Assembly: GCF_006345805.1 (NCBI RefSeq) | Contig: NC_043024.1 | Span: 12,214,001 to 12,278,000, forward strand | Length of the DNA stretch: 64,000 nucleotides | Reading direction: 5' to 3' | DNA from: Octopus sinensis | Taxonomy: Eukaryota | Shown here: positions 1-64,000 of the stretch, in pieces | How positions within the stretch are numbered: the stretch's first letter is position 1 | Layout of the letters: every line of letters begins with the position of its first letter | Translations under genes and position numbers: made by a program | Notes under the pieces: generated by a model | Told to the model about the DNA's origin: nothing | What the model saw: the letters and a program-made list of their open reading frames with translations, nothing else | The model's database searches: none

Positions 1-539
1 AAGAAGTGTGTGAATCTGAGTGGAGAATATGTTAAATAAAATCACAATTGACTGATCCCCTTGTATTGCCTTTTACCCAAAGCTAGGAACTTTTCAGCAC
101 CCATCACATCACCTAAAAGAAGACATAGATCAAATATATCTTCAGAAAAAAAGTTGTTGTAGTGGGCTGTTAATGCAATCCCAACTCTCATTGAACATTG
201 CAACCATGTCCACATGAAACATGGTTCTCAATCTTGAAAATACCAAAAAGTTGCACTCAGTGATGGAAAAAGGCTATAATATACCTGAGGGAAATGCAAC
301 TAGATACTATTTGAACCAGAACCTGAAGACAATATGTCTCCAAATGAAATGGCATAACAAATAAAAATACAACCAAATAAACCAGCCACCAAATATACTA
401 AAAGGAAAGGAGAGCAAAAGCTACTGCATGGCAAATACCTGATTAGAATTATTAATCATGTTGTAGACCAAATTCTTAACTGCCAATTCAGAAACTATTG
501 TTATTACTAATAAGGATGAGTGCCTTTCAGTTAAGAATT

Positions 540-1330
540 GCCAGTGGAATGTTCTAAAAAGATGAAAGCAGTCCATCATGTTGCATATGCAGAGAACATT
601 CAGAGACAATTGATCCACATCATCTCTGGATGAGAACAACTGATACGAACATATTACTTGCAAAGACGTGGCAGTACAGTTCAGTATATAGACTGATCAA
701 GATGCCTCTCATACAACTTCCCTCACAAAGATGTAGGAACACAAGCCACATGTTGCTCAGAAGGATGGTGCTTCCATCCTTTGGAATTTCAGTGTTCAGA
801 CTGATCGGCAAACTCAGGCTAACCAGCCAGATATCATGTTCATTAAGAAAATCTCTTTTAATTAATTAATTTGTTAGTTGCAAAACCATTGACTGTGTGA
901 CACTGTTTTTCTATATATTGCAAGCTGGAGTAAACTACCACTATGTCTAGCAAACGAGTATCCACTACAAAGGATGATCAAAATAAGATTGAAATCACAT
1001 GATATAGTGGTCTCCAAGCTAGGATACTAGAAAGGTCTCCCCCCACATGCAATATATATCCTGGCGTTAAAATAGCAGTATTGTCTGTTCTTGTACAGTT
1101 GGCAATAAACATTACAACTAGATATATTTTTAAAAATTCATATTGAAAAGACATCTTTTGATGGATGCCGACGAAGCACATCTGTGAAAACGTCGAAGAA
1201 TGTGACATCTCAAATCAACATTACCTACAGCTATTGGGGAATTTGGGATGATATCAAAAGGAGCAAACAAAAATGCAAGCCATAATTTATAGCAACCTCA
1301 AAATAAGGTCCATTAAGGGTTCTTTACAAA
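540..1330 (+). mobile_element. Decayed 3' fragment of an R4/Dong-type (RLE endonuclease) non-LTR retrotransposon
   Basis: Frameshifted translations resemble the C-terminal CCHC/RLE region: ETID-HIISG near 612-640, TDRQTQANQPDIMFIKK near 800-850, and IG-LGMISKG near 1235-1262. Confidence 0.6.
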
Positions 1331-1384
1331 TCTTATGTAAATTCCTTTCCATGTAAATACAATCTTATTCATTAAGTCTTTTTT

Positions 1385-1560
1385 GTGGAGGCACATGGCT
1401 CAGTGGTTAAAGTATTGCACTCTTGATTGTAAAATTATGGTTTTAATTGCTGGACTGGGCAATGTGTTGTGTTCTTGGGCAAAACACTTCATTTCATTGC
1501 TCCAATTGATTAACTTGCAAAAAATGAATAATCCTTAATGGACCACCATCACATCTGACA
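1385..1560 (+). mobile_element. tRNA-derived SINE, decayed
   Basis: The head ggcacatggctcagtggttaaag is A-box-like. The body tgttgtgttcttgggcaaaacacttcatttcattgctcc recurs reverse-complemented near 6600-6750, 7140-7275 and 58140-58262. Confidence 0.65.
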
Positions 1561-1717
1561 GCAAAAGAAAATCTTGGTAAACACAAGCATGACCACAAAA
1601 GAAAACCTTTTTTTTCTTTGTTACTATTGTGTATATCAGATGATGAAGAAGAGGATGAGATGTTGTTTGGGAACAAATCCATCCAAACCATGCCAGCTGA
1701 TTGTTGTTGTTGTTTAT

Positions 1718-2640
1718 AAAGGTGGCAAACTGGCAGAATGGTTAGCATGCTGGATGAAATGCTTGGCAGTATTTTGCCTGTCACTACGTTCTGGGTACAA
1801 ATTCTGCTGAGAATCGACTTTGCCTTTCATCCTTTGGGTTGATAAATTAAGTACCAGTGAATCACTGGCATTTTATTTATTTATAATTAATTGACTAGTC
1901 CCCTCCCCTCAAATTTTGAGCATTGTGCCTATAGAAGAAAGTATTATTATCATCATCATCATCATTAAGGCTTTGAGGGTGGTCAACTGCCAAAATTGTT
2001 AGCATGATGGGCAAAATGCTTAGTGACATTCCGTCCGTCTTTACGTTCAAATTCCTCTGAGGTCAGCTTTGCTTTCTCCTTTCGAGGTTGATAAATTAAG
2101 TACCAGTCATACGAATGGGATGTAATTGACTATTCTCCTCCTCACAAATTTCAGACCTTATTCCTTTTGTAGAAAGGATTATTAAGGTTGCAAGCTGACC
2201 ATATCATTAGCATGCCAGGAAAAATATTTAGCAATATTTCACCAATCTTTACGTTCTGAACTCAAATTCTGCTGAGGTTGATTTTACATTTCATTCTTTC
2301 GTGTTTGATAAAATAAGTACCAGTTGAGTACTGGGGTCAATGTAATCACTACACTTCCCTTGAAAAAGCTGCTGGCCTTGTGCCAAAATTTTGAAACCAT
2401 TGTTATTGTTATGAAGAAGGTAACAAGCTGGCCGAACCATTGGACACCGGAAAAATTGCTTAGCAACATTTTGTTTGTCATTTTGTTGAAATTTAAAATT
2501 CTGCTGGGATCAACTTTATTTTTCACCCTTTCAGGGTCGATAAAATAACTAACAGTTAAGCACTGGAGTCTATGTAATTGACTAGCTCCATCCTACTAGA
2601 TTCCAGGCCTTGCATCTTTAGTACAAAGGATTATTACTGG
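1718..2640 (+). mobile_element. Four tandem, diverged copies of a ~235-bp SINE
   Basis: Units start at about 1718, 1977, 2184 and 2417 with aaggtggc/aaggttgc-like heads. They share the core gactttgcctttcatcc..gataaattaagtaccagt and end in attattat tails. Confidence 0.75.
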
Positions 2641-2796
2641 AGAATTTTAAAACATTAATAACTGCAATGCTTTTTAGACTCGAGGATTAATTTAAAATCG
2701 ACAAACTCTCCCCACTTCTCTCTCTCTCTCTTTCTCCATCTCTCTATTTCTCTCAGTTTTTCTCATGCATAAATTTCTATAGTAGGTTATACTTGC

Positions 2797-3009
2797 CTCA
2801 TCGCCCCAATAAAAGGGATAATTATTTTGGTCCTTATATTTTCTATACAGATGAACAAACTGCATTCTTGATTGGTCCTTAATATGTGGAATCAAGGGTT
2901 CGATTTCCTCCCATGTCAAAAAAGAATGGTCTGTTGCTGAAATCATTTTGAATCTAATCCACAAACGATTCTTACAACCAGTTTTGCTTTGTTTGATCTT
3001 CAAGAAGAA
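2797..3009 (-). CDS. Candidate 213-nt coding exon of an unidentified gene
   Basis: Acceptor is tttcatattttcttttatctccaattgcag|. A GC-type donor GAG|GCAAGT lies at 2797/2796. The length is a multiple of 3 and only frame 0 is open: FFLKIKQ...MISATDHSFLTWEEIEPLIPHIKDQSRMQFVHLYRKYKDQNNYPFYWGDE. Confidence 0.45.
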
Positions 3010-3264
3010 CTGCAATTGGAGATAAAAGAAAATATGAAACTGAACTTAATGAGCAAAAATTTTTTTATCTTATAAATATTTAGTTCTTTGTCTCTTAAAT
3101 GATTCCATATGCAGCAAAAATGTAATTTATATATATTTCTGCATCTTATTTAATGTTTGATGTAAATTACTTAATTGTCATATATATAAGTAAGTATGTG
3201 TGTATGCATATATGTATGCATATATATATATATATTTATATAAGTGTGTGTATATATATATATT

Positions 3265-3295
<31 letters not shown>

Positions 3296-3484
3296 TATAT
3301 AAAAGGGCTTAGTAAAATAAATTACTTTGCCGCATACTGAACTCATTAGAAATAGCAGCCAAAAAAAACTTTTCTAAAACTATTTCTAATACTTAAAGAA
3401 AACCTCTCTCATATAGTGTTTGCTCAATTCAACTCACGAAAGTATGGGGGTAGAGACATTAAAAAATCAAATGCAAAGGTTATT

Positions 3485-3537
3485 TGAGAACGTACGTTTC
3501 AAGATTAGTCAAACTCGACATTTCTATCATCAGCTCA
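3485..3537 (-). ncRNA. Minimal type-I hammerhead ribozyme-like motif, copy 1
   Basis: Reads TGAG-CTGATGA-stem II-GAAA-CGTACG-TT-CTCA, with stem I TGAG/CTCA and a palindromic stem III (ACGTACGT). Confidence 0.55.
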
Positions 3538-3780
3538 GAACTCCCTGGTTTGGATTTGAAAACACTGAAAGTGGGAGCATACCCTTTCGGCTTCTTCTCG
3601 CTTCTGAAGATCTGCTCGACACTAACAGTGCCAACAAACTCAAAAATGCAAGCGAAGAATTTCTGCTCTCCCCTTTCCACCAGCATGGGTTAAAATCAGT
3701 AAACACTATGCTTTTTTCGGTAAAATCCGCGGCATTATATAGAGAGAGATGAATTATAATTTCAACAAACCAGGGAGTTC

Positions 3781-3833
3781 TGAGCTGATGATAGAAAAGT
3801 CGAGTTTGACTAATCTTGAAACGTACATTCTCA
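3781..3833 (+). ncRNA. Hammerhead-like motif, copy 2 (stem III variant)
   Basis: Same core as copy 1, but GAAACGTACATTCTCA breaks the stem III C-G pair and the palindrome. Confidence 0.4.
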
Positions 3834-4335
3834 AATAACCTTTGCATTTGATTTTTTAATGTCTCTACCCCCATACTTTCGTGAGTTTAATTGAGCAAAC
3901 ACTATATGAGAGAGGTTTTCTTTAAGTATTAGAAATAGTTTTAGAAAAGTTTTTTTTGGCTGCTATTTCTAATGAGTTCAGTATGCGGCAAAGTAATTTA
4001 TTTTACTAAGCCCTTTTATATAATGTAATAATTTGAATTCGCCTTAAATGGTCCCTTTGCATACTGAATACTTGGTGAAATTGATTAATTAATTTTACCC
4101 TCAATTGTTGAAATTATAATTCATCTCTCTCTATATAATGCCTCGGATTTTACCGAAAAAAGCATAGTGTTTACTGATTTTAACCCACGCTGGTGGAAAG
4201 GGGAGAGCAGAAATTCTTCGCTTGCATTTTTGAGTTTGTTGGCACTGTTAGTGTCGAGCAGATCTTCAGAAGCGAGAAGAAGCCGAAAGGGTATGCTCCC
4301 ACTTTCAGTGTTTTCAAATCCAAACCAGGGAGTTC

Positions 4336-4388
4336 TGAGCTGATGATAGAAATGTCGAGTTTGACTAATCTTGAAACGTACGTTCTCA
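4336..4388 (+). ncRNA. Hammerhead-like motif, copy 3
   Basis: tgag ctgatga tagaaatgtcgagtttgactaatctt gaaa cgtacgtt ctca; identical to copy 1. Confidence 0.55.
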
Positions 4389-4675
4389 AATAACCTTTGC
4401 ATTTGATTTTTTAATGTCTCTACCCCCATACTTTCGTGAGTTGAATTGAGCAAACACTATATGAGAGAGGTTTTCTTTAAGTATTAGAAATAGTTTTAGA
4501 AAAGTTTTTTTTGGCTGCTATTTCTAATGAGTTCAGTATGCGGCAAAGTAATTTATTTTACTAAGCCCTTTTATATAATGTAATAATTTGAATTCGCCTT
4601 AAATGGTCCCTTTGCATACTGAATACTTGGTGAAATTGATTAATTAATTAATTTTACCCTCAATTGTTGAAATTA

Positions 4676-4843
4676 TATATATATATATTTATGTGTGTAT
4701 ATATATATATATATATTTATGTGTGTATATATATATATATATTTATGTGTGTATATATATATATATTTATGTGTGTATATATATATATATATATTTATGT
4801 GTGTATATATATATATATATTTATGTGTATATATATATATATT

Positions 4844-4904
<61 letters not shown>

Positions 4905-4962
4905 GCGTGTGTATATATATATATATTTATATATGTGCGTGTATATATATATATATATATAA
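4676..4962. repeat. Compound microsatellite [ttta-tgtg-(ta)n] repeated
   Basis: Directly visible; it is the source of the spurious YI-repeat ORFs. Confidence 0.95.
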
Positions 4963-4974
4963 AACGTATAAACA

Positions 4975-6150
4975 CATAGAAGTGGTTGATAGCTTCCGTT
5001 ACATAGGTGACCAATTCAATAATGGGGGTGGGTGCTCTGAAAGTGTAGCTGCTAGAATAAGAATAGCCTGGGCAAAGTTCAGAGAGCTCTTACCTCTGCT
5101 GGTGACAAAGGGCCTCTTGCTCAGAGTAAAAGGTAGACTGTATGATGCCTGTGTATGAACAGCTAAACTACATGGCAGTGAAACATGGGCCGTGACTACT
5201 CAGGACATGTGTATGCTCGCAAGGAATGAAGCCAGTATGATCCGATGGATGTGTAATGTCAGTGTGCATACTCAACAAAGTATAAGTGCCTTGAGAGAAA
5301 AGTTGGACCTAAGAAGCATCATATGTGGTGTGCAATAGAGATGACTGAGTTGGTATGGTCATGTGGTGAGAATGGACGAGGATAGCTGTGTGAAAAAGTG
5401 TCATACCCTTGCAGTTGAGGGAACCTGTGGAAGAAGTTGACCCAGGGATGAGGTGGTGAAGCATGACCCTAGAACATTAGGCCTCTCCGAAGCAATGACT
5501 AGTGACCGAGACATATAGAAATATGCTGTACTTGAGAAGACCTGACAAGCTAAGTGAGACCTTAACCTGTGGCTTATGCCTGTGGTGTAACCAGCCCACT
5601 TATGCATACATTTCCTTCATTGGACACTAAACCCTGCTTGCGAAGTTCTTTTTGAGGCAAGTGAAATTGTAATCAAATTCGATGACAGCACCGCATGACT
5701 GGCATGCATGCTAATGGAGCGCTAAGAGCACCATCTGACTGTGATCGCTGTGAGGGCCACTGACAGGCTCCCATGCCAGTGGCATGTAAAAAACATCATC
5801 CAAGCATGATCGTTACCAGTGTTGCTTCACTGGCACATGTGCCAGTGGAACGTGAAAAACAACATTTGAGCAAGGTCGTTGCCAGTGGGACTGGACTGGC
5901 TCCTGTGCAGGTGGTACATAAAAACACCATTTGAGCTGGCCGTTGCCAGTACCACTTTACTAGCCCTCATGCTGGTGGCACATAAAAGCACCCACTACAC
6001 TCTTGGAGTGGTTGGCGTTAGGAAGGGCATCCAGCTGTAGAAATTCTGCCAAATCAGATTGGAGCCTGGAGCAGCCATCTGGCTCACCAGTCCTCAGTCA
6101 AACCATCCAAACCATGCCAGCATGAAAAGTGAACGTTAAACGATGATGAC
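4975..6150 (+). mobile_element. 5'-truncated RTE-clade LINE (ORF C-terminus, 3' UTR and tail)
   Basis: [38 protein letters not shown] matches the copies at 16258-16914 and 34592-35188. It ends in aacgttaaacgatgatga. Confidence 0.9.
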
Positions 6151-7708
6151 ACACACACACACACACACATATACGGCGCACGATAGCCCTCTTTCAGTTT
6201 CCATCTACCAAATCCAGGCTTTGATTAGTCCAGGGCTGTAGTAGAAGACAACTGCCCAAGATGCCACACAGTGGGACTGAAGCCAAAACGATGTGATTGG
6301 ACGGCAAACTTCTTAGTTCATAGCCACTACATATTCAAACTGAAGTGTAACAAAAGATCTTTAATTAGAATTAAAAATTTGAGTAAAACGAAGTAATTGT
6401 GAGATCTGACCTGAAAGAAATTAACACTGAAGTAGAAATATTCATCTCCCCTAGATAAACCCAAATATATGGTTTATTACAAGAGATATTGGCAAAGGAT
6501 TAAAGGACCTTCTCAAACCATGGGTGCATAAAGCCAATTTCCTGAATCCTGTGATTATAAATTATGCCTTACCTAGACAGAGTGCCAGTCTGTGACAGGA
6601 TTACTCATGTTTACAAGTTAAGTGGACTGGAGTAACATGAAACGAAGTATTTTCCTCAATAATACAAGGCCTCGTCTGGTCTAGGATTCGAAACCACAAT
6701 CTTACAATCATGAATCCAACACCCTAATCATTAAGCCATGTGCCTCCACAGGTTATTTTATATGTGGATCATCCAAAGAAAATTTGTGTTGAGACAACCA
6801 TAAAATGCAAAATTCACTAACTTCAGTAATGTATGATAAAATTTTACACAAACAACCAAACTAATCATCCCTGTTTACTGTGAAACTATATAATTTTGAA
6901 TGCAACACCCTAACTCCTAAACTAACAAAAGTACCAACCTTCGTGATACTAAACTACTTGAGAGAGGCCCGTGTTTTAGCATACAAAATCCACTTGTTTT
7001 AAACATTTTGTATTTAATTTTGATCAAAGATGGATTCTCTTTTTAATGTAAGTTACGTTCTAAAAAAGTTAGAACTGTTTGTGTCCTAGGGACTCAAAGG
7101 GACGGTTGCTAGGTTACACGTAACCAAAATCATCACATTCCTCCTGAATGATGCCAGTCCATCATAGAGTTATTCTTTTACAGTTGAGTAGACTAGAGCA
7201 ACATAAAATGAACTGCCCTGCTCAAGAACACAATGCAGCACCCAATCCAAGAATTGAAACCATGATTTTGTGATCAGATGTGCAACACCCGAACCAACTT
7301 TGTCACATATTTGTACTTGTATTCTAAATGTCAACTTAATAAAGACAACCAACCTATTTTAAGAAATTTCTACTCTAAATTCTTGTATTGTGTTTTAGTA
7401 TGATTCAGTTCATATCTAGAATGTATTATAAGAACCAACATTGAGTACTTGACTGGTATTCAATTTTTATTGACCCAAGGATAAAAGACAAAGCTAACCT
7501 CATCAACATTTGAACTCAAAATTTAACTAAATATTCCGGGTGTTTTGTAACTGCAATAATTTTGTCAAACTACTATGTTAATTATTCTAAAAATTAATTA
7601 AAACGGATAGGCATATTCATTAGGAATATACTCAGTTTAGAAAACACCCACAAGAAATTGCCTGAAATATTCCAGAAATGCTACAGACAATTGTAAAGAA
7701 CCAATACT

Positions 7709-7915
7709 ATGAGGGGGTGCTGAACAGTTCTGACATTTGGTAACAGAAATTACAGGACAATCTGTTAATTATGATTTTATTCAACATATTCCCCTCTCAA
7801 ATTCACATACTTATTACAGCAGTCCTTCAGTTTTTCCAAGCCTTGTAAAAGAACTCTGAAGCTTGGTCTCCAACCACACCTTTAGCAACACCCTTAAAGC
7901 CAGGAACTTTTCAGT
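7709..7915. mobile_element. Mariner-type MITE, decayed
   Basis: Left end tatgagggggtgctgaacagttc and right end gccaggaacttttcag. The same right-end motif occurs at about 83-105. Confidence 0.55.
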
Positions 7916-8374
7916 GGAGACTAAGACATCAACCAATAAATACTAATTCATGTTAATTCAAAATTTGATTTACTATATAATTTAATTAATTATCATTTAA
8001 GATGTTAAATCATTTTAAATAACTTATAAACATAAAGAGGTCATTAATAAATTTAAACATGCTCACCTCAGATATTCACAGCTTTTTCTTATCTTGCTTG
8101 CAGGTATCTGGCAGCTACCAAAGGTATGTTAATTTAAACGTTAGAAGAGAGATACACTGCTTTGACAGTTTTTATACTCCCCAAAAAATGAAAGAACAAT
8201 GAACTTTCTCTATAAATAGTCATGTAACCTTATATCTCTCTTTCAACCCAGTAGTAAATCACATCTTGATACAATTCACTACTGTTTTTTCTTCTATATT
8301 TCTCTCACCACCTCATAACTTGTTACCTCTGTTTAAACATATTCTACATATTATTCAAGCATATATCATCGTTT

Positions 8375-8660
8375 ATCATCATCATCGTTTAAAGTCCGTT
8401 CTCCATGCTAGCATGGGTTGGACGGTTCGACCGGGGTTCTGGGAAGCCAGAAGGCTGCACCAGGCTCCAGTCTAATCTGGCAATGTTTCTACAGCTGGAT
8501 GCCCTTCCTAACGCCAACCACTCCGTGAGTGTAGTGGGTGCTTTTTACGTGCCACCTGCACAGGTGCCAGGCGAGGCTGGCAACGGCCATGGTCAGATTG
8601 GTGTATTTTATGTGCCACCGGCACGGAAGCCAGTCGAGGCGGTGCTGGCATCGGCCACGT
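8375..8660 (-). mobile_element. RTE 3'-UTR/tail fragment
   Basis: Reverse complement of the tail at 35560-35780, preceded by (cat)n. Confidence 0.85.
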
Positions 8661-8719
8661 ACTTTACAAACTACTATGTACGTAACATCCCTCTATAGGA
8701 ATCAACAAGGGAACTTCTG

Positions 8720-9250
8720 AACCGGGGATGGCCAACCTGTGGCACATGTAATGACTGAATTAGGTTTAGTGGAGTCTGCATGTGACAGTAAGATATGTAA
8801 CAGTATGGTTAAGGTGGAAGTAGTGATCACCAGTGTAATGGTTGTTGTTGTTGCAGATGTACAACATGAAAGAAGAACAGTGATCAAAGTTGTAAAGAAA
8901 TATTTATTTACTGTTACTTTATTTCAGGCCATACCTCAGCGGCTGGGGATCAATTTGTAAATCATGCAAAGTAAAGATGGATGTCGTGGACTTTCCATGC
9001 AGAGTTTGTGTTTGCGTTCTCGTCGTTGTGTAAAACTACAGAGATTGTGATGTTATAAAGGAAAGAACGTGAGCTACTGAAAGTTATGGAGTTGAGGGAA
9101 GTTGTGTCTCATCATTGGCTGATTGGAACCTTTTTTCTCTCTCTGGCTGTTTGTTTTTTATGGCTACCTGCTTGTGGCCTTGACTCTAGTCACCTCAGTT
9201 CACTAACTGTTGTTCTCACTGACTAATTTCTTTTATTTGGCACACAGGCC
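8720..9250 (-). mobile_element. Old interspersed repeat relic (probably Penelope-like); continues at 11560-12300 beyond the Tx1-type insertion
   Basis: gaacagtgatcaaagttgtaaagaaatatttattt is similar to 61585-61630, and 11720-11930 aligns with 61955-62160. Confidence 0.45.
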
Positions 9251-9339
9251 ATGAGACAGAGGGATCAGCACAAGGACAAAACAAAAAAAATTTAGGGGCT
9301 GGTGTTATGCATCAGTTAATTCATCTAAAAATCGAACAT

Positions 9340-11520
9340 AATGAAATAGGATGAATTTAAAAATTAAACGAAATATAGGGTTCGACCCGCAGGTTTTTCC
9401 CTTTTTTTTTTTTACTTTTTATAATAACTTTTTTATTATTGTTGTTTTTTCTCCCGTTTTTTCCATTCTTTTCCATTCAGGCCGGCTACACTAGCATGTC
9501 CCCCATTCACTCTCAACTTCCTTGCGACATTTGTCCCTCTTTTCTCAAACGTTTTTTGAGGCAGGCACCTTTTGTCCAGACTGATCTTTTTGGACAGTTG
9601 GTAGAAAAAAAAACTAGCCAACCCATGTCCGGAGATAAAGTTGCCTGTCTCAATTCCTCTTCCACGCCTCACCCTTGCTGTCCAATATGGCTACTATGCA
9701 GAAAAATGATGCCTCTGTTTCCTTGTTAAAGGAGGGAGGTGGCACAATCTTGATGATAGACTCAGTCGATAACCATACTCTTTCTGTATCTGACACCAGT
9801 TGTTCAACATAGGTTATCAGTCCCCTCAGTTCCTCACAATGTATGAAGGCATGCGTGACAGTTCCACTGACACACCCACACCTCGAGCGTGTGGGTGGCA
9901 TACCAGCACCATGTCTTAACAACCTCTCTCGAACTGGCAAAGCTGATCAGTAGCGCAACATTCGAGAAGGCCTGCAGCTTGTCCAACTTGGTATCTGTGG
10001 CAACCATAATATCAATTTTATGTGACCTGAGGTCGTCGAGGAAACAGGCTTGCTTCCACTTCGAGCTCAGGCCACGCACATTCAGACAGCCTACTTAATC
10101 CAGAGGGAAACGTTCTCAGTACCACTGAGGTTGAGACCACTCCCTTCGTCTCTTCTAAGGTGGGTTCCATCGGCGGGCCAAACTCTTTGGGCGTATCTGT
10201 TAGTTCACGTATATCTTTAGGATACCTGTTTTTTTGGTCCATAAAAAGATCTCGTGGTATTTTCGCTATACTGTTCGGGTTTTTAGGGTTACTTGTCCAA
10301 AAAATGTTACTCTTTAAATGGTGCTTAATTATCTCCATCATTGTGTTGTTCGTTTTTTTTTTTTAAACTATGGTTATCCTTTCTTCTAAATTGTGGATTA
10401 TTTCCACCTCTTCTTGATGAAATAAATTTTTCCTTTTCTCTGAATTAATCTTCTTCCTTTCCTTTTTTGGAGCCGCCTCTTTATTTGGTGACTCCGTTAA
10501 CTTTTTAGGCCTTTTTCGCAACACCGTTTCAAAGTTCATTTCTTCTACTACCGGTGTCACTTCGGTCGGTTTGTTTACAGGTTCGATTTCGCACAGTTGC
10601 CCTCTTTGTTACAACCTCTGTGACCAAGGGCACCGCCTCCTCTGTACTTCCCTCTTGTTCATTTTCTTGTGGTTTTGCCTTTTGTGGAGAGGAGTATTTT
10701 GACCACAGGTGCCCTTTTTTCCCATATTTGAAGCACTTGGGTTTCCTCCCCTCCACATGTAATGCTAACATGATATCATCTCCAAATATCTTTTCGGTTA
10801 ACTTTTCTAGATCGATCATTGCAGCTTGCCCCAAGACCTCCAGTGTCTGTTGTCTTCAATTTTGCGGAGCATCTCTCGTTATTTGGATTATGTCCAAGTC
10901 ATTTCCACCTGCGGGTGGATATTTTGAATTTTAATCCGGGACGTTCTACTTCCCAGATATAGTGGTAGCATCATAATGCTACTACTTTGCAAGGTTCGAG
11001 TCGATAATTCTTTTGCCTTCTCAATCGACTCAGACCTTTCCTCTACCATTGCGAATCTTGTACCACGCATTAGTTACTTTATCTGGCCCATTACTAGCCC
11101 GAGACACCTTTCAATTGTACTCTCTTCTAAGTGTTCAAAATGCATTTTGTTTTGTGTTGTACATTTTATAAACAATTGTACACTCCTTAGTCTTGTTCAA
11201 AATTTCGCCAGATGAGGGGTGTTGTAATCCTGCTTTCACCGTTTTCCTCACAAATCATTCCGCATAAAGCCTGAATTTTCTTTTTTTTTTGTAGGTCAAT
11301 ATTTCATTTCCTCTCACAACGGAGGCAAAATTTCTCTTTTCTTCAACAGAAGTCATTCTTTCCCCTTCAACAGAAGACATTTTCCAAAAAATTTTCACAA
11401 TTTCACAAAAATAGTAATAACAAAACAAGTTCCGCAATGGAGCGTAGTCTGCACAAAGGTAATAAGCAAATCCTTCACCTGTGGGAGAGAATAACAATTT
11501 CAACTATAAATATATGTAAA
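9340..11520 (-). mobile_element. Tx1/L1-type LINE, decayed, with most of ORF2 deleted
   Basis: ORF1 remnants include a zinc-knuckle relic (KPKCFKYGKKGHLWSKY). The APE start reads NVRGLSSKWKQACFLDDLRSHKIDIMVATDTKLD. It is followed directly by the C-terminal CGC..TVTHAFIHC motif, with no RT motifs seen. Confidence 0.7.
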
Positions 11521-12317
11521 AACAGTTCAACAATATTTCCCTTACGGGGAAACCACAACATAAATTAACAATTCCTGCAAGCAGGCAACAAAACACTAAC
11601 CTTACAGTATGATAATAATTAACACACACTCCCAGTCAATGACAGCTCAAACACAAGGTTCTTGCTGATTTTGCTTTACCAAATTCTAGTATTTATAACT
11701 ATGAAAAATCAGCTAGAAGTATAGACATATTGTTGAGAACAATAGACTTTGTTGGGGGTCTGTCATCACTGTTCTAGCTTTTGGTGAAATAGAAGAGCTT
11801 AGAAGGGTCAAGTGGCAAAGATATTATTTTGCTTAGCAAAGGCATCTGGTAAAAATGTAACTGCTACCACTCTCAGAAAAACTATTGTTTTGGCGTGAGA
11901 AAAGTGGTGTTGGACTGTTAAGTGAAATTTGGCGATCAAGGATCGAATCCATGCCATGCCTGCATGAAGCTACTACAGACATGTATCAGAATAGATTGAC
12001 GAAAGGAAAAGTGGTTTATCACTGATTTATTCATGTGTCATTATTTGTCTCCCAAAACTTTGTTGAATTAGATGTATAATAATGGCTTGTATCTGTCGGC
12101 TGGTTTTATGTGGATGGAGGAGGGTAATAATGGTAAGGCACATGCTCCAGAAAAGTTAGAATGAGTCTCAATGAAGATGCTAGGAAGTGGTAGGCATAGA
12201 CTGTCAAAGAGTGAAGAAGGCACTGACTGAAAAACACCGAAGGAATTCAAATCATCCAAAAGTTAAAAGTAGATCAATAAAACAAGGAAAGTGAATGAGT
12301 TGACTAGAATATCACAT

Positions 12318-12492
12318 AAGATGCTGAGGAAGTTGATGGCTGAAGATGCTGAGGAAGTTAATGGCTGAAGATGCTGAGGAAGTTAACGGCTGAAGATGCT
12401 GAGGAAGTTAATGGCTGAAGATGCTGAGGAAGTTAACGGCTGAAGATGCTGAGGAAGTTGATGGCTGAAGATGCTGGAGAAGTTGACGGTTG
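12318..12492 (+). repeat. 25-bp minisatellite, 7 copies
   Basis: Unit aagatgctgaggaagtt(a/g)a(t/c)ggctg. Confidence 0.95.
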
Positions 12493-13149
12493 ACTCACAT
12501 TAATTTCTCAATGCGAATCCATGGAACAATGAAAAGAAGCTTGCAGAAACATTCGGACTGAAGTTGCAAATCCAGACTTGGTCCCTTCCTACACAGGCTG
12601 TATGTGGCCCTTTATGGTTTTGCATTTGTTTGACACATCTAATGCTATAATTATTGATTTCAAATTTTTGCAGGGAGTAAGTCAATTACATCAACCCAAG
12701 TGCTCAACTGGTGCTTAATTTATTGACCCCTGAAAGGATGAAAGGCAGAGTCGACCCTGGTGGAAATTGAACTCAATGCCATAATTATAGAAACATAACA
12801 ATTAAAATTTCATTTCTTTTTCTATCAGTCTGTCTATCTGTGGCAGTCACTCTCTCCCTCACCCCACCACTCTCTCTTTCTCTGTCTCACATATAATCAT
12901 GTTTTATCTCGATCAAAGTTTGATGGGACATCACACTGAGCATGAGGTTTGTTAAATTATTATTTCCATTTGTATTATGGCCTCGTTTATGTTGAAAATT
13001 GTTATCTCGTGAATGCACTTAACCTAGTGGTTGGGTTACATGTTATGTCCTTGATCCTGTACTCTATTTCATGTTTGTTTAGTCCAGTTGAAAATGGACC
13101 TCACTCAGGGCCTCACTCACAACCAGTCCACAAATCGTGTTAATAGAAG

Positions 13150-13560
13150 ATGTCAATGGCCCTTAAGAGCGAGGATACACAGAATGTTGATGATGCACTC
13201 TAAAGTTTCCAATATCTGTGACAGCCGAGAAAAATATTGGATTCGAAGCTGAATGCTAGTAATATAATTTCTGCAATGAACCCACACACAGCCACAGTAG
13301 TTCAGTATGGCTCTGGAATTGTAAAGTGGACAGAGAATGAGCTAAAGGAGTTGGACAAAAAGACAAGAAAGCTCCTAGCAATGCATGGAGCGCATCGTCC
13401 ATGTGCAGACTCTGATCACCTATACATGAAGAGAGTAAATGGAGGAAGGGGACTGATAAGTGTGGAAGACTGTAAACATATCGAACTTGACGGCTTAATG
13501 ACATACCTGTCCTAAAATATGGCAACTTTGCTTGTGTCAGTTAGGGATGAGGGCATGTTG
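13150..13560 (+). mobile_element. R4/Dong-type LINE fragment (post-RT region)
   Basis: KLNASNIISAMN..VVQYGSGIVKWTENELKELDKKTRKLLAMHGAH..DHLYMKRVNGGRGLISVEDC is typical of RLE-type LINE ORFs. Confidence 0.8.
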
Positions 13561-13698
13561 AAAGCAGAGAAAAAGGGAAAAAAGTATATAAAAAAAGGAC
13601 ATGAAGAAGCACAGTGCAACAAGGGATTAAACAATCTCTCTTTTCAGTACTCTTTTCGTCAGCAAGTTCCACTTGTTTTCCAGCAAATTCAGTTGTGG

Positions 13699-13753
<55 letters not shown>

Positions 13754-13756
<3 letters not shown>

Positions 13757-15012
13757 GGTGGGGAAGCAAAATTTACAATATTTTGAGGCAGGGATTGAAA
13801 AACATTGTATGACGAATTAGTTTATTGAAAGTCATGAGAATTTATTTGCCACAAGAAAATGTACATAATAGAAAATGTTTTTATTCTATGTGTCCTTCTT
13901 TCTCAATAACTGCCGTCACACGCTTCCTGAATCTTGTGCAAGTGTTCCTCAAATATTTGGGAGACAAAGTCTCCCATTCTTCTTTAATAGTATCTTTAAA
14001 AGAGTCGACATTACTGTGTGATGTTGTATTGGTAGCATGTTCTAAAACGCCCCAAATAGCATAATCCAGAGGGTTTAGATCTGGGCTAGAAGGTGGCCAT
14101 AAACATGATTCCAAAAAATTACTAAAGTTGGATTTCCAGAAATCTTGTATTTTTCTAGCTGTGTATGCTCGAGCACCATACTGTGTCCATACATAATTAC
14201 CATCTGGGTAGTTTGCTTTAAGCCATTGCAATAACTGGTATCTCAGAGTCTTGTACTAAGTATCAACATTGATATTTTCATCAGCTTTGTAGAATTTTAC
14301 ATGCACTTTCTTTCTATCGGAAGCCACAACACCAAATGCCATAACTTGAGCCGGATGTTTTGTTTTGAATGTCCCCTTAACCTCAGCTGTTGATTTTGCA
14401 ATAAATCTGTCATTTCTGCAGTTCACAACATCATCAACACTGAAGATCTTTTCATCTGAAAAGATCATTACAATGGAGGACTTTTTCTTGAACCATGTAA
14501 TAATTTTCTTGCACCTTTCCAATCTCTTTTCCTTCATAGCTGTTGTCAACAAGTGTTTTGGTGTTCTTGTGTAAGATTTTAACTTAGAATCATATTTTAC
14601 TGCATTTCTAATGGCCTTGTTGACTACCTCAAGTTCAATTGCCATTCTTCTCATGGATTTGGTTGGATCCTTTAGGATTTTGGTACGTTTTTGTTGATTC
14701 CTCCACTTCCAGACCTCCTCATAATAGCTTTGCTCATAGTCATTATATTATTTACATCATAAACAGTCTTTAAGGACACTCCAACTATTCTTGAAGTCTC
14801 CTTTGGTGTGACAAGTGCATTCAGCAAATCACACATTCTTTGACATTTCCTTTCCTGATTACTCATAAGGGCAAAAGTTTCTGAAAAGGTAAGGATAATA
14901 GTGTTAGGTATGATTATGACATCAATATATGCGAGGTTTCAAAACAATTGACTTTGTGTCTGCTGGGTAAAAACAACTTAATGTTCATTGTAAATTTTGC
15001 TTCCCCACCCTG
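13754..15012 (-). mobile_element. Full-length Tc1/mariner element of the DD37D (maT) type; transposase pseudogenised
   Basis: Perfect 26-bp TIRs CAGGGTGGGGAAGCAAAATTTACAAT flanked by TA. Fragments read MSNQERK.., FSDEKIFSVD, WTQYGARAYTA and WPPSSPDLNPLDY. There are 37 residues between the second catalytic position (D mutated to Y) and the third D. Confidence 0.92.
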
Positions 15013-15076
15013 TATATATATGTATGTATATATATATATATGTATGTATGTATATATATATATATATGTATGTATG

Positions 15077-15123
<47 letters not shown>

Positions 15124-15136
15124 ATGTATATATGTC

Positions 15137-15360
15137 TCTATATATATAAAACCGAGAATGTGTGTCTGTCTGTGTGTTTCCCTAAAACTTGAGAACTACA
15201 CAACCAATTTCATTCAAATTTTACTCGTGCCTTACTTAGGGTCCACGTAGTTTCATGGGCAAAAAAAATGTTCAACTTCTTGCCTAGAGCGAGCACATAG
15301 CAATATCATATCTTCTCCACTATTTCAGTATTACGTGTTAAAAGTGAAACAAAAACATTT
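15137..15360 (+). mobile_element. Possible non-autonomous Helitron-like 5' fragment
   Basis: Begins TCTATATATATAAAACC, then tgtctgtctgtg..ctaaaacttgagaactac..ccaatttcattcaaatttt, a pattern typical of Helitron/DINE 5' ends. Confidence 0.45.
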
Positions 15361-15544
15361 TTCTATTTTATGGCAGATACTTTCACTTTAACAATAAAAA
15401 TAATAATAACAATTGAATTATATGTAGTAAGTAATAATTAAAATCAAACTAAAGTATAATATAATCGTGACATAACAAAAGTAAAAATAGCAATTGGTAT
15501 AAAATTGCATCAATGACTTGAACTTGAATAAGTGGTTTCACATG

Positions 15545-18300
15545 AATGGACAGTTGGACAGTTTGACCGGGGTCTGGGAAGCCAGGGGCTGCACCAGGCT
15601 CCAGTCTGATCTGGCAGTGTTTCTACAGCTGGATGCCCTTCCTAACGCCAACCACTCCGCGAGTGTAGTGGGTGCTTTTTACATTGCCACCGGCACAGGT
15701 GCCAGTGGAGTCTGGCATCGGCCACAATCGGTTGGTGCTTTTAACGTGCCACCGGCATGGAAGCCAGCCAAGGCGGCACTGGCATCGGCCACGTTCGGAT
15801 GGTGCTTTTTATGTGCTACCGGCACAGAATCCAGTCGAGGCGGTGCTGGCAACGGCCACGTTCGGATGGTGTTTTTTTATGTGCCACCGGCACAGGTATC
15901 ACAACTACTATTTCCATTGATATTTTTTCGATGTTCATGTACATGTACTTGACTCAACAGGTGTCCTCAAGCACAGCGGGATGTTCTGGGATCCAAGGTA
16001 CTTTGAATGGGCAGGGGCTATGCGGAACTGCTGCAGGAAGCAGCCTGGGTCTTTGCAGTCACAGCACATCTCCAGAGATCTCGGTCCTTCGCCATTGCCT
16101 CAGTGAGATCCAACGCTCTGAGGTCATGCTTGACTACCTCATCCCATGTCTTCCTGGGTCTACCTCTCCCCCTGATTCATTCAACTGTTTGGGAGCGGCA
16201 CTTCTTCACACATCTCTCCTCATCCATCTGCAGTACATGACCATACCATCGCAAGCGTCACTCTTGCACACCACATCTGATGCTTCTTATGTCCAGCATT
16301 TCTCTCAGGGTGCTTACACTCTGTCGTGCATGCACACTGACATTACACATCCAGCGGATCATGCTAGCTTCATTTCTTTCAAGTCTACGCATGTCCTCTG
16401 CAGTCACAGCCCATGTTTCACTACCGTGAAGCATGACAGTTTGCACACATGCATCATACAATCTACCTTTCACTCTGAGTGAGAGACCCTTTGTCGCCAG
16501 TAGGGGTAGGAGCTTTCTAAACTTTGCCCAGGCTATTCGTATTCTAGTGGTGACACTCTCTGAGCATCCACCTCCACTACTAACTTGGTCACCCAGGTAG
16601 CGGAAACTATCGATTACTTCTAGTTTCTTCCCCTGGAGTGTGATGGAATCTGTTTTCTGAGTATTTGTGATGTCTATTGTACCTGTGCATCTGCCGCACT
16701 TGAAAGCTATCTTATCAGTTAATTTCCCTTTGATGTTGCTGCACCTCTTATGCGTCCATAGCTTACATTGGGTGCATCTTACGGAGTTTCTACCTACACC
16801 TTTCCTACAGATCGAGCAGGGCCACCTGCCCGATGGGGTGTGTGCTGAGTTCGCCTTTCTGCTTACTATAACTTTGGTCTTTGCTACATTTACTCTAAGG
16901 CCCTTTGATTCCACACCCGAAATTTCTTTTCTAGTTCCAGTAGTGATTCTGCTATGAGAGCCAGGTCATCAGCATAGAGGAGCTCCCAGGGGCAACCTGT
17001 TTTGAATTCCTGTTATTGCCTGGAGGACTATGATGAATAAAAGGGGACTGAGGGGTGGGCCTTGGTGTACACCTACTTCTACCCGGAATTCTTCACTATA
17101 ATCGTTGCCAATCCTAACCTTGATGACAGCCTCTCTGTATAGGGCCTGTACAGCCCTTATTAGCCATTCGTCAATCTCCAGTTTCCACATCGACCACCAG
17201 ATAAGGGATCGGGGGACCCTGTCAAAGGCTTTCTTCAAGTCCACAAAAGCTATGTAGAGTGGTTTATCTTTAGCTAGGTACTTCTCCTGCAGTTGCCGGA
17301 CCAGGAATATAGCATCAGTGGTGCTTCTACCTGGCACAAAACCGAACTGCATCACATCTAAGCAAATTCTCTCCCTAATGAGATGGGTTATGACCCTCTC
17401 TGTGACCTTCATCACCTGATCCAACAGTTTAACACCCCAGTAGTTATTTCTATCTAGAGCATCACCCTTACCCTTGTAGCAGTTGACTATGGTGCTGCTA
17501 TGCCAGTCTTTGGGTATGACTCCATTATGAACTACCTGGTTTACAATACGGGTGACTAGGCCATAGCCCACATAACCAGCTGTTTTAAGCATCTCAGCAG
17601 TGATTCCTGATGGGCCGGGGGCTTTACCTGGTTTCATACCCTTAATTGCCTTAACTACAAGGGAGCTGTCTATTTGGATAGCTGGTCCCTCTACTGGGTC
17701 AACATTTGGCAGGCTCTCCTCCTCCCATTCATTCTCCACATTCAGCAGTCTTTCATAATGGCTTCTCCAAGCCTCTTGCTTTTCACCAACATTAAAAGCA
17801 AGTGCTCTATCATCCATGCGGACACATTTCTCTCCTGTAACATCACTATTTTCTCTCACACACTGTTTAGCGATCCGAAATACCTGTTCTTTGGTCCTCA
17901 TGTCGATGGACATTGGCAAACTTCTTCTTTTCTGCTATATCTTTGGCTATGTATACCTGCCGCCTGGCCTCCCTTTTGGCTACTTGGTACAGTTCCATGC
18001 TACCCCCATCCCTCCAGGCTTTCCAGGCCTGTTTCTTTGCACTAATGGCTTTGTCTACTGCACTATTCCACCACCACGTAACTCTAGGTCTGGAAGTGAC
18101 TTTGCACCATCCACAGACTTGGTCTGTGGCACTCAGCAAGCTGTCCCGTTGGAATTTCCAGCTACCTTCTATGTCCGACGTCTGTAGCTCCTCCTCCCTC
18201 TCATCAAATTTCTTGATGAGGATGTCCCTAAATCTCTGACCATGTGAAGGGTTCTTTAGCTTCCAAATCCTTCTTTTCTGGATTCCAAATCCTTCTTTTC
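15545..18300 (-). mobile_element. RTE-clade LINE, longest copy in the window (RT domain, C-terminus, 3' UTR); disrupted
   Basis: ORFs 16969-17919 (KAPGPSGI, QFGFVPGRSTTDAIF, AFVDLKKAFDRVP, GVHQG..LSPLLF) and 16258-16914, with the 3' tail at 15545-15900. Confidence 0.95.
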
Positions 18301-18302
18301 TG

Positions 18303-18479
18303 GATATATATATATATATGTGTGTGTATATATATATGTTTATATATATATATATATATATGTGTGTATATATATATATATGTATGTGTATATATATATG
18401 TATGTATGTGTATATATGTATGTATGTATGTATGTATATATATATATACACACACACACACATATATATACACACATAT

Positions 18480-18530
<51 letters not shown>
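18303..18530. repeat. (TA)n/(TG)n/(TATG)n microsatellite
   Basis: Directly visible. Confidence 0.95.
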
Positions 18531-18532
<2 letters not shown>

Positions 18533-18990
18533 TGGGGCCACTGCTGTTCATAGTGGCCCTTTCAGACATGCCCTCAGTTGCTAAGATGGCCACTCTTGCT
18601 AGCTATGCAGATGACACAAAAGTCTCTCACACAATACAAAACCCTGGAAATATTGCACATCTGCAATGGGAGTTGGATACAATATACAGGTGGGCTGAGG
18701 ACAACAACATGCAGTTTAATGCAGAGAAATTCCAAGCCCTGCACTACCTGACACAAAGGTGAACGACATACAGACCGGATACACTGGCCTGGGAAAAAAT
18801 TGTAATTCCTGAGTCACAATCAGTGCGTGACCTGGGCATTTACATGAGCAATGAAGCATCTTTCCAAATGCATATTACTAACCTGGTGATAAAATGCAGA
18901 TGGCTAGCTGGATGGATTCTCCAAACTTTCAGAACAAGAGAGAAGGAGACACTGTTGATCCTTTGGAAGACATTCGTCCAGCCAGAGGGA
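18530..18990 (+). mobile_element. CR1/L2-group LINE RT fragment
   Basis: [42 protein letters not shown] and VRDLGIYMSNEASFQMHI. Confidence 0.9.
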
Positions 18991-20545
18991 AGAGAGAGAG
19001 AGAAGCAGTAAAACCTTGATATATGTTTCTCTCCCTATTTCTCATGAGCCTTGGATTCTTTCTCTATCCCTGCATGCATTCATTTACTCATTGCCTGCTG
19101 GGCATTCATCTTGCCATGGCTCTAATGTCGACTCTCTCTGTATTTCTATTATCCTCTCATTTCTCCTCTCTCTATACAATGTAGAGCATGACTGAAGAAA
19201 CCAACCAATCAGTCAATCAATCAACCAAACGACCGACCAACTATCTGCTTTATTTATTCAAAATTATTAATATTTATCGCCAAGCTTACATGGCAGTCCA
19301 GATAAATAGGACGAATGCTGTCGTTGATTAGCTCCAATTGGCCATCGCCTCTAGCTAGCTATGTGACACACAAACCTGTATCCATTATAACCTTCAAACA
19401 GGGGAGGTCAGCAGCTTCCCCTTGCTGGTCTGGCATCCACAGACTAGTTTTGAGGTGTTTGTCTCTTATCAATATGGAATCCAGCACACATCGCTGCTGA
19501 CCGACTGTTCGAGGGATTGTTTACCTAAATTCAGTGGAATACATCCACTGGTTTTCAAAAATCAAAATATCATTATTTCTATATTTAAAATTATTATATA
19601 GAAATATGTAATAATCTGTTTAAACCAGATGAAAGGAGTAATGTAACCTACATTCCCATGTAGGTTTTTAATGATGAGGTCAACGCCCTAGCTATGACAC
19701 CCCATCTTCTGTCTATGTAATAATAGTTTATATATACTATTATAGAACAGATGCATAATAACCTACATTTAAAACAACAACCAAAAGAAATGACATAATC
19801 TGTTAATATTGTTTACGCTTATTTTTTACTAGTTTTAGTCATTGGACTGTGTCCATGCTGGAGCACTACCTCGAACAGCTTTACTGAACAAATTTCCAGA
19901 ACTTCTATTTTAAGCTTGGTACTTATTCAATTGGTCTCTTATTGGCGAAACCACCAAGTTGTGAGAACAGAAATATTGATACTTTGATACAATTGAGCAC
20001 TCAATATAAATTCAGTATATAATATTCTCACACGTACATACAAAATAGATGTATGCATATGTATTTTTGTATGTACGTATAGATAACAACACACCCCTTT
20101 ACTCTCTCTCTCTCACACACACACAAACACACATACATAAATGTTGACAAACGTACGTACAAAAACCAAACGTGTGCGTGTGTGACTGCCAACAAATACA
20201 TAGATATTGAACATGGCGTGCAAGTTGTGGAATTTAACAAAGTGTGCGGGTTCAAGCGAAACAATCTCTGTAAGGTAATAATACCCTATCCTTATCTTTC
20301 TTATCATTTATTGACATCACTTCATATATCTTGATTAACAAGTCATCGACATTGCTCAAATATTTTCCAGCATTTATCTCTTTTATACATACTGTAATGC
20401 TTCAAGCAAATTAAAATACACCTTTACACAGTGTGTGTATATGCGTGAGCATACGTTTTTATGTGTGTTTAAATATAAGTGTATATTCTTATGGATATAT
20501 ACGTGTCTCAATACAAACGTGTGTGTATATAGTTATGTTTATGTT

Positions 20546-21330
20546 CAGGGTGTTCGAGCTAAATTTGACAGTTTGCGTAAAACGAAAAGAAAACTAATAG
20601 TCACTTCCCAAATTTAAAGTATTATAAAAAAAAAAGCCAAAATCTTAATCAAAACGGTTGTGGCTGGGATAAAAATTTCCTCAAAATGACCGCCCTCGGC
20701 TTCCACAACAGCCTCAAAATGGACCAGGAACCTAGCGCATGTGTTCCTCAATATGTCACAAGGAAAATCTCTGAAAACCTCCTTGATCTTGACCACCTAC
20801 TCAGCCTTGGTGTTGCAGAAAGAGCTGTTGGAGTCTTTTTCAACCACACCTCACACATAATAACCCATGGGACTATCAGGGGAATTTAGAGGCCAGAAAT
20901 TGGGGCTGGATGAAGTAGAAATTCTCCGACAACCCCCTCCGACCCTTCCCGGAGGTATGGCAAGGAGCAGAATCCTGTCGCCTTCCAGCAGCAACTCTCT
21001 CCAGCAGGCTTTGACCACAGCCTCCAGCAGCTTCACATAGCCATCTGGGCAAACCCTAAAGCTCTTTTCAAATGTGTGGGGCGATATCACGTCACCCTCA
21101 ATGGAGACACTTGGTTTTCATGTTACATGAGACATCCCATTGGTTGTAGGCAGGTCATCTGGTCTGGATGTTGTGCAACTGGACATGGCAGAAGTTATTT
21201 TTGTATGAGAAGATCCAAATCATCCCCGGCTCAACAAGATGCATCAGTTTGACCAGAAGACCAGACTTTCCAATCAACAAGCTTTCATGTCCATTTTCTG
21301 TGGATACGAGCGAATGATTTTAGAACTTGC
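20546..21330 (-). mobile_element. Decayed Tc1/maT-like transposon
   Basis: One TIR-like end (cagggtgttcgagc). Transposase relics read SPNFWPLNSPDSPMGYYV and LRNTCARFLVHFEAVVEAEGGHFE. Confidence 0.75.
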
Positions 21331-22299
21331 CCCTTGCGCCTCGTGTACGAGTAGTGAAGGTCTTCTTTTAGAGCGAGCTTCATAGTCGCAACTCCAACAC
21401 CCATCTCTCTCGCCAAAGCTCAGATTCCTTTGCTTATTTCTTTGAAGAAAAATTCCCAGAATTTCTATACATTTCTCAAACAAATTGCTGAAATTTATCA
21501 ACACTAAACTCTACCTTCTCCTCCTTAATAGCTTTGAAGTACAAGATCACGATGCCATTGTGAAAAAGATCAAATCTGAGTTCTTGACCTGTGTGTGCAC
21601 GAAAACAGCGGCAAAGGCATACACAAGTATGCCACACCAGAAACCATTTTCACAGCTTTCTTCAAATTATGCCAATGTGATCTTTTCGCTCGAACACTGT
21701 TGTATGTTAAAGTTCCCGTGTACTATACCTGGGCACACAATAAATGGATCAGATGCAAGCAAATAGCTTGCGTTGAGGGCTGGGAACAAGTATTTAACAG
21801 AACGGGCACTTGAAATCCAGTTTGATGAAGAGGCTACAGAGGAGCACCAAAAGCTTTATTGCGCCAGTTTGTAAATGCTTCTAGAAACAGTTTGCAACCG
21901 TGGTAATCCATATTTCGCATTCTTACTTATATTATTATTTGTAGTTTCAGAAATGAGCACTCGAGTACTTGTTCCAACTCCATCTTAAACTTTTTTCTTA
22001 ATGCTGGAATGGCGAATCGTGCTTCCACTGCATTCGGTGCTGGTTCGTGATCATGACTATTGATTGTTGAAATAATTATAGGTTTACCTGCTTTATTCTC
22101 TGTATGAACACAAACACGACATGTATTGCGAATCTCACAGCGCTACAGATTCCATGTCTCATCGGAACTAAACTTATGAAAGTCGTAAACATAAGTTCAT
22201 CAATCAATTTGTCTTTGTTTTTCTCACTTTTTAAATATTTTGCCGTCATATTGGGGTTTCTTAAAATTGGAAATATTTATTATCCTGTGGACGAACGAA

Positions 22300-23600
22300 C
22301 TCAATTGTGGACAAAATGACCGGAAAACGATTTGAAAAATTGTCTTGGACCAAATTTAGATTGATGAAATCAGTAAAATATGTTACCCTTTACTTAGAAA
22401 AGGAAATTAGGGTTTGCATCAGAGGGGTCAATGGGAAAGGAACTAAAACGAAAGGAAAAAAAATTAAACTATGTAGAAACCCTGGATTATGTTCCCTTGA
22501 TTGGGGATTATCTAATTACTAAAGCAAAGCATTAAGGATGAGGAAATTTAGATAAGTTTTATAAAGGTAGTACGGTAAATTTTAAGGCTCTACCATGCTT
22601 GCATCTTATATACACGATCTAATGAGGAATAATGAGAGTTATTCTCTGGAATGGTCAATTATTTCGAGAGCCCCTTCCTTCAGAGTATATATAAATCATT
22701 GTAAGTTGTGTGTAAAAGAATCCCTTGTCATCCTTAAGTCTTTTGGGCCAAAAATTTTGAATAGATTTACTGAGGTGACCCCTTTTTGCAACAATAAGTT
22801 TTCCTCCACCTTTTTACAAGTGTATAGAAATAAAAGTAGATGTAATAAAATTGTGTAGCGTTACGGGGATTTGAAACCGGCGAGGTTGAATTTCTGTTAA
22901 CTACAGCCACCTAAATATTTAGCGATAGACTTTTTTTTTCAGTAGAAAATTTGGACTGGTCTGTCTATTAAAGTATATAAGCTTTTCATTAACCGTATAA
23001 GCTTTTCTGTTGGTTTCTGAGGTGGGGGTCATCGCTGTGTTGCACTTTAGTGTAAACTGCAGTGGTGACCCGAAATGGCCATAGATTATATGTGAATGTT
23101 GAATTTGACCTTTTGGATGTACCTGTGTGGAGAGATTAAAGGACTTTATTTTAATTTTTCAAGATGTCTGTGAATTTGACCCGTGGAAGTTTGTTTATTT
23201 CGGAACTTTGGACGTACTCGTATGAGGTAAGTAAAAGACTTTTGTCAAATATTTTAAAAATATTTTATTCGTCTGATAAAGCTTTTTTTTGATACTACTT
23301 AAGAGCAGTGGTCCCGGTGCGCGCACTCGCGTATCCGCGCTAGCTAGTCATGACTAGTCGATCCTTACTTTGAGTTTTTGTGTTTTATTTACTTTGTTTA
23401 ACAAAATTTATTTACTTTGTTTAACAAAAATTATTTACTTTGTATTTCATTTACTTTGCTAGGTAGTCGTTGGATGTTTATTTTATTTTTACCTTATTTT
23501 ATATTTGTCTTAGATTTTTGGTTGTTTTTGAATTTTTAGCCCTTTATACATTTTTGATAGGCCGTTTTATTTATATTTTATTCGATTATATATTTTTACC
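22300..23600 (+). mobile_element. Penelope-like element 3' portion (GIY-YIG C-terminus plus downstream pLTR)
   Basis: LASYIHDL..YSLEWSIISRA..CKLCVKE..ILNRFTE..C resembles PLE GIY-YIG endonuclease C-termini. A degenerate hammerhead motif lies at 23012-23088. Confidence 0.7.
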
Positions 23601-23742
23601 TTCTGTGATTTTATGTATATGTATTATTTTTATGTATTTAGGAACCATGGTGACTTTTATATACGATTAAATGTTTGTGGGGTGATGTTGTATGTAAAGT
23701 CATTGGCCCAAATTTAAAGTTTGTTCTATAACCAATGCTCTT

Positions 23743-23818
<76 letters not shown>

Positions 23819-24064
23819 CGTTCACGTAACATTTATGTAAATAATGATATTTTGAAAACAGAAGTGTTTAATATCTAATTTCATCTGTATATATGTGTGT
23901 GTGTGCGTGCGCATTTGTGAGAAACTGATAAATACAATTTATGTCAAAACTTCGGAGTTTATCAGCATCTCTCTCACTGGCACTCTTTCCCATTCTGTCT
24001 GTTGTTTTACTCTTCTTTCTTGGGATACTGGAAGGTTTACTTGTGGAAACTCCTAGAAGCTTGT

Positions 24065-25060
24065 TCACCGGTCCTTTTTCCTTAGTACAATTAATTTGTC
24101 ATGTGTAGTACAACACTTCGACAGTTGTAGCAAACAATAACAGACTGGGTCAAATTTTGCAGGAAGCTCCCTCAGGTGCAAGTCAAGCCTGTTTTTGAAG
24201 GCATTGACCGATGGAGCTGCGACCACACTGTTCCAGGTGGCGGTCACACGCTGTACGAAAAGGCAGCTTCTAATGTTGAGCCTGCATTGTGATCTTTCGC
24301 GTATACTTATACATGTTGATCCTATTCCCCCTGAGACGGCGATGTTCGAGACGAGGCAGGTTTAGTGCAGCCAAGCGCTCTGGGGGTATAGCTTTCTTTC
24401 AAGGATGCAATGAGTTTGGTGGCACACCTCTGAACATCCTTCATCTCACAATACAATGCCTTATGCCGGGGTTGCCAAAGCGTGTGTCCATATTCAAGAA
24501 TCGGGCGAAATAGAGACTTGCACAGCTGGATGAAGACAACAGGGGTGATGAAGTCAAATGATCGTCGGATGACTCCAAGGATTCGATTTGCTTTTGCAGT
24601 CGCTTGGTTTATGTGGTTCCTGAAGGTCAGCCCTTTGTCGATCAAGACGCCCTTCCACCTCACTTTCTGCTAGCTCCACCACAGTCCGTCTTCGGGTTCT
24701 CCACTCTCAAGACGGAACCACATTTGCCGGTTCATCGACCACTCGCGAAGGCGATCCAGGTTATCTTGTAGCGTTGTCATGGTCACATCAACGTTACTCC
24801 TTGCGAAGATCTTTGTGTCGTCAGCAAATAACCTGACGTGGCTCTGGACATGCCAAGGCAGATCGTTTATATACATGAGAAACAGTCCTGGGCCAATGAC
24901 ACTGCATTGTGGGATGTCACTCACACCGTTGACACAGACCCATTGTGACCAGTGGCTCAAGAAGTCCTGGATCCACTGAAGGACATTTTCCTTGATACTG
25001 TGAGCTTCTGCTTTGGCTACAAGACTACAATGTGGGACGATGTCGAACGCTTTCATGTTT
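24065..25060 (-). mobile_element. CR1-group LINE 3' fragment
   Basis: KAFDIVPH, IGPGLFLMYINDL, VRLFADDTKIF, KANRILGVIRRSF, RPILEYG and VVAAPSVNAFKNRLD. Confidence 0.92.
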
Positions 25061-26465
25061 CTCCGTTAGCTTTGTAGCAAATGCTGTCACTGCTTTAGCA
25101 TCTCCCATTTCATGTTTCTTTACTCTTCTTTCCGTTCAGTGTGACCGACACACTATGCATTTTATAAGATATAACAGGCTTTTTTCAGTTACCATCTACC
25201 AAACCCACACACACAGCTTTTGTCAACTTGAAGGCTATAATAAAAGACACCTGTCCAAGGTGCCACAAAGCAGGACTGAACCTGAAACCATGTGACTGGG
25301 AAGCAAACTTCTTACTGCTCAGCCATGCCTGCATTATTCCAGTAAATGTTAAATATCTATCAAACAAAGAACTGGTATTTTCTAGACGTATATAAAACCC
25401 TTTTCTACAGTTAAAGGTAATAAATTTGGGAAATGGTATATCTGATTTCTGAAGTAAAAGGATTAACCTACAACTAATTCTGTCACATATTCTGGACACT
25501 TCTATGTTACCCCACCATTTCTCTGCTATTAGTATGCCTACTCCACTTAAACTGGCATTGTTACTTACCTGAAGAATCTACACCTGTATTCTTTACCTGT
25601 GATGGAATGATTGGATGCTCTTATGACAACAGCCTATTTGATGCAACATGTACTGTTGAGGCTTCATGTGAATGGAAAGGTGCTATTCTTACCATGACTC
25701 TAGCTTTTGTATGTAGTCTTGCTTTGCAACGATCTCTCTACTCGCATTACCAACATTTCAATTTATGGTTTGTTTTTGCTTACTTGGTCTGTATAGAAGA
25801 AATCCACTGGAAAAAAAACTTTAATTATCTACATTTTGGCAATATTTCACCAGCCATAAAAGCAGTGAGCTGACAGAATTGTCAGCAGGCTCAGCAATAT
25901 TTTGTTTTATTTGTTCTGAGTTTAAATTTCATTAAATTCGACTTTGCCGTTCATCCTCCATATATAAATACACACAAACACTTGTATACAACTCACATAG
26001 TCTCGTATGCATATAATTATGTCAGGACAGAAGCAAACACACCCAATTGTCATAATTCTACCGAAAGCAAGACAGAGTGTCTAATGAGCTGCCAAGAGGG
26101 GAACATTCATGACTCTTTCAATCAACAAATGAAGGGAAGTGGGATACAAAGGTGTGTGCAGCTTTGGCAGTCTGAGTGTTAGAGCAGGGGTCACGCCTGT
26201 CTGTCAATCATCACAAAATATCAAGGTACAAAGCAATTCTTTGAAAAATAAATAAGAAACACAAATAACAAATTCAATAGAATTTTATTTTATCTTAAGA
26301 ATCCATAATTCAACGTGGCAGTTTGCTGCAAAGTCTCTTAGAGTAAAATAGATGCCTCCTAGCATCCATGAAAATCATCATCACCATTTTCATATACACT
26401 TTCCCATGCTTGCATTGGTCGGACAAAGCTTATTATTGGCTGATTTTGCACATCTGTCAATAATA

Positions 26466-27821
26466 TCACCTCTCTTCTGTATGAATGGATCTGTGTCTAG
26501 TTAAGTCTTTCATTTGACAATATGATTTTCCACAGATATCACAGTGATATGGTTTGTCTCCTGTATGAATGCGTTTGTGATTAGTTAAGTTACTTGCTAC
26601 AGTAAATGATTTACCACAGATATCACAGGTATAGGGTTTCTCCCCTGTGTGAATGCGTTTATGATTTGTTAAGTTACATCTAACAGAAAATGACTTACCA
26701 CAGACATCACAGTGATATGGTGTCTCTCCTGTATGAATATACCTATGCCTAGTTGAGTTACTCTTCAAAGAGAATGACTTACCACAGATATCACAGGGAT
26801 ATGGTTTCTCTCCTGTATGAATATATTTGTGTTTTCTTAAATTACTTCTGACAGAAAATGATTTACCACAGACATCACACGGATATGGTTTCTCTCCTGT
26901 ATGAATGCGAATGTGATTAGTTAAGCTACTATTGGCGAAGAATGATTTGCCACAGATATCACAGCGATATAGCTTTGCTTCTTCATGATTCTCTTTGTGA
27001 CTACGGAGGAGATTTTTATCAGAGAAAAATTTACCACAGATGTTACAGTAACAACGTTTCTCTCCAACATGAGTCAGTTTGTGCTGAGTTAAATCTCCCT
27101 TTAAGGAAAACAATTCATCACACATATCACAGTGATAAGGTTTCCCTCCTGTGTGAGCATACTCGTGTGCAGTTAAGTACCATTTTTGAGAAAATCCTTC
27201 ACCACAGATACTACAGTGATATGGTTTCTCTCCTGTATGAATATATTTATGCGTAGTTAAGTGACTGTTTTGAGAAAATGATTCACCACAGAAGTTACAG
27301 TGAAACGGCTTTTCTCCAGTATGGGTCCGTATATGTTTAGCTAAAATATATGTCTGAGAGAATGATTTATCACAGAAATCACATTTATATGGTTTTTCTC
27401 CTGTATGGCTTTTTATGTGTCTTGTTAAGTGAATAATCTGAGAGAATGATATACCACAGATATCACAGCGATATGGTTTCTCTCCTGTATGAATACGTTT
27501 GTGTTTAGTTAAGGTACTTCCATCGGAGAATGAATTACCACAGATATCACAATGATGTGGTTTCTCTCCTGTATGAATATAGTTGTGTCTAACTAAATGA
27601 TGTTTATGAGAAAATGATTTACCACAAATTCCACAGCTATATGGCTTTTCTCCAGTATGGGAATATTTGTGTGAATTTAAACTATCTGCACGCGAAAATG
27701 ATTTACCACAGACATCACAGTTATGGGAATTAATGCATTTGTGAGTGGTGAGTGTAACGGCCTTACAAAATGACCTTTTACACATATCACAGTTGTAGGA
27801 TTTTTCTAATACTTTTGGCAT
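26466..27821 (-). CDS. C2H2 zinc-finger protein, cluster gene 1 (451 aa, 16 fingers; first finger atypical)
   Basis: Intact ORF of tandem CxxC..H..H repeats with TGEKPY linkers. No KRAB/SCAN/BTB-like domain is seen. Upstream acceptor ttttatttcag| at 28026. Confidence 0.95.
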
Positions 27822-28668
27822 GTCTCAGGGAAAAGATGGACTCCGTTGGAGTTTCTCACATAAATTTCCAAGTGATTTTCTTCTTTTACCAGATTAACCA
27901 GAATTCACCATGGATTTATACAAACAAGGTTAAAAGTTATAACTGTTCTGTACATCTTTTCTCTTAGTCATTATAAGATAATAACAATGATGTGGCTGAA
28001 GTTAATTCTGTTCTGCCAATGTCATCTGAAATAAAAAACAGAATAAGATATAAGGGACACTTAAGAAGTTAGGATTCAACAGTAGAAATTTTACAATGTT
28101 CTTCTTGATAAAATGTAAACAAAACTCTTTACATGAATGACTCAACTTATCCAAAGTATCTATATTTATGATAAGAGATAGATGTGTGTGTGTATATATA
28201 TGTAAAGGTAAGATCCAAGGATCAAGGTATAGGAAGTTGGTAAGCTTCAAGCAGTCTGTAGAAAATATAAAAGACAACTTTCAGAAACAATAGTGCTTTA
28301 TTGACGTAGAAAGTTCAATAAGCTGAATAAAAGTTATTTTATAGTTCATGGTTAGCAGCTGGGGTTGCTGTGTATGTGAATAAAAATCCAAATTTAGGAA
28401 ATGAAGTGAATAAAATCCAGGCTACATGTTTCATTGCTAGCAGAATCTCACATGTAGTAATTGCCCAAATATAATCTAATGAAGTTTGCATTGTAATCAA
28501 GGGGCCCTATATTAACTCACAGGAGATAAGGTATCTTTGGTCCGACAAGTAGCTGGGGGGTTACCCCTCATTTGGGAAATTATTACTTCTGATGTTCTGC
28601 TAGCTATGAAAATATATGTGTCCTGAATTTTGGATACATATGTATATATATACATACATACATACACA

Positions 28669-29397
28669 CAAGGGTTGGATAAAATAATGGAAATACCTTA
28701 AAATTTCAAACAAATTCATTTTAATAGGGAGTAGGACTGCCTTTGGCAGTAATTACAGCTTGAATTATACAAGGTATGGACTTGTACAAAGTTTGAATTG
28801 TTTTCAAAGGAATTTTTGTCCATTCTTCAACTAAAACAGTCTCCAGTTCTTGTAGAGATGATGGTGGAGGATATCGACTCCTTACTTGTTTTTCTAAAAT
28901 ACACCATAAATGTTCAATAATTTAATATTTGGGGACTGTGGTGGCCTGATAACCTATGGGTTCTCTAGGTGGTCATTAAGCTCTGCAGTAATTTTGTGAT
29001 CCTTTCTAACAATTCGGGTAGGAATCCGACAGACCCTATCTGAAAGTTTTGGTTTTCTTCTGGAGTTTTGTTTCAATAAGGTTTTTACCCTCTTTGTCAA
29101 AGGCTGTCATTACTTTTGAGATAATACTTCTTGCTACACCAAACATTTCTGCTGTTTTCGTTAAGCTAGCACCTGCCATATGAGCACCAACAATCTGACC
29201 TCTTTGAAAGTCCGATAGATCTGTCATTTTCATGAATTTTAATTACCTTTTTCTGATGAAAACAGCAATTTTAGCAAAACATATTAAGCAATACTAATAA
29301 TAGATCAAAAAACATGAAAATAAACAAGCTTTTGATGTTTTTATAGAGACTCCAAATTTATGATGCTAGGTGTTTCCATTATTTTGCCCAACCCCTG
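28669..29397 (-). mobile_element. Internally deleted Tc1-like element
   Basis: Imperfect TIRs caagggttggataaaataatggaaatacc / ggtgtttccattattttgcccaacccctg. N-terminus MTDLSDFQRGQIVGA..SLTKTAEMFGVARSIISKV, joined to a WPPQSP relic. Confidence 0.85.
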
Positions 29398-31282
29398 TAT
29401 GTATAAATTTGAGTAATGTTTCTCTGTCTGTTACATTATGTTCATTAACTCCTCCTAAATCATTAGTGCATGGACAACAAAACGCAAACCAGCAACTCCC
29501 CTAATCCCAGGCAATGTCTTTAGAGGATCTATTTTTTTAAGGGCCCCACTGATCCCCCACCCACTATTTTTACTGCAACTAAGTACATGGCATTGGCGAC
29601 CAAACCAGAGCAATAACAATGATTTTTATACCATTAACTCCTAGGGAGTATCACAAGGAGGTTCAATTTCTGAAGGGCTGCTTAAATGGGGACCCACTGA
29701 TCCGTTTACCTCGCTCCTTCACTTATTTATTAAACTATGATCAGCATCAGTGCTGAACACATTTGCAGAAATATATTTTATTACACAAGGGTAGAGGACT
29801 ATGAAGCTGCCCAACTGTGGGGCCTGAAGGCCTCAAAGGTGCTCTCCACAGGAGATAGCTTGAACGCTGCCCAAAGGGCGGTTTCAGAACTAGTATATAT
29901 TTATATACATACATACATATATATATACACACACACATATAAACAGTCATACCTATTTCTTTACTGCCCACAAGGGGCTAAACATAGAGGGGACAAACAA
30001 GGACAAAGGGATTAAGTCGATTACATCGACCCCAGTGCGAAACTGGTACTTTATTTATCGACTCCGACGGGATGAAAGGCAAAGTCAACCTTGGCAGAAC
30101 ATAAACATACATATATATATATGAAGTTCGGTTTATAGGAAAGATATAGGAGAACAATTAGAAGGTAGCCAGATGTCACATAAGTGTCCTAGGAATGAGT
30201 GATCACACTAGTGTGGAAATTATTAATTCCAGGGAGAAGTGACACATATTTTGGAGAAGATAGGAAAAGCTGAAAATGGAGACAAACGCTCAAGATGAAG
30301 TTGATTCATATCTTCGTATCACCGACATATGTTTCGACGGCTGCATTCAAAATAAATTTCAAGTTGCCTTTTGTAGATGTATGTCAGTTGGTATGTGAGC
30401 GCCCGACAATTTGTCTCTTTGTCCACATTAAATTACAACGTTATCGTAATCTACACGCTCTGAATGATATATATGTAGAAATTTCATTAAAAAATACTAA
30501 TTTCTCTGGAAGTTATGAGGAAACAAAACCCGATTCGTGTAAACTTCCCGAAACTCCTTTGTCCCGCTCGGAAATGTTTTCACAAATTCCCATATATTCG
30601 TCATCTACACCACCTGAATGGTATTTGTAGAGAATTTCATTTTGAAAATAATTTATTTTTCAGTAAATGACGAAGGATCAAAGCTGGGGTGGGCACACAT
30701 ATGTAGGTGTACCAAAGTAGCATCACATTCATAAATTACTTGAATAAAAGGCGGTTTTAGGTTTCAAATACACATATAAGCATATCTGGGATCCGACAGT
30801 GCGGCCCAGGTACAAGAGTTGTAGGGTTTTGAGGAATGAGGAACCGTCTTTTAACAACTGTTGGTCTTCGGTCTACTCTGACAAGGATCGGTAGCACCTG
30901 TTAGGGTCCAATCAATGGGATAACTAGCACGTGAAGCCCTGGGAGTAGTAATGGGTCCTTAGTTCTCTTTAGTACTTACTTTTAGAAGGTAAACTCGTAT
31001 AAAAACAAAAACCTGAAGTGGTGTTTGTTTCTGTATTGTACCCTTGGTTTTATAGCTGACTGCGCCAAAAAGTGGGCGCTGTGCAACAGGCACAGAGAAG
31101 TCTTGGACTTAATGAGTTTCAGAAATGGTTAGGGACCCTAATTCGGTCGCGAGTTGACTTCCACCAAATCCGAATTCCTTTGGAAAGGTTTTGGGGCGAT
31201 CTTTGCACCAGAGATCGTTAAACAGTCTTCCCCAAACGATACAGTAAATAAATACAGAATGGCAGGTAAACATGTATTAGAA

Positions 31283-31431
31283 AACAGTAGATAAATATGA
31301 TTACTTTACCATGTGATTATGTTTCATCGGAAACGGATTTTCTCTCCGATGAATCGGATGAAAATAAAGACATTCGCCTGGCGACCCACCGCGACGGCAT
31401 CAAGTGGCCAATATCCGTTTGCGCATGCGTA
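31283..31431 (-). promoter_or_regulatory. Promoter/non-coding exon 1 of gene 1
   Basis: NRF1-like tgcgcatgcgta at 31420-31431 and donor CATG|GTAAAG at 31310/31309. Paralogous to the modules at 40.0, 47.7, 50.6 and 57.5 kb. Confidence 0.65.
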
Positions 31432-32410
31432 TCACGAAATACAAGGCTAACGAATGTGAATTGACTGCAGCAGTCTCGCTGGTCCAACGGATCGAAGAGC
31501 TCCAATCGAACAAATTCATCCCCAGGACTTATTGATTGTATGTGTTTGACGAACCTCTATGTTACAGGGACATAAAGAAACAAGCACCGTTTGTTAAGAG
31601 GTGTAGGGAGACAAACACACATATATACCTTTCGGCTGTTTCAGTCATTACAGTGCGGCCATACTGGGGCATAGCTTTGATTTTTTTTTTTATCAAATGA
31701 ATCAACCTCAATACTTCTTTTTTAAGCCTGGTTTTTATTCTATCGATCTCTTCCCAACACTGGTTGTCAAGTAGGGGTGGGGGAACAAACATAGACGTGT
31801 ATACATACATATATACAACAGTCTTCTTTCAGTTTCCATATAGCAAATTCACTGTCAAGCTTTTGCTCAGCCCCAGGATATAGTAGAAGACACTTGCCCA
31901 AGGTGCCCTGCAGTAGGAGAGAACCTGGAACCATGTAGTTGGAAAGCAGGCTTCTTCCCACACAGCCATGCCTGCACCTATAGCCACGTATGACATATCT
32001 TCTTTCAGTTTCCGTCTAACAAATCCACACGAGTATTTTGTTGTCCCAGGGCTATTAATTGAGAAAGCTATTCAATGAGACGACTACACCTGCATTTTGC
32101 ATGAAATTTGTCACAGGTAAGTTATCCAAAATGCTAATTACAATTAAGATGACGGAATTTTTTTAAAATCCAGTATTTTTATACTTGGACCACCTCGTTG
32201 CCTGGAAGTTGAATAAAAACTGTCTACACCGTTGTTGCTTGGATGGATGTTATGCATTTAAGGCTGGCTATGAATGATATAACACCAATAATTTAAATTT
32301 TATTTCACTGCACAAGTAACATTGTGGCTGGTCATGAATTATAAAAGTTCCACAATAAATCAACACAATTTATCATCAACGTCCATTTTCTATATTGGCA
32401 TGGGTTAGAC

Positions 32411-32722
32411 CAGATGTGCTCAACCCTTTTCTATCTATGGACCCCTTTGATTACTATTTTATTCTGGTGGACCCTTATACCTATTCGATGTTTAAAACTT
32501 GTTTTATAGAAATTTCTTTCAAAATTCCTAATTTGTTTTTCACACATTAACTTCTGTAGCTTGAACTATGTAAAATGTTAGAAAAAAAACCCCAGCAGTT
32601 TCTTGCAATACCAAAACAAAATATTTTCAGGGGTCCTTAAAATATTATTGTGGATCCTCAATTTACTGTTTTGTTGCATGGTCCCTCGAAAATCTTGTAT
32701 GGACCTCACTTGAGAACCATTG
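32411..32722. mobile_element. hAT-type MITE with 8-bp TSD
   Basis: Ends CAGATGTGCTCAACC and TTGAGAACCATTG, flanked by identical GGTTAGAC (32403-32410 and 32723-32730). Confidence 0.85.
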
Positions 32723-32739
32723 GGTTAGACAGTTTGACT

Positions 32740-33330
32740 GGAGGTGGTAAACTCGAGGGCTTCCATGGCCCCTATTTTGTTCTTAGTTTTTGTAACAGTA
32801 ATAACCTGAAACCTGTGATTTCTGACAGCTACTAGTATTGGTTGTTGTGGATCTTCTTGAAGTAGGGCTGGAATAGATGGTATCAGGTGAAAGTCCATTG
32901 TCAAAAGGGTTGAGTTAGCAGGAACCCTATGCTGTTCGTTGGGTATCATATGTAGGTCCTTAGAATTCCTAAGCTTAAAGTTGTTAGTGTCAGCAAGGTT
33001 AGAGGTTGTGGAGTAAGAGAGATTATGTATTTTTTGAATATTTAATAGTATTTGTAGTGTTGTGGAAGTTTGTTTTAAGTAGATGAAATTTTACTTGAAG
33101 ATTGAAAGGGGGAATTATATCAGGTAACTTTCTCATTTCTATTTTTCTTCTCTTAATGTTGGTGTTATTAAAGTTTCTTATTCTGAGGAGTTAGGGTTTT
33201 AACTGACATGGTGCAGGAGTGATTTGTGGGGCTGGGCACAGGATTCTCAAGTTGATTTATTATGATTATGCAAAGAAGTTTTAGGGTGTTGAGTTTGGTA
33301 TATAAAGGATCTTTTCTGAGTATCCACTCC
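32740..33330 (-). mobile_element. Penelope-like RT relic
   Basis: DTNNFKL..IP..NSTLLTMDFHLIPSIP resembles the PLE RT motif DT..FL..LVT.DV.SLY.SIP. Confidence 0.5.
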
Positions 33331-33344
33331 TGGTAAGAGCTTCA

Positions 33345-34042
33345 CTGATTCTGCAAAGAAAGAGGCTTGGAAATGCCATTATGAAAGGCTGCTAAATGAA
33401 GAGAATGAGAGTCTTCCAAAAGTTAACCCAACTAAGGGACCAGCTATCCATATCAATAGTACCTTGGTGGATAAATCAATTAAGGATATGAAGATAGGGG
33501 AAGCCCCTGGTCCATCAGGAATCACCACTCAGATGCTTACTGCTACAAAGGTAAAGGTGACACCTTAGATAGAAATAATTACAGAGGTATCAAATTGTTG
33601 GATCAGGTGATGAAAGTCATGGAGAGGGTCATGGCCCAGTTAATTAGTCTAGATAAGATGCAGTTTGGTTTTGTGCCAGGGAGAAGTACTCTTCTATATT
33701 TCTGGTAAGACAGCTGCAGAAGTAGAGAAGTTTCAGGTGTGGAAGCAAGGTCTAAAATCGAAGGACCTTAGAGTTAACCTAGCAAAAACCAGTGTTAGTA
33801 AGTAGGAAAGCAGATAAATCACAAATACCCTCAGGTAGATGACCCTGCTCAGTCTGTAGGAAAGGTGTAGGTAGAAATTCCATAAGATGTACCCAGTGCA
33901 AGCAATGGATACATAAAAAGGTCAGCAATATCAGGAAAGTTAACAGGGAAAATAGTTTTTGTGTGGTAGGTGCACAGGTACAATTAACACTAAAAACGTG
34001 CAGAAAATAGACTCCATCAAATGCCAAGGGGGGAAACTGGAA
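33345..34042 (+). mobile_element. Heavily deleted RTE fragment
   Basis: KEAWKCHYERLLNEENE, GEAPGPSGIT, MQFGFVPGRST; ends at CQGGKLE. Confidence 0.85.
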
Positions 34043-34599
34043 GAATCAGGTCATCAAGAATGAAATATTCTATTTTCAACTGAAACTTTATTTTATCTCA
34101 ACAAAAAGTAATGCACCTAAATTATCAACACAATTTTACCATTTTATTGGTAGCTTATTTATGCTAGCAGTGAAGAATTCTAGAGGGCAAGAGGTGACAC
34201 AAAATGTTTCCTTGCAAAAAATTGTCTAATGCCTGGAAAATGTGTCCGACAAATGGGAACAGGAAACTCTGAGTAACAGTTTAGTGTGCAGCTTTATTAA
34301 AGCATATTACTCTACCTCCAGGATTCAAGTATTATTTTTTCCACCTTGTTTCATGTCTATGTGCTTACACTGGTATATATATATATATATATACATATAC
34401 AGTATGTAATAACAAAATATTTTCTTTCATGATTTCGATATTTATTTTGAATATAACAGAACAACCTTCTGAGAATATATTTCTCACCTACAGACCAACA
34501 ATGTCCCATGAATCTAAAGTATATTTTGTCCTTTTTGGAAAATATCAGATGGAGTATATGTCAGTATTATAAAAGTCAGTGATTCTTTTGTTTGTATGA

Positions 34600-35778
34600 A
34601 GAAATAGTTGATAGTTTCCGTTACCTAGGTGACCAAGTCAGCAGTGGGGGCGGGTGTGCTGAAAGTGTAACTGCTAGAGTAAGAATAGCTTGGGCAAAGT
34701 TCAGAGAGCTCTTACCTCTGCTGGTGACAAAAGGCCTCTCGCACAGAGTGAAAGGCAGACTGTATGATGCGTGTGTACAAACAGCCATGCTACATGGCAG
34801 TGAAACATGGGCCGTGACTGCTGAGGATTTGCGTAAGCTCGCAAGAAATGAAGCCAGTATGCTCCGATGGATGTGTAATGTCAGTACTCACACTCGGCAG
34901 AGTGTAAGTACCTTGAGAGAAAAGCTGGACCTAAGAAGCATCAGTTGTGGTGTGCAAGAGAGACGTTCGTGCTGGTATGGTCATGTGGCGAGAATGGATG
35001 AAGATAGTTGTGTGAAAAAGTGCCACACCCTAGCGGTTGAGGGAACCTGTGGAAGAGGCAGACCCAGGAAAACCTGGGACGAGGTGGTGAAGCACGACCT
35101 TCGAACTTTAGGTCTCACTGAGGAAATGACTAGAGACCGAGTCCTCTGGAAGTGTGCTGTGCGCGAGAAGACCCGGCAGGATAAGTGAGTCCATAACCCG
35201 TGGCCTTCTACATGGGATGGAGCCAGCCTATGTATGCATACCTTCCCTTCTTGGGACACAAAATTCTACTTGTGAAGACCTGTTGAGGCAAGTGAGGATC
35301 AGAATCGAAATCGATCAATGGAAATTGCAGATGTGTTACCAGTGCCGGTGGCATGTCGAAACTCTACTTGTGAAGATCCGTTGAGGCAAGTGAGGATCAG
35401 AATGGAAATCGATCAATGGAAATTGCAGATGTGTTACCAGTGCCGGTGGCATGTAAGAGAACCTTCCGTTTCGCGACCGTTGCCAGCACTGCCCCGTTTC
35501 GTGTCCGTTGCCAGCCTCGCCTGGCCCTCGTGCCGGTGGCACATAAAAAGCACCATCCGTTCGTGGCCGTTTGCCAGCTCTGTCTGGCACCTGTGCGGGT
35601 GGCACGTAAAAAGCACCCACTACACTCACGGAGTGGTTGGCGTTAGGAAGGGCATCCAGCCGTAGAAACACTGCCAGATTTGACTGGGCCTGATGAAGCC
35701 TTCTGGCTTCACAGACCCCAGTAGAACCGTCCAACCCATGCTAGCATGGAAAACGGACGCTAAACGACGATGATGATG
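34600..35778 (+). mobile_element. 5'-truncated RTE LINE with intact ORF end and full 3' UTR
   Basis: ORF 34592-35188, repeated ggtggcacataaaaagcacc modules and a (gat)n tail. Possible TSD ATGAAGA at 34596-34602 and 35776-35782. Confidence 0.93.
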
Positions 35779-36226
35779 AAGACTCTGTTAAAGATGTTAA
35801 TTTTATTACATAAATTGACTTTGAAACAATGGTTTGCCCCATATACTACAGAGACATAGCTTTCTTTAATGAAGTGCTGCCATCAGAGAATGAGTTACCA
35901 CAAATGTCACAGTGACTTGGATGCATTTGTGAGCAGTTAGGATGATTATGTACTCATTCCAGTGAGTAAAGTAGAGAAATTTTGCTAGTAATCTTATTTA
36001 GAGCAAATATTTCACTATAATTCCTCACAGATTTACATAAGTGTCTGTTCAGTATAACATATACTTTTGATAATCAATATTGACGATGTGTCTGAAGTTT
36101 GTTACCATACTATTTTATTATCTGTGTATATAATGTATGTTTACATATTAGTTTCATAGAATGAGTTGTGACATCAATACAAATGTACAGTTAATTGAGA
36201 GGGTATTACAAAAACCATCAGTAATA

Positions 36227-37834
36227 TTACTTCTCTCCTGTATGAACGGATTTGTGTTTAGTTAAGTCCTTGATCTCAGAGAATGTCTTATCACAGGTAT
36301 CACACTCATATGGCTTCTCTCCAGTATGAATAGACATATGTTTCTTTAAGTTATTTGTTGTAAGAAATGATTTACCACAGATATAACAGCGATGTGGTTT
36401 CTCTCCTCTGTGAATTCGTTTGTGTTGTTTTAAGGTACTTCCTAGAGAGAATGATTTACCACAGATGTCGCACTGATAGGGTTTGTGTCTAGTATGAATG
36501 CGTCCATGATTAGTTAAAGTAGACTTTATAGAAAATGATTTGCCACAGATATCACACTGATATGGTTTCTCTCCCGTATGAATAGATGTGTGTTCAGTTA
36601 AGCTTTCTTTTTCACAGAATGTGTCACCACAAATCTCACAGCGATATGGTTTTGTTGTTTCGTGAATCTGCTTGTGCCTACTTAAGTTACTTTTATCAGA
36701 GAATGTCTTATCACAGACATTACAGTGAAATGGTTTTTCTCCAGTATGGGTCCGTACATGGTTAATAAGAATAAATTTTTGTGAGAATGATTTATCACAA
36801 AAATCACATTTATATGGTTTTTCTCCTGTATGGCTTTTTATATGCCTAGTTAAGTAAATAAGCTGAGGAAAAGATTTCCCACAGGTCACACAATGATATG
36901 GTTTCTCTCCTGTATGAACGTGTTTGTGCTGTTGTAAGACGCTTTTCACAGAAAATGATTTACCACAAATCTCACAGTGATATGGTTTCTCTCCTGTATG
37001 AATGCGTTTGTGATTAGTTAAGCTACCTTTTACAGTAAATGAATTCCCACAGATATCACAGGTATAGGGTTTCTCTCCTCTATGACGGCGTTTGTGATTG
37101 GCTAAGTAAGTGCTTACAGAGAATGATTTACCACAGATATCGCAGTGATACGCTTTCTCTTCTCCATGAATCTCTTTGTGATTACGTAAGCTACTTTTAT
37201 CAGAGAATGATTTGCCACAGACATCACAGTGATGTGGTTTTTCTCCAGTATGGGTCCGTACATGTTTAGCTAAAATATATGCTTGAGAGAATGATTTATC
37301 ACAGAAATCACATTTAAATGGTTTTTCTCCTGTATGACTTTTTATGTGTCTAGTTAAGTGAATAATTTGAGGGAAGGATTTACCACAGATAACACAGCAA
37401 TATGGTTTCTCCCCTGTATGAATGCGTTTGTGTTTAGTTAAGGTACTTCCATCGGAGAATGAATTACCACAGATATCACAATGATGTGGTTTCTCACCTG
37501 TGTGAACATAGTTGTGTCTAACTAAATGATGTTTATAAGAAAACGATTTACCACAGATTTTACAGCTATGTGGCTTTTCTCCAGTATGAATATATTTGTG
37601 TGAAGCCAAACTGTCTGCACGAGAAAACGACATCCCACACATATCACAGTGATATGGTTTCTCTCCGGTATGAATGCGTTGATGTGTAGTTAAGGTGTTC
37701 TTATCAAAGAAGGATTTACCACAAACATCACAATGACAGGGACTCACACATTTGTGAGTGGTGAGTGTCACGGCCTTAGAAAATGACTTTTTACACACAT
37801 CACACTTGTATAGCTTTTTTTTCTCTTTTGCCAT
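36227..37834 (-). CDS. C2H2 zinc-finger protein, cluster gene 2 (535 aa, 19 fingers)
   Basis: Intact ORF with TGEKPY linkers. Acceptor ttttgtttcag| at 38021. Confidence 0.95.
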
Positions 37835-39989
37835 GTCTCTCAGAACAGAGTGACTCCTTAAAATTTCTTGAAATTTTCTTCTTCCAAAATTTCACCAGAG
37901 GTTTACACAAACAAGGTCATATCTTCTGTGAAACATCCTCTTTCTTAAGCCTTTAGAAGATAATAATGATGATTTAAGCCTGAAGTTAAGAATTCATTTC
38001 TGCCAAGGTCGTCAAATGCTCTGAAACAAAAGAGAGACAGAAGATAACAAAAATATGGTTAACATTAAACTGTGGATATTCTCTAACTTTCTACATTAGT
38101 TTCAAATATTGGCACAAGGCCAGCAATTTCAGGGGAGGGTGTAAGTTGATTATATTGATCCCAGTGTTCAACTGGCCCTCATGCTAGTGGCACGTAAAAA
38201 GCACCCACTACACTCTTGTAAGAGCATCCAGCTTGCCAGATCAGACTGGAGCCTGGTGTAGCCTCCTGGCATGCCAGTCCTCAGTCAAACCGTCCAACCC
38301 ATGCCAGCATGGAAAGCAGACGTTAAACGGTGATAATGATGATATATAATATATTGCTATACCATAGAAAGTTTCGGTAAACTTTGTCACTCACTCTCTC
38401 TCTCTCTCTTTGTTTCTTTCTCTACAATTTCGGAAAATTGCAAAGGGAAACTGTTAGTGTTTCAAATCTATTCTGCAACCTGGGATTATTATTATATCCA
38501 GTGATTCTATCAAAAGATAATTTTGTTTTAATATACTTGTTTTATACACAAACTGTTTTTTTTTTTTTTTTTTTTTTTTAGATTATCTTTCTTTATCTCT
38601 CCACTGACTTCAGTACCACTCTAACTTCTATAAAGCATAACTAGATTTCTGTAGCCCCTGACTTTGGAAATATGGAAATTTTCTACGAATGTGTAATATC
38701 ATGTAGATTCCGAATATACAAAATTTTGGGAGGAGGTGGGGGATTTCGAAAAATTCACCGGAGTCCACTTCAATTTGCCTTAACTTTCAAGATAATGGAT
38801 ATTTTTTAATGATATTCTCTACAAATATACCTCGGACTATGTAGATTCCAAAGAGATAGGAATTTGGGGTGAAAGCAATCGGGGGTTATTTTTGAGAACA
38901 GTTCATTGCACGATTGTTGCTTCAGTAGAAATCTACGGATGGACAAAAATTTCCAATGATTTCGGGATGGGGGGGGGTCTAGTTTCCAACACACCCTTTT
39001 TTTTCCTAACAAAAATAAGGGGTTTGCAGCATATTAGGAGGTCAGGGAATTTGATTCCACGCAAAAAATCAGATTTTTTTTTTCTTGGTGAGAATCGTAC
39101 GGATGAAAGGAATCAAATAATAACGATTGTTCTTACACTTATATAAAGAACTTTGTACGAAGTGATCCACGGCTGATTGAAGGGAAGTTCTGGCGGTGAG
39201 GGGCAACTCCTTCGTCGAGTCCTTTAATGCATTGCATAAAAACATTATTTATCCATTCCTTTATTTATATTTTTAACAAATCAAGTCTCTACACACAATA
39301 CAACGAAAGTTATAACAATTCTAAAACAGTAGGTCCGTTGTTCCCTGAAAAATAATGCAGCTTCAGGAAAAACTATTGTAGGGGCGAATCAGTGTTGTAA
39401 AGGTTCGCATCTTACCCCAGGGGCTGCATCCTGATCATGACCCCCTGACTGATCTTCTGCTCTTTTTAGCCAATTGGATATCGGACACAATTTGTGCATT
39501 TAAACCGCCTTCAGAAATTTTTAGTCAAAAGAAATCGACTTTTTATCTCCTTTAAGTGGGGGGGGGGTCGGTCTTTTAGGCCGAACCGCTAGGTTACGAG
39601 GACGTAAACACCGGTTTCAAGCGGTGGTGGCGATCAAGCAGAGACAGTAAGACACACACACACACACGTATATGGTACTCACCTATATATTGTCTGTATT
39701 TTGTTGGGGAGTTTTTATATGCTTTCGGAAGAGATTGCAGATAGAAAATAAAACCCGAAGCTCTGAAAGAAATAAGGCTTACAGACGTGTAAGTCTGCCA
39801 GTCTCACTTATTCCAGCCATAAAACAACATCTAACCCCTAAATATGAGGGGTCAGATGGGGTGTTTGAACCAGAATCCCGCCAACCGCAGTCATTACGTA
39901 TCAAAACAAAGACTGGAATACGAGATAACATTTTAATTTAATGGTGCATATTACAGTCTTTGTTTTAATAAAGTAAATATATATTAAGA

Positions 39990-40212
39990 AACTGTAGATA
40001 AATACGATTACTTTACCATGAATATAAGCTTCATACGAAGTAGACTCTTCCTCTGATGAACCCGATTGTGATGACTTATTTCTCTGCTCGATCTCGGTGA
40101 AATGATACCATAAAGGAAGTATTTATTTACGCATGCGTATGGCGAACTAAACGGTTATACAAATGTAATTATGAACACATAGACGTATAACTACACTTTA
40201 GTGCTCCATCAA
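39990..40212 (-). promoter_or_regulatory. Promoter/non-coding exon 1 of gene 2
   Basis: Palindrome tacgcatgcgta at 40128-40139, donor CATG|GTAAAG at 40017/40016, and an upstream conserved acatagac..aactaca..tttag..ccatcaa block. Confidence 0.65.
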
Positions 40213-41439
40213 TGTATTTCCTTGCAGCCAGTTAGCAAAGTTGTCAGTATGCTGATCGAAATGTTTAACGGCCTTTCCTGCATCTTTACGTTCTGAGTTC
40301 ATATTCCGCTGAGGTTGACTCGGCCTCTTCTCTTTTCAGGGTCGATGTAATCTGCTAGTTCCCTTCCCTAAGTTTCTTTAGTAGAAAGTTTTACTTAATA
40401 ATGTATTTGGGATCTTCGCCTTTTGACCGACAGATTTAAAAAATAATCTTTTGTAACTAAACCCTTTTTTAAAACTGTCGGTCAAAAGGTAAAGATCCAA
40501 CATAAGATCTGGGTTTAGCTGCTATTTCTAAAATATTCAAGTGCTGGCGTAGTTTTTTGGTAAGTTTGCTTTCCAACCACATGTGCTTCGATTCAGTTCC
40601 CACCGTGTAACACCTTGGGCAGCTGTCTTCTATAAATGCATCACAGGACCAAACCATCGTAGTCTTTTCTCTTGCATTCTACACCTGGTTACTCTTATGC
40701 CTAATTTTTCGATAATTATCTTCACACTTTGTCATTAATGCACACTTGCAGTGGTTAAGGTGTCTATCAGAATGTGCTGAGGTAAACAGATGCGATAGGC
40801 AAGTGGATGCCTTCCAAGTAAATAATGAAATGACATCGATTTATAGTTTAAATAATTTATTTACGGGACTTGCACTTGCTGTTGGTATATACAATTTTCC
40901 ACTACATCAATTTGTTGCTAACTGCTTCGAGCTGGAGAAGAATTTCGACATATCTGTGTGTGTTGTTCATCGGAGAAAATACTGGTCGGCTGGGTCCCAG
41001 GTTTTTTCTACCTGTCCCTTTGCTGACCACGGTATTTATAACAGCCGTGGCAGCTAGAAAGACAGACATACTGCAGGAGAGATTGTGTCTAAATAGGTCA
41101 GCTCCTGTCCATTTGAAATTCGCCTGACATGGCTGAGGTCGTAGGTCAAAGGGAGACGATTTATAATTTTTTGACATGACAAAGAAAATTCTTTCGCGCC
41201 TGTTTGGTCAGTGGTGGCTCAGACGAGCGAGAATTCTTACATTTGGTTTCGAATCTAAGCTTGGAGAAAGGAAGTGTTAGTTTTTACACACTGATGTTGC
41301 ACATCCATCAGAGCTTGACCCTGCTTGAGATTTGAAATCAAATCCACCGACTTGTTGCTTGTCAAAACGAGTGGGAAATCTACACTAGATGATTGATGAG
41401 GAAACACTCCAGCCCTTAGGACCTGTGCTGGTCCTTTAA

Positions 41440-42075
41440 GGTTTGATCTACATTACTGACCATAGTCTATATAACAGAATGTTGTCTCTTCCTCTTATGT
41501 GTCAACCAGACCAAGGCGCAACAACCGCTTTTGCATCAGCCTTTACCAAGAGCAGCACTTGCCTTCTCTTGACATGCGAAGAGAGGCTTTCGACCGTAAG
41601 AAAAGCGATACCGCATTTTTCTTTTATTCCTTTCTAGTCAGCACCATGACTACCTTACTCTTTCTCTCTCTACTGACAGACAACCTTTTTCTACATATCA
41701 ACACCTGAGTCATCCTTATCACTAGAATTGCTACTGTCTCTGTAACAACCTGTCGGGTAAACGAATAAATATATGTAGATAACATTACTTCCTTCTTGGT
41801 GTTTATTCTTCAATGTACTCTGGTTACTCCGACGGGAGAACCTGGAAGCGTTACATCTATACGCTACATTTAGTGGGCTACAACGTATCAGATATGGCAC
41901 ACCGCATCCAGCCTGCTACATTTGGTGACCCTGTCAAACAATCACAACCTTCACATCGCCCGGCAATGAATTAGAACTGGAAAATATCTCTCCCGGAACA
42001 CATCCGTGGTCGACATGGCATTCCAGGCGGCGATTACGTTGAGGATTCCCCCATTTTGGATGCACGACCCCTCTG
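41440..42075 (+). mobile_element. Ty3/Gypsy relic: LTR end, PBS and gag start
   Basis: ..GCTACA(41920)-TT-TGGTGACCC is a tRNA-Trp-type PBS start, followed by AITLRIPPFWMHDP (a gag-like LPPFW..DP motif). The LTR 5' boundary is uncertain. Confidence 0.65.
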
Positions 42076-42185
42076 CAATCAGAGCCCATATCTCACTACT
42101 ATAGAGGATAGTCATCTGTACACAAGCATCATACAATCTTGCTTTCACTCTGGGAGATAAGCCTTTTGTTTCCAGCAGAAGTAAC
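42076..42185 (-). mobile_element. Short RTE fragment
   Basis: LLLETKGLSPRVKARLYDACVQMTILYSSEIWALIAE. Confidence 0.85.
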
Positions 42186-42299
42186 ATTACATGTATAATT
42201 ACGAACACATAGACGTATAACTACACTTTAGTGCTCCATCAACTTATTTCCTTGCAGCCAGTTGACAAAGTTGTTAGCATGCTGATCAAAATGTCCAAC

Positions 42300-42570
42300 C
42301 AACACCTAACCAGATTTGATGAAGAATTATATAGTATAGTCAAGAAAGTGAAGTTCAGGAAGTACCATAGAAGGTGTAATATATACCAACAGAAAATTAC
42401 TTGTTGACTTCAAGAAAGCTCCAGGGGTACTTGTTCCAGCGGACAAAACAAGTAGCATTTATATTGTTGATATTGAACTGTATAAGTCTATGATTAGGAA
42501 GGAATTACGCAGCAGATGTAGACATGCTAGTAAAGATTTATTAAAAAGAATTAACAATACAGGGCCACAA
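42300..42570 (+). mobile_element. Penelope-like ORF fragment
   Basis: LTRFDEELYSIVKKVKFRK..VLVPADKTSSIYIVDIELYKSMIRKEL resembles the PLE pre-RT ADKT motif. Confidence 0.6.
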
Positions 42571-43336
42571 ATCATCAGAGATCTGGCTCCTGGCAAACCG
42601 TCCAATCCTTGCCTGCATGGAAGGCAGACATTAAATGATGATCATCAACATGATATATGTATTATGTTATGAAAAACTGCTTTCTTTTGTAGTTAATATA
42701 TTTATTTAAAAAACAAGTGATTTCTGAGAATACATTTCTCACCAATTCATTAACAATGTCACATGTATTTTGTGCCTTTTGTTGAAATATATTAGAATAA
42801 GTATGTCGGTATTATAAAAGAATGTTTTATTTTTATCAAAAAATATTAGTGATAAATTAACTGTTCCAGATAAATGGATAGAAAATGTAGTTCTTGAAGG
42901 TTCTTATCACCATTATAGATTTTTTTTTTCCACCAGTGACAATATATTTAAATTTATATTAGATAAGTGTCAGAGAATGAGTTGTGATACTGGTTTCAAG
43001 TTTTGGCACAAGGCCAGGTATTTCAGGAGAGGTGTTAAGTTGATTATATCGACCCCGGTGTTCAACTGGTACTTATTTTACTGATGAAAGGCAAAAGTGA
43101 CCTCAGTGGAATTTTAACTCATAATATAAAGAATTAATGGTTATTTTCATCATCATTGTAATTTAATGTCCATCTTTCATGTTGGGTTGGAGAGTTTGTC
43201 TGGAGTTGGCAAGCCAGAGGACTGTAACAAGTGCCATTGTCTGTCTTGGAATGATTTTTACAGCTGAATACCTTTCCTAACAGCACACAGGAGATAAGCC
43301 ATGCATGGACAGTTAATTGACAAAGATTTATTAAAC

Positions 43337-44272
43337 TTAGTTCTTTCTCATATGAATGCATTTGTGTCTAGTTAAGTGAATAATTTGAGAGAATGATTTA
43401 CCACAGATATCACATTGATATGGTTTCTCCCCTGTATGAATACGTTTGTGTTGTTTTAAGTTACTTTCTACAGAGCATGATTTATCACAGATATCACAAT
43501 GAAATGGTTTCTCACCTGTGTGAACACGTATGTGACTAGTTAAATTACCCTTTACAGAAAATGATTTACCACAGATATCACATCTATATGGCTTCTCTCC
43601 TGTATGACTGCGTAAGTGATTGGTTAAGCAACTACTTACAAAGAAAGATTTACCACAAATATCACAGCGATATGGTTTCTCTCCCACATGAATCTGTTTG
43701 TGATTACGTAAGACACATTTATCAGAGAATGATTTACCACAGATATCACAATGATATGGCTTTTCTCCAGTATGGGTCCGTATATGTTTAGCTAAAATAT
43801 ATGTTTGAGAGAATGATTTATCACAGAAATCACATTGATATGGTTTTTCTCCTGTATGGCTTTTTATGTGTCTTGTTAAGTGAATAATCTGAGAAAATGA
43901 TATGCCACAGTTTTCACAGCGATATGGTTTCTCTCCTGTATGAATGCGTTTGTGTTTAGTTAAAGTACTCCCATCGGAGAACGAGTTACCACAGATATTA
44001 CAGTGATATGGCTTCTCTCCTGTATGAACATAGTTGTGTCTAACTAAATGATGTTTATGAGAAAATGATTTACCACAAATTCCACAGCTATGTGGTTTTT
44101 CTCTTGTATGAGTAAATCGGTGTGAATTTAAACTATCTGCACGAGTAAATGATTTACCACAGACATCACAGTGGTGGGAATTAATGCATTTGTGAGTGGT
44201 GAGTGTAACGGCCTTACAAAATGACCTTTTACACATATCACAGTTGTAGGATTTTTCTAATACTTTTGGCAT
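43337..44272 (-). CDS. C2H2 zinc-finger protein, cluster gene 3 (311 aa, 11 fingers)
   Basis: Intact ORF whose N-terminus is nearly identical to gene 1. Acceptor tctttatttcag| at 44489. Confidence 0.93.
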
Positions 44273-44799
44273 GCCTTTAGGAAAAGAATGACTCCTTCAA
44301 ATTTCTTAAGTCTCTCACATAAATATTATTTTTTTTTATAAATTATCTTCTTCCACCAGATTAATCACAGTTCACAAAAATTCACGATAGATTCATGCAA
44401 ACAGGGTTATATCTGTTCTGTATAACATCTTCCCTCTTAGTCTTTAGAAGATAATAACAATTCTGTTCTGTCAATCTCATCCGATGTTCTGAAATAAAGA
44501 AAAAACAAAATAAGAGACAGCAAACACTAAAAAAAAGTCATGATTCAACTGTGGAAATTTTACATTTTTATAATGTGATAAATTGTAAATCATTAGAGAG
44601 GCTGTTCCAGGGTTCACTGGCCAACATTCCCCAGTTCCCTCTCTATGTTGTGTGGCATACATGCAATCAGCCAGGCTCATTTGCAGTCCATTCTTTGATG
44701 CTATCAGTCCACAAACGTCTTTGATAACTCTCTTGTTCATGTATGTATGTATGTATGTATGTATGCATATGTATATATATATATATATATATATATGAA

Positions 44800-44885
<86 letters not shown>

Positions 44886-44929
44886 ATATATATATGTCTC
44901 TCACTGTTATATATTTATTTTTCCACTGT

Positions 44930-45349
44930 TTATATATATATTTTTTACTGTTTATATGTTTGTACTGTCGTTACCGTCTTGCTTTTTTTTTTACCCCTCT
45001 GCGAAAAGATCTCAGAATTTTAATTGATTTGCTTTTCGCGGGAAGGAAGTTTTCTTCGAAGTATACGTCTCGCTTTTATCCTTCGAAACGTTTAGTAGAT
45101 GAAACCTTAGCGACTGAAGAAGGGGATTTTTCGTTGTGCTTATTGTCCTGTATCTCTCTTTTTTTTGCTTGTCTTGTTCCTTGGTTTGTGTCTATGTGTT
45201 TCGTCTCTCTATGTGTTCGACGTCTTTTTGGTGTCCTGTACACATATATGCGTGTATATGTACATGTAGAGGTAGGTACGTACATATATGTTTATATATA
45301 TGCATATGTTCTATTTTATTAACATATATATATATATATATATATGAAC

Positions 45350-45382
<33 letters not shown>

Positions 45383-45900
45383 GTATGTATGTATATATAT
45401 GTATGTATGTATAACAAAACAGTCCAACGAACGGGAACGTGAAACTCAGAGTAACAGGTTTTGTTGAATTTCTGCTACTTTTAAATAAAGTATATATATT
45501 TATATATTATATATATATACAAATTGAGATAGGGGTTGTAAATGCAACCATCCATGGGATAACGTATATCCAATATACTGCTAGTGAAGTACCCAACAAA
45601 GTTAATACATAAATGTTAATGATTGCGATGCAATCAATTCATTTACTGTATTATATGGGCGAAGGTAATGTATGTATATATATGAAACGCAGAGTAGATG
45701 AAACCATGGCGACTGAAGAAGGGGAATTTTCCTTGTGTTATTTGTCCTGTACTCTATCTTTTCGTTGTTTAAGAAAAATGTCCAGTTCCTTGGTTTTATA
45801 TTTATGTTTTCGTTTCTCATTGTGTTCGACGTTTTTTTGGTGTCCTGTACCCATATATGCATGTAGAGGTAGGTTTGTACATATATGTATGTATATATGC
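44930..45900 (+). mobile_element. Two direct copies of a pLTR-like repeat among (TA)n tracts
   Basis: 45092-45310 is similar to 45692-45910 (agtagatgaaacc..gcgactgaagaagggga..tgtcctgta..ggtgtcctgtac). Partial hammerhead cores are present. Confidence 0.55.
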
Positions 45901-45994
45901 ATATGTTTTATTTATTAATTTATATATATATATATACGCTTATGAATTTGTGTTGCATGATTCCTGATGTGAAGTTTTGCGTTGAAACAGATAT

Positions 45995-46303
45995 TGTTGT
46001 ATTTCGGGATGGTCATTTTTTATGTTCTTCACTCATTTATAACTGTTCTTATTCTAACTCATGTCCATTGCCCATAAATCTTTCATCACACGTCTGTGAC
46101 CTCCTCAGCGACACTTTCTGTCTTCGTGTGTGCTCTTACTCTGCCTATTCCATTCACAAAGACAGAGTGTAGCCGTGGTGGTCACAGGTGTGTGATACAA
46201 AATAGACATTCATCAGAATAAGAACAGTAATAAACGAGGGAAGAACGAATATATAGAAGATGTTTATCTGAGATAAAACAAATGACCATCCCAAAATACA
46301 ACA
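45995..46303. mobile_element. MITE with long imperfect TIRs
   Basis: tgttgtatttcgggatggtcatt pairs with aatgaccatcccaaaatacaaca, and the inner ttataactgttcttatt pairs with aataagaacagtaataa. Confidence 0.75.
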
Positions 46304-46320
46304 CACAAACATATATATAT

Positions 46321-46988
46321 AGGGTCATCCCATAAATAATGCAGTTTTTTCAATTGCTTGAACTAAAAGTCGGAGGTAGATATGATTAACAATCTGCATC
46401 AACTTGCTTTAAAACCCGGTAGTAATTTTAATTTTTCCTTATTCATAGTGCAAGTTTTAAGGAGTGCAGTTCGATTTCAAGTTAATTTTTCTCAGTGAGA
46501 AAGGTGCATATTCGGCATATTTTTCTTTATAAGTTCAATAAAGGCAACAACGGAAATTGCGAGGAATATTAAAGCAGTATATGAGGATCGGTCAGTAAAC
46601 GTAAGCGAGAACCAGAAATTCCGAGCCTGAAACTACAGCCAAGAAGACAAGCCTTGTCCTAAAAGATCTGCAGAGCTCGACAAGGACGTCCTGCAAACCC
46701 TGGTGGAACGAAATCCCATCGTAACTGTTGAAGAAGTAGTAGAGAGGCTTGGATTTGGTCATTCAACTATTCATTGACATCTGTGTGCCATTGGAAAAGT
46801 CAGCAAATTGGGTCAATGGGTTCCTCACAAACTTTCCGACTGAATGTTTACTCTTCTTTGCTGTCACGTCTCACAAAGGAACCTTTTGGGGGACCAAACG
46901 GAGACTGGCGACGAGAAATGGGTTCTCTAAACGAAAGAATACCGAACTTTGTTTATAAAAAACCCCGCATTATTTATGGGATGACCCT
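46321..46988 (+). mobile_element. Internally deleted mariner element
   Basis: TIRs AGGGTCATCCCATAAATAATGC. Transposase relic TLVERNPIVTVEEVVERLGFGHSTIH*HLCAIGKVSKLGQWVPHKLSD. Confidence 0.9.
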
Positions 46989-47522
46989 TTATATATATAT
47001 ACACAGACACACGACGGGCTTCTCCCGTTTCCAGGTACCAAATCCACTCAAAAGGCTTTGGTCAGCTCCAGATTATAGAAGACACCTGCCCAGGGTGTCA
47101 CGCAGTGGGAGCACTCGCCAGGTACGGAAATCAACAGACGTCGCTTAATGTGTTCAACGTTTTATGAATCTGGGGCAGAAGTCATTTTCACTCATTGAAC
47201 AACATAAAATAAGATTTTGACGGAGATCAGCATCTTGAAGGGTCCAACTGGAGACGACGAAAACGGTGGGTTTTCAGGGATTTCAACAATATATTTTAAA
47301 ACAATTTGCCTCGTCTTTTTTAGGGGCGTAGTGCAAAAAAAGAAATTGAAAAAGTTCGTCCCGGATGCCCCACGGTGGGATTAAAGAAAGTTATAAATTT
47401 TCAAGCGATTCTGAGAGAAAAAAAGAAATTTGAAAAATCCTGTCAAAACAGATAAAATCCAACTCAACTTGGAGACACATTCCAGGCCTCCGCATACTTT
47501 AGGAACATGATCACTCCCACAA

Positions 47523-47565
<43 letters not shown>

Positions 47566-47644
47566 GCAATCACCCAAATGATACACATTCGCATAATACA
47601 GAAGATCAGTCTAGTTTAGCAAGTAAATATACATATATTATAAA

Positions 47645-47796
47645 ACAGAAGATAAATGTCATTACTTTACCATGAATCTATGCTTCGAACCGAGCAAAGA
47701 AATTTATCGATGAACTCGATTATAATAAAAGGAAGGAAAAGCTTCGCTGAGCGATTTCAATGGTTGTCAGCAAGTCAACATGTTTGCGCATGCGCA
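47645..47796 (-). promoter_or_regulatory. Promoter/non-coding exon 1 of gene 3
   Basis: Perfect TGCGCATGCGCA at 47785-47796 and donor CATG|GTAAAG at 47671/47670. Confidence 0.7.
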
Positions 47797-48039
47797 TGAG
47801 GAAATAGCAGCAACAGTTTTTTTTTATGACTGAAAGGATTTTTGGAGACAGAAATTTTGAGAGGAAGAAATAAAGTTGGGTCGTCAGAAGGAAAAGATGC
47901 AGACGGGATTGGACGGGATACGTTCGTTCCATCCAAATACTTTTACGATCAATAAACACATGTATATATTAAAATGATTCAAATAATAAAATTTAAATCA
48001 AGACATTCTATATATATATTTAGATAAAAAGAAAAAACT

Positions 48040-48490
48040 GGGTGCTATTTAAGAAGAGTGGTCCCGGTGCGCGCACTCGCGTACTCACGCATCCGCACTG
48101 GTTTGTCGTGACTAGTCGATCCTACAACGACCACCTATCCTATAACAAATGTTCATACAAAACCGGTTGAAAGTTATTAGAATAACGTAAAACGACGTTT
48201 TCAGAGTATGATTGGGGTAACAAAAACAGGTAGGGTGTTATTTATATTTCATTTCTTTAGAAAAAGAAATTTATTTACGTTGTTTAGAAAAAAAATATTT
48301 ATTTTGTTTTTAAAACCCCCTATTTGTTAAAAAAACCCATCTAAGTTATGATGGGGTACCAAACGTTTATCTAATAACTTCCAACCGAATCTGTATGAAC
48401 ATTTGTTATAGGATAAGTAGTCCTTTTGGATCGACTAATCGCGAGTGCGCGCACCGGACCACTTTTCTTAAATAGTACCAAAAAACTGCG
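48040..48490. repeat. Fold-back of ~150-bp inverted arms related to the PLE sequence at 23.3 kb
   Basis: 48040-48190 is approximately the reverse complement of 48360-48490. Both arms contain gtggtcc(c)ggtgcgcgcactcgcg..gact(a)..tcgatcc, as at 23305-23365. Confidence 0.75.
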
Positions 48491-48679
48491 AATGTCAGTG
48501 TGTCACACATTTTCAACTTTATTCCTAGACGCTGTGGCCCAACAGGCCAACTCCGAGAGTAAATTAAAAACATTCCGGGCCGAATCAGGACCCGCAATCC
48601 TGAAATTTTGAATTCAAGACTTTTCAGTACTGCGTTTTTTTTTTTCCGTGATTTTTGCGACGAATTTTTGGTAAAGAAG

Positions 48680-48861
48680 AGTGGACCCGACGCGTGCACC
48701 CGCACTAATCAGTGGACCCGACGCGTGCACCCGCACTAATCAGTGGACCCGACGCGTGCACCCGCACTAATCAGTGGACCCGACGCGTGCACCCGCACTA
48801 ATCAGTGGACCCGACGCGCGCACCCGCACTAATCAGTGGACCCGACGCGCGCACCCGCACT
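48680..48861 (+). repeat. CpG-rich 31-bp tandem repeat (~5.9 copies)
   Basis: Unit agtggacccgacgcg(t/c)gcacccgcactaatc, with no spacers. Confidence 0.97.
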
Positions 48862-49604
48862 CGTGATTAAAAAAAAACCTCCACATGTATAAATATGTGT
48901 AAATTGTAAATCGGGGTGGCGAGATTTTCTGTATCCCCTTCATACTGTTGAATCTGCGTTTTGCATTTTTCCAGCAACATTCAAATGAGTTTCTTTGGAG
49001 GGAAAAATATGAGAAAATTGGGGATGAATGTTTTCAGAACATTGTAAAACATCTTTCAGAATGGTTCGCTTTTCTTTTATGACTACTTTTGAGTAAGATT
49101 TTATTGCAAAATTTGTTTTATTTTCACTTTTCGGATGGAGTCTTACTCATTCGCAAAATCAGCCCTCCCCAGTTTTGCTTCGATTGCTTTCATTTTTGGT
49201 GTATCGATACAACCCTGAATTTTGATTATGGTCAACCAATTACTTTATCTCGTAAATAAAAGAATCTGATGTTATTTGGAATTGGAGTTGGGTAATTTTA
49301 GCCAATCAACAGACAGCGTGGCATTAGCAGCTTGTTACCATGACAACAGGATGCTGTGTTGTGGTTCGCTTCACGGTTGCCTGTGAAGCACGTTCTTCGA
49401 TCTTGGTTTTTTACAATTGATTCTTCACAACACAAATTTGAGAGAAAAATGGATGAGGGACGGGCGGAAGTCTTTCCCTGGAGTCGAAGTTACTGACCTT
49501 GTGCCAAAATTTGAAATCAATACTTAAATTAAAGTCAATATCTGTATGTAATTATGTTATCAAATTCACAACACTGGAAACAGTAAGCGCAACAGATAAA
49601 TATT

Positions 49605-50040
49605 GGTTTTAAATTTTGGCACAATGTCAACAATTTCGGAGGAGGGGGTAAGTTGATTATATCTACCCTAGTCCACAACTGGTACTTATTTTATTGACCC
49701 CGAAAGCATAACAGGCAAAGTCGACCTCAGCGGAATTTGAACGCGGAACGTGAAAACGAACGAAATACCGCCAAGCATTTTGCCTGACGTGATAACAATT
49801 CTGCCTGTTCGCCGCCTTTTTTGCATCTGTTTCATATTATTAACCTGTTGAATCGTTGGCACGCTGGGTCAAATGCTTAGCTACTTTTTGTTTGTTGTTA
49901 TCGCCTGAAATCAAAATCTACCGAGGTCGACTTTGCCTTTCATGCTCCTGGGGTTCGATGAAATAAGTACTAGTTGAGATTGTATTCAACTATATTCCCA
50001 CCCCGAAACTGCTAGCCTTATATAAAAACGTGAAACGGAT
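49605..50040. mobile_element. Two SINE copies in inverted (head-to-head) orientation
   Basis: A - copy at 49605-49818 and a + copy at about 49845-50040 share ggtcgactttgcct..aataagtac. Confidence 0.75.
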
Positions 50041-50253
50041 ATTAAAAATTCTTTGTCTTTTTTTGTTCTGATGCTTCTTAAGGAAAAAGAATTAGTTATC
50101 GCTGCCTTCTGTGATCTAGATCTCGTAGGCGAAGGTAACGAATACGTACACCTGGTGTTTAGGAGTTTTTGTTATACCGAAAACGGGTGTTGTGCGTATT
50201 CTTTACCTCCCCCATATCGTGTGCACCAAAAGCTGTCATATGAATATAATGAA

Positions 50254-50374
50254 CAGGGGCGGACCCGAGGGGCACATGTCCCCTTCAAGGAAAAGTGCGC
50301 GTACATTTCTCCTGGAAGTGTATTCCCGTCTGATCTTGTGCCCTCCCTTTGAAAAATTCCTGAAACCGCACCTG
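50254..50374. mobile_element. PIF/Harbinger-like MITE
   Basis: Ends CAGGGGCGGACCCG and CCTGAAACCGCACCTG. Confidence 0.55.
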
Positions 50375-50494
50375 TTGAATTTATGGAATTTCATCAACTT
50401 CAGTTTCTATCATAATTTATTTATACTTTTACCGTAACACTAAACTTCAGGTTAGCTAACAACACATACTTGCATTATAATTTGAAGAAAGCAA

Positions 50495-50710
50495 GTCGAT
50501 GGGGCACTAAAGTGTAGTTATACGTCTGTTTTCATACCTGTATTTGTATAACTGTTGCTGTTATTTCATTGTACGCATGATATTGTTATTTTCTATCGGG
50601 TTTGTTTGGGAGAAATTTGTTTTTTATTATGATCAAGTTCGTCGATAAACTCCCTATTTTGTATTCACGGTAAAGGAATCATATTTACCTACTGTTTCTT
50701 AATATATATT
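50495..50710 (+). promoter_or_regulatory. Inverted fifth copy of the ZNF promoter/exon-1 module
   Basis: gatggggcactaaagtgtagttatacgtct matches the gene 2 upstream block. The NRF1 site is degenerate (tacgcatgatat at 50572). The donor is CACG|GTAAAG at 50669/50670, followed by atttacctactgtttcttaatatatattt. Confidence 0.7.
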
Positions 50711-51581
50711 TTTTCTTTCTATATTATGTGATTGTGTTTCGTTTGGGCGATTGTATATCTTATCGGCTAAATTGAGTATTATGTCTATGTGGTAATCTTA
50801 GGAGTGGCTGTGTGGTAAGTAGCTTGCTTACAAACCACATGGTTCCGGGTTCAGTCCCACTGCGTGGCACCTTACGCAAGTGTCTTCTACTATAGACTGT
50901 GTTTTTTTTTCTCAGTGGAGTCCAACTCAGCAAAAATTATTTAAAAAAAAATATCAGTCAGATCATTCTAATTTTTTTTTGATTTTTTGCATTTTATACT
51001 TACAACTTTTTTCTAAGATAAAATAGTAGTACACAAATTTTGGGTTTTTTTATAGTGTCTTTATGTCTCATTGCAATAAAAATAAAATATACAAGTTAAA
51101 GTAAATTTTGATCAGTTTTTTAATCTAAAAAAGCGATAATCCTTTTCTCTTTTGAAGCTTCTTGTTTCAAAAGGTCGCGAAAGTAGAGAGGAAGCTGAGT
51201 CAATTGACTCTTTTGTCATTTTGTGGGTAAATGAAAACTTGAAAAATGTTACCAAGTTTTAATTTTGTTTTTGATGAATCAACAAAAATCTAGCAATGAA
51301 TTTAATAACAAAATTATATTCTAGTTTACTTGTTTATGTGAATTTCTTAAAAATTATTTTAAAGCAATGGAATTAATAAATGGATAAAAATGTTACCTTT
51401 TAACCACACAAAATCAAATTCACTGCTAAAGAATTCTGAATAGTGGTCACATGATTAAATTCCATGAGGTAATAGTGACTTTTGACCTCTGAATAGGCAG
51501 TTAAGAATTTAAGCAGGATAAAGAATTGCTTTACTACTCCCTGTTTTGACCTTTTTTTTTTTTTCTCTTTTCACTCCCTAG

Positions 51582-51591
51582 AAAACAGCAG
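51582..51591 (+). other. Candidate 10-nt microexon
   Basis: ttttgac + cttttttttttttctcttttcactccctag|AAAACAGCAG|GTGAGT. Confidence 0.45.
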
Positions 51592-52341
51592 GTGAGTTGT
51601 CTATCTTTTGAATTCCCCAAAGGCATGCAAGTATATTTGCTTTCTTTAGTGGTCCTACAATGCCAATCCTTTTATTAATAGCTGCTGATCAATTCAATTC
51701 ATTCTAATTACAGAAGTGTTCTCTTGGACAGTCAGAAGCAAATCTTTTTCTGCATTTTGTGTCTGTTTAGGGATCAAAAACCATAATTCATTCATGCAAC
51801 CACAACCCAGAGGGAAACAGAAAAATAAATTCATAGGAAAGTTAAGATAATAAATAATTAACTTTACATGAAACCAAAATTTATTTATTATAGAAAAGGA
51901 AGGCATGCAATGCATCCGTTCCATACATAGATGCCTCGTGTCTGTAGTGCTGACCACTTCCCAGCACCCACACCACACTCAATCTTCAATAGTATCACCA
52001 CACATGAGTAGTCGCATGTTACAGATGCACACACACTTACACACCCAGACTTGTTAAAAACTTTACAAAGTCACTGCCCCCTCCCCATTCACACACACGC
52101 TTTTCAGTTAGGGGGTCACCTTCAATGTATTATCAGCCTTTTTTCCAACCTCCTTTTCTAATCAGTTGCCATGCTTGATTGCTAAATCTACAGATTTTTC
52201 TAATTCTCTCTTATTCCTTTCGGTTGAAAGGCTTGAAACATAGTCTTTTTCATTTTTCATATTCCCAAATGTCAAACTTAATACACCTGCTTGTTGTTCA
52301 AACACCTGTCTTCATTTTTTGTTTTTTCTATAAATTTCATT

Positions 52342-52378
<37 letters not shown>

Positions 52379-52716
52379 GTAATATTCTAGGTTTCATAGA
52401 ATGAGTTTTGACATCAATAAGGTTATTCTTCTCTTTTGCAATTAATAAACATTTTTTTTTTTTCATAGAGTGATTTACAATTGATACCACATGAGTTTCT
52501 CTACATGTTGTGTAGTTGAGTGACTATCTCTTGAGTATGCTTTACCACAAATATCACAGTGTCATGGTTTCTCTTCATGTCTGGTGAAGATATCTCCATC
52601 AGAGAAGGATTAATCAAAGACATCTGAGTGATACAGCCTTTCCCCAAGAGAGTGATTTACAACAGTTGATCCAGGATGAATGTTTTGTTGAAGTATTTCA
52701 GTGGGAAAAGGATTTC

Positions 52717-54327
52717 CTACAAACACAGTGGTTCTCCAGTGTGTCTAAGTCTGTGGTTTTTTAACAAACAATTTTCAAAGAATGATTCATGGCAGATATC
52801 ACATTGATATGGTTTCTCACCTGTATGATAAAGCTTGTGTTTTTTTAAGAAACGATTTTCTGAGAATGATTTACCACAGATATTACAGTGGTATGGATGT
52901 TCTCCTGTGTGATTAAGCTTGTGTTTTTTTAAGAACCGATTTTCTGAGAACGATTTACCACAAATGTCACAGTGAAAAGGTTTCTCGCCTGTATGAGTAC
53001 GTTTATGAACTTTCAAGTTACTACTTACAGTGAATGTTTTACCACAAATATCACAATTATATGGTGAATCTCCTGTATGAATGTACATATGTCTATTTAA
53101 GTTACTAGCAATGGAAAACGATTTACCACAGATATCACAGCGATGTGGCTTCTCTCCTGTGTGAATACGTTTGTGTTGAATTATGTTACTTTCAATAGTA
53201 GATGAATAACCACAAATATCGCACTGATATGGTTTCTCTCCTGTGTGAATGCGCGAGTGTTTTTTCAAGGAACTTCTTACAGAGAATGATTTACCACAGA
53301 CATCACAGCGATATGGTTTCTCTCCTGTATGACTGCGTATGTGATTGGTTAAAGCTCTACTTTGAGAGAACGATTTACCGCAGATATCACATTGATGTGG
53401 CTTCCCTTTAGTGTGGATCTGTTTGTGATCACTGAAGACACTTTTATCAGAGAATGACTGACCGCAAATGTTACAGTGAAATGGTTTTTCTCCAGTATGG
53501 ATCAGTTTATGTTTGGTAAAGGAACCCCTGAAGAAGAAAGATTTCCCACACATATCACAGTGATAAGGTTTCCCTCCTGTATGAACATAAGCATGCGCAT
53601 TCAAGGCACTTCTTTCAGAAAAGCCATCACCGCAAACATGACAGTGGTAAGGTTTCTCTCCTGTATGAACATATCCATGAGCAACTAAAGCACATTTTTG
53701 AGAAAATCCATCACCACAAATATCACAGTAATATGGTTTCTTTCCTGTATGAATATACTTATGAGCAGCTAAGAGGTTGTTTTGGCAGAATGATTCACCA
53801 CAAATGTCACAGTGATATGGTTTTTCACCAGTATGGGTTCGTACATGTTGTGCTAAAGTATATGCTTGAGAGAATAATTTATTACAGACATCACATTTAT
53901 AGGGTTTTTCTCCTGTGTGACTAGTTATATGTCTAGTTAAGTGAATAATCTGAGAGAATGATATACCACAGATATCACAGCGATACGGTTTCTCCCCTGT
54001 ATGAATACGTTTGTGTTTAGTTAAAGTACTCCCATCGGAGAATGAATTACCACAGATATCACAATGATGTGGCTTTGCTCCAGTATGAACATAGTTGTGT
54101 CTAGCTAAATGATGTTTATGAGAAAAGGATTTACCACAGATGTCACAACTATATGGTTTCTTTTCTCCCGTGTGGCTATATTTGTGTGAAGCTAAACTAT
54201 CTGCACGCGAGAATGATTTACCACATATGTTGCAGTAATGGCATCGGTGTTTGGTGAGTGTAACGGCCTTAGAAAAGGACTTTTTACAGATATTGCAGGT
54301 GTATAATTTTTGCATTGTTTTTGCCAT
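52717..54327 (-). CDS. C2H2 zinc-finger protein, cluster gene 4 (536 aa, 19 fingers)
   Basis: Intact ORF. Acceptor ttgtttcag| at 54892. Confidence 0.95.
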
Positions 54328-54355
54328 GTTTTTACAAAAACACTCATTCTTTTAA

Positions 54356-54540
54356 CCCATTAATATTCAGATTACTTTGTCAAATGCAATGCTTATTTAT
54401 TCAATTTTGAATTAATCATGCATTATATTGTAGCTTCAAAATTTCAATGACGTGTGTGTTTATTTTTGGGTGATAGAGGCTAATCTAAAACAGGTAGACT
54501 ATTTGGGGCCAGATATGGCTGGTTTAAACCACCTAAAGGG
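54356..54540. mobile_element. piggyBac-type MITE in the putative 5' UTR of gene 4
   Basis: TTAA|CCCATT... and ...AAAGGG|TTAT termini. Confidence 0.7.
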
Positions 54541-54921
54541 TTATGTGTCTCAAATATTGTTTCGATATTTTTTCTCTCACCATAATAAATTAGCAGTTTT
54601 CTTATTTCTGTTTTTATAGTTCGTTGGTAACAAATATTTCTTTTGCTATATTGCCATCATTTGTGATCTGTCAATATCCAAAGATGGTGCAAATTGCTTT
54701 GTAAATTTATCCCTATTTGGAAAAGAGAAATTTTCTAGGAATCACAGGACTAAAGAAACAGTTTACCATCCGTTTACATAAAAAAGGGTTTTATGTTTCT
54801 TCTGCACAACATTTTCCTTTAATCTTGAGAAGATGGTAATGGTGATGCTTCTGAAGTTAACGATTCTCTTCTCTCAATGTCATCTGATGTTCTGAAACAA
54901 TAAACAAACAAAATAACATAT

Positions 54922-55440
54922 ATGAGGTGCATTCCAGAAGTTTTGAGATTTTTTAAAAGGAGATGCGGTTACAACTCGCTTAGATTATTGTAATTTTAGT
55001 ATCTCATTACTATCAGTGGTGGGCATGGTTTGTTTAGTGGATTGGCACTTTCACTAACTTTGGAAACCATTAGCAGACCAATTAGACGTTTGTTCCGGTC
55101 TGTTGTGGGCATGTCTCGAAGAGCCCATCAGGCACACTATTGGCTGACTACGTGTACACATGATTGGTCGATGCAGCAGCAGCAGAGAGTGCAATTCTGC
55201 AGTTTTGAGTTGTGTTCACTTACGATGTTGTCGCATTACAGACAGTCGTACAGTGTCACTGACAGTGGTGTGTATTATCAGCTTATCAAGTTATCATTAT
55301 GGAAGGTGAAGACATTTTTGTTCAAGCTGAGGATGAAGGTCCAGTTTAGGAGTCTGCAACAGCTGTGGATGAGGCAGAGGTCACTCAGGTGTAGAGCCAA
55401 AGGTTGTGTAATGTTTAAGACTTTAGCAACAGCATGACAT
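54922..55440 (+). mobile_element. Decayed mariner-like 5' fragment in the gene 4 intron
   Basis: TA-tgaggtgcattccagaagttttgaga TIR-like start and a QQQRVQF relic of the EQR..IKF transposase start. Confidence 0.5.
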
Positions 55441-57399
55441 CATAGTTGTGTTGGCCGTTTTCGTTTTTTGTTTATAAATGTCTTACATTTTTTTCATTGG
55501 TCAATTTTACTGTCCATACATCGATTCTAATCTTTGTGATAAGTTTCTTTTCCATGAAGAAAGTTTCTTAGAATCAGGTTTATAAAAACCCTGATTTTTG
55601 GGAAATTATTCAGTGACCTTTGATTTGCCATATGGGACCTTGGCTTTGGTCAGCCCGAGGCTATTGTAGAAGACACTTGCCCAAGGTGCCATGCAGTGAG
55701 ACTAAACCCAGAATCATGTGATTGGAAGGTAAGCTTCTTACCACACAGCCACACGTGCACCCCGTAGGAGAAATTATGATAAACATGTTTATATCATTTA
55801 ACCCGTACCCCGTCCTAGCGCGGGAAACGGACGTTAAACGATGATAATGATGATGTACGTTTCACCGTTGTAGTTGTTTGGAACCCCAGCACTGGACGTT
55901 TGAAATGCCATTGGGCAGAAGTCTGCTTTAAATGCACAAAATAACCCTTCATAACTTTTTCATTTTGAGGAATTTTCAGAAACTTTTTGCGAATTTCGAT
56001 TGTGTAAATATGATTATGCAAAACAAAAGGAAAAAAAAAGATTTTTTGTGTGATTTAAGGGGGTATTTAGCTGTTATTTTTAGCCCATCTCACGACAACC
56101 AAAATACCCACCTCCTTCGTTTGTCAATCTGACGTATCGATGTTTTTCAATATCTTTCTCGTCATAAATATATTGAATAGTCTATTGATGGGATTTAATA
56201 AAAAAAATAAAATTATGACTGTCCATATTTGAAATTGAATTAAATTTATTTTTCATAGTCGAATGAATTCCCGTGTGTAGAATACAAATTCGCAAACATT
56301 TTCTGAAAATCCCCAAAAATAAAGAGTTATGAAGTGGGTATCTGGCGTGCTTAAAGAGAATTCCTCCACACATCTTACTGTTTGTCGAAGATGACCAGTT
56401 TGCAGAATGTATTTAGGACACGAAGATAATATAGAAGCTTGCCATGCAACAGAGGTTTGTGTTAAAAATTATGATAGAAGAGCAAATGTGGGAGGGAAAA
56501 TGACGATAAACAAGTTTATGGCATTTGTTGAGGATTGTTGTTGCTTGAAATCTGCTCTGGATGTTCCGAGTGCAATCGGAGGCTGAACCACAACAGACCA
56601 TCGATGGTATTATTCTTTATTGCATTAAGTGATGCAGTGAAAAAGTATTTCCTGGTTTGTTGTGAATCACTCGGAACATCCAGGATTGTGGTTCCCAACA
56701 AACACAACAGTGAAACATACACAGGAAGATTAATGATATAAACTAGGGTTTATCGTGATTTCTTATATACAAATGTGTGTCTGAAGGTGCATGATTGCCC
56801 AGTGGTTAGGGTGCTGCACTCATGATCGCTGGACCGTGGGTTCAATCCCTGGATGCGTTGTGTTCTTCGTTTCTTGGTTCTCTGCCATCAATTCGAGACC
56901 AGATGTTTGGTAAGACTATACAACTGTTCGGGTAAGGTCGATCTGATGGGGTGAGTGAGCTAATTAATGAACACCACATACATTTGATCATTCCCCAAAA
57001 AATCATTTGCGCAAAAACTGAACAATTCAGACGTTGTCGAGAGATTCCACCACACATACACACACATATATATATATATATAATGACGATCTTTGGTTTA
57101 TATATATATATATATATATAAACCAAAGATTGTCAATTTTCTGCTGCAAAATCGTAAGGAAGACCATCTAAAATGGTATCTCTAGAGAATTTAATTAATA
57201 AAGCATGTATTTTAAAGTTATGGGGGCAAAACAAAGTGTAATTACGGTTCTGTATTCTCCTCTGAGTAAATGGAGAAAGGGTCCTCGTGAAAGGAGTGCA
57301 ACAAAGGGAGAGGTCGTCGTCGCTTTGCCAGGTGAGCAGAAGCATTATCAGGAACGATGCAGGAGATAAATATAATATAGGAAATAAATATTATGAAAC

Positions 57400-57600
57400 C
57401 GTGGATAAGCATGATTACTTTACCATGACGTACAAAGTGGACGATTTCTGCGATGAACGGGATTAGGATTAAAGAATTTTTCTTAAAATAATCTTCGGAG
57501 CATCAAAGAACCCATGTCTGTTTGCGCATGCGCATGACGAAATGTTTTCTATTGACAAATAAGTACACATAGACACAACTACAGTTTAGGGCCCCATCAA
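57400..57600 (-). promoter_or_regulatory. Promoter/non-coding exon 1 of gene 4
   Basis: Perfect TGCGCATGCGCA at 57523-57534, donor CATG|GTAAAG at 57424/57423, and the upstream acatagac..aactaca..tttag..cccatcaa block. Confidence 0.7.
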
Positions 57601-57949
57601 TTTTATTTCTTCCTAATTTGAATATCTTTTTTTTTTTTACTTGTCTTAGTCATTAGACTGCGACCATGCTGGAACATACTGTCTTGAAGGGTTTTAATCG
57701 AATAAATCGACCCCAGTACTTAAAAAAAATTCTTTTTAAAGTCTGGTGCTTATTATATTAGTCTTTTATTGCTGAAACGCTAAGTAACAAAGACGTAAAC
57801 AAACCAGCACCAGGTATCAAGCAGTGTTAGAGGACAAAAACATAAACGCAGGTGTGGCTCTATGGTAAGCAACTTGCCTACTGTGGTCTTGAGCCATGTG
57901 AGTCTATTCGGTAGACGGAAACTGAAAGACTGTCGTGTGTGTATATAAA

Positions 57950-58262
57950 GGTAAGGTAAAGACCCCCTTCGGTCATGAATGACCATGGGATTGCACCTAG
58001 AAAGTTACCCTCCTAGACACAAGTCCGGGCAAGGTTGTTTATGGAAGACCAGCAGTCGCCCATGCATACCAGCCTCCCCTCTCCACGCCACCAGTGTTAT
58101 CCAAGGGAAAGACAAAGGTCGATACGGCTTGGCACCTGTGACGTCGCAACTCATTTCTACAGCTGAGTGAACTGGAGCAACGTGAAATAAAGTGCCTTGC
58201 TCGAGAACACAACACGCAGCCCGGTCCGGGATTCGAGCTCACAACCTCACGATCGTAAGCTC
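57950..58262 (-). mobile_element. Near full-length tRNA-derived SINE
   Basis: The head (reverse complement gagcttacgatcgtgaggttgtgagctcgaatcccgg) is B-box-like, and the element has a (ccttta)n-like tail. Confidence 0.75.
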
Positions 58263-60699
58263 ATATATATACGAGAGAGAGAGATTCGTATTTGTCTCCC
58301 GCAATCACTTGACAACTGGTACTTAATTTATCGACCCCGAAACGATGAAAGGTAAAGTTGACCTCGGCGGAATTTGAACTCAGAACGTAGCGGCAGACGA
58401 AATACTGCCAAGCATTTCTCCCGTCCTGCTCGTCGCCTTTTTCCTGAAAGAAAATTACCAGAGAACTTTCTTCCGAATCTTTCTGTTAACAATTGCAATC
58501 TGTTCATTGCAGGTTGAATGCTGAGTCAAATCGAAAGAAAACCGTTTATTCGTTTCTTTTCGTCATTGAGTATTGGGGTGGTTGTGAGGTGTGCTAAAAA
58601 TAACAGCTAAATAAGATGTTTTGAGTAAATCTTTTAAACTAACATAAATATTTAGTTACATGCGACATAACACGTGTTGTTGGATCTTTTCGGTTTGAAC
58701 GGCACTCTACAGAAATTATCAAAATTTACTCCAGGTTAATAATTAAGGTCCCTTTAAGCCCTAAACTATAAAAGATGCTGAAGGACTTGTTAGAAGTTGA
58801 AAGTAGAGTTAACTCCCCTTGTCCCGATTCTCTTCATTTCCTGCTTTTGTTTCGTCTCTTAATTATGCGATCGGTTTCACTTTACAACTGATATTTATAA
58901 GAAAACCCACTTAAATATACGCATGATTGGTAATTAGTTGTGTAAAGAAATAGACATAGCATTCTTTATTATGTTGACCTGAAAAATATTAATTCAACGT
59001 TTGCTGTAAAAATCTCTTGAAGCTGTCCAAGTCTTGAAGTTCTGACCAACATATTGTCACATCTTTCTAATTAGCTTTCCCCAAGTTAATATGTAAGTAT
59101 CATATTTATATAAACATTTATATTGTATTCGCGTTATTTTACGTAATTCCGTTTGTTTTGATTCACTAGAATTTCAAATGGACAAGATTCTCTGGAAGAT
59201 AACATTTTCGTCTGTAATAAAGATAAACAATTCATACATTTATATCTTTATATATTTATATGTTGCTGTGGGAGTGTCAGATCTGGTTTTAAACATATAA
59301 AGGTACAAATAGTAAAATAAGTGAATATTCGAAACTGAAAATATACCCAGTTTCTGTTAATATACGTTGCGACATAAAAAAAATCATATAACAATAATAA
59401 TCGTTTCTATTAAAGGCAGAAAGCTCGACATTTTGAGGAGGAGGATGCTCGGCGATTGCATCGACACCAGTACTTGAGCACTTTATTTCATCGACTCTAA
59501 AAACATGAAACGGCTTAAAGACAGACGAAAAGCCGCTAAATAATAATAATGGGACGAGATAGGAAAGTAATGGTGATACCGGTGGTTATTTAAGCATTAA
59601 GAGCAGTTTTCAAGTGTCTTGAGAAATATATTAAGAATATTGGAACTGCTGTCAGGCTCGAAGTGATCCAGAAGACAGCATCGTTGGGTACAGGTCGCAT
59701 TCTAAGAAGAGTATTGTCTCTGAGTTAGAGGAGAAGGCAATACTTGAAACCTTTGGTGATTTGTTATTGCCTGCTTTCAAATAAAGAACAACCTCAAATA
59801 GAACAGCGAGAATCAAAACAATAATAATAATATTCTAGCAGAAATGTATATCTGTTGAATTACATAATGTATTTGAGCTAAACGATGTGCAAATAATTGG
59901 CCTTTTAAATTATGTAGATATTATAGGTGATGGTTAGTCTTATGGGTAAATTTTGATACTTTCACCCACACGATTTTCACTACGAAAAAAAAATCGCATT
60001 TTTTGCGTGGAATCAAATAGCCTGAACTAATATGCCGCAAACCCCTTATTTTTGTTCAGAAAATAGTGGGTGGGGTGGGGGAGGAACCAGACTTCCTCCT
60101 ATCCCGGAATCATTGGAATTGTTTTTTCCTTTGAATGAATTATTTGAATGAATTATGCCACAAAACCTTATTTTTGGTCTGGAAAAGGGGATGAGATGGG
60201 GTGGAATCCTCGGAAATTTCACCCCCACACCCGTTAGGAAGTGTACCTGCACAAAGAAAGAAAAAACTGATTTTTTGCATACAATCAAGTACTCTGATCT
60301 AACCTGCCAGAACCCCTTATTTTTGTTTGGAAAAAAGGGTTGGGTGGGAAACCAGATCACCCCCACCCACCATATCCTGGAATCATTGGAAATTTTTTTT
60401 GTTTTCGTTGAATGAATTACGGTGACCTCCTAATATGCTACAAACCTCATTTTTTGGTCCAGAAAACGGGCAACAGGTCTTGCATGGCTGAGGCAGTAAT
60501 GCTAGTGCATTAATTACAGTGCACAGTATTGAATATGCCACAAATTAAGGCAGTAAAGCTGAGGCTGCCAACCGATGCATGAGGTATTATATGCTTCGAT
60601 CCTGCAGGAGCGAAAGTGTGGCATACTGGTGCATTGTAAGGGACAAACAACTTTCCCTATGTATGCATGACTGACCTAAGGTCTTACAGAGACAAGTTA

Positions 60700-60900
60700 T
60701 GTTTACAAGGGCGCAGGGAGCATGCAAAACAAACGAGAAAGGCATGTGTTTGGGCATGAACGTGATAGAGTTGGTGTAACAATGTGTGCAGATGTGTGCA
60801 GAAGACCAGGCACTTAGGAATGGTGCATGCAAAGAAAGCAATTGCAGACATTGAAAAGGAGGACATTTAGCAGAAACCATGGAATAAAAACAGGTGAACA
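60700..60900 (+). mobile_element. Gypsy gag zinc-knuckle relic
   Basis: Frameshifted DVCRRPG(H)..ACKESNCRH*KGGHLAET is a double CCHC knuckle pattern. Confidence 0.4.
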
Positions 60901-61399
60901 ATGCGTATGCAGTGCAAACATAACAAAATAAAATAAGCAAAAATGACAAACTTGGTTAGAAAGTGTTCTGGTCCTGAAAAGCTAAAAAGTAGCATTTGAA
61001 ATGCAAAGTAAATTCAAGTCTATGGCCGTTGAAAACGTTGCATGTGTGGGCTCCCATATTATCTTCCAATTTCTGGGCATGTAGCTGTCGAAATGATGCA
61101 TTTATTGGCTGCCATGGTCGGCAAATTCCTTGTGCGTCTGCAGTGTTGCATTGTTGTGAAGTGCATCATAATGTGGATAGTAGTAGAGAGCTTTTTGTAG
61201 CGGGTTGAAGGTGGGTGCATCTTGATGGAGATGAAGGTTGTCATTATTTTGCCTTTGGTCTAGCGACTGTTGATATGAAGACTACAGTTCTTTTTTAAGC
61301 TGAGGTAGTGAGGAAAAGATAGCAGCTAATGTAGCTCCACAAGGCAGCAATTCTTTTTTAAACGGGGTCACCAATTTGTAAATTGGTGCCTGTTATGGT

Positions 61400-62165
61400 G
61401 CAACGTCAGGATTACCAATTTGTAACAGTAGAAGTTAATTAGTGTAACGGTTGAGTTACCAATTTGTAAGGGTAGAAGTTTATTTTTGTAATGGTTGAAG
61501 TTTAATTTGTAAACAATAGTATGGAACATCTGAGTCGTGATCAGTTTGTAACGATTCTTCATTGATTGCCATTATGTAAAGGTGAAAGAACAGTGATTGA
61601 GGTTGTAAAGAAAATATTTATTTTACCATTATATTGTAAAATACCTTGCCTCAACGGGCAGGTGATAAAATCGTAAAGCACACAAAGTAAAGGTAGATGT
61701 AGATTTTCCTTGTATAGTTTGTGTTCTTGTCATTGTGTAGTAGTAATTACAGATAGGAATATTGATGTAAGAGAAAATAAAGTGAGAGTGAGAGAGTGTG
61801 GGATGAAACAACTGCTTCGTTGGTGGGTTACCATGGTTGTCCTTTTGTGCTTTTTTCTTCTGAGACAGCGTTTTGTTCAGCCAGTCAGCCAGACTCGGTT
61901 TTCAGTAACTGACTTTTGCTTGAGGGGTTCTTGTTTTTATAACTATCCAGAAGGATAGACATATCATTGAGAACAATAGATTTCGTTGGTGGTGCTTGTT
62001 ATCTTAATTCTAGCTTTTAGTAGTCTAGGAGAGGTTAGAAGGGTCAAGTGGTGAAGACATTATTTTGCTTAGCTAAGGCATCTGGCAAATGTAAACTGCT
62101 GTCAGAAAAACTATTGTTTTACCGTGAGAAAAGTGCAGTTGAACTGTTAATTTAAATTTAGCTAT
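61400..62165 (-). mobile_element. Old Penelope-like relic, same family as 8720-9250 and 11560-11930
   Basis: Nucleotide similarity to 11720-11930. Decayed ILLDSYKNKNPSS and a PC..RCSC-like motif. Confidence 0.45.
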
Positions 62166-62884
62166 CTAGGATTGAATTCACACTATACCTGCATGATTCA
62201 CAACACACACACACACACACATATATACGTGAGTCAACTAAGAGTCCATAACTCGGAAAAGATGCGTTTGTGTAACTGTCAATGGAGTGGGTATATTATC
62301 CAAAGTGTACAGTGTTATAAGTCCATCATGGCTGATCTTACCAATCGGTTTCATGCCAGGTGTACAATGGAGTGTTAGGTAACAATCCAATTATATAACC
62401 TTTTGCTCATCTCATTTGAATCTAATTTACTCAACTCTCTTCTTTTATTCTGTTTCTCTTTCATTTCAGAACATCAGATGACATTGACAGAAGAGAATTC
62501 TTAACATTACATTCATCATTGCTATTATCTTTTAATGATGAAGGCAAGATGTTATGCTGAACAAATATAATCCTGTTCACATAAATCCCTGGTGGATTAC
62601 ACTGAATTATTTCTTCTGAGTGAGATTGAGAAAGAATTATCTCTGTTTCAATGTGTGGAACATGAAAGAGATGGTTTAGTTTTAATTCAATTTCTACAAA
62701 TTTACAAAAGAATTTTCACCATCTTCAGATTATCAAGAAAAACCACAGAAGATGAAAATACTGCAGTAGAAACATATTTCTGATGATTAAACTATAGAGA
62801 CAAAAACAAGAAAATATCTATTGTGACGAGAGAAGAAAAGTTCTACTGAAATGAATTGAAAATTCATTTTTCTTTCCTGAAGAG

Positions 62885-64000
62885 ATGTCAAAAGCGAAAG
62901 GAATATTATTGTATGAATGTGACATCTGTAAAAAATCCTTCTCTCAAAAATGCAACCTCACAACTCACAAATATATTCATACAGGAGAAAAACGACATCA
63001 CTGTGATGTCTGTGGTAAATCGTTTTCACAAAATACTCACTTAACTAGACACAAACGTATTCATACAGGAGAGAAACCATATCACTGTGATATCTGTGGT
63101 AGATCATTCGCTGAAGGAAGCAACTTAGCTAAACATAAGTACATTCATACAGGAGAGAAATCACATCGTTGTGACATTTGTGGTAAAACATTCTCTCAGG
63201 CAGGTGCCTTAACTACACACAAACGTATTCATACAGGAGACAAACCATATAATTGTGAAGTCTGTGGTAAATCATTCTCTCGAAATAATACCTTGACTAT
63301 ACACAAATATATTCATACAGGACAGAAACCATATAAATGTGATATCTGTGGTAAATCATTCTCTCAAAGTGATACCTTAAATAAGCACAAATATATTCAT
63401 ACAGGTGAGAAACCATATCATTGTAAAATCTGTGGAGAATCATTCTCTCAATATAATCTCTTAAATCGACACAGAAGCATTCATACTGGCCAGAAACCAT
63501 ACGACTGTGATATTTGTGGTAAATCATTCCCTGAAGGAAGCAGCTTAGCTAAGCACATACTCATTCATACAGGAGAGAAACAATATCACTGTGATATCTG
63601 TGGGCAATCCTTTTCACAAAAACCTCACTTAAACAACCACAAGCGCATTCATACAGGAGAGAAACCGTATTGCTGTGATATCTGTGGCAAATCATTCTCT
63701 CATACAGGTAGCTTAACTACACACAAATACACACACACGGGAGAGAAACCATATCGTTGTGATGTCTGTGGTAAATCATTCTCTCAGAAAAGTAATCTAT
63801 CCACACACAAATATATTCATACTGGAGAGAAGCCATATCACTGTGATATCTGTGGTAAATCATTCTCTGGAGGAAGTACCTTAACAAACCACAAACGTAG
63901 TCATACAGGTGACAAACCATTTCATTGTGATATCTGTGGTAAATCATTCTCTAAAAATGATACTTTGACCAAACATATCCGCATTCATACAGGAGAGAAA
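62885..64000 (+). CDS. C2H2 zinc-finger protein, cluster gene 5 (3'-partial; 372 codons and 13 fingers in window)
   Basis: Manual translation from ATG 62885 gives [36 protein letters not shown]... and is open to the window end. Paralogous acceptor tcatttcag| at 62469. Confidence 0.93.

Follow-up and report, generated by a model that had tools for sequence, protein, structure and literature searches.

A gene order consistent with nesting of one zinc-finger gene inside the first intron of its oppositely oriented paralog in Octopus sinensis

Animal genomes contain many nested and overlapping genes. An intron of human NF1, for example, houses OMG, EVI2A, and EVI2B on the strand opposite to the host; further nested cases are F8A, located in F8 intron 22, and many Drosophila gene pairs. 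Tandem arrays of fast-evolving poly-zinc-finger genes with TGEKP linkers are known from the vertebrate KRAB zinc-finger clusters, and in octopus the C2H2 zinc-finger genes have reportedly gone through a lineage-specific tandem expansion, as described in 2015 with the genome of Octopus bimaculoides. The palindrome GCGCATGCGC, which recurs in the cluster analyzed here, we take to be a promoter element of the NRF1/EWG/P3A2 type; palindromes of this type are also the basis of bidirectional promoters. In this cluster, one zinc-finger gene (gene 4) may lie on the opposite strand within the first intron of its paralog (gene 5).

The stretch of DNA that was analyzed, called the window, is 64 kb of Octopus sinensis chromosome CM016886.1 (window position x is record position x + 12,214,000). 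It contains no N bases, and there is therefore no assembly gap beside gene 4. Five poly-C2H2 zinc-finger paralogs were found in the window, genes 1 to 4 in tandem on the minus strand and gene 5 on the plus strand. Each gene has 10 to 19 canonical fingers in C-x2-C-x12-H-x3-H arrays joined by TGEKP-type linkers, and the ORFs of the family open directly with a finger. The products of genes 4 and 5 match the Pfam families zf-C2H2 and zf-H2C2_2 (E = 1e-73 to 1e-137), and the Pfam search detected no KRAB (PF01352), SCAN, or other effector domain in either of them. Gene structure and flanking non-coding blocks are common to the paralogs, with five 5' modules and five acceptor/5'UTR exons that can be aligned. 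Identity between paralogs is 55% to 79% in the non-coding parts and about 70% to 77% in the ZNF exons; outside the conserved blocks, the sequences are no longer alignable. Exon boundaries throughout the cluster were placed by paralogy and splice consensus, and the resulting first introns measure 3276, 1996, 3182, and 2532 nt in genes 1, 2, 3, and 4, respectively.

The public gene calls consulted for the locus are CDS-only and partly chimeric, and it is likely that existing RNA-based annotation covers it. The annotation of GCA_006345805.1 includes a product identical to that of gene 4. A look-up of encoding contigs placed the products of genes 4 and 1 on genome records only, the product look-up returned no record encoding the product of gene 2 or gene 3, and none of the five products was present in the protein-cluster collection by exact look-up. 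For two full-length protein queries, the matches listed were vertebrate poly-ZNFs, with no octopus protein among them; the top-scoring database matches were vertebrate ZNFs of about 45% to 55% identity, with the similarity confined to the finger repeats. A 109-aa N-terminal protein query matched in octopus only short non-orthologous ZNFs on other chromosomes. The Octopus vulgaris locus was matched over the window-equivalent 16.5-37.9 kb only, where the neighboring 21 kb are collinear and 98% to 99.3% identical, and the comparison is therefore uninformative on 50-64 kb or on constraint. The literature search gave nothing specific to the locus.

A module profile was built from the five-module alignment and run over the window (nhmmer). 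Exactly five full modules were found in the 64 kb, a single one of them on the plus strand, together with one partial copy; there was no further significant module match in the window:

50440-50740 (+): 5' module, proposed first exon of gene 5 (nhmmer E = 2.3e-63, profile positions 3-338)
40268-39933, 57657-57337, 31520-31225, and 47849-47580 (-): the other full modules (profile search)
42294-42186 (-): partial module copy, an orphan fragment (profile search)

The plus-strand module keeps 67 of the 84 columns that are invariant in the other four (80%; leave-one-out values of the others, 79% to 87%). Because it is as conserved as the others and its flanks are unalignable, it is unlikely to be a long-dead orphan, and constraint has probably acted on it over most of its history. 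We regard it as a putative promoter followed by a non-coding exon 1 and the conserved start of intron 1. Pairwise identities of the modules and of the exon-2 5'UTRs gave star-like matrices, which are uninformative on a shared history of this module and gene 5. In 57.7-62.4 kb, the profile search found neither a plus-strand module nor a relic of one, in agreement with the claim of an earlier sequence-only reading that 57.6-62.4 kb holds no such module.

With at most one mismatch, GCGCATGCGC occurs three times in the 64 kb (0.2 expected), at 31421, 47786, and 57524, and all three occurrences fall in one module column. The palindrome or its 8-nt core is present in four of the five modules at a fixed position, which precedes the donor by about 100 nt: it is perfect in genes 4 and 3, has one mismatch in gene 1, and takes the form of the palindromic variant ACGCATGCGT in gene 2. 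No occurrence with at most one mismatch was found in the plus-strand module, which, alone among the five, has a 9-nt deletion at 50579/50580 that removes the second half of the palindrome. Two short elements of this module are used below (slashes within motifs and donor or acceptor coordinates mark splice boundaries):

50573-50579 (+): half-site ACGCATG, remainder of the NRF1-type palindrome (alignment columns 153-170)
50667-50675 (+): paralogous 5' splice site ACG/GTAAAG, exon end 50669, donor 50669/50670

The donor of the plus-strand module reads ...TTCACG/GTAAAGGAAT, whereas the four paralog donors read ATG/GTAAAGTAAT (exon ends 57424, 47671, 40017, and 31310). The junction ATG of the paralogs is thus ACG in this module, and G replaces T at intron position +7. 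The sequence-only reading had likewise described a degraded NRF1 site and an ACG at the junction, and both descriptions hold. The donor core G/GTAAAG is invariant in all five modules, as are most of the next ~45 conserved intron bases. In genes 4 and 3 a four-codon uORF runs across the junction (ATG/AAC ATC AGA TGA), and genes 2 and 1 have junction-spanning uORFs of different sizes. A search for junction-spanning ORFs possibly recorded on transcript contigs gave none that was meaningful, and the one match of a spliced exon 1-exon 2 junction in metagenome contigs was discarded as a chance similarity in unrelated sequence. The family donor is weak (0.83 to 1.55 bits on a generic matrix), and 25 of the 329 plus-strand GT sites in 57534-62400 score at least as high on this matrix as the donor of the plus-strand module; donor strength therefore cannot discriminate between gene 5 starts. 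Several of those GT sites lie in a SINE, 320 to 420 nt from the palindromic site of gene 4.

The profile of the acceptor/5'UTR exons likewise found exactly five in the window, one per ZNF ORF and one of them on the plus strand, as well as a weak relic:

62381-62884 (+): acceptor region and exon 2 5'UTR of gene 5, exon start 62470 (profile search, alignment)
62885-64000 (+): CDS of gene 5, which continues beyond the window (full ORF to window-equivalent 64300)
36099-36014: weak acceptor/5'UTR relic (profile search)

The gene 5 acceptor, ...CTCTTTCATTTCAG/AACATCAGATGACATTGACAG at 62469/62470, can be aligned with those of genes 4, 3, and 2; the acceptor region of gene 1 has a 12-nt deletion and retains TCAG. 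Together with the start of exon 2, the gene 5 acceptor keeps 88% of the otherwise-invariant columns, the highest value of the five. A segment of ~170 nt in this acceptor/5'UTR region is common to gene 4 and absent from genes 1-3. Between 50.7 and 62.4 kb, the profile search found no plus-strand acceptor or relic. The ORF of gene 5 is uninterrupted, encoding 471 aa with 14 canonical fingers, and its Pfam families are C2H2 only. Given the best conserved acceptor of the five and an intact ORF, gene 5 seems to depend on a donor upstream. The terminal fingers of gene 5 are degenerate (...YRSDIYGKLF..., without both cysteines).

Joining the plus-strand module to this acceptor defines an intron of 11,800 nt with the following contents:

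50670-62469 (+): proposed intron 1 of gene 5, 11,800 nt, with all of gene 4 inside (paralogous donor joined to acceptor)
57337-57657 (-): 5' module of gene 4, exon 1 end 57424 (ATG/GTAAAGT; profile search)
54892-57423 (-): intron 1 of gene 4, 2532 nt (paralog alignment)
54328-54891 (-): exon 2 5'UTR of gene 4, acceptor TTTCAG/AACATCAGATGAC at 54892/54891
52717-54327 (-): CDS of gene 4, single exon, 536 aa, 19 canonical C2H2 fingers
52356-52716 (-): 3' flank of gene 4 (finger remnants and homology to the gene 2 3' flank)
50804-50898 (+): tRNA-like SINE copy, 135 nt downstream of the plus-strand module donor (self-BLAST)
51582-51591 (+): candidate 10-nt micro-exon put forward by the sequence-only reading, without paralog
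57840-58430 (no strand assigned): CpG-rich SINE/repeat block a short way past the gene 4 module, candidate site of an alternative, divergently transcribed gene 5 first exon
59952-60470 (+): tandem array (two to three units) of a ~180-nt element, between gene 4 and the gene 5 acceptor

The gene 4 module carries a perfect GCGCATGCGC at 57524-57533. The 3' flank of gene 4 includes decayed zinc-finger remnants (52509-52646) and a segment homologous to the 3' flank of gene 2 (52356-52419), and the first poly(A) signals of the gene are farther on, at 51884, 51880, and 51671. The gene 4 unit, from the module up to 57657 through the CDS to these signals, lies wholly within 50670-62469 on the minus strand. 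The tRNA-like SINE family recurs at 55642-55761, 31862-31978, 25216-25333, and 6217-6328. The candidate micro-exon is preceded by a long pyrimidine tract plus AG and followed by a donor (CAG/GTGAGT) that is the top-scoring one on the plus strand in 50.7-57.5 kb. In the SINE/repeat block, plus-strand donor-like sites of 4.8 to 7.3 bits were found at 57852, 57865, 57898, and 57951. The sole other copy of the ~180-nt element in the window is in the gene 2 intron (38941-39117), and its orientation at 59952-60470 is the one expected for a paralogous intron; this is a weak indication that it could be left over from an earlier gene 5 intron, and it may instead be a low-copy repeat. CpG-rich stretches at 48.4-48.9 and 58.0-58.4 kb were considered as hidden promoters and rejected, their sequence consisting of tandem repeats and SINE-like elements. 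Scanning the window against Rfam and for tRNAs gave no matches, and the intron therefore hosts no such RNA gene.

The five modules and the five ZNF exons can be matched one to one, and the sole plus-strand module goes with the sole plus-strand exon, which makes their pairing the most economical reading. Gene 5 would then have two exons, like its four minus-strand paralogs: a short non-coding exon 1 driven by the family promoter module (50440-50669), spliced across an intron of 11.8 kb (50670-62469) to one large exon holding the 5'UTR and all fingers. That intron would enclose, on the opposite strand, the whole of gene 4 (about 51.7-57.66 kb), including a promoter, an intron, and poly(A) signals of its own; all parts of gene 4 are on the minus strand, and both the module at 50440-50740 and gene 5 are on the plus strand. 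We give this nested arrangement about an even chance of being correct. It builds on the observed paralogy, positions, orientations, and conservation of the parts, from which we infer three things: the module is the promoter and exon 1 of gene 5, splicing joins its donor to 62470, and its activity has survived the loss of the NRF1-type half-site and the junction ATG. The likeliest origin would be the placement of the gene 4 unit into the first intron of gene 5 by duplication or transposition. An origin by a single inversion was rejected: it would flip the module or gene 4, yet both retain the orientation needed for pairing.

Several observations count against nesting. The proposed intron is 3.6 to 6 times as long as the paralog introns and contains 20 sense-strand AATAAA sites. 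Orphan fragments do occur in the cluster (the partial module at 42186-42294 and the 5'UTR relic at 36014-36099), and the changes in the plus-strand module (half-palindrome, junction ATG, donor +7) could mark an orphan that is starting to decay. The parts on which the sequence-only reading had based its nested model were all recovered, namely the paralogous acceptor at 62469, a sole plus-strand module (donor at 50669) with no ZNF exon before 62470, a joined intron of 11.8 kb compared with 2.0-3.3 kb in the paralogs (11,800 versus 1996-3276 nt), and gene 4 with its promoter inside this intron on the opposite strand. The model itself came through in part: pairing and conservation favor it, whereas half of the palindrome is lost and donor strength does not discriminate, so that the alternatives named in that reading, an antisense non-coding transcript and bidirectional use of the site at 57524, are still plausible.

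The alternative that survives best is a non-paralogous start of gene 5 between the gene 4 promoter and 62470, with the plus-strand module being an orphan or the driver only of an ncRNA antisense to gene 4; we consider this possible but somewhat doubtful. A candidate is divergent initiation at the GCGCATGCGC of gene 4, with a donor supplied by a SINE at about 57.85-57.95 kb and an intron of ~4.5 kb. Being a perfect palindrome, the site at 57524-57533 has no orientation, and the plus-strand donor-like sites 320 to 420 nt away from it reach 4.8 to 7.3 bits, far above the family donor. The absence of half of the palindrome from the plus-strand module and the orphan module and 5'UTR fragments elsewhere in the cluster also fit such a start. 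However, 57.7-62.4 kb contains no sequence conserved with the 5' end of any paralog, the candidate donors lie within transposable-element sequence at a frequency no higher than chance, the other four genes have no divergent partner, and a full-length plus-strand module as conserved as the working ones would stay unexplained.

That gene 5 has ceased to be expressed, because the rearrangement that placed gene 4 between its first and its coding exon separated it from its promoter and left the plus-strand module and the ORF as recent, undecayed relics, seems unlikely. The three changes in the module do fall at functionally meaningful positions (NRF1-type half-site, junction ATG, and donor +7), and the last fingers are degenerate, with both cysteines missing from ...YRSDIYGKLF.... 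Nevertheless, 471 open codons with 14 canonical fingers persist in an AT-rich genome, no other acceptor region of the five is as well conserved, the module is overall no more diverged than the others, and degenerate terminal fingers are also present past the stop codon of gene 4. Finally, an assembly error (a misplaced or misjoined segment) that displaced a module really located 2-3 kb upstream of gene 5 is very improbable: tandem ZNF clusters with many SINEs and microsatellites are prone to misassembly, but the window has no N runs, the paralogs are only 55% to 79% (non-coding) and about 70% to 77% (ZNF exons) identical and therefore far too divergent to confuse a long-read assembler, and the O. 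sinensis and O. vulgaris assemblies agree across the neighboring 21 kb, being collinear there and 98% to 99.3% identical.

If the nested model is correct, its main consequence would be a corrected gene model, in which gene 5 gains an 11.8-kb 5'UTR intron and a promoter beyond its neighbor. Gene 5 would be bound to gene 4 in an obligatory sense-antisense pair; reads that map antisense to gene 4 would derive from gene 5 pre-mRNA, which would matter for how expression of the cluster is interpreted, and the locus would exemplify the rearrangement of a tandem zinc-finger cluster in cephalopods. An active plus-strand module would produce a gene 5 primary transcript antisense to the whole of gene 4 and lacking the four-codon uORF of genes 4 and 3. 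The arrangement might even act as a switch that makes genes 4 and 5 mutually exclusive by transcriptional interference, since transcription from the 50.5-kb module would cross all of gene 4 in antisense, promoter included, before reaching the coding exon of gene 5; we think such a switch very unlikely. Were it to exist, the loss of the half-site and of the junction uORF would give gene 5 a regulatory input unlike that of the rest of the cluster, and transcription of both genes in one cell would yield kilobase-long double-stranded RNA, a substrate for octopus A-to-I RNA editing or small-RNA pathways. A-to-I RNA editing is very active in octopus.

Compared with NRF1-type promoters, the octopus modules are similar in that four of the five carry, at a fixed position, either the palindrome or its 8-nt core; they differ in that the plus-strand module keeps only one half-site, and factor binding and the TSS are putative in octopus. 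Like the genes of vertebrate KRAB clusters, the octopus genes are tandem and fast-evolving, with TGEKP linkers between their fingers, but genes 4 and 5 have neither KRAB nor SCAN, and their 5' exon is non-coding. As in known intronic nested genes, one host intron would accommodate, on the opposite strand, an entire guest gene together with its promoter, intron, and poly(A) signals; unlike in those cases, host and guest are here paralogs of one tandem family, the putative host intron is in the 5'UTR, and the host transcript is a prediction. The locus resembles the octopus C2H2 expansion in its poly-C2H2 genes, whose fingers are all encoded by a single exon, and in the SINEs and LINEs scattered among these genes, and it bears signs of birth and death (partial modules, decayed fingers, and truncated arrays). 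What sets it apart from that expansion is that one gene is oppositely oriented, with its first exon apparently displaced, while the other four are in tandem.

The window has a G+C content of 37% and is rich in tRNA-like SINEs, TA/CA microsatellites and reverse-transcriptase ORFs. It contains five poly-C2H2 zinc-finger (ZNF) ORFs, each a single exon, which belong to the paralogous genes g1 to g5. Self-BLAST and alignment placed a paralogous acceptor and 5'UTR (pyrimidine tract, TTTCAG|AACATCAGATGACATTGACAGAAGAGAAT) upstream of all five ZNF exons; the g5 acceptor is at 62469|62470. Further out, 2.0-3.3 kb upstream of g1-g4, these paralogs share another block of roughly 300 nt, hereafter the module, which contains an NRF1-type palindrome ATTTCgtcATaCGCATGCGCAAAC, a conserved TTATnATAATCnnGTTCATCG block and ...tcATG|GTAAAGTAATCATATTTATCTACTGTTTC, which we read as a putative 5' splice site. 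A fifth copy at 50440-50740 is the only one on the plus strand. We infer all exon boundaries of the cluster from sequence, as follows.

Zinc-finger ORFs, putative donors (exon 1 ends) and implied introns
26466-27821, minus strand: g1, poly-C2H2; donor 31310, intron 3276 nt
36227-37834, minus strand: g2, poly-C2H2; donor 40017, intron 1996 nt
43337-44272, minus strand: g3, poly-C2H2, short (311 aa, 10 fingers); donor 47671, intron 3182 nt
52717-54327, minus strand: g4, poly-C2H2, 19 canonical fingers; donor 57424, intron 2532 nt
From 62885 past the window end, plus strand: g5, poly-C2H2, 14 canonical fingers; candidate donor 50669 in the plus-strand module, intron 11,800 nt

A profile search of the window detected five full modules (E 2.6e-79 to 2.8e-59; plus-strand copy, 2.3e-63), one partial module, five acceptor/5'UTR exons and one weak 5'UTR relic. 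The interval 57.7-62.4 kb lacked any module-like sequence on the plus strand, and nothing resembling an acceptor lay in 50.7-62.4 kb. The sequence-only reading had proposed that g4 may be nested in the first intron of g5, and the layout it described was accurate throughout: the g5 acceptor, the sole plus-strand module with its donor, the lack of a promoter module (57.6-62.4 kb) or of an earlier ZNF exon, and an implied intron of 11.8 kb versus 2.0-3.3 kb in the paralogs. The splice pairing of 50669 with 62470 stays a matter of inference, to which we give an even chance.

The best-supported and most economical interpretation would be that g5 is a two-exon gene with the plus-strand module as non-coding exon 1 and a 5'UTR intron holding the whole of g4; we consider this evenly balanced. 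The five modules pair one to one with the five ZNF exons, the sole plus-strand module faces the sole plus-strand exon, and the profile search found no alternative partner for either in the window. Of 84 columns invariant among the other four modules, the plus-strand module retains 67 (80%), and the same leave-one-out test gave 81% for g2, 79% for g1, 82% for g3 and 87% for g4. Its sequence is not that of a decayed fragment. The modules are globally only 53-67% identical to one another, and alignment between intron interiors is entirely lost. Because its conserved blocks were kept while the surroundings diverged, the plus-strand module has probably been under purifying selection for most of the time since divergence. 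In addition, an element of approximately 180 nt occurs in the g2 intron (38941-39117) and, repeated two or three times in tandem, at 59952-60470, and was seen nowhere else in the window. The latter copies lie on the g5 side of g4, oriented as for a paralogous plus-strand intron, which is weakly consistent with insertion of a g4 unit into a pre-existing g5 intron, although the element may be a low-copy repeat.

Against nesting, the plus-strand module departs from its paralogs at three plausibly important places: it has lost the second palindrome half and the junction ATG, and it carries a T-to-G change at intron position +7. GCGCATGCGC with at most 1 mismatch occurs 3 times in the window versus 0.2 expected by chance, always in one module column. 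At this column g2 has ACGCATGCGT and the plus-strand copy has ACGCATG followed by a 9-nt deletion; its junction triplet is ACG versus ATG in the other four. The degraded NRF1 site and the ACG noticed earlier were both seen in the alignment. We assume that GTAAAGTA can pair with U1 in the bulged register GTAA(A)GTA, and the T-to-G change would presumably weaken this pairing. A generic donor matrix scored the family site as weak (0.83 bits versus 1.55 for the plus-strand copy), and 25 of the 329 plus-strand GT sites in 57534-62400 scored at least as high. Donor strength does not discriminate between the g5 models.

The strongest competitor, possible but clearly less probable, is that g5 starts at a non-paralogous site downstream of 57.6 kb and that the plus-strand module is either orphaned or the source of a non-coding antisense RNA. 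A divergent first exon near the perfect palindrome of g4 is structurally possible, as high-scoring plus-strand donor-like sites at 57852, 57865, 57898 and 57951, within a SINE, lie 320-420 nt from it. Orphan pieces do occur in the cluster, namely the partial module and the 5'UTR relic. Recent silencing of g5 appears unlikely. In its acceptor region and exon 2 start, 88% of otherwise-invariant columns are retained, more than in any of the other four, and its ORF is intact, with the stop at window-equivalent 64300 (locus L001), giving 471 aa. With a well-kept acceptor and an intact ORF, g5 resembles a functional gene in which the coding exon seems to need a donor further upstream, a point in favour of nesting. 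Misassembly is very improbable, since the window has no gaps and the paralogs are far too diverged for an assembler to confuse, which likewise favours nesting.

If g4 is nested in g5, the simplest route would be duplication or transposition of the g4 unit into that gene's intron. A single inversion of a head-to-head pair cannot yield the present order (module+, ZNF4-, module4-, ZNF5+), because neither unit has changed orientation. A 5'UTR segment of approximately 170 nt is common to g5 (62650-62840, plus strand) and g4 (54568-54708, minus strand) and missing from g1-g3. As the g4 coding sequence is nearest to g1 and g3 (76-77%), this segment is more likely ancestral and lost in g1-g3 than a mark of g4-g5 sisterhood. 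An additional insertion of approximately 190 nt precedes the g4 ATG. Decayed zinc fingers at 52509-52646 (minus strand), in the 3'UTR, suggest that the g4 array was formerly longer, because finger-like DNA extends beyond the stop codon.

The best-conserved stretch of the module, surpassing putative exon 1, is the first ~45 intron bases GTAAAGTAATCATATTTATCTACTGTTTCnTAATATATATTT (50670-50715 and paralog equivalents), which points to an element acting in splicing or close to the promoter, or else to a true donor located downstream of the assumed one. Exon 1 of g1-g4 (minus strand) ends in ATG (e.g., junction 57424|54891), on splicing forming a four-codon uORF in g4 and g3 (ATG|AAC ATC AGA TGA, M-N-I-R/G-stop) and junction-spanning uORFs of other lengths in g2 and g1. 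A second short uORF starts from the ATG in CAGATGAC in all genes except g2.

The partial module (42186-42294, minus strand) covers the upstream third of the module (profile positions 7-111), is 90% identical to 40158-40264, sits in the interval from the g3 coding exon to the g2 module, and has no NRF1-type site or donor. The 5'UTR relic (36014-36099, minus strand; exon-2 type, E = 4e-4) lies directly downstream of the g2 stop codon, adjoins a LINE fragment at 34.6-35.7 kb and may be what is left of a sixth gene unit, now lost. The CpG-rich block at 48045-48861 (G+C about 0.53, CpG observed/expected about 1.5) consists of an inverted-repeat pair (48106-48188/48363-48444) and roughly six 31-nt units CAGTGGACCCGACGCGTGCACCCGCACTAAT in tandem at 48680-48861, and it resembles a MITE or satellite, not a promoter. 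ORFs at 13881-14654 (minus strand) resemble a Tc1/mariner-type transposase, with no Pfam match there.

LINE-type retrotransposon fragments
16258-18762, RVT_1 match at 16972-17919
24322-25056, RVT_1 match at 24673-25056
34592-35188

Pfam searches of g4 and g5 matched C2H2-type families only, with no KRAB or SCAN domain. Protein searches returned no orthologs of the cluster proteins, an exact cluster look-up found 0 of the 5 g1-g5 products, literature searches gave nothing specific to this locus, and Rfam and tRNA scans were empty. A metagenome-contig scan for the exon junction gave one match, by chance. An exact match to the g4 product is recorded on Octopus sinensis chromosome CM016886.1 of GCA_006345805.1, where window position x corresponds to x + 12,214,000. 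The GCA_006345805.1 gene calls here (L001, L002; coding ranges only) look partly artefactual: one (675 aa) begins at the ATG of g3 and ends at the stop of g2, a second begins at the ATG of g2 and ends at the stop of g1 with a product that is exactly the g1 protein, and the g5 call has a 30-nt gap that drops 10 codons. An O. vulgaris locus (L003; OX597840.1, 36303511-36324866) is collinear with window 16.5-37.9 kb, ending at g2, and is 98.1-99.3% identical there; the g1 protein is identical in both species.

If the plus-strand module is active, the g5 pre-mRNA would be antisense to the entire g4, g5 would lack the four-codon junction uORF formed in g4 and g3, and its response to the palindrome-binding factor would probably differ. 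The g4/g5 arrangement is for now a gene-model hypothesis; guest genes within an intron of an opposite-strand host are well known and common in animals.
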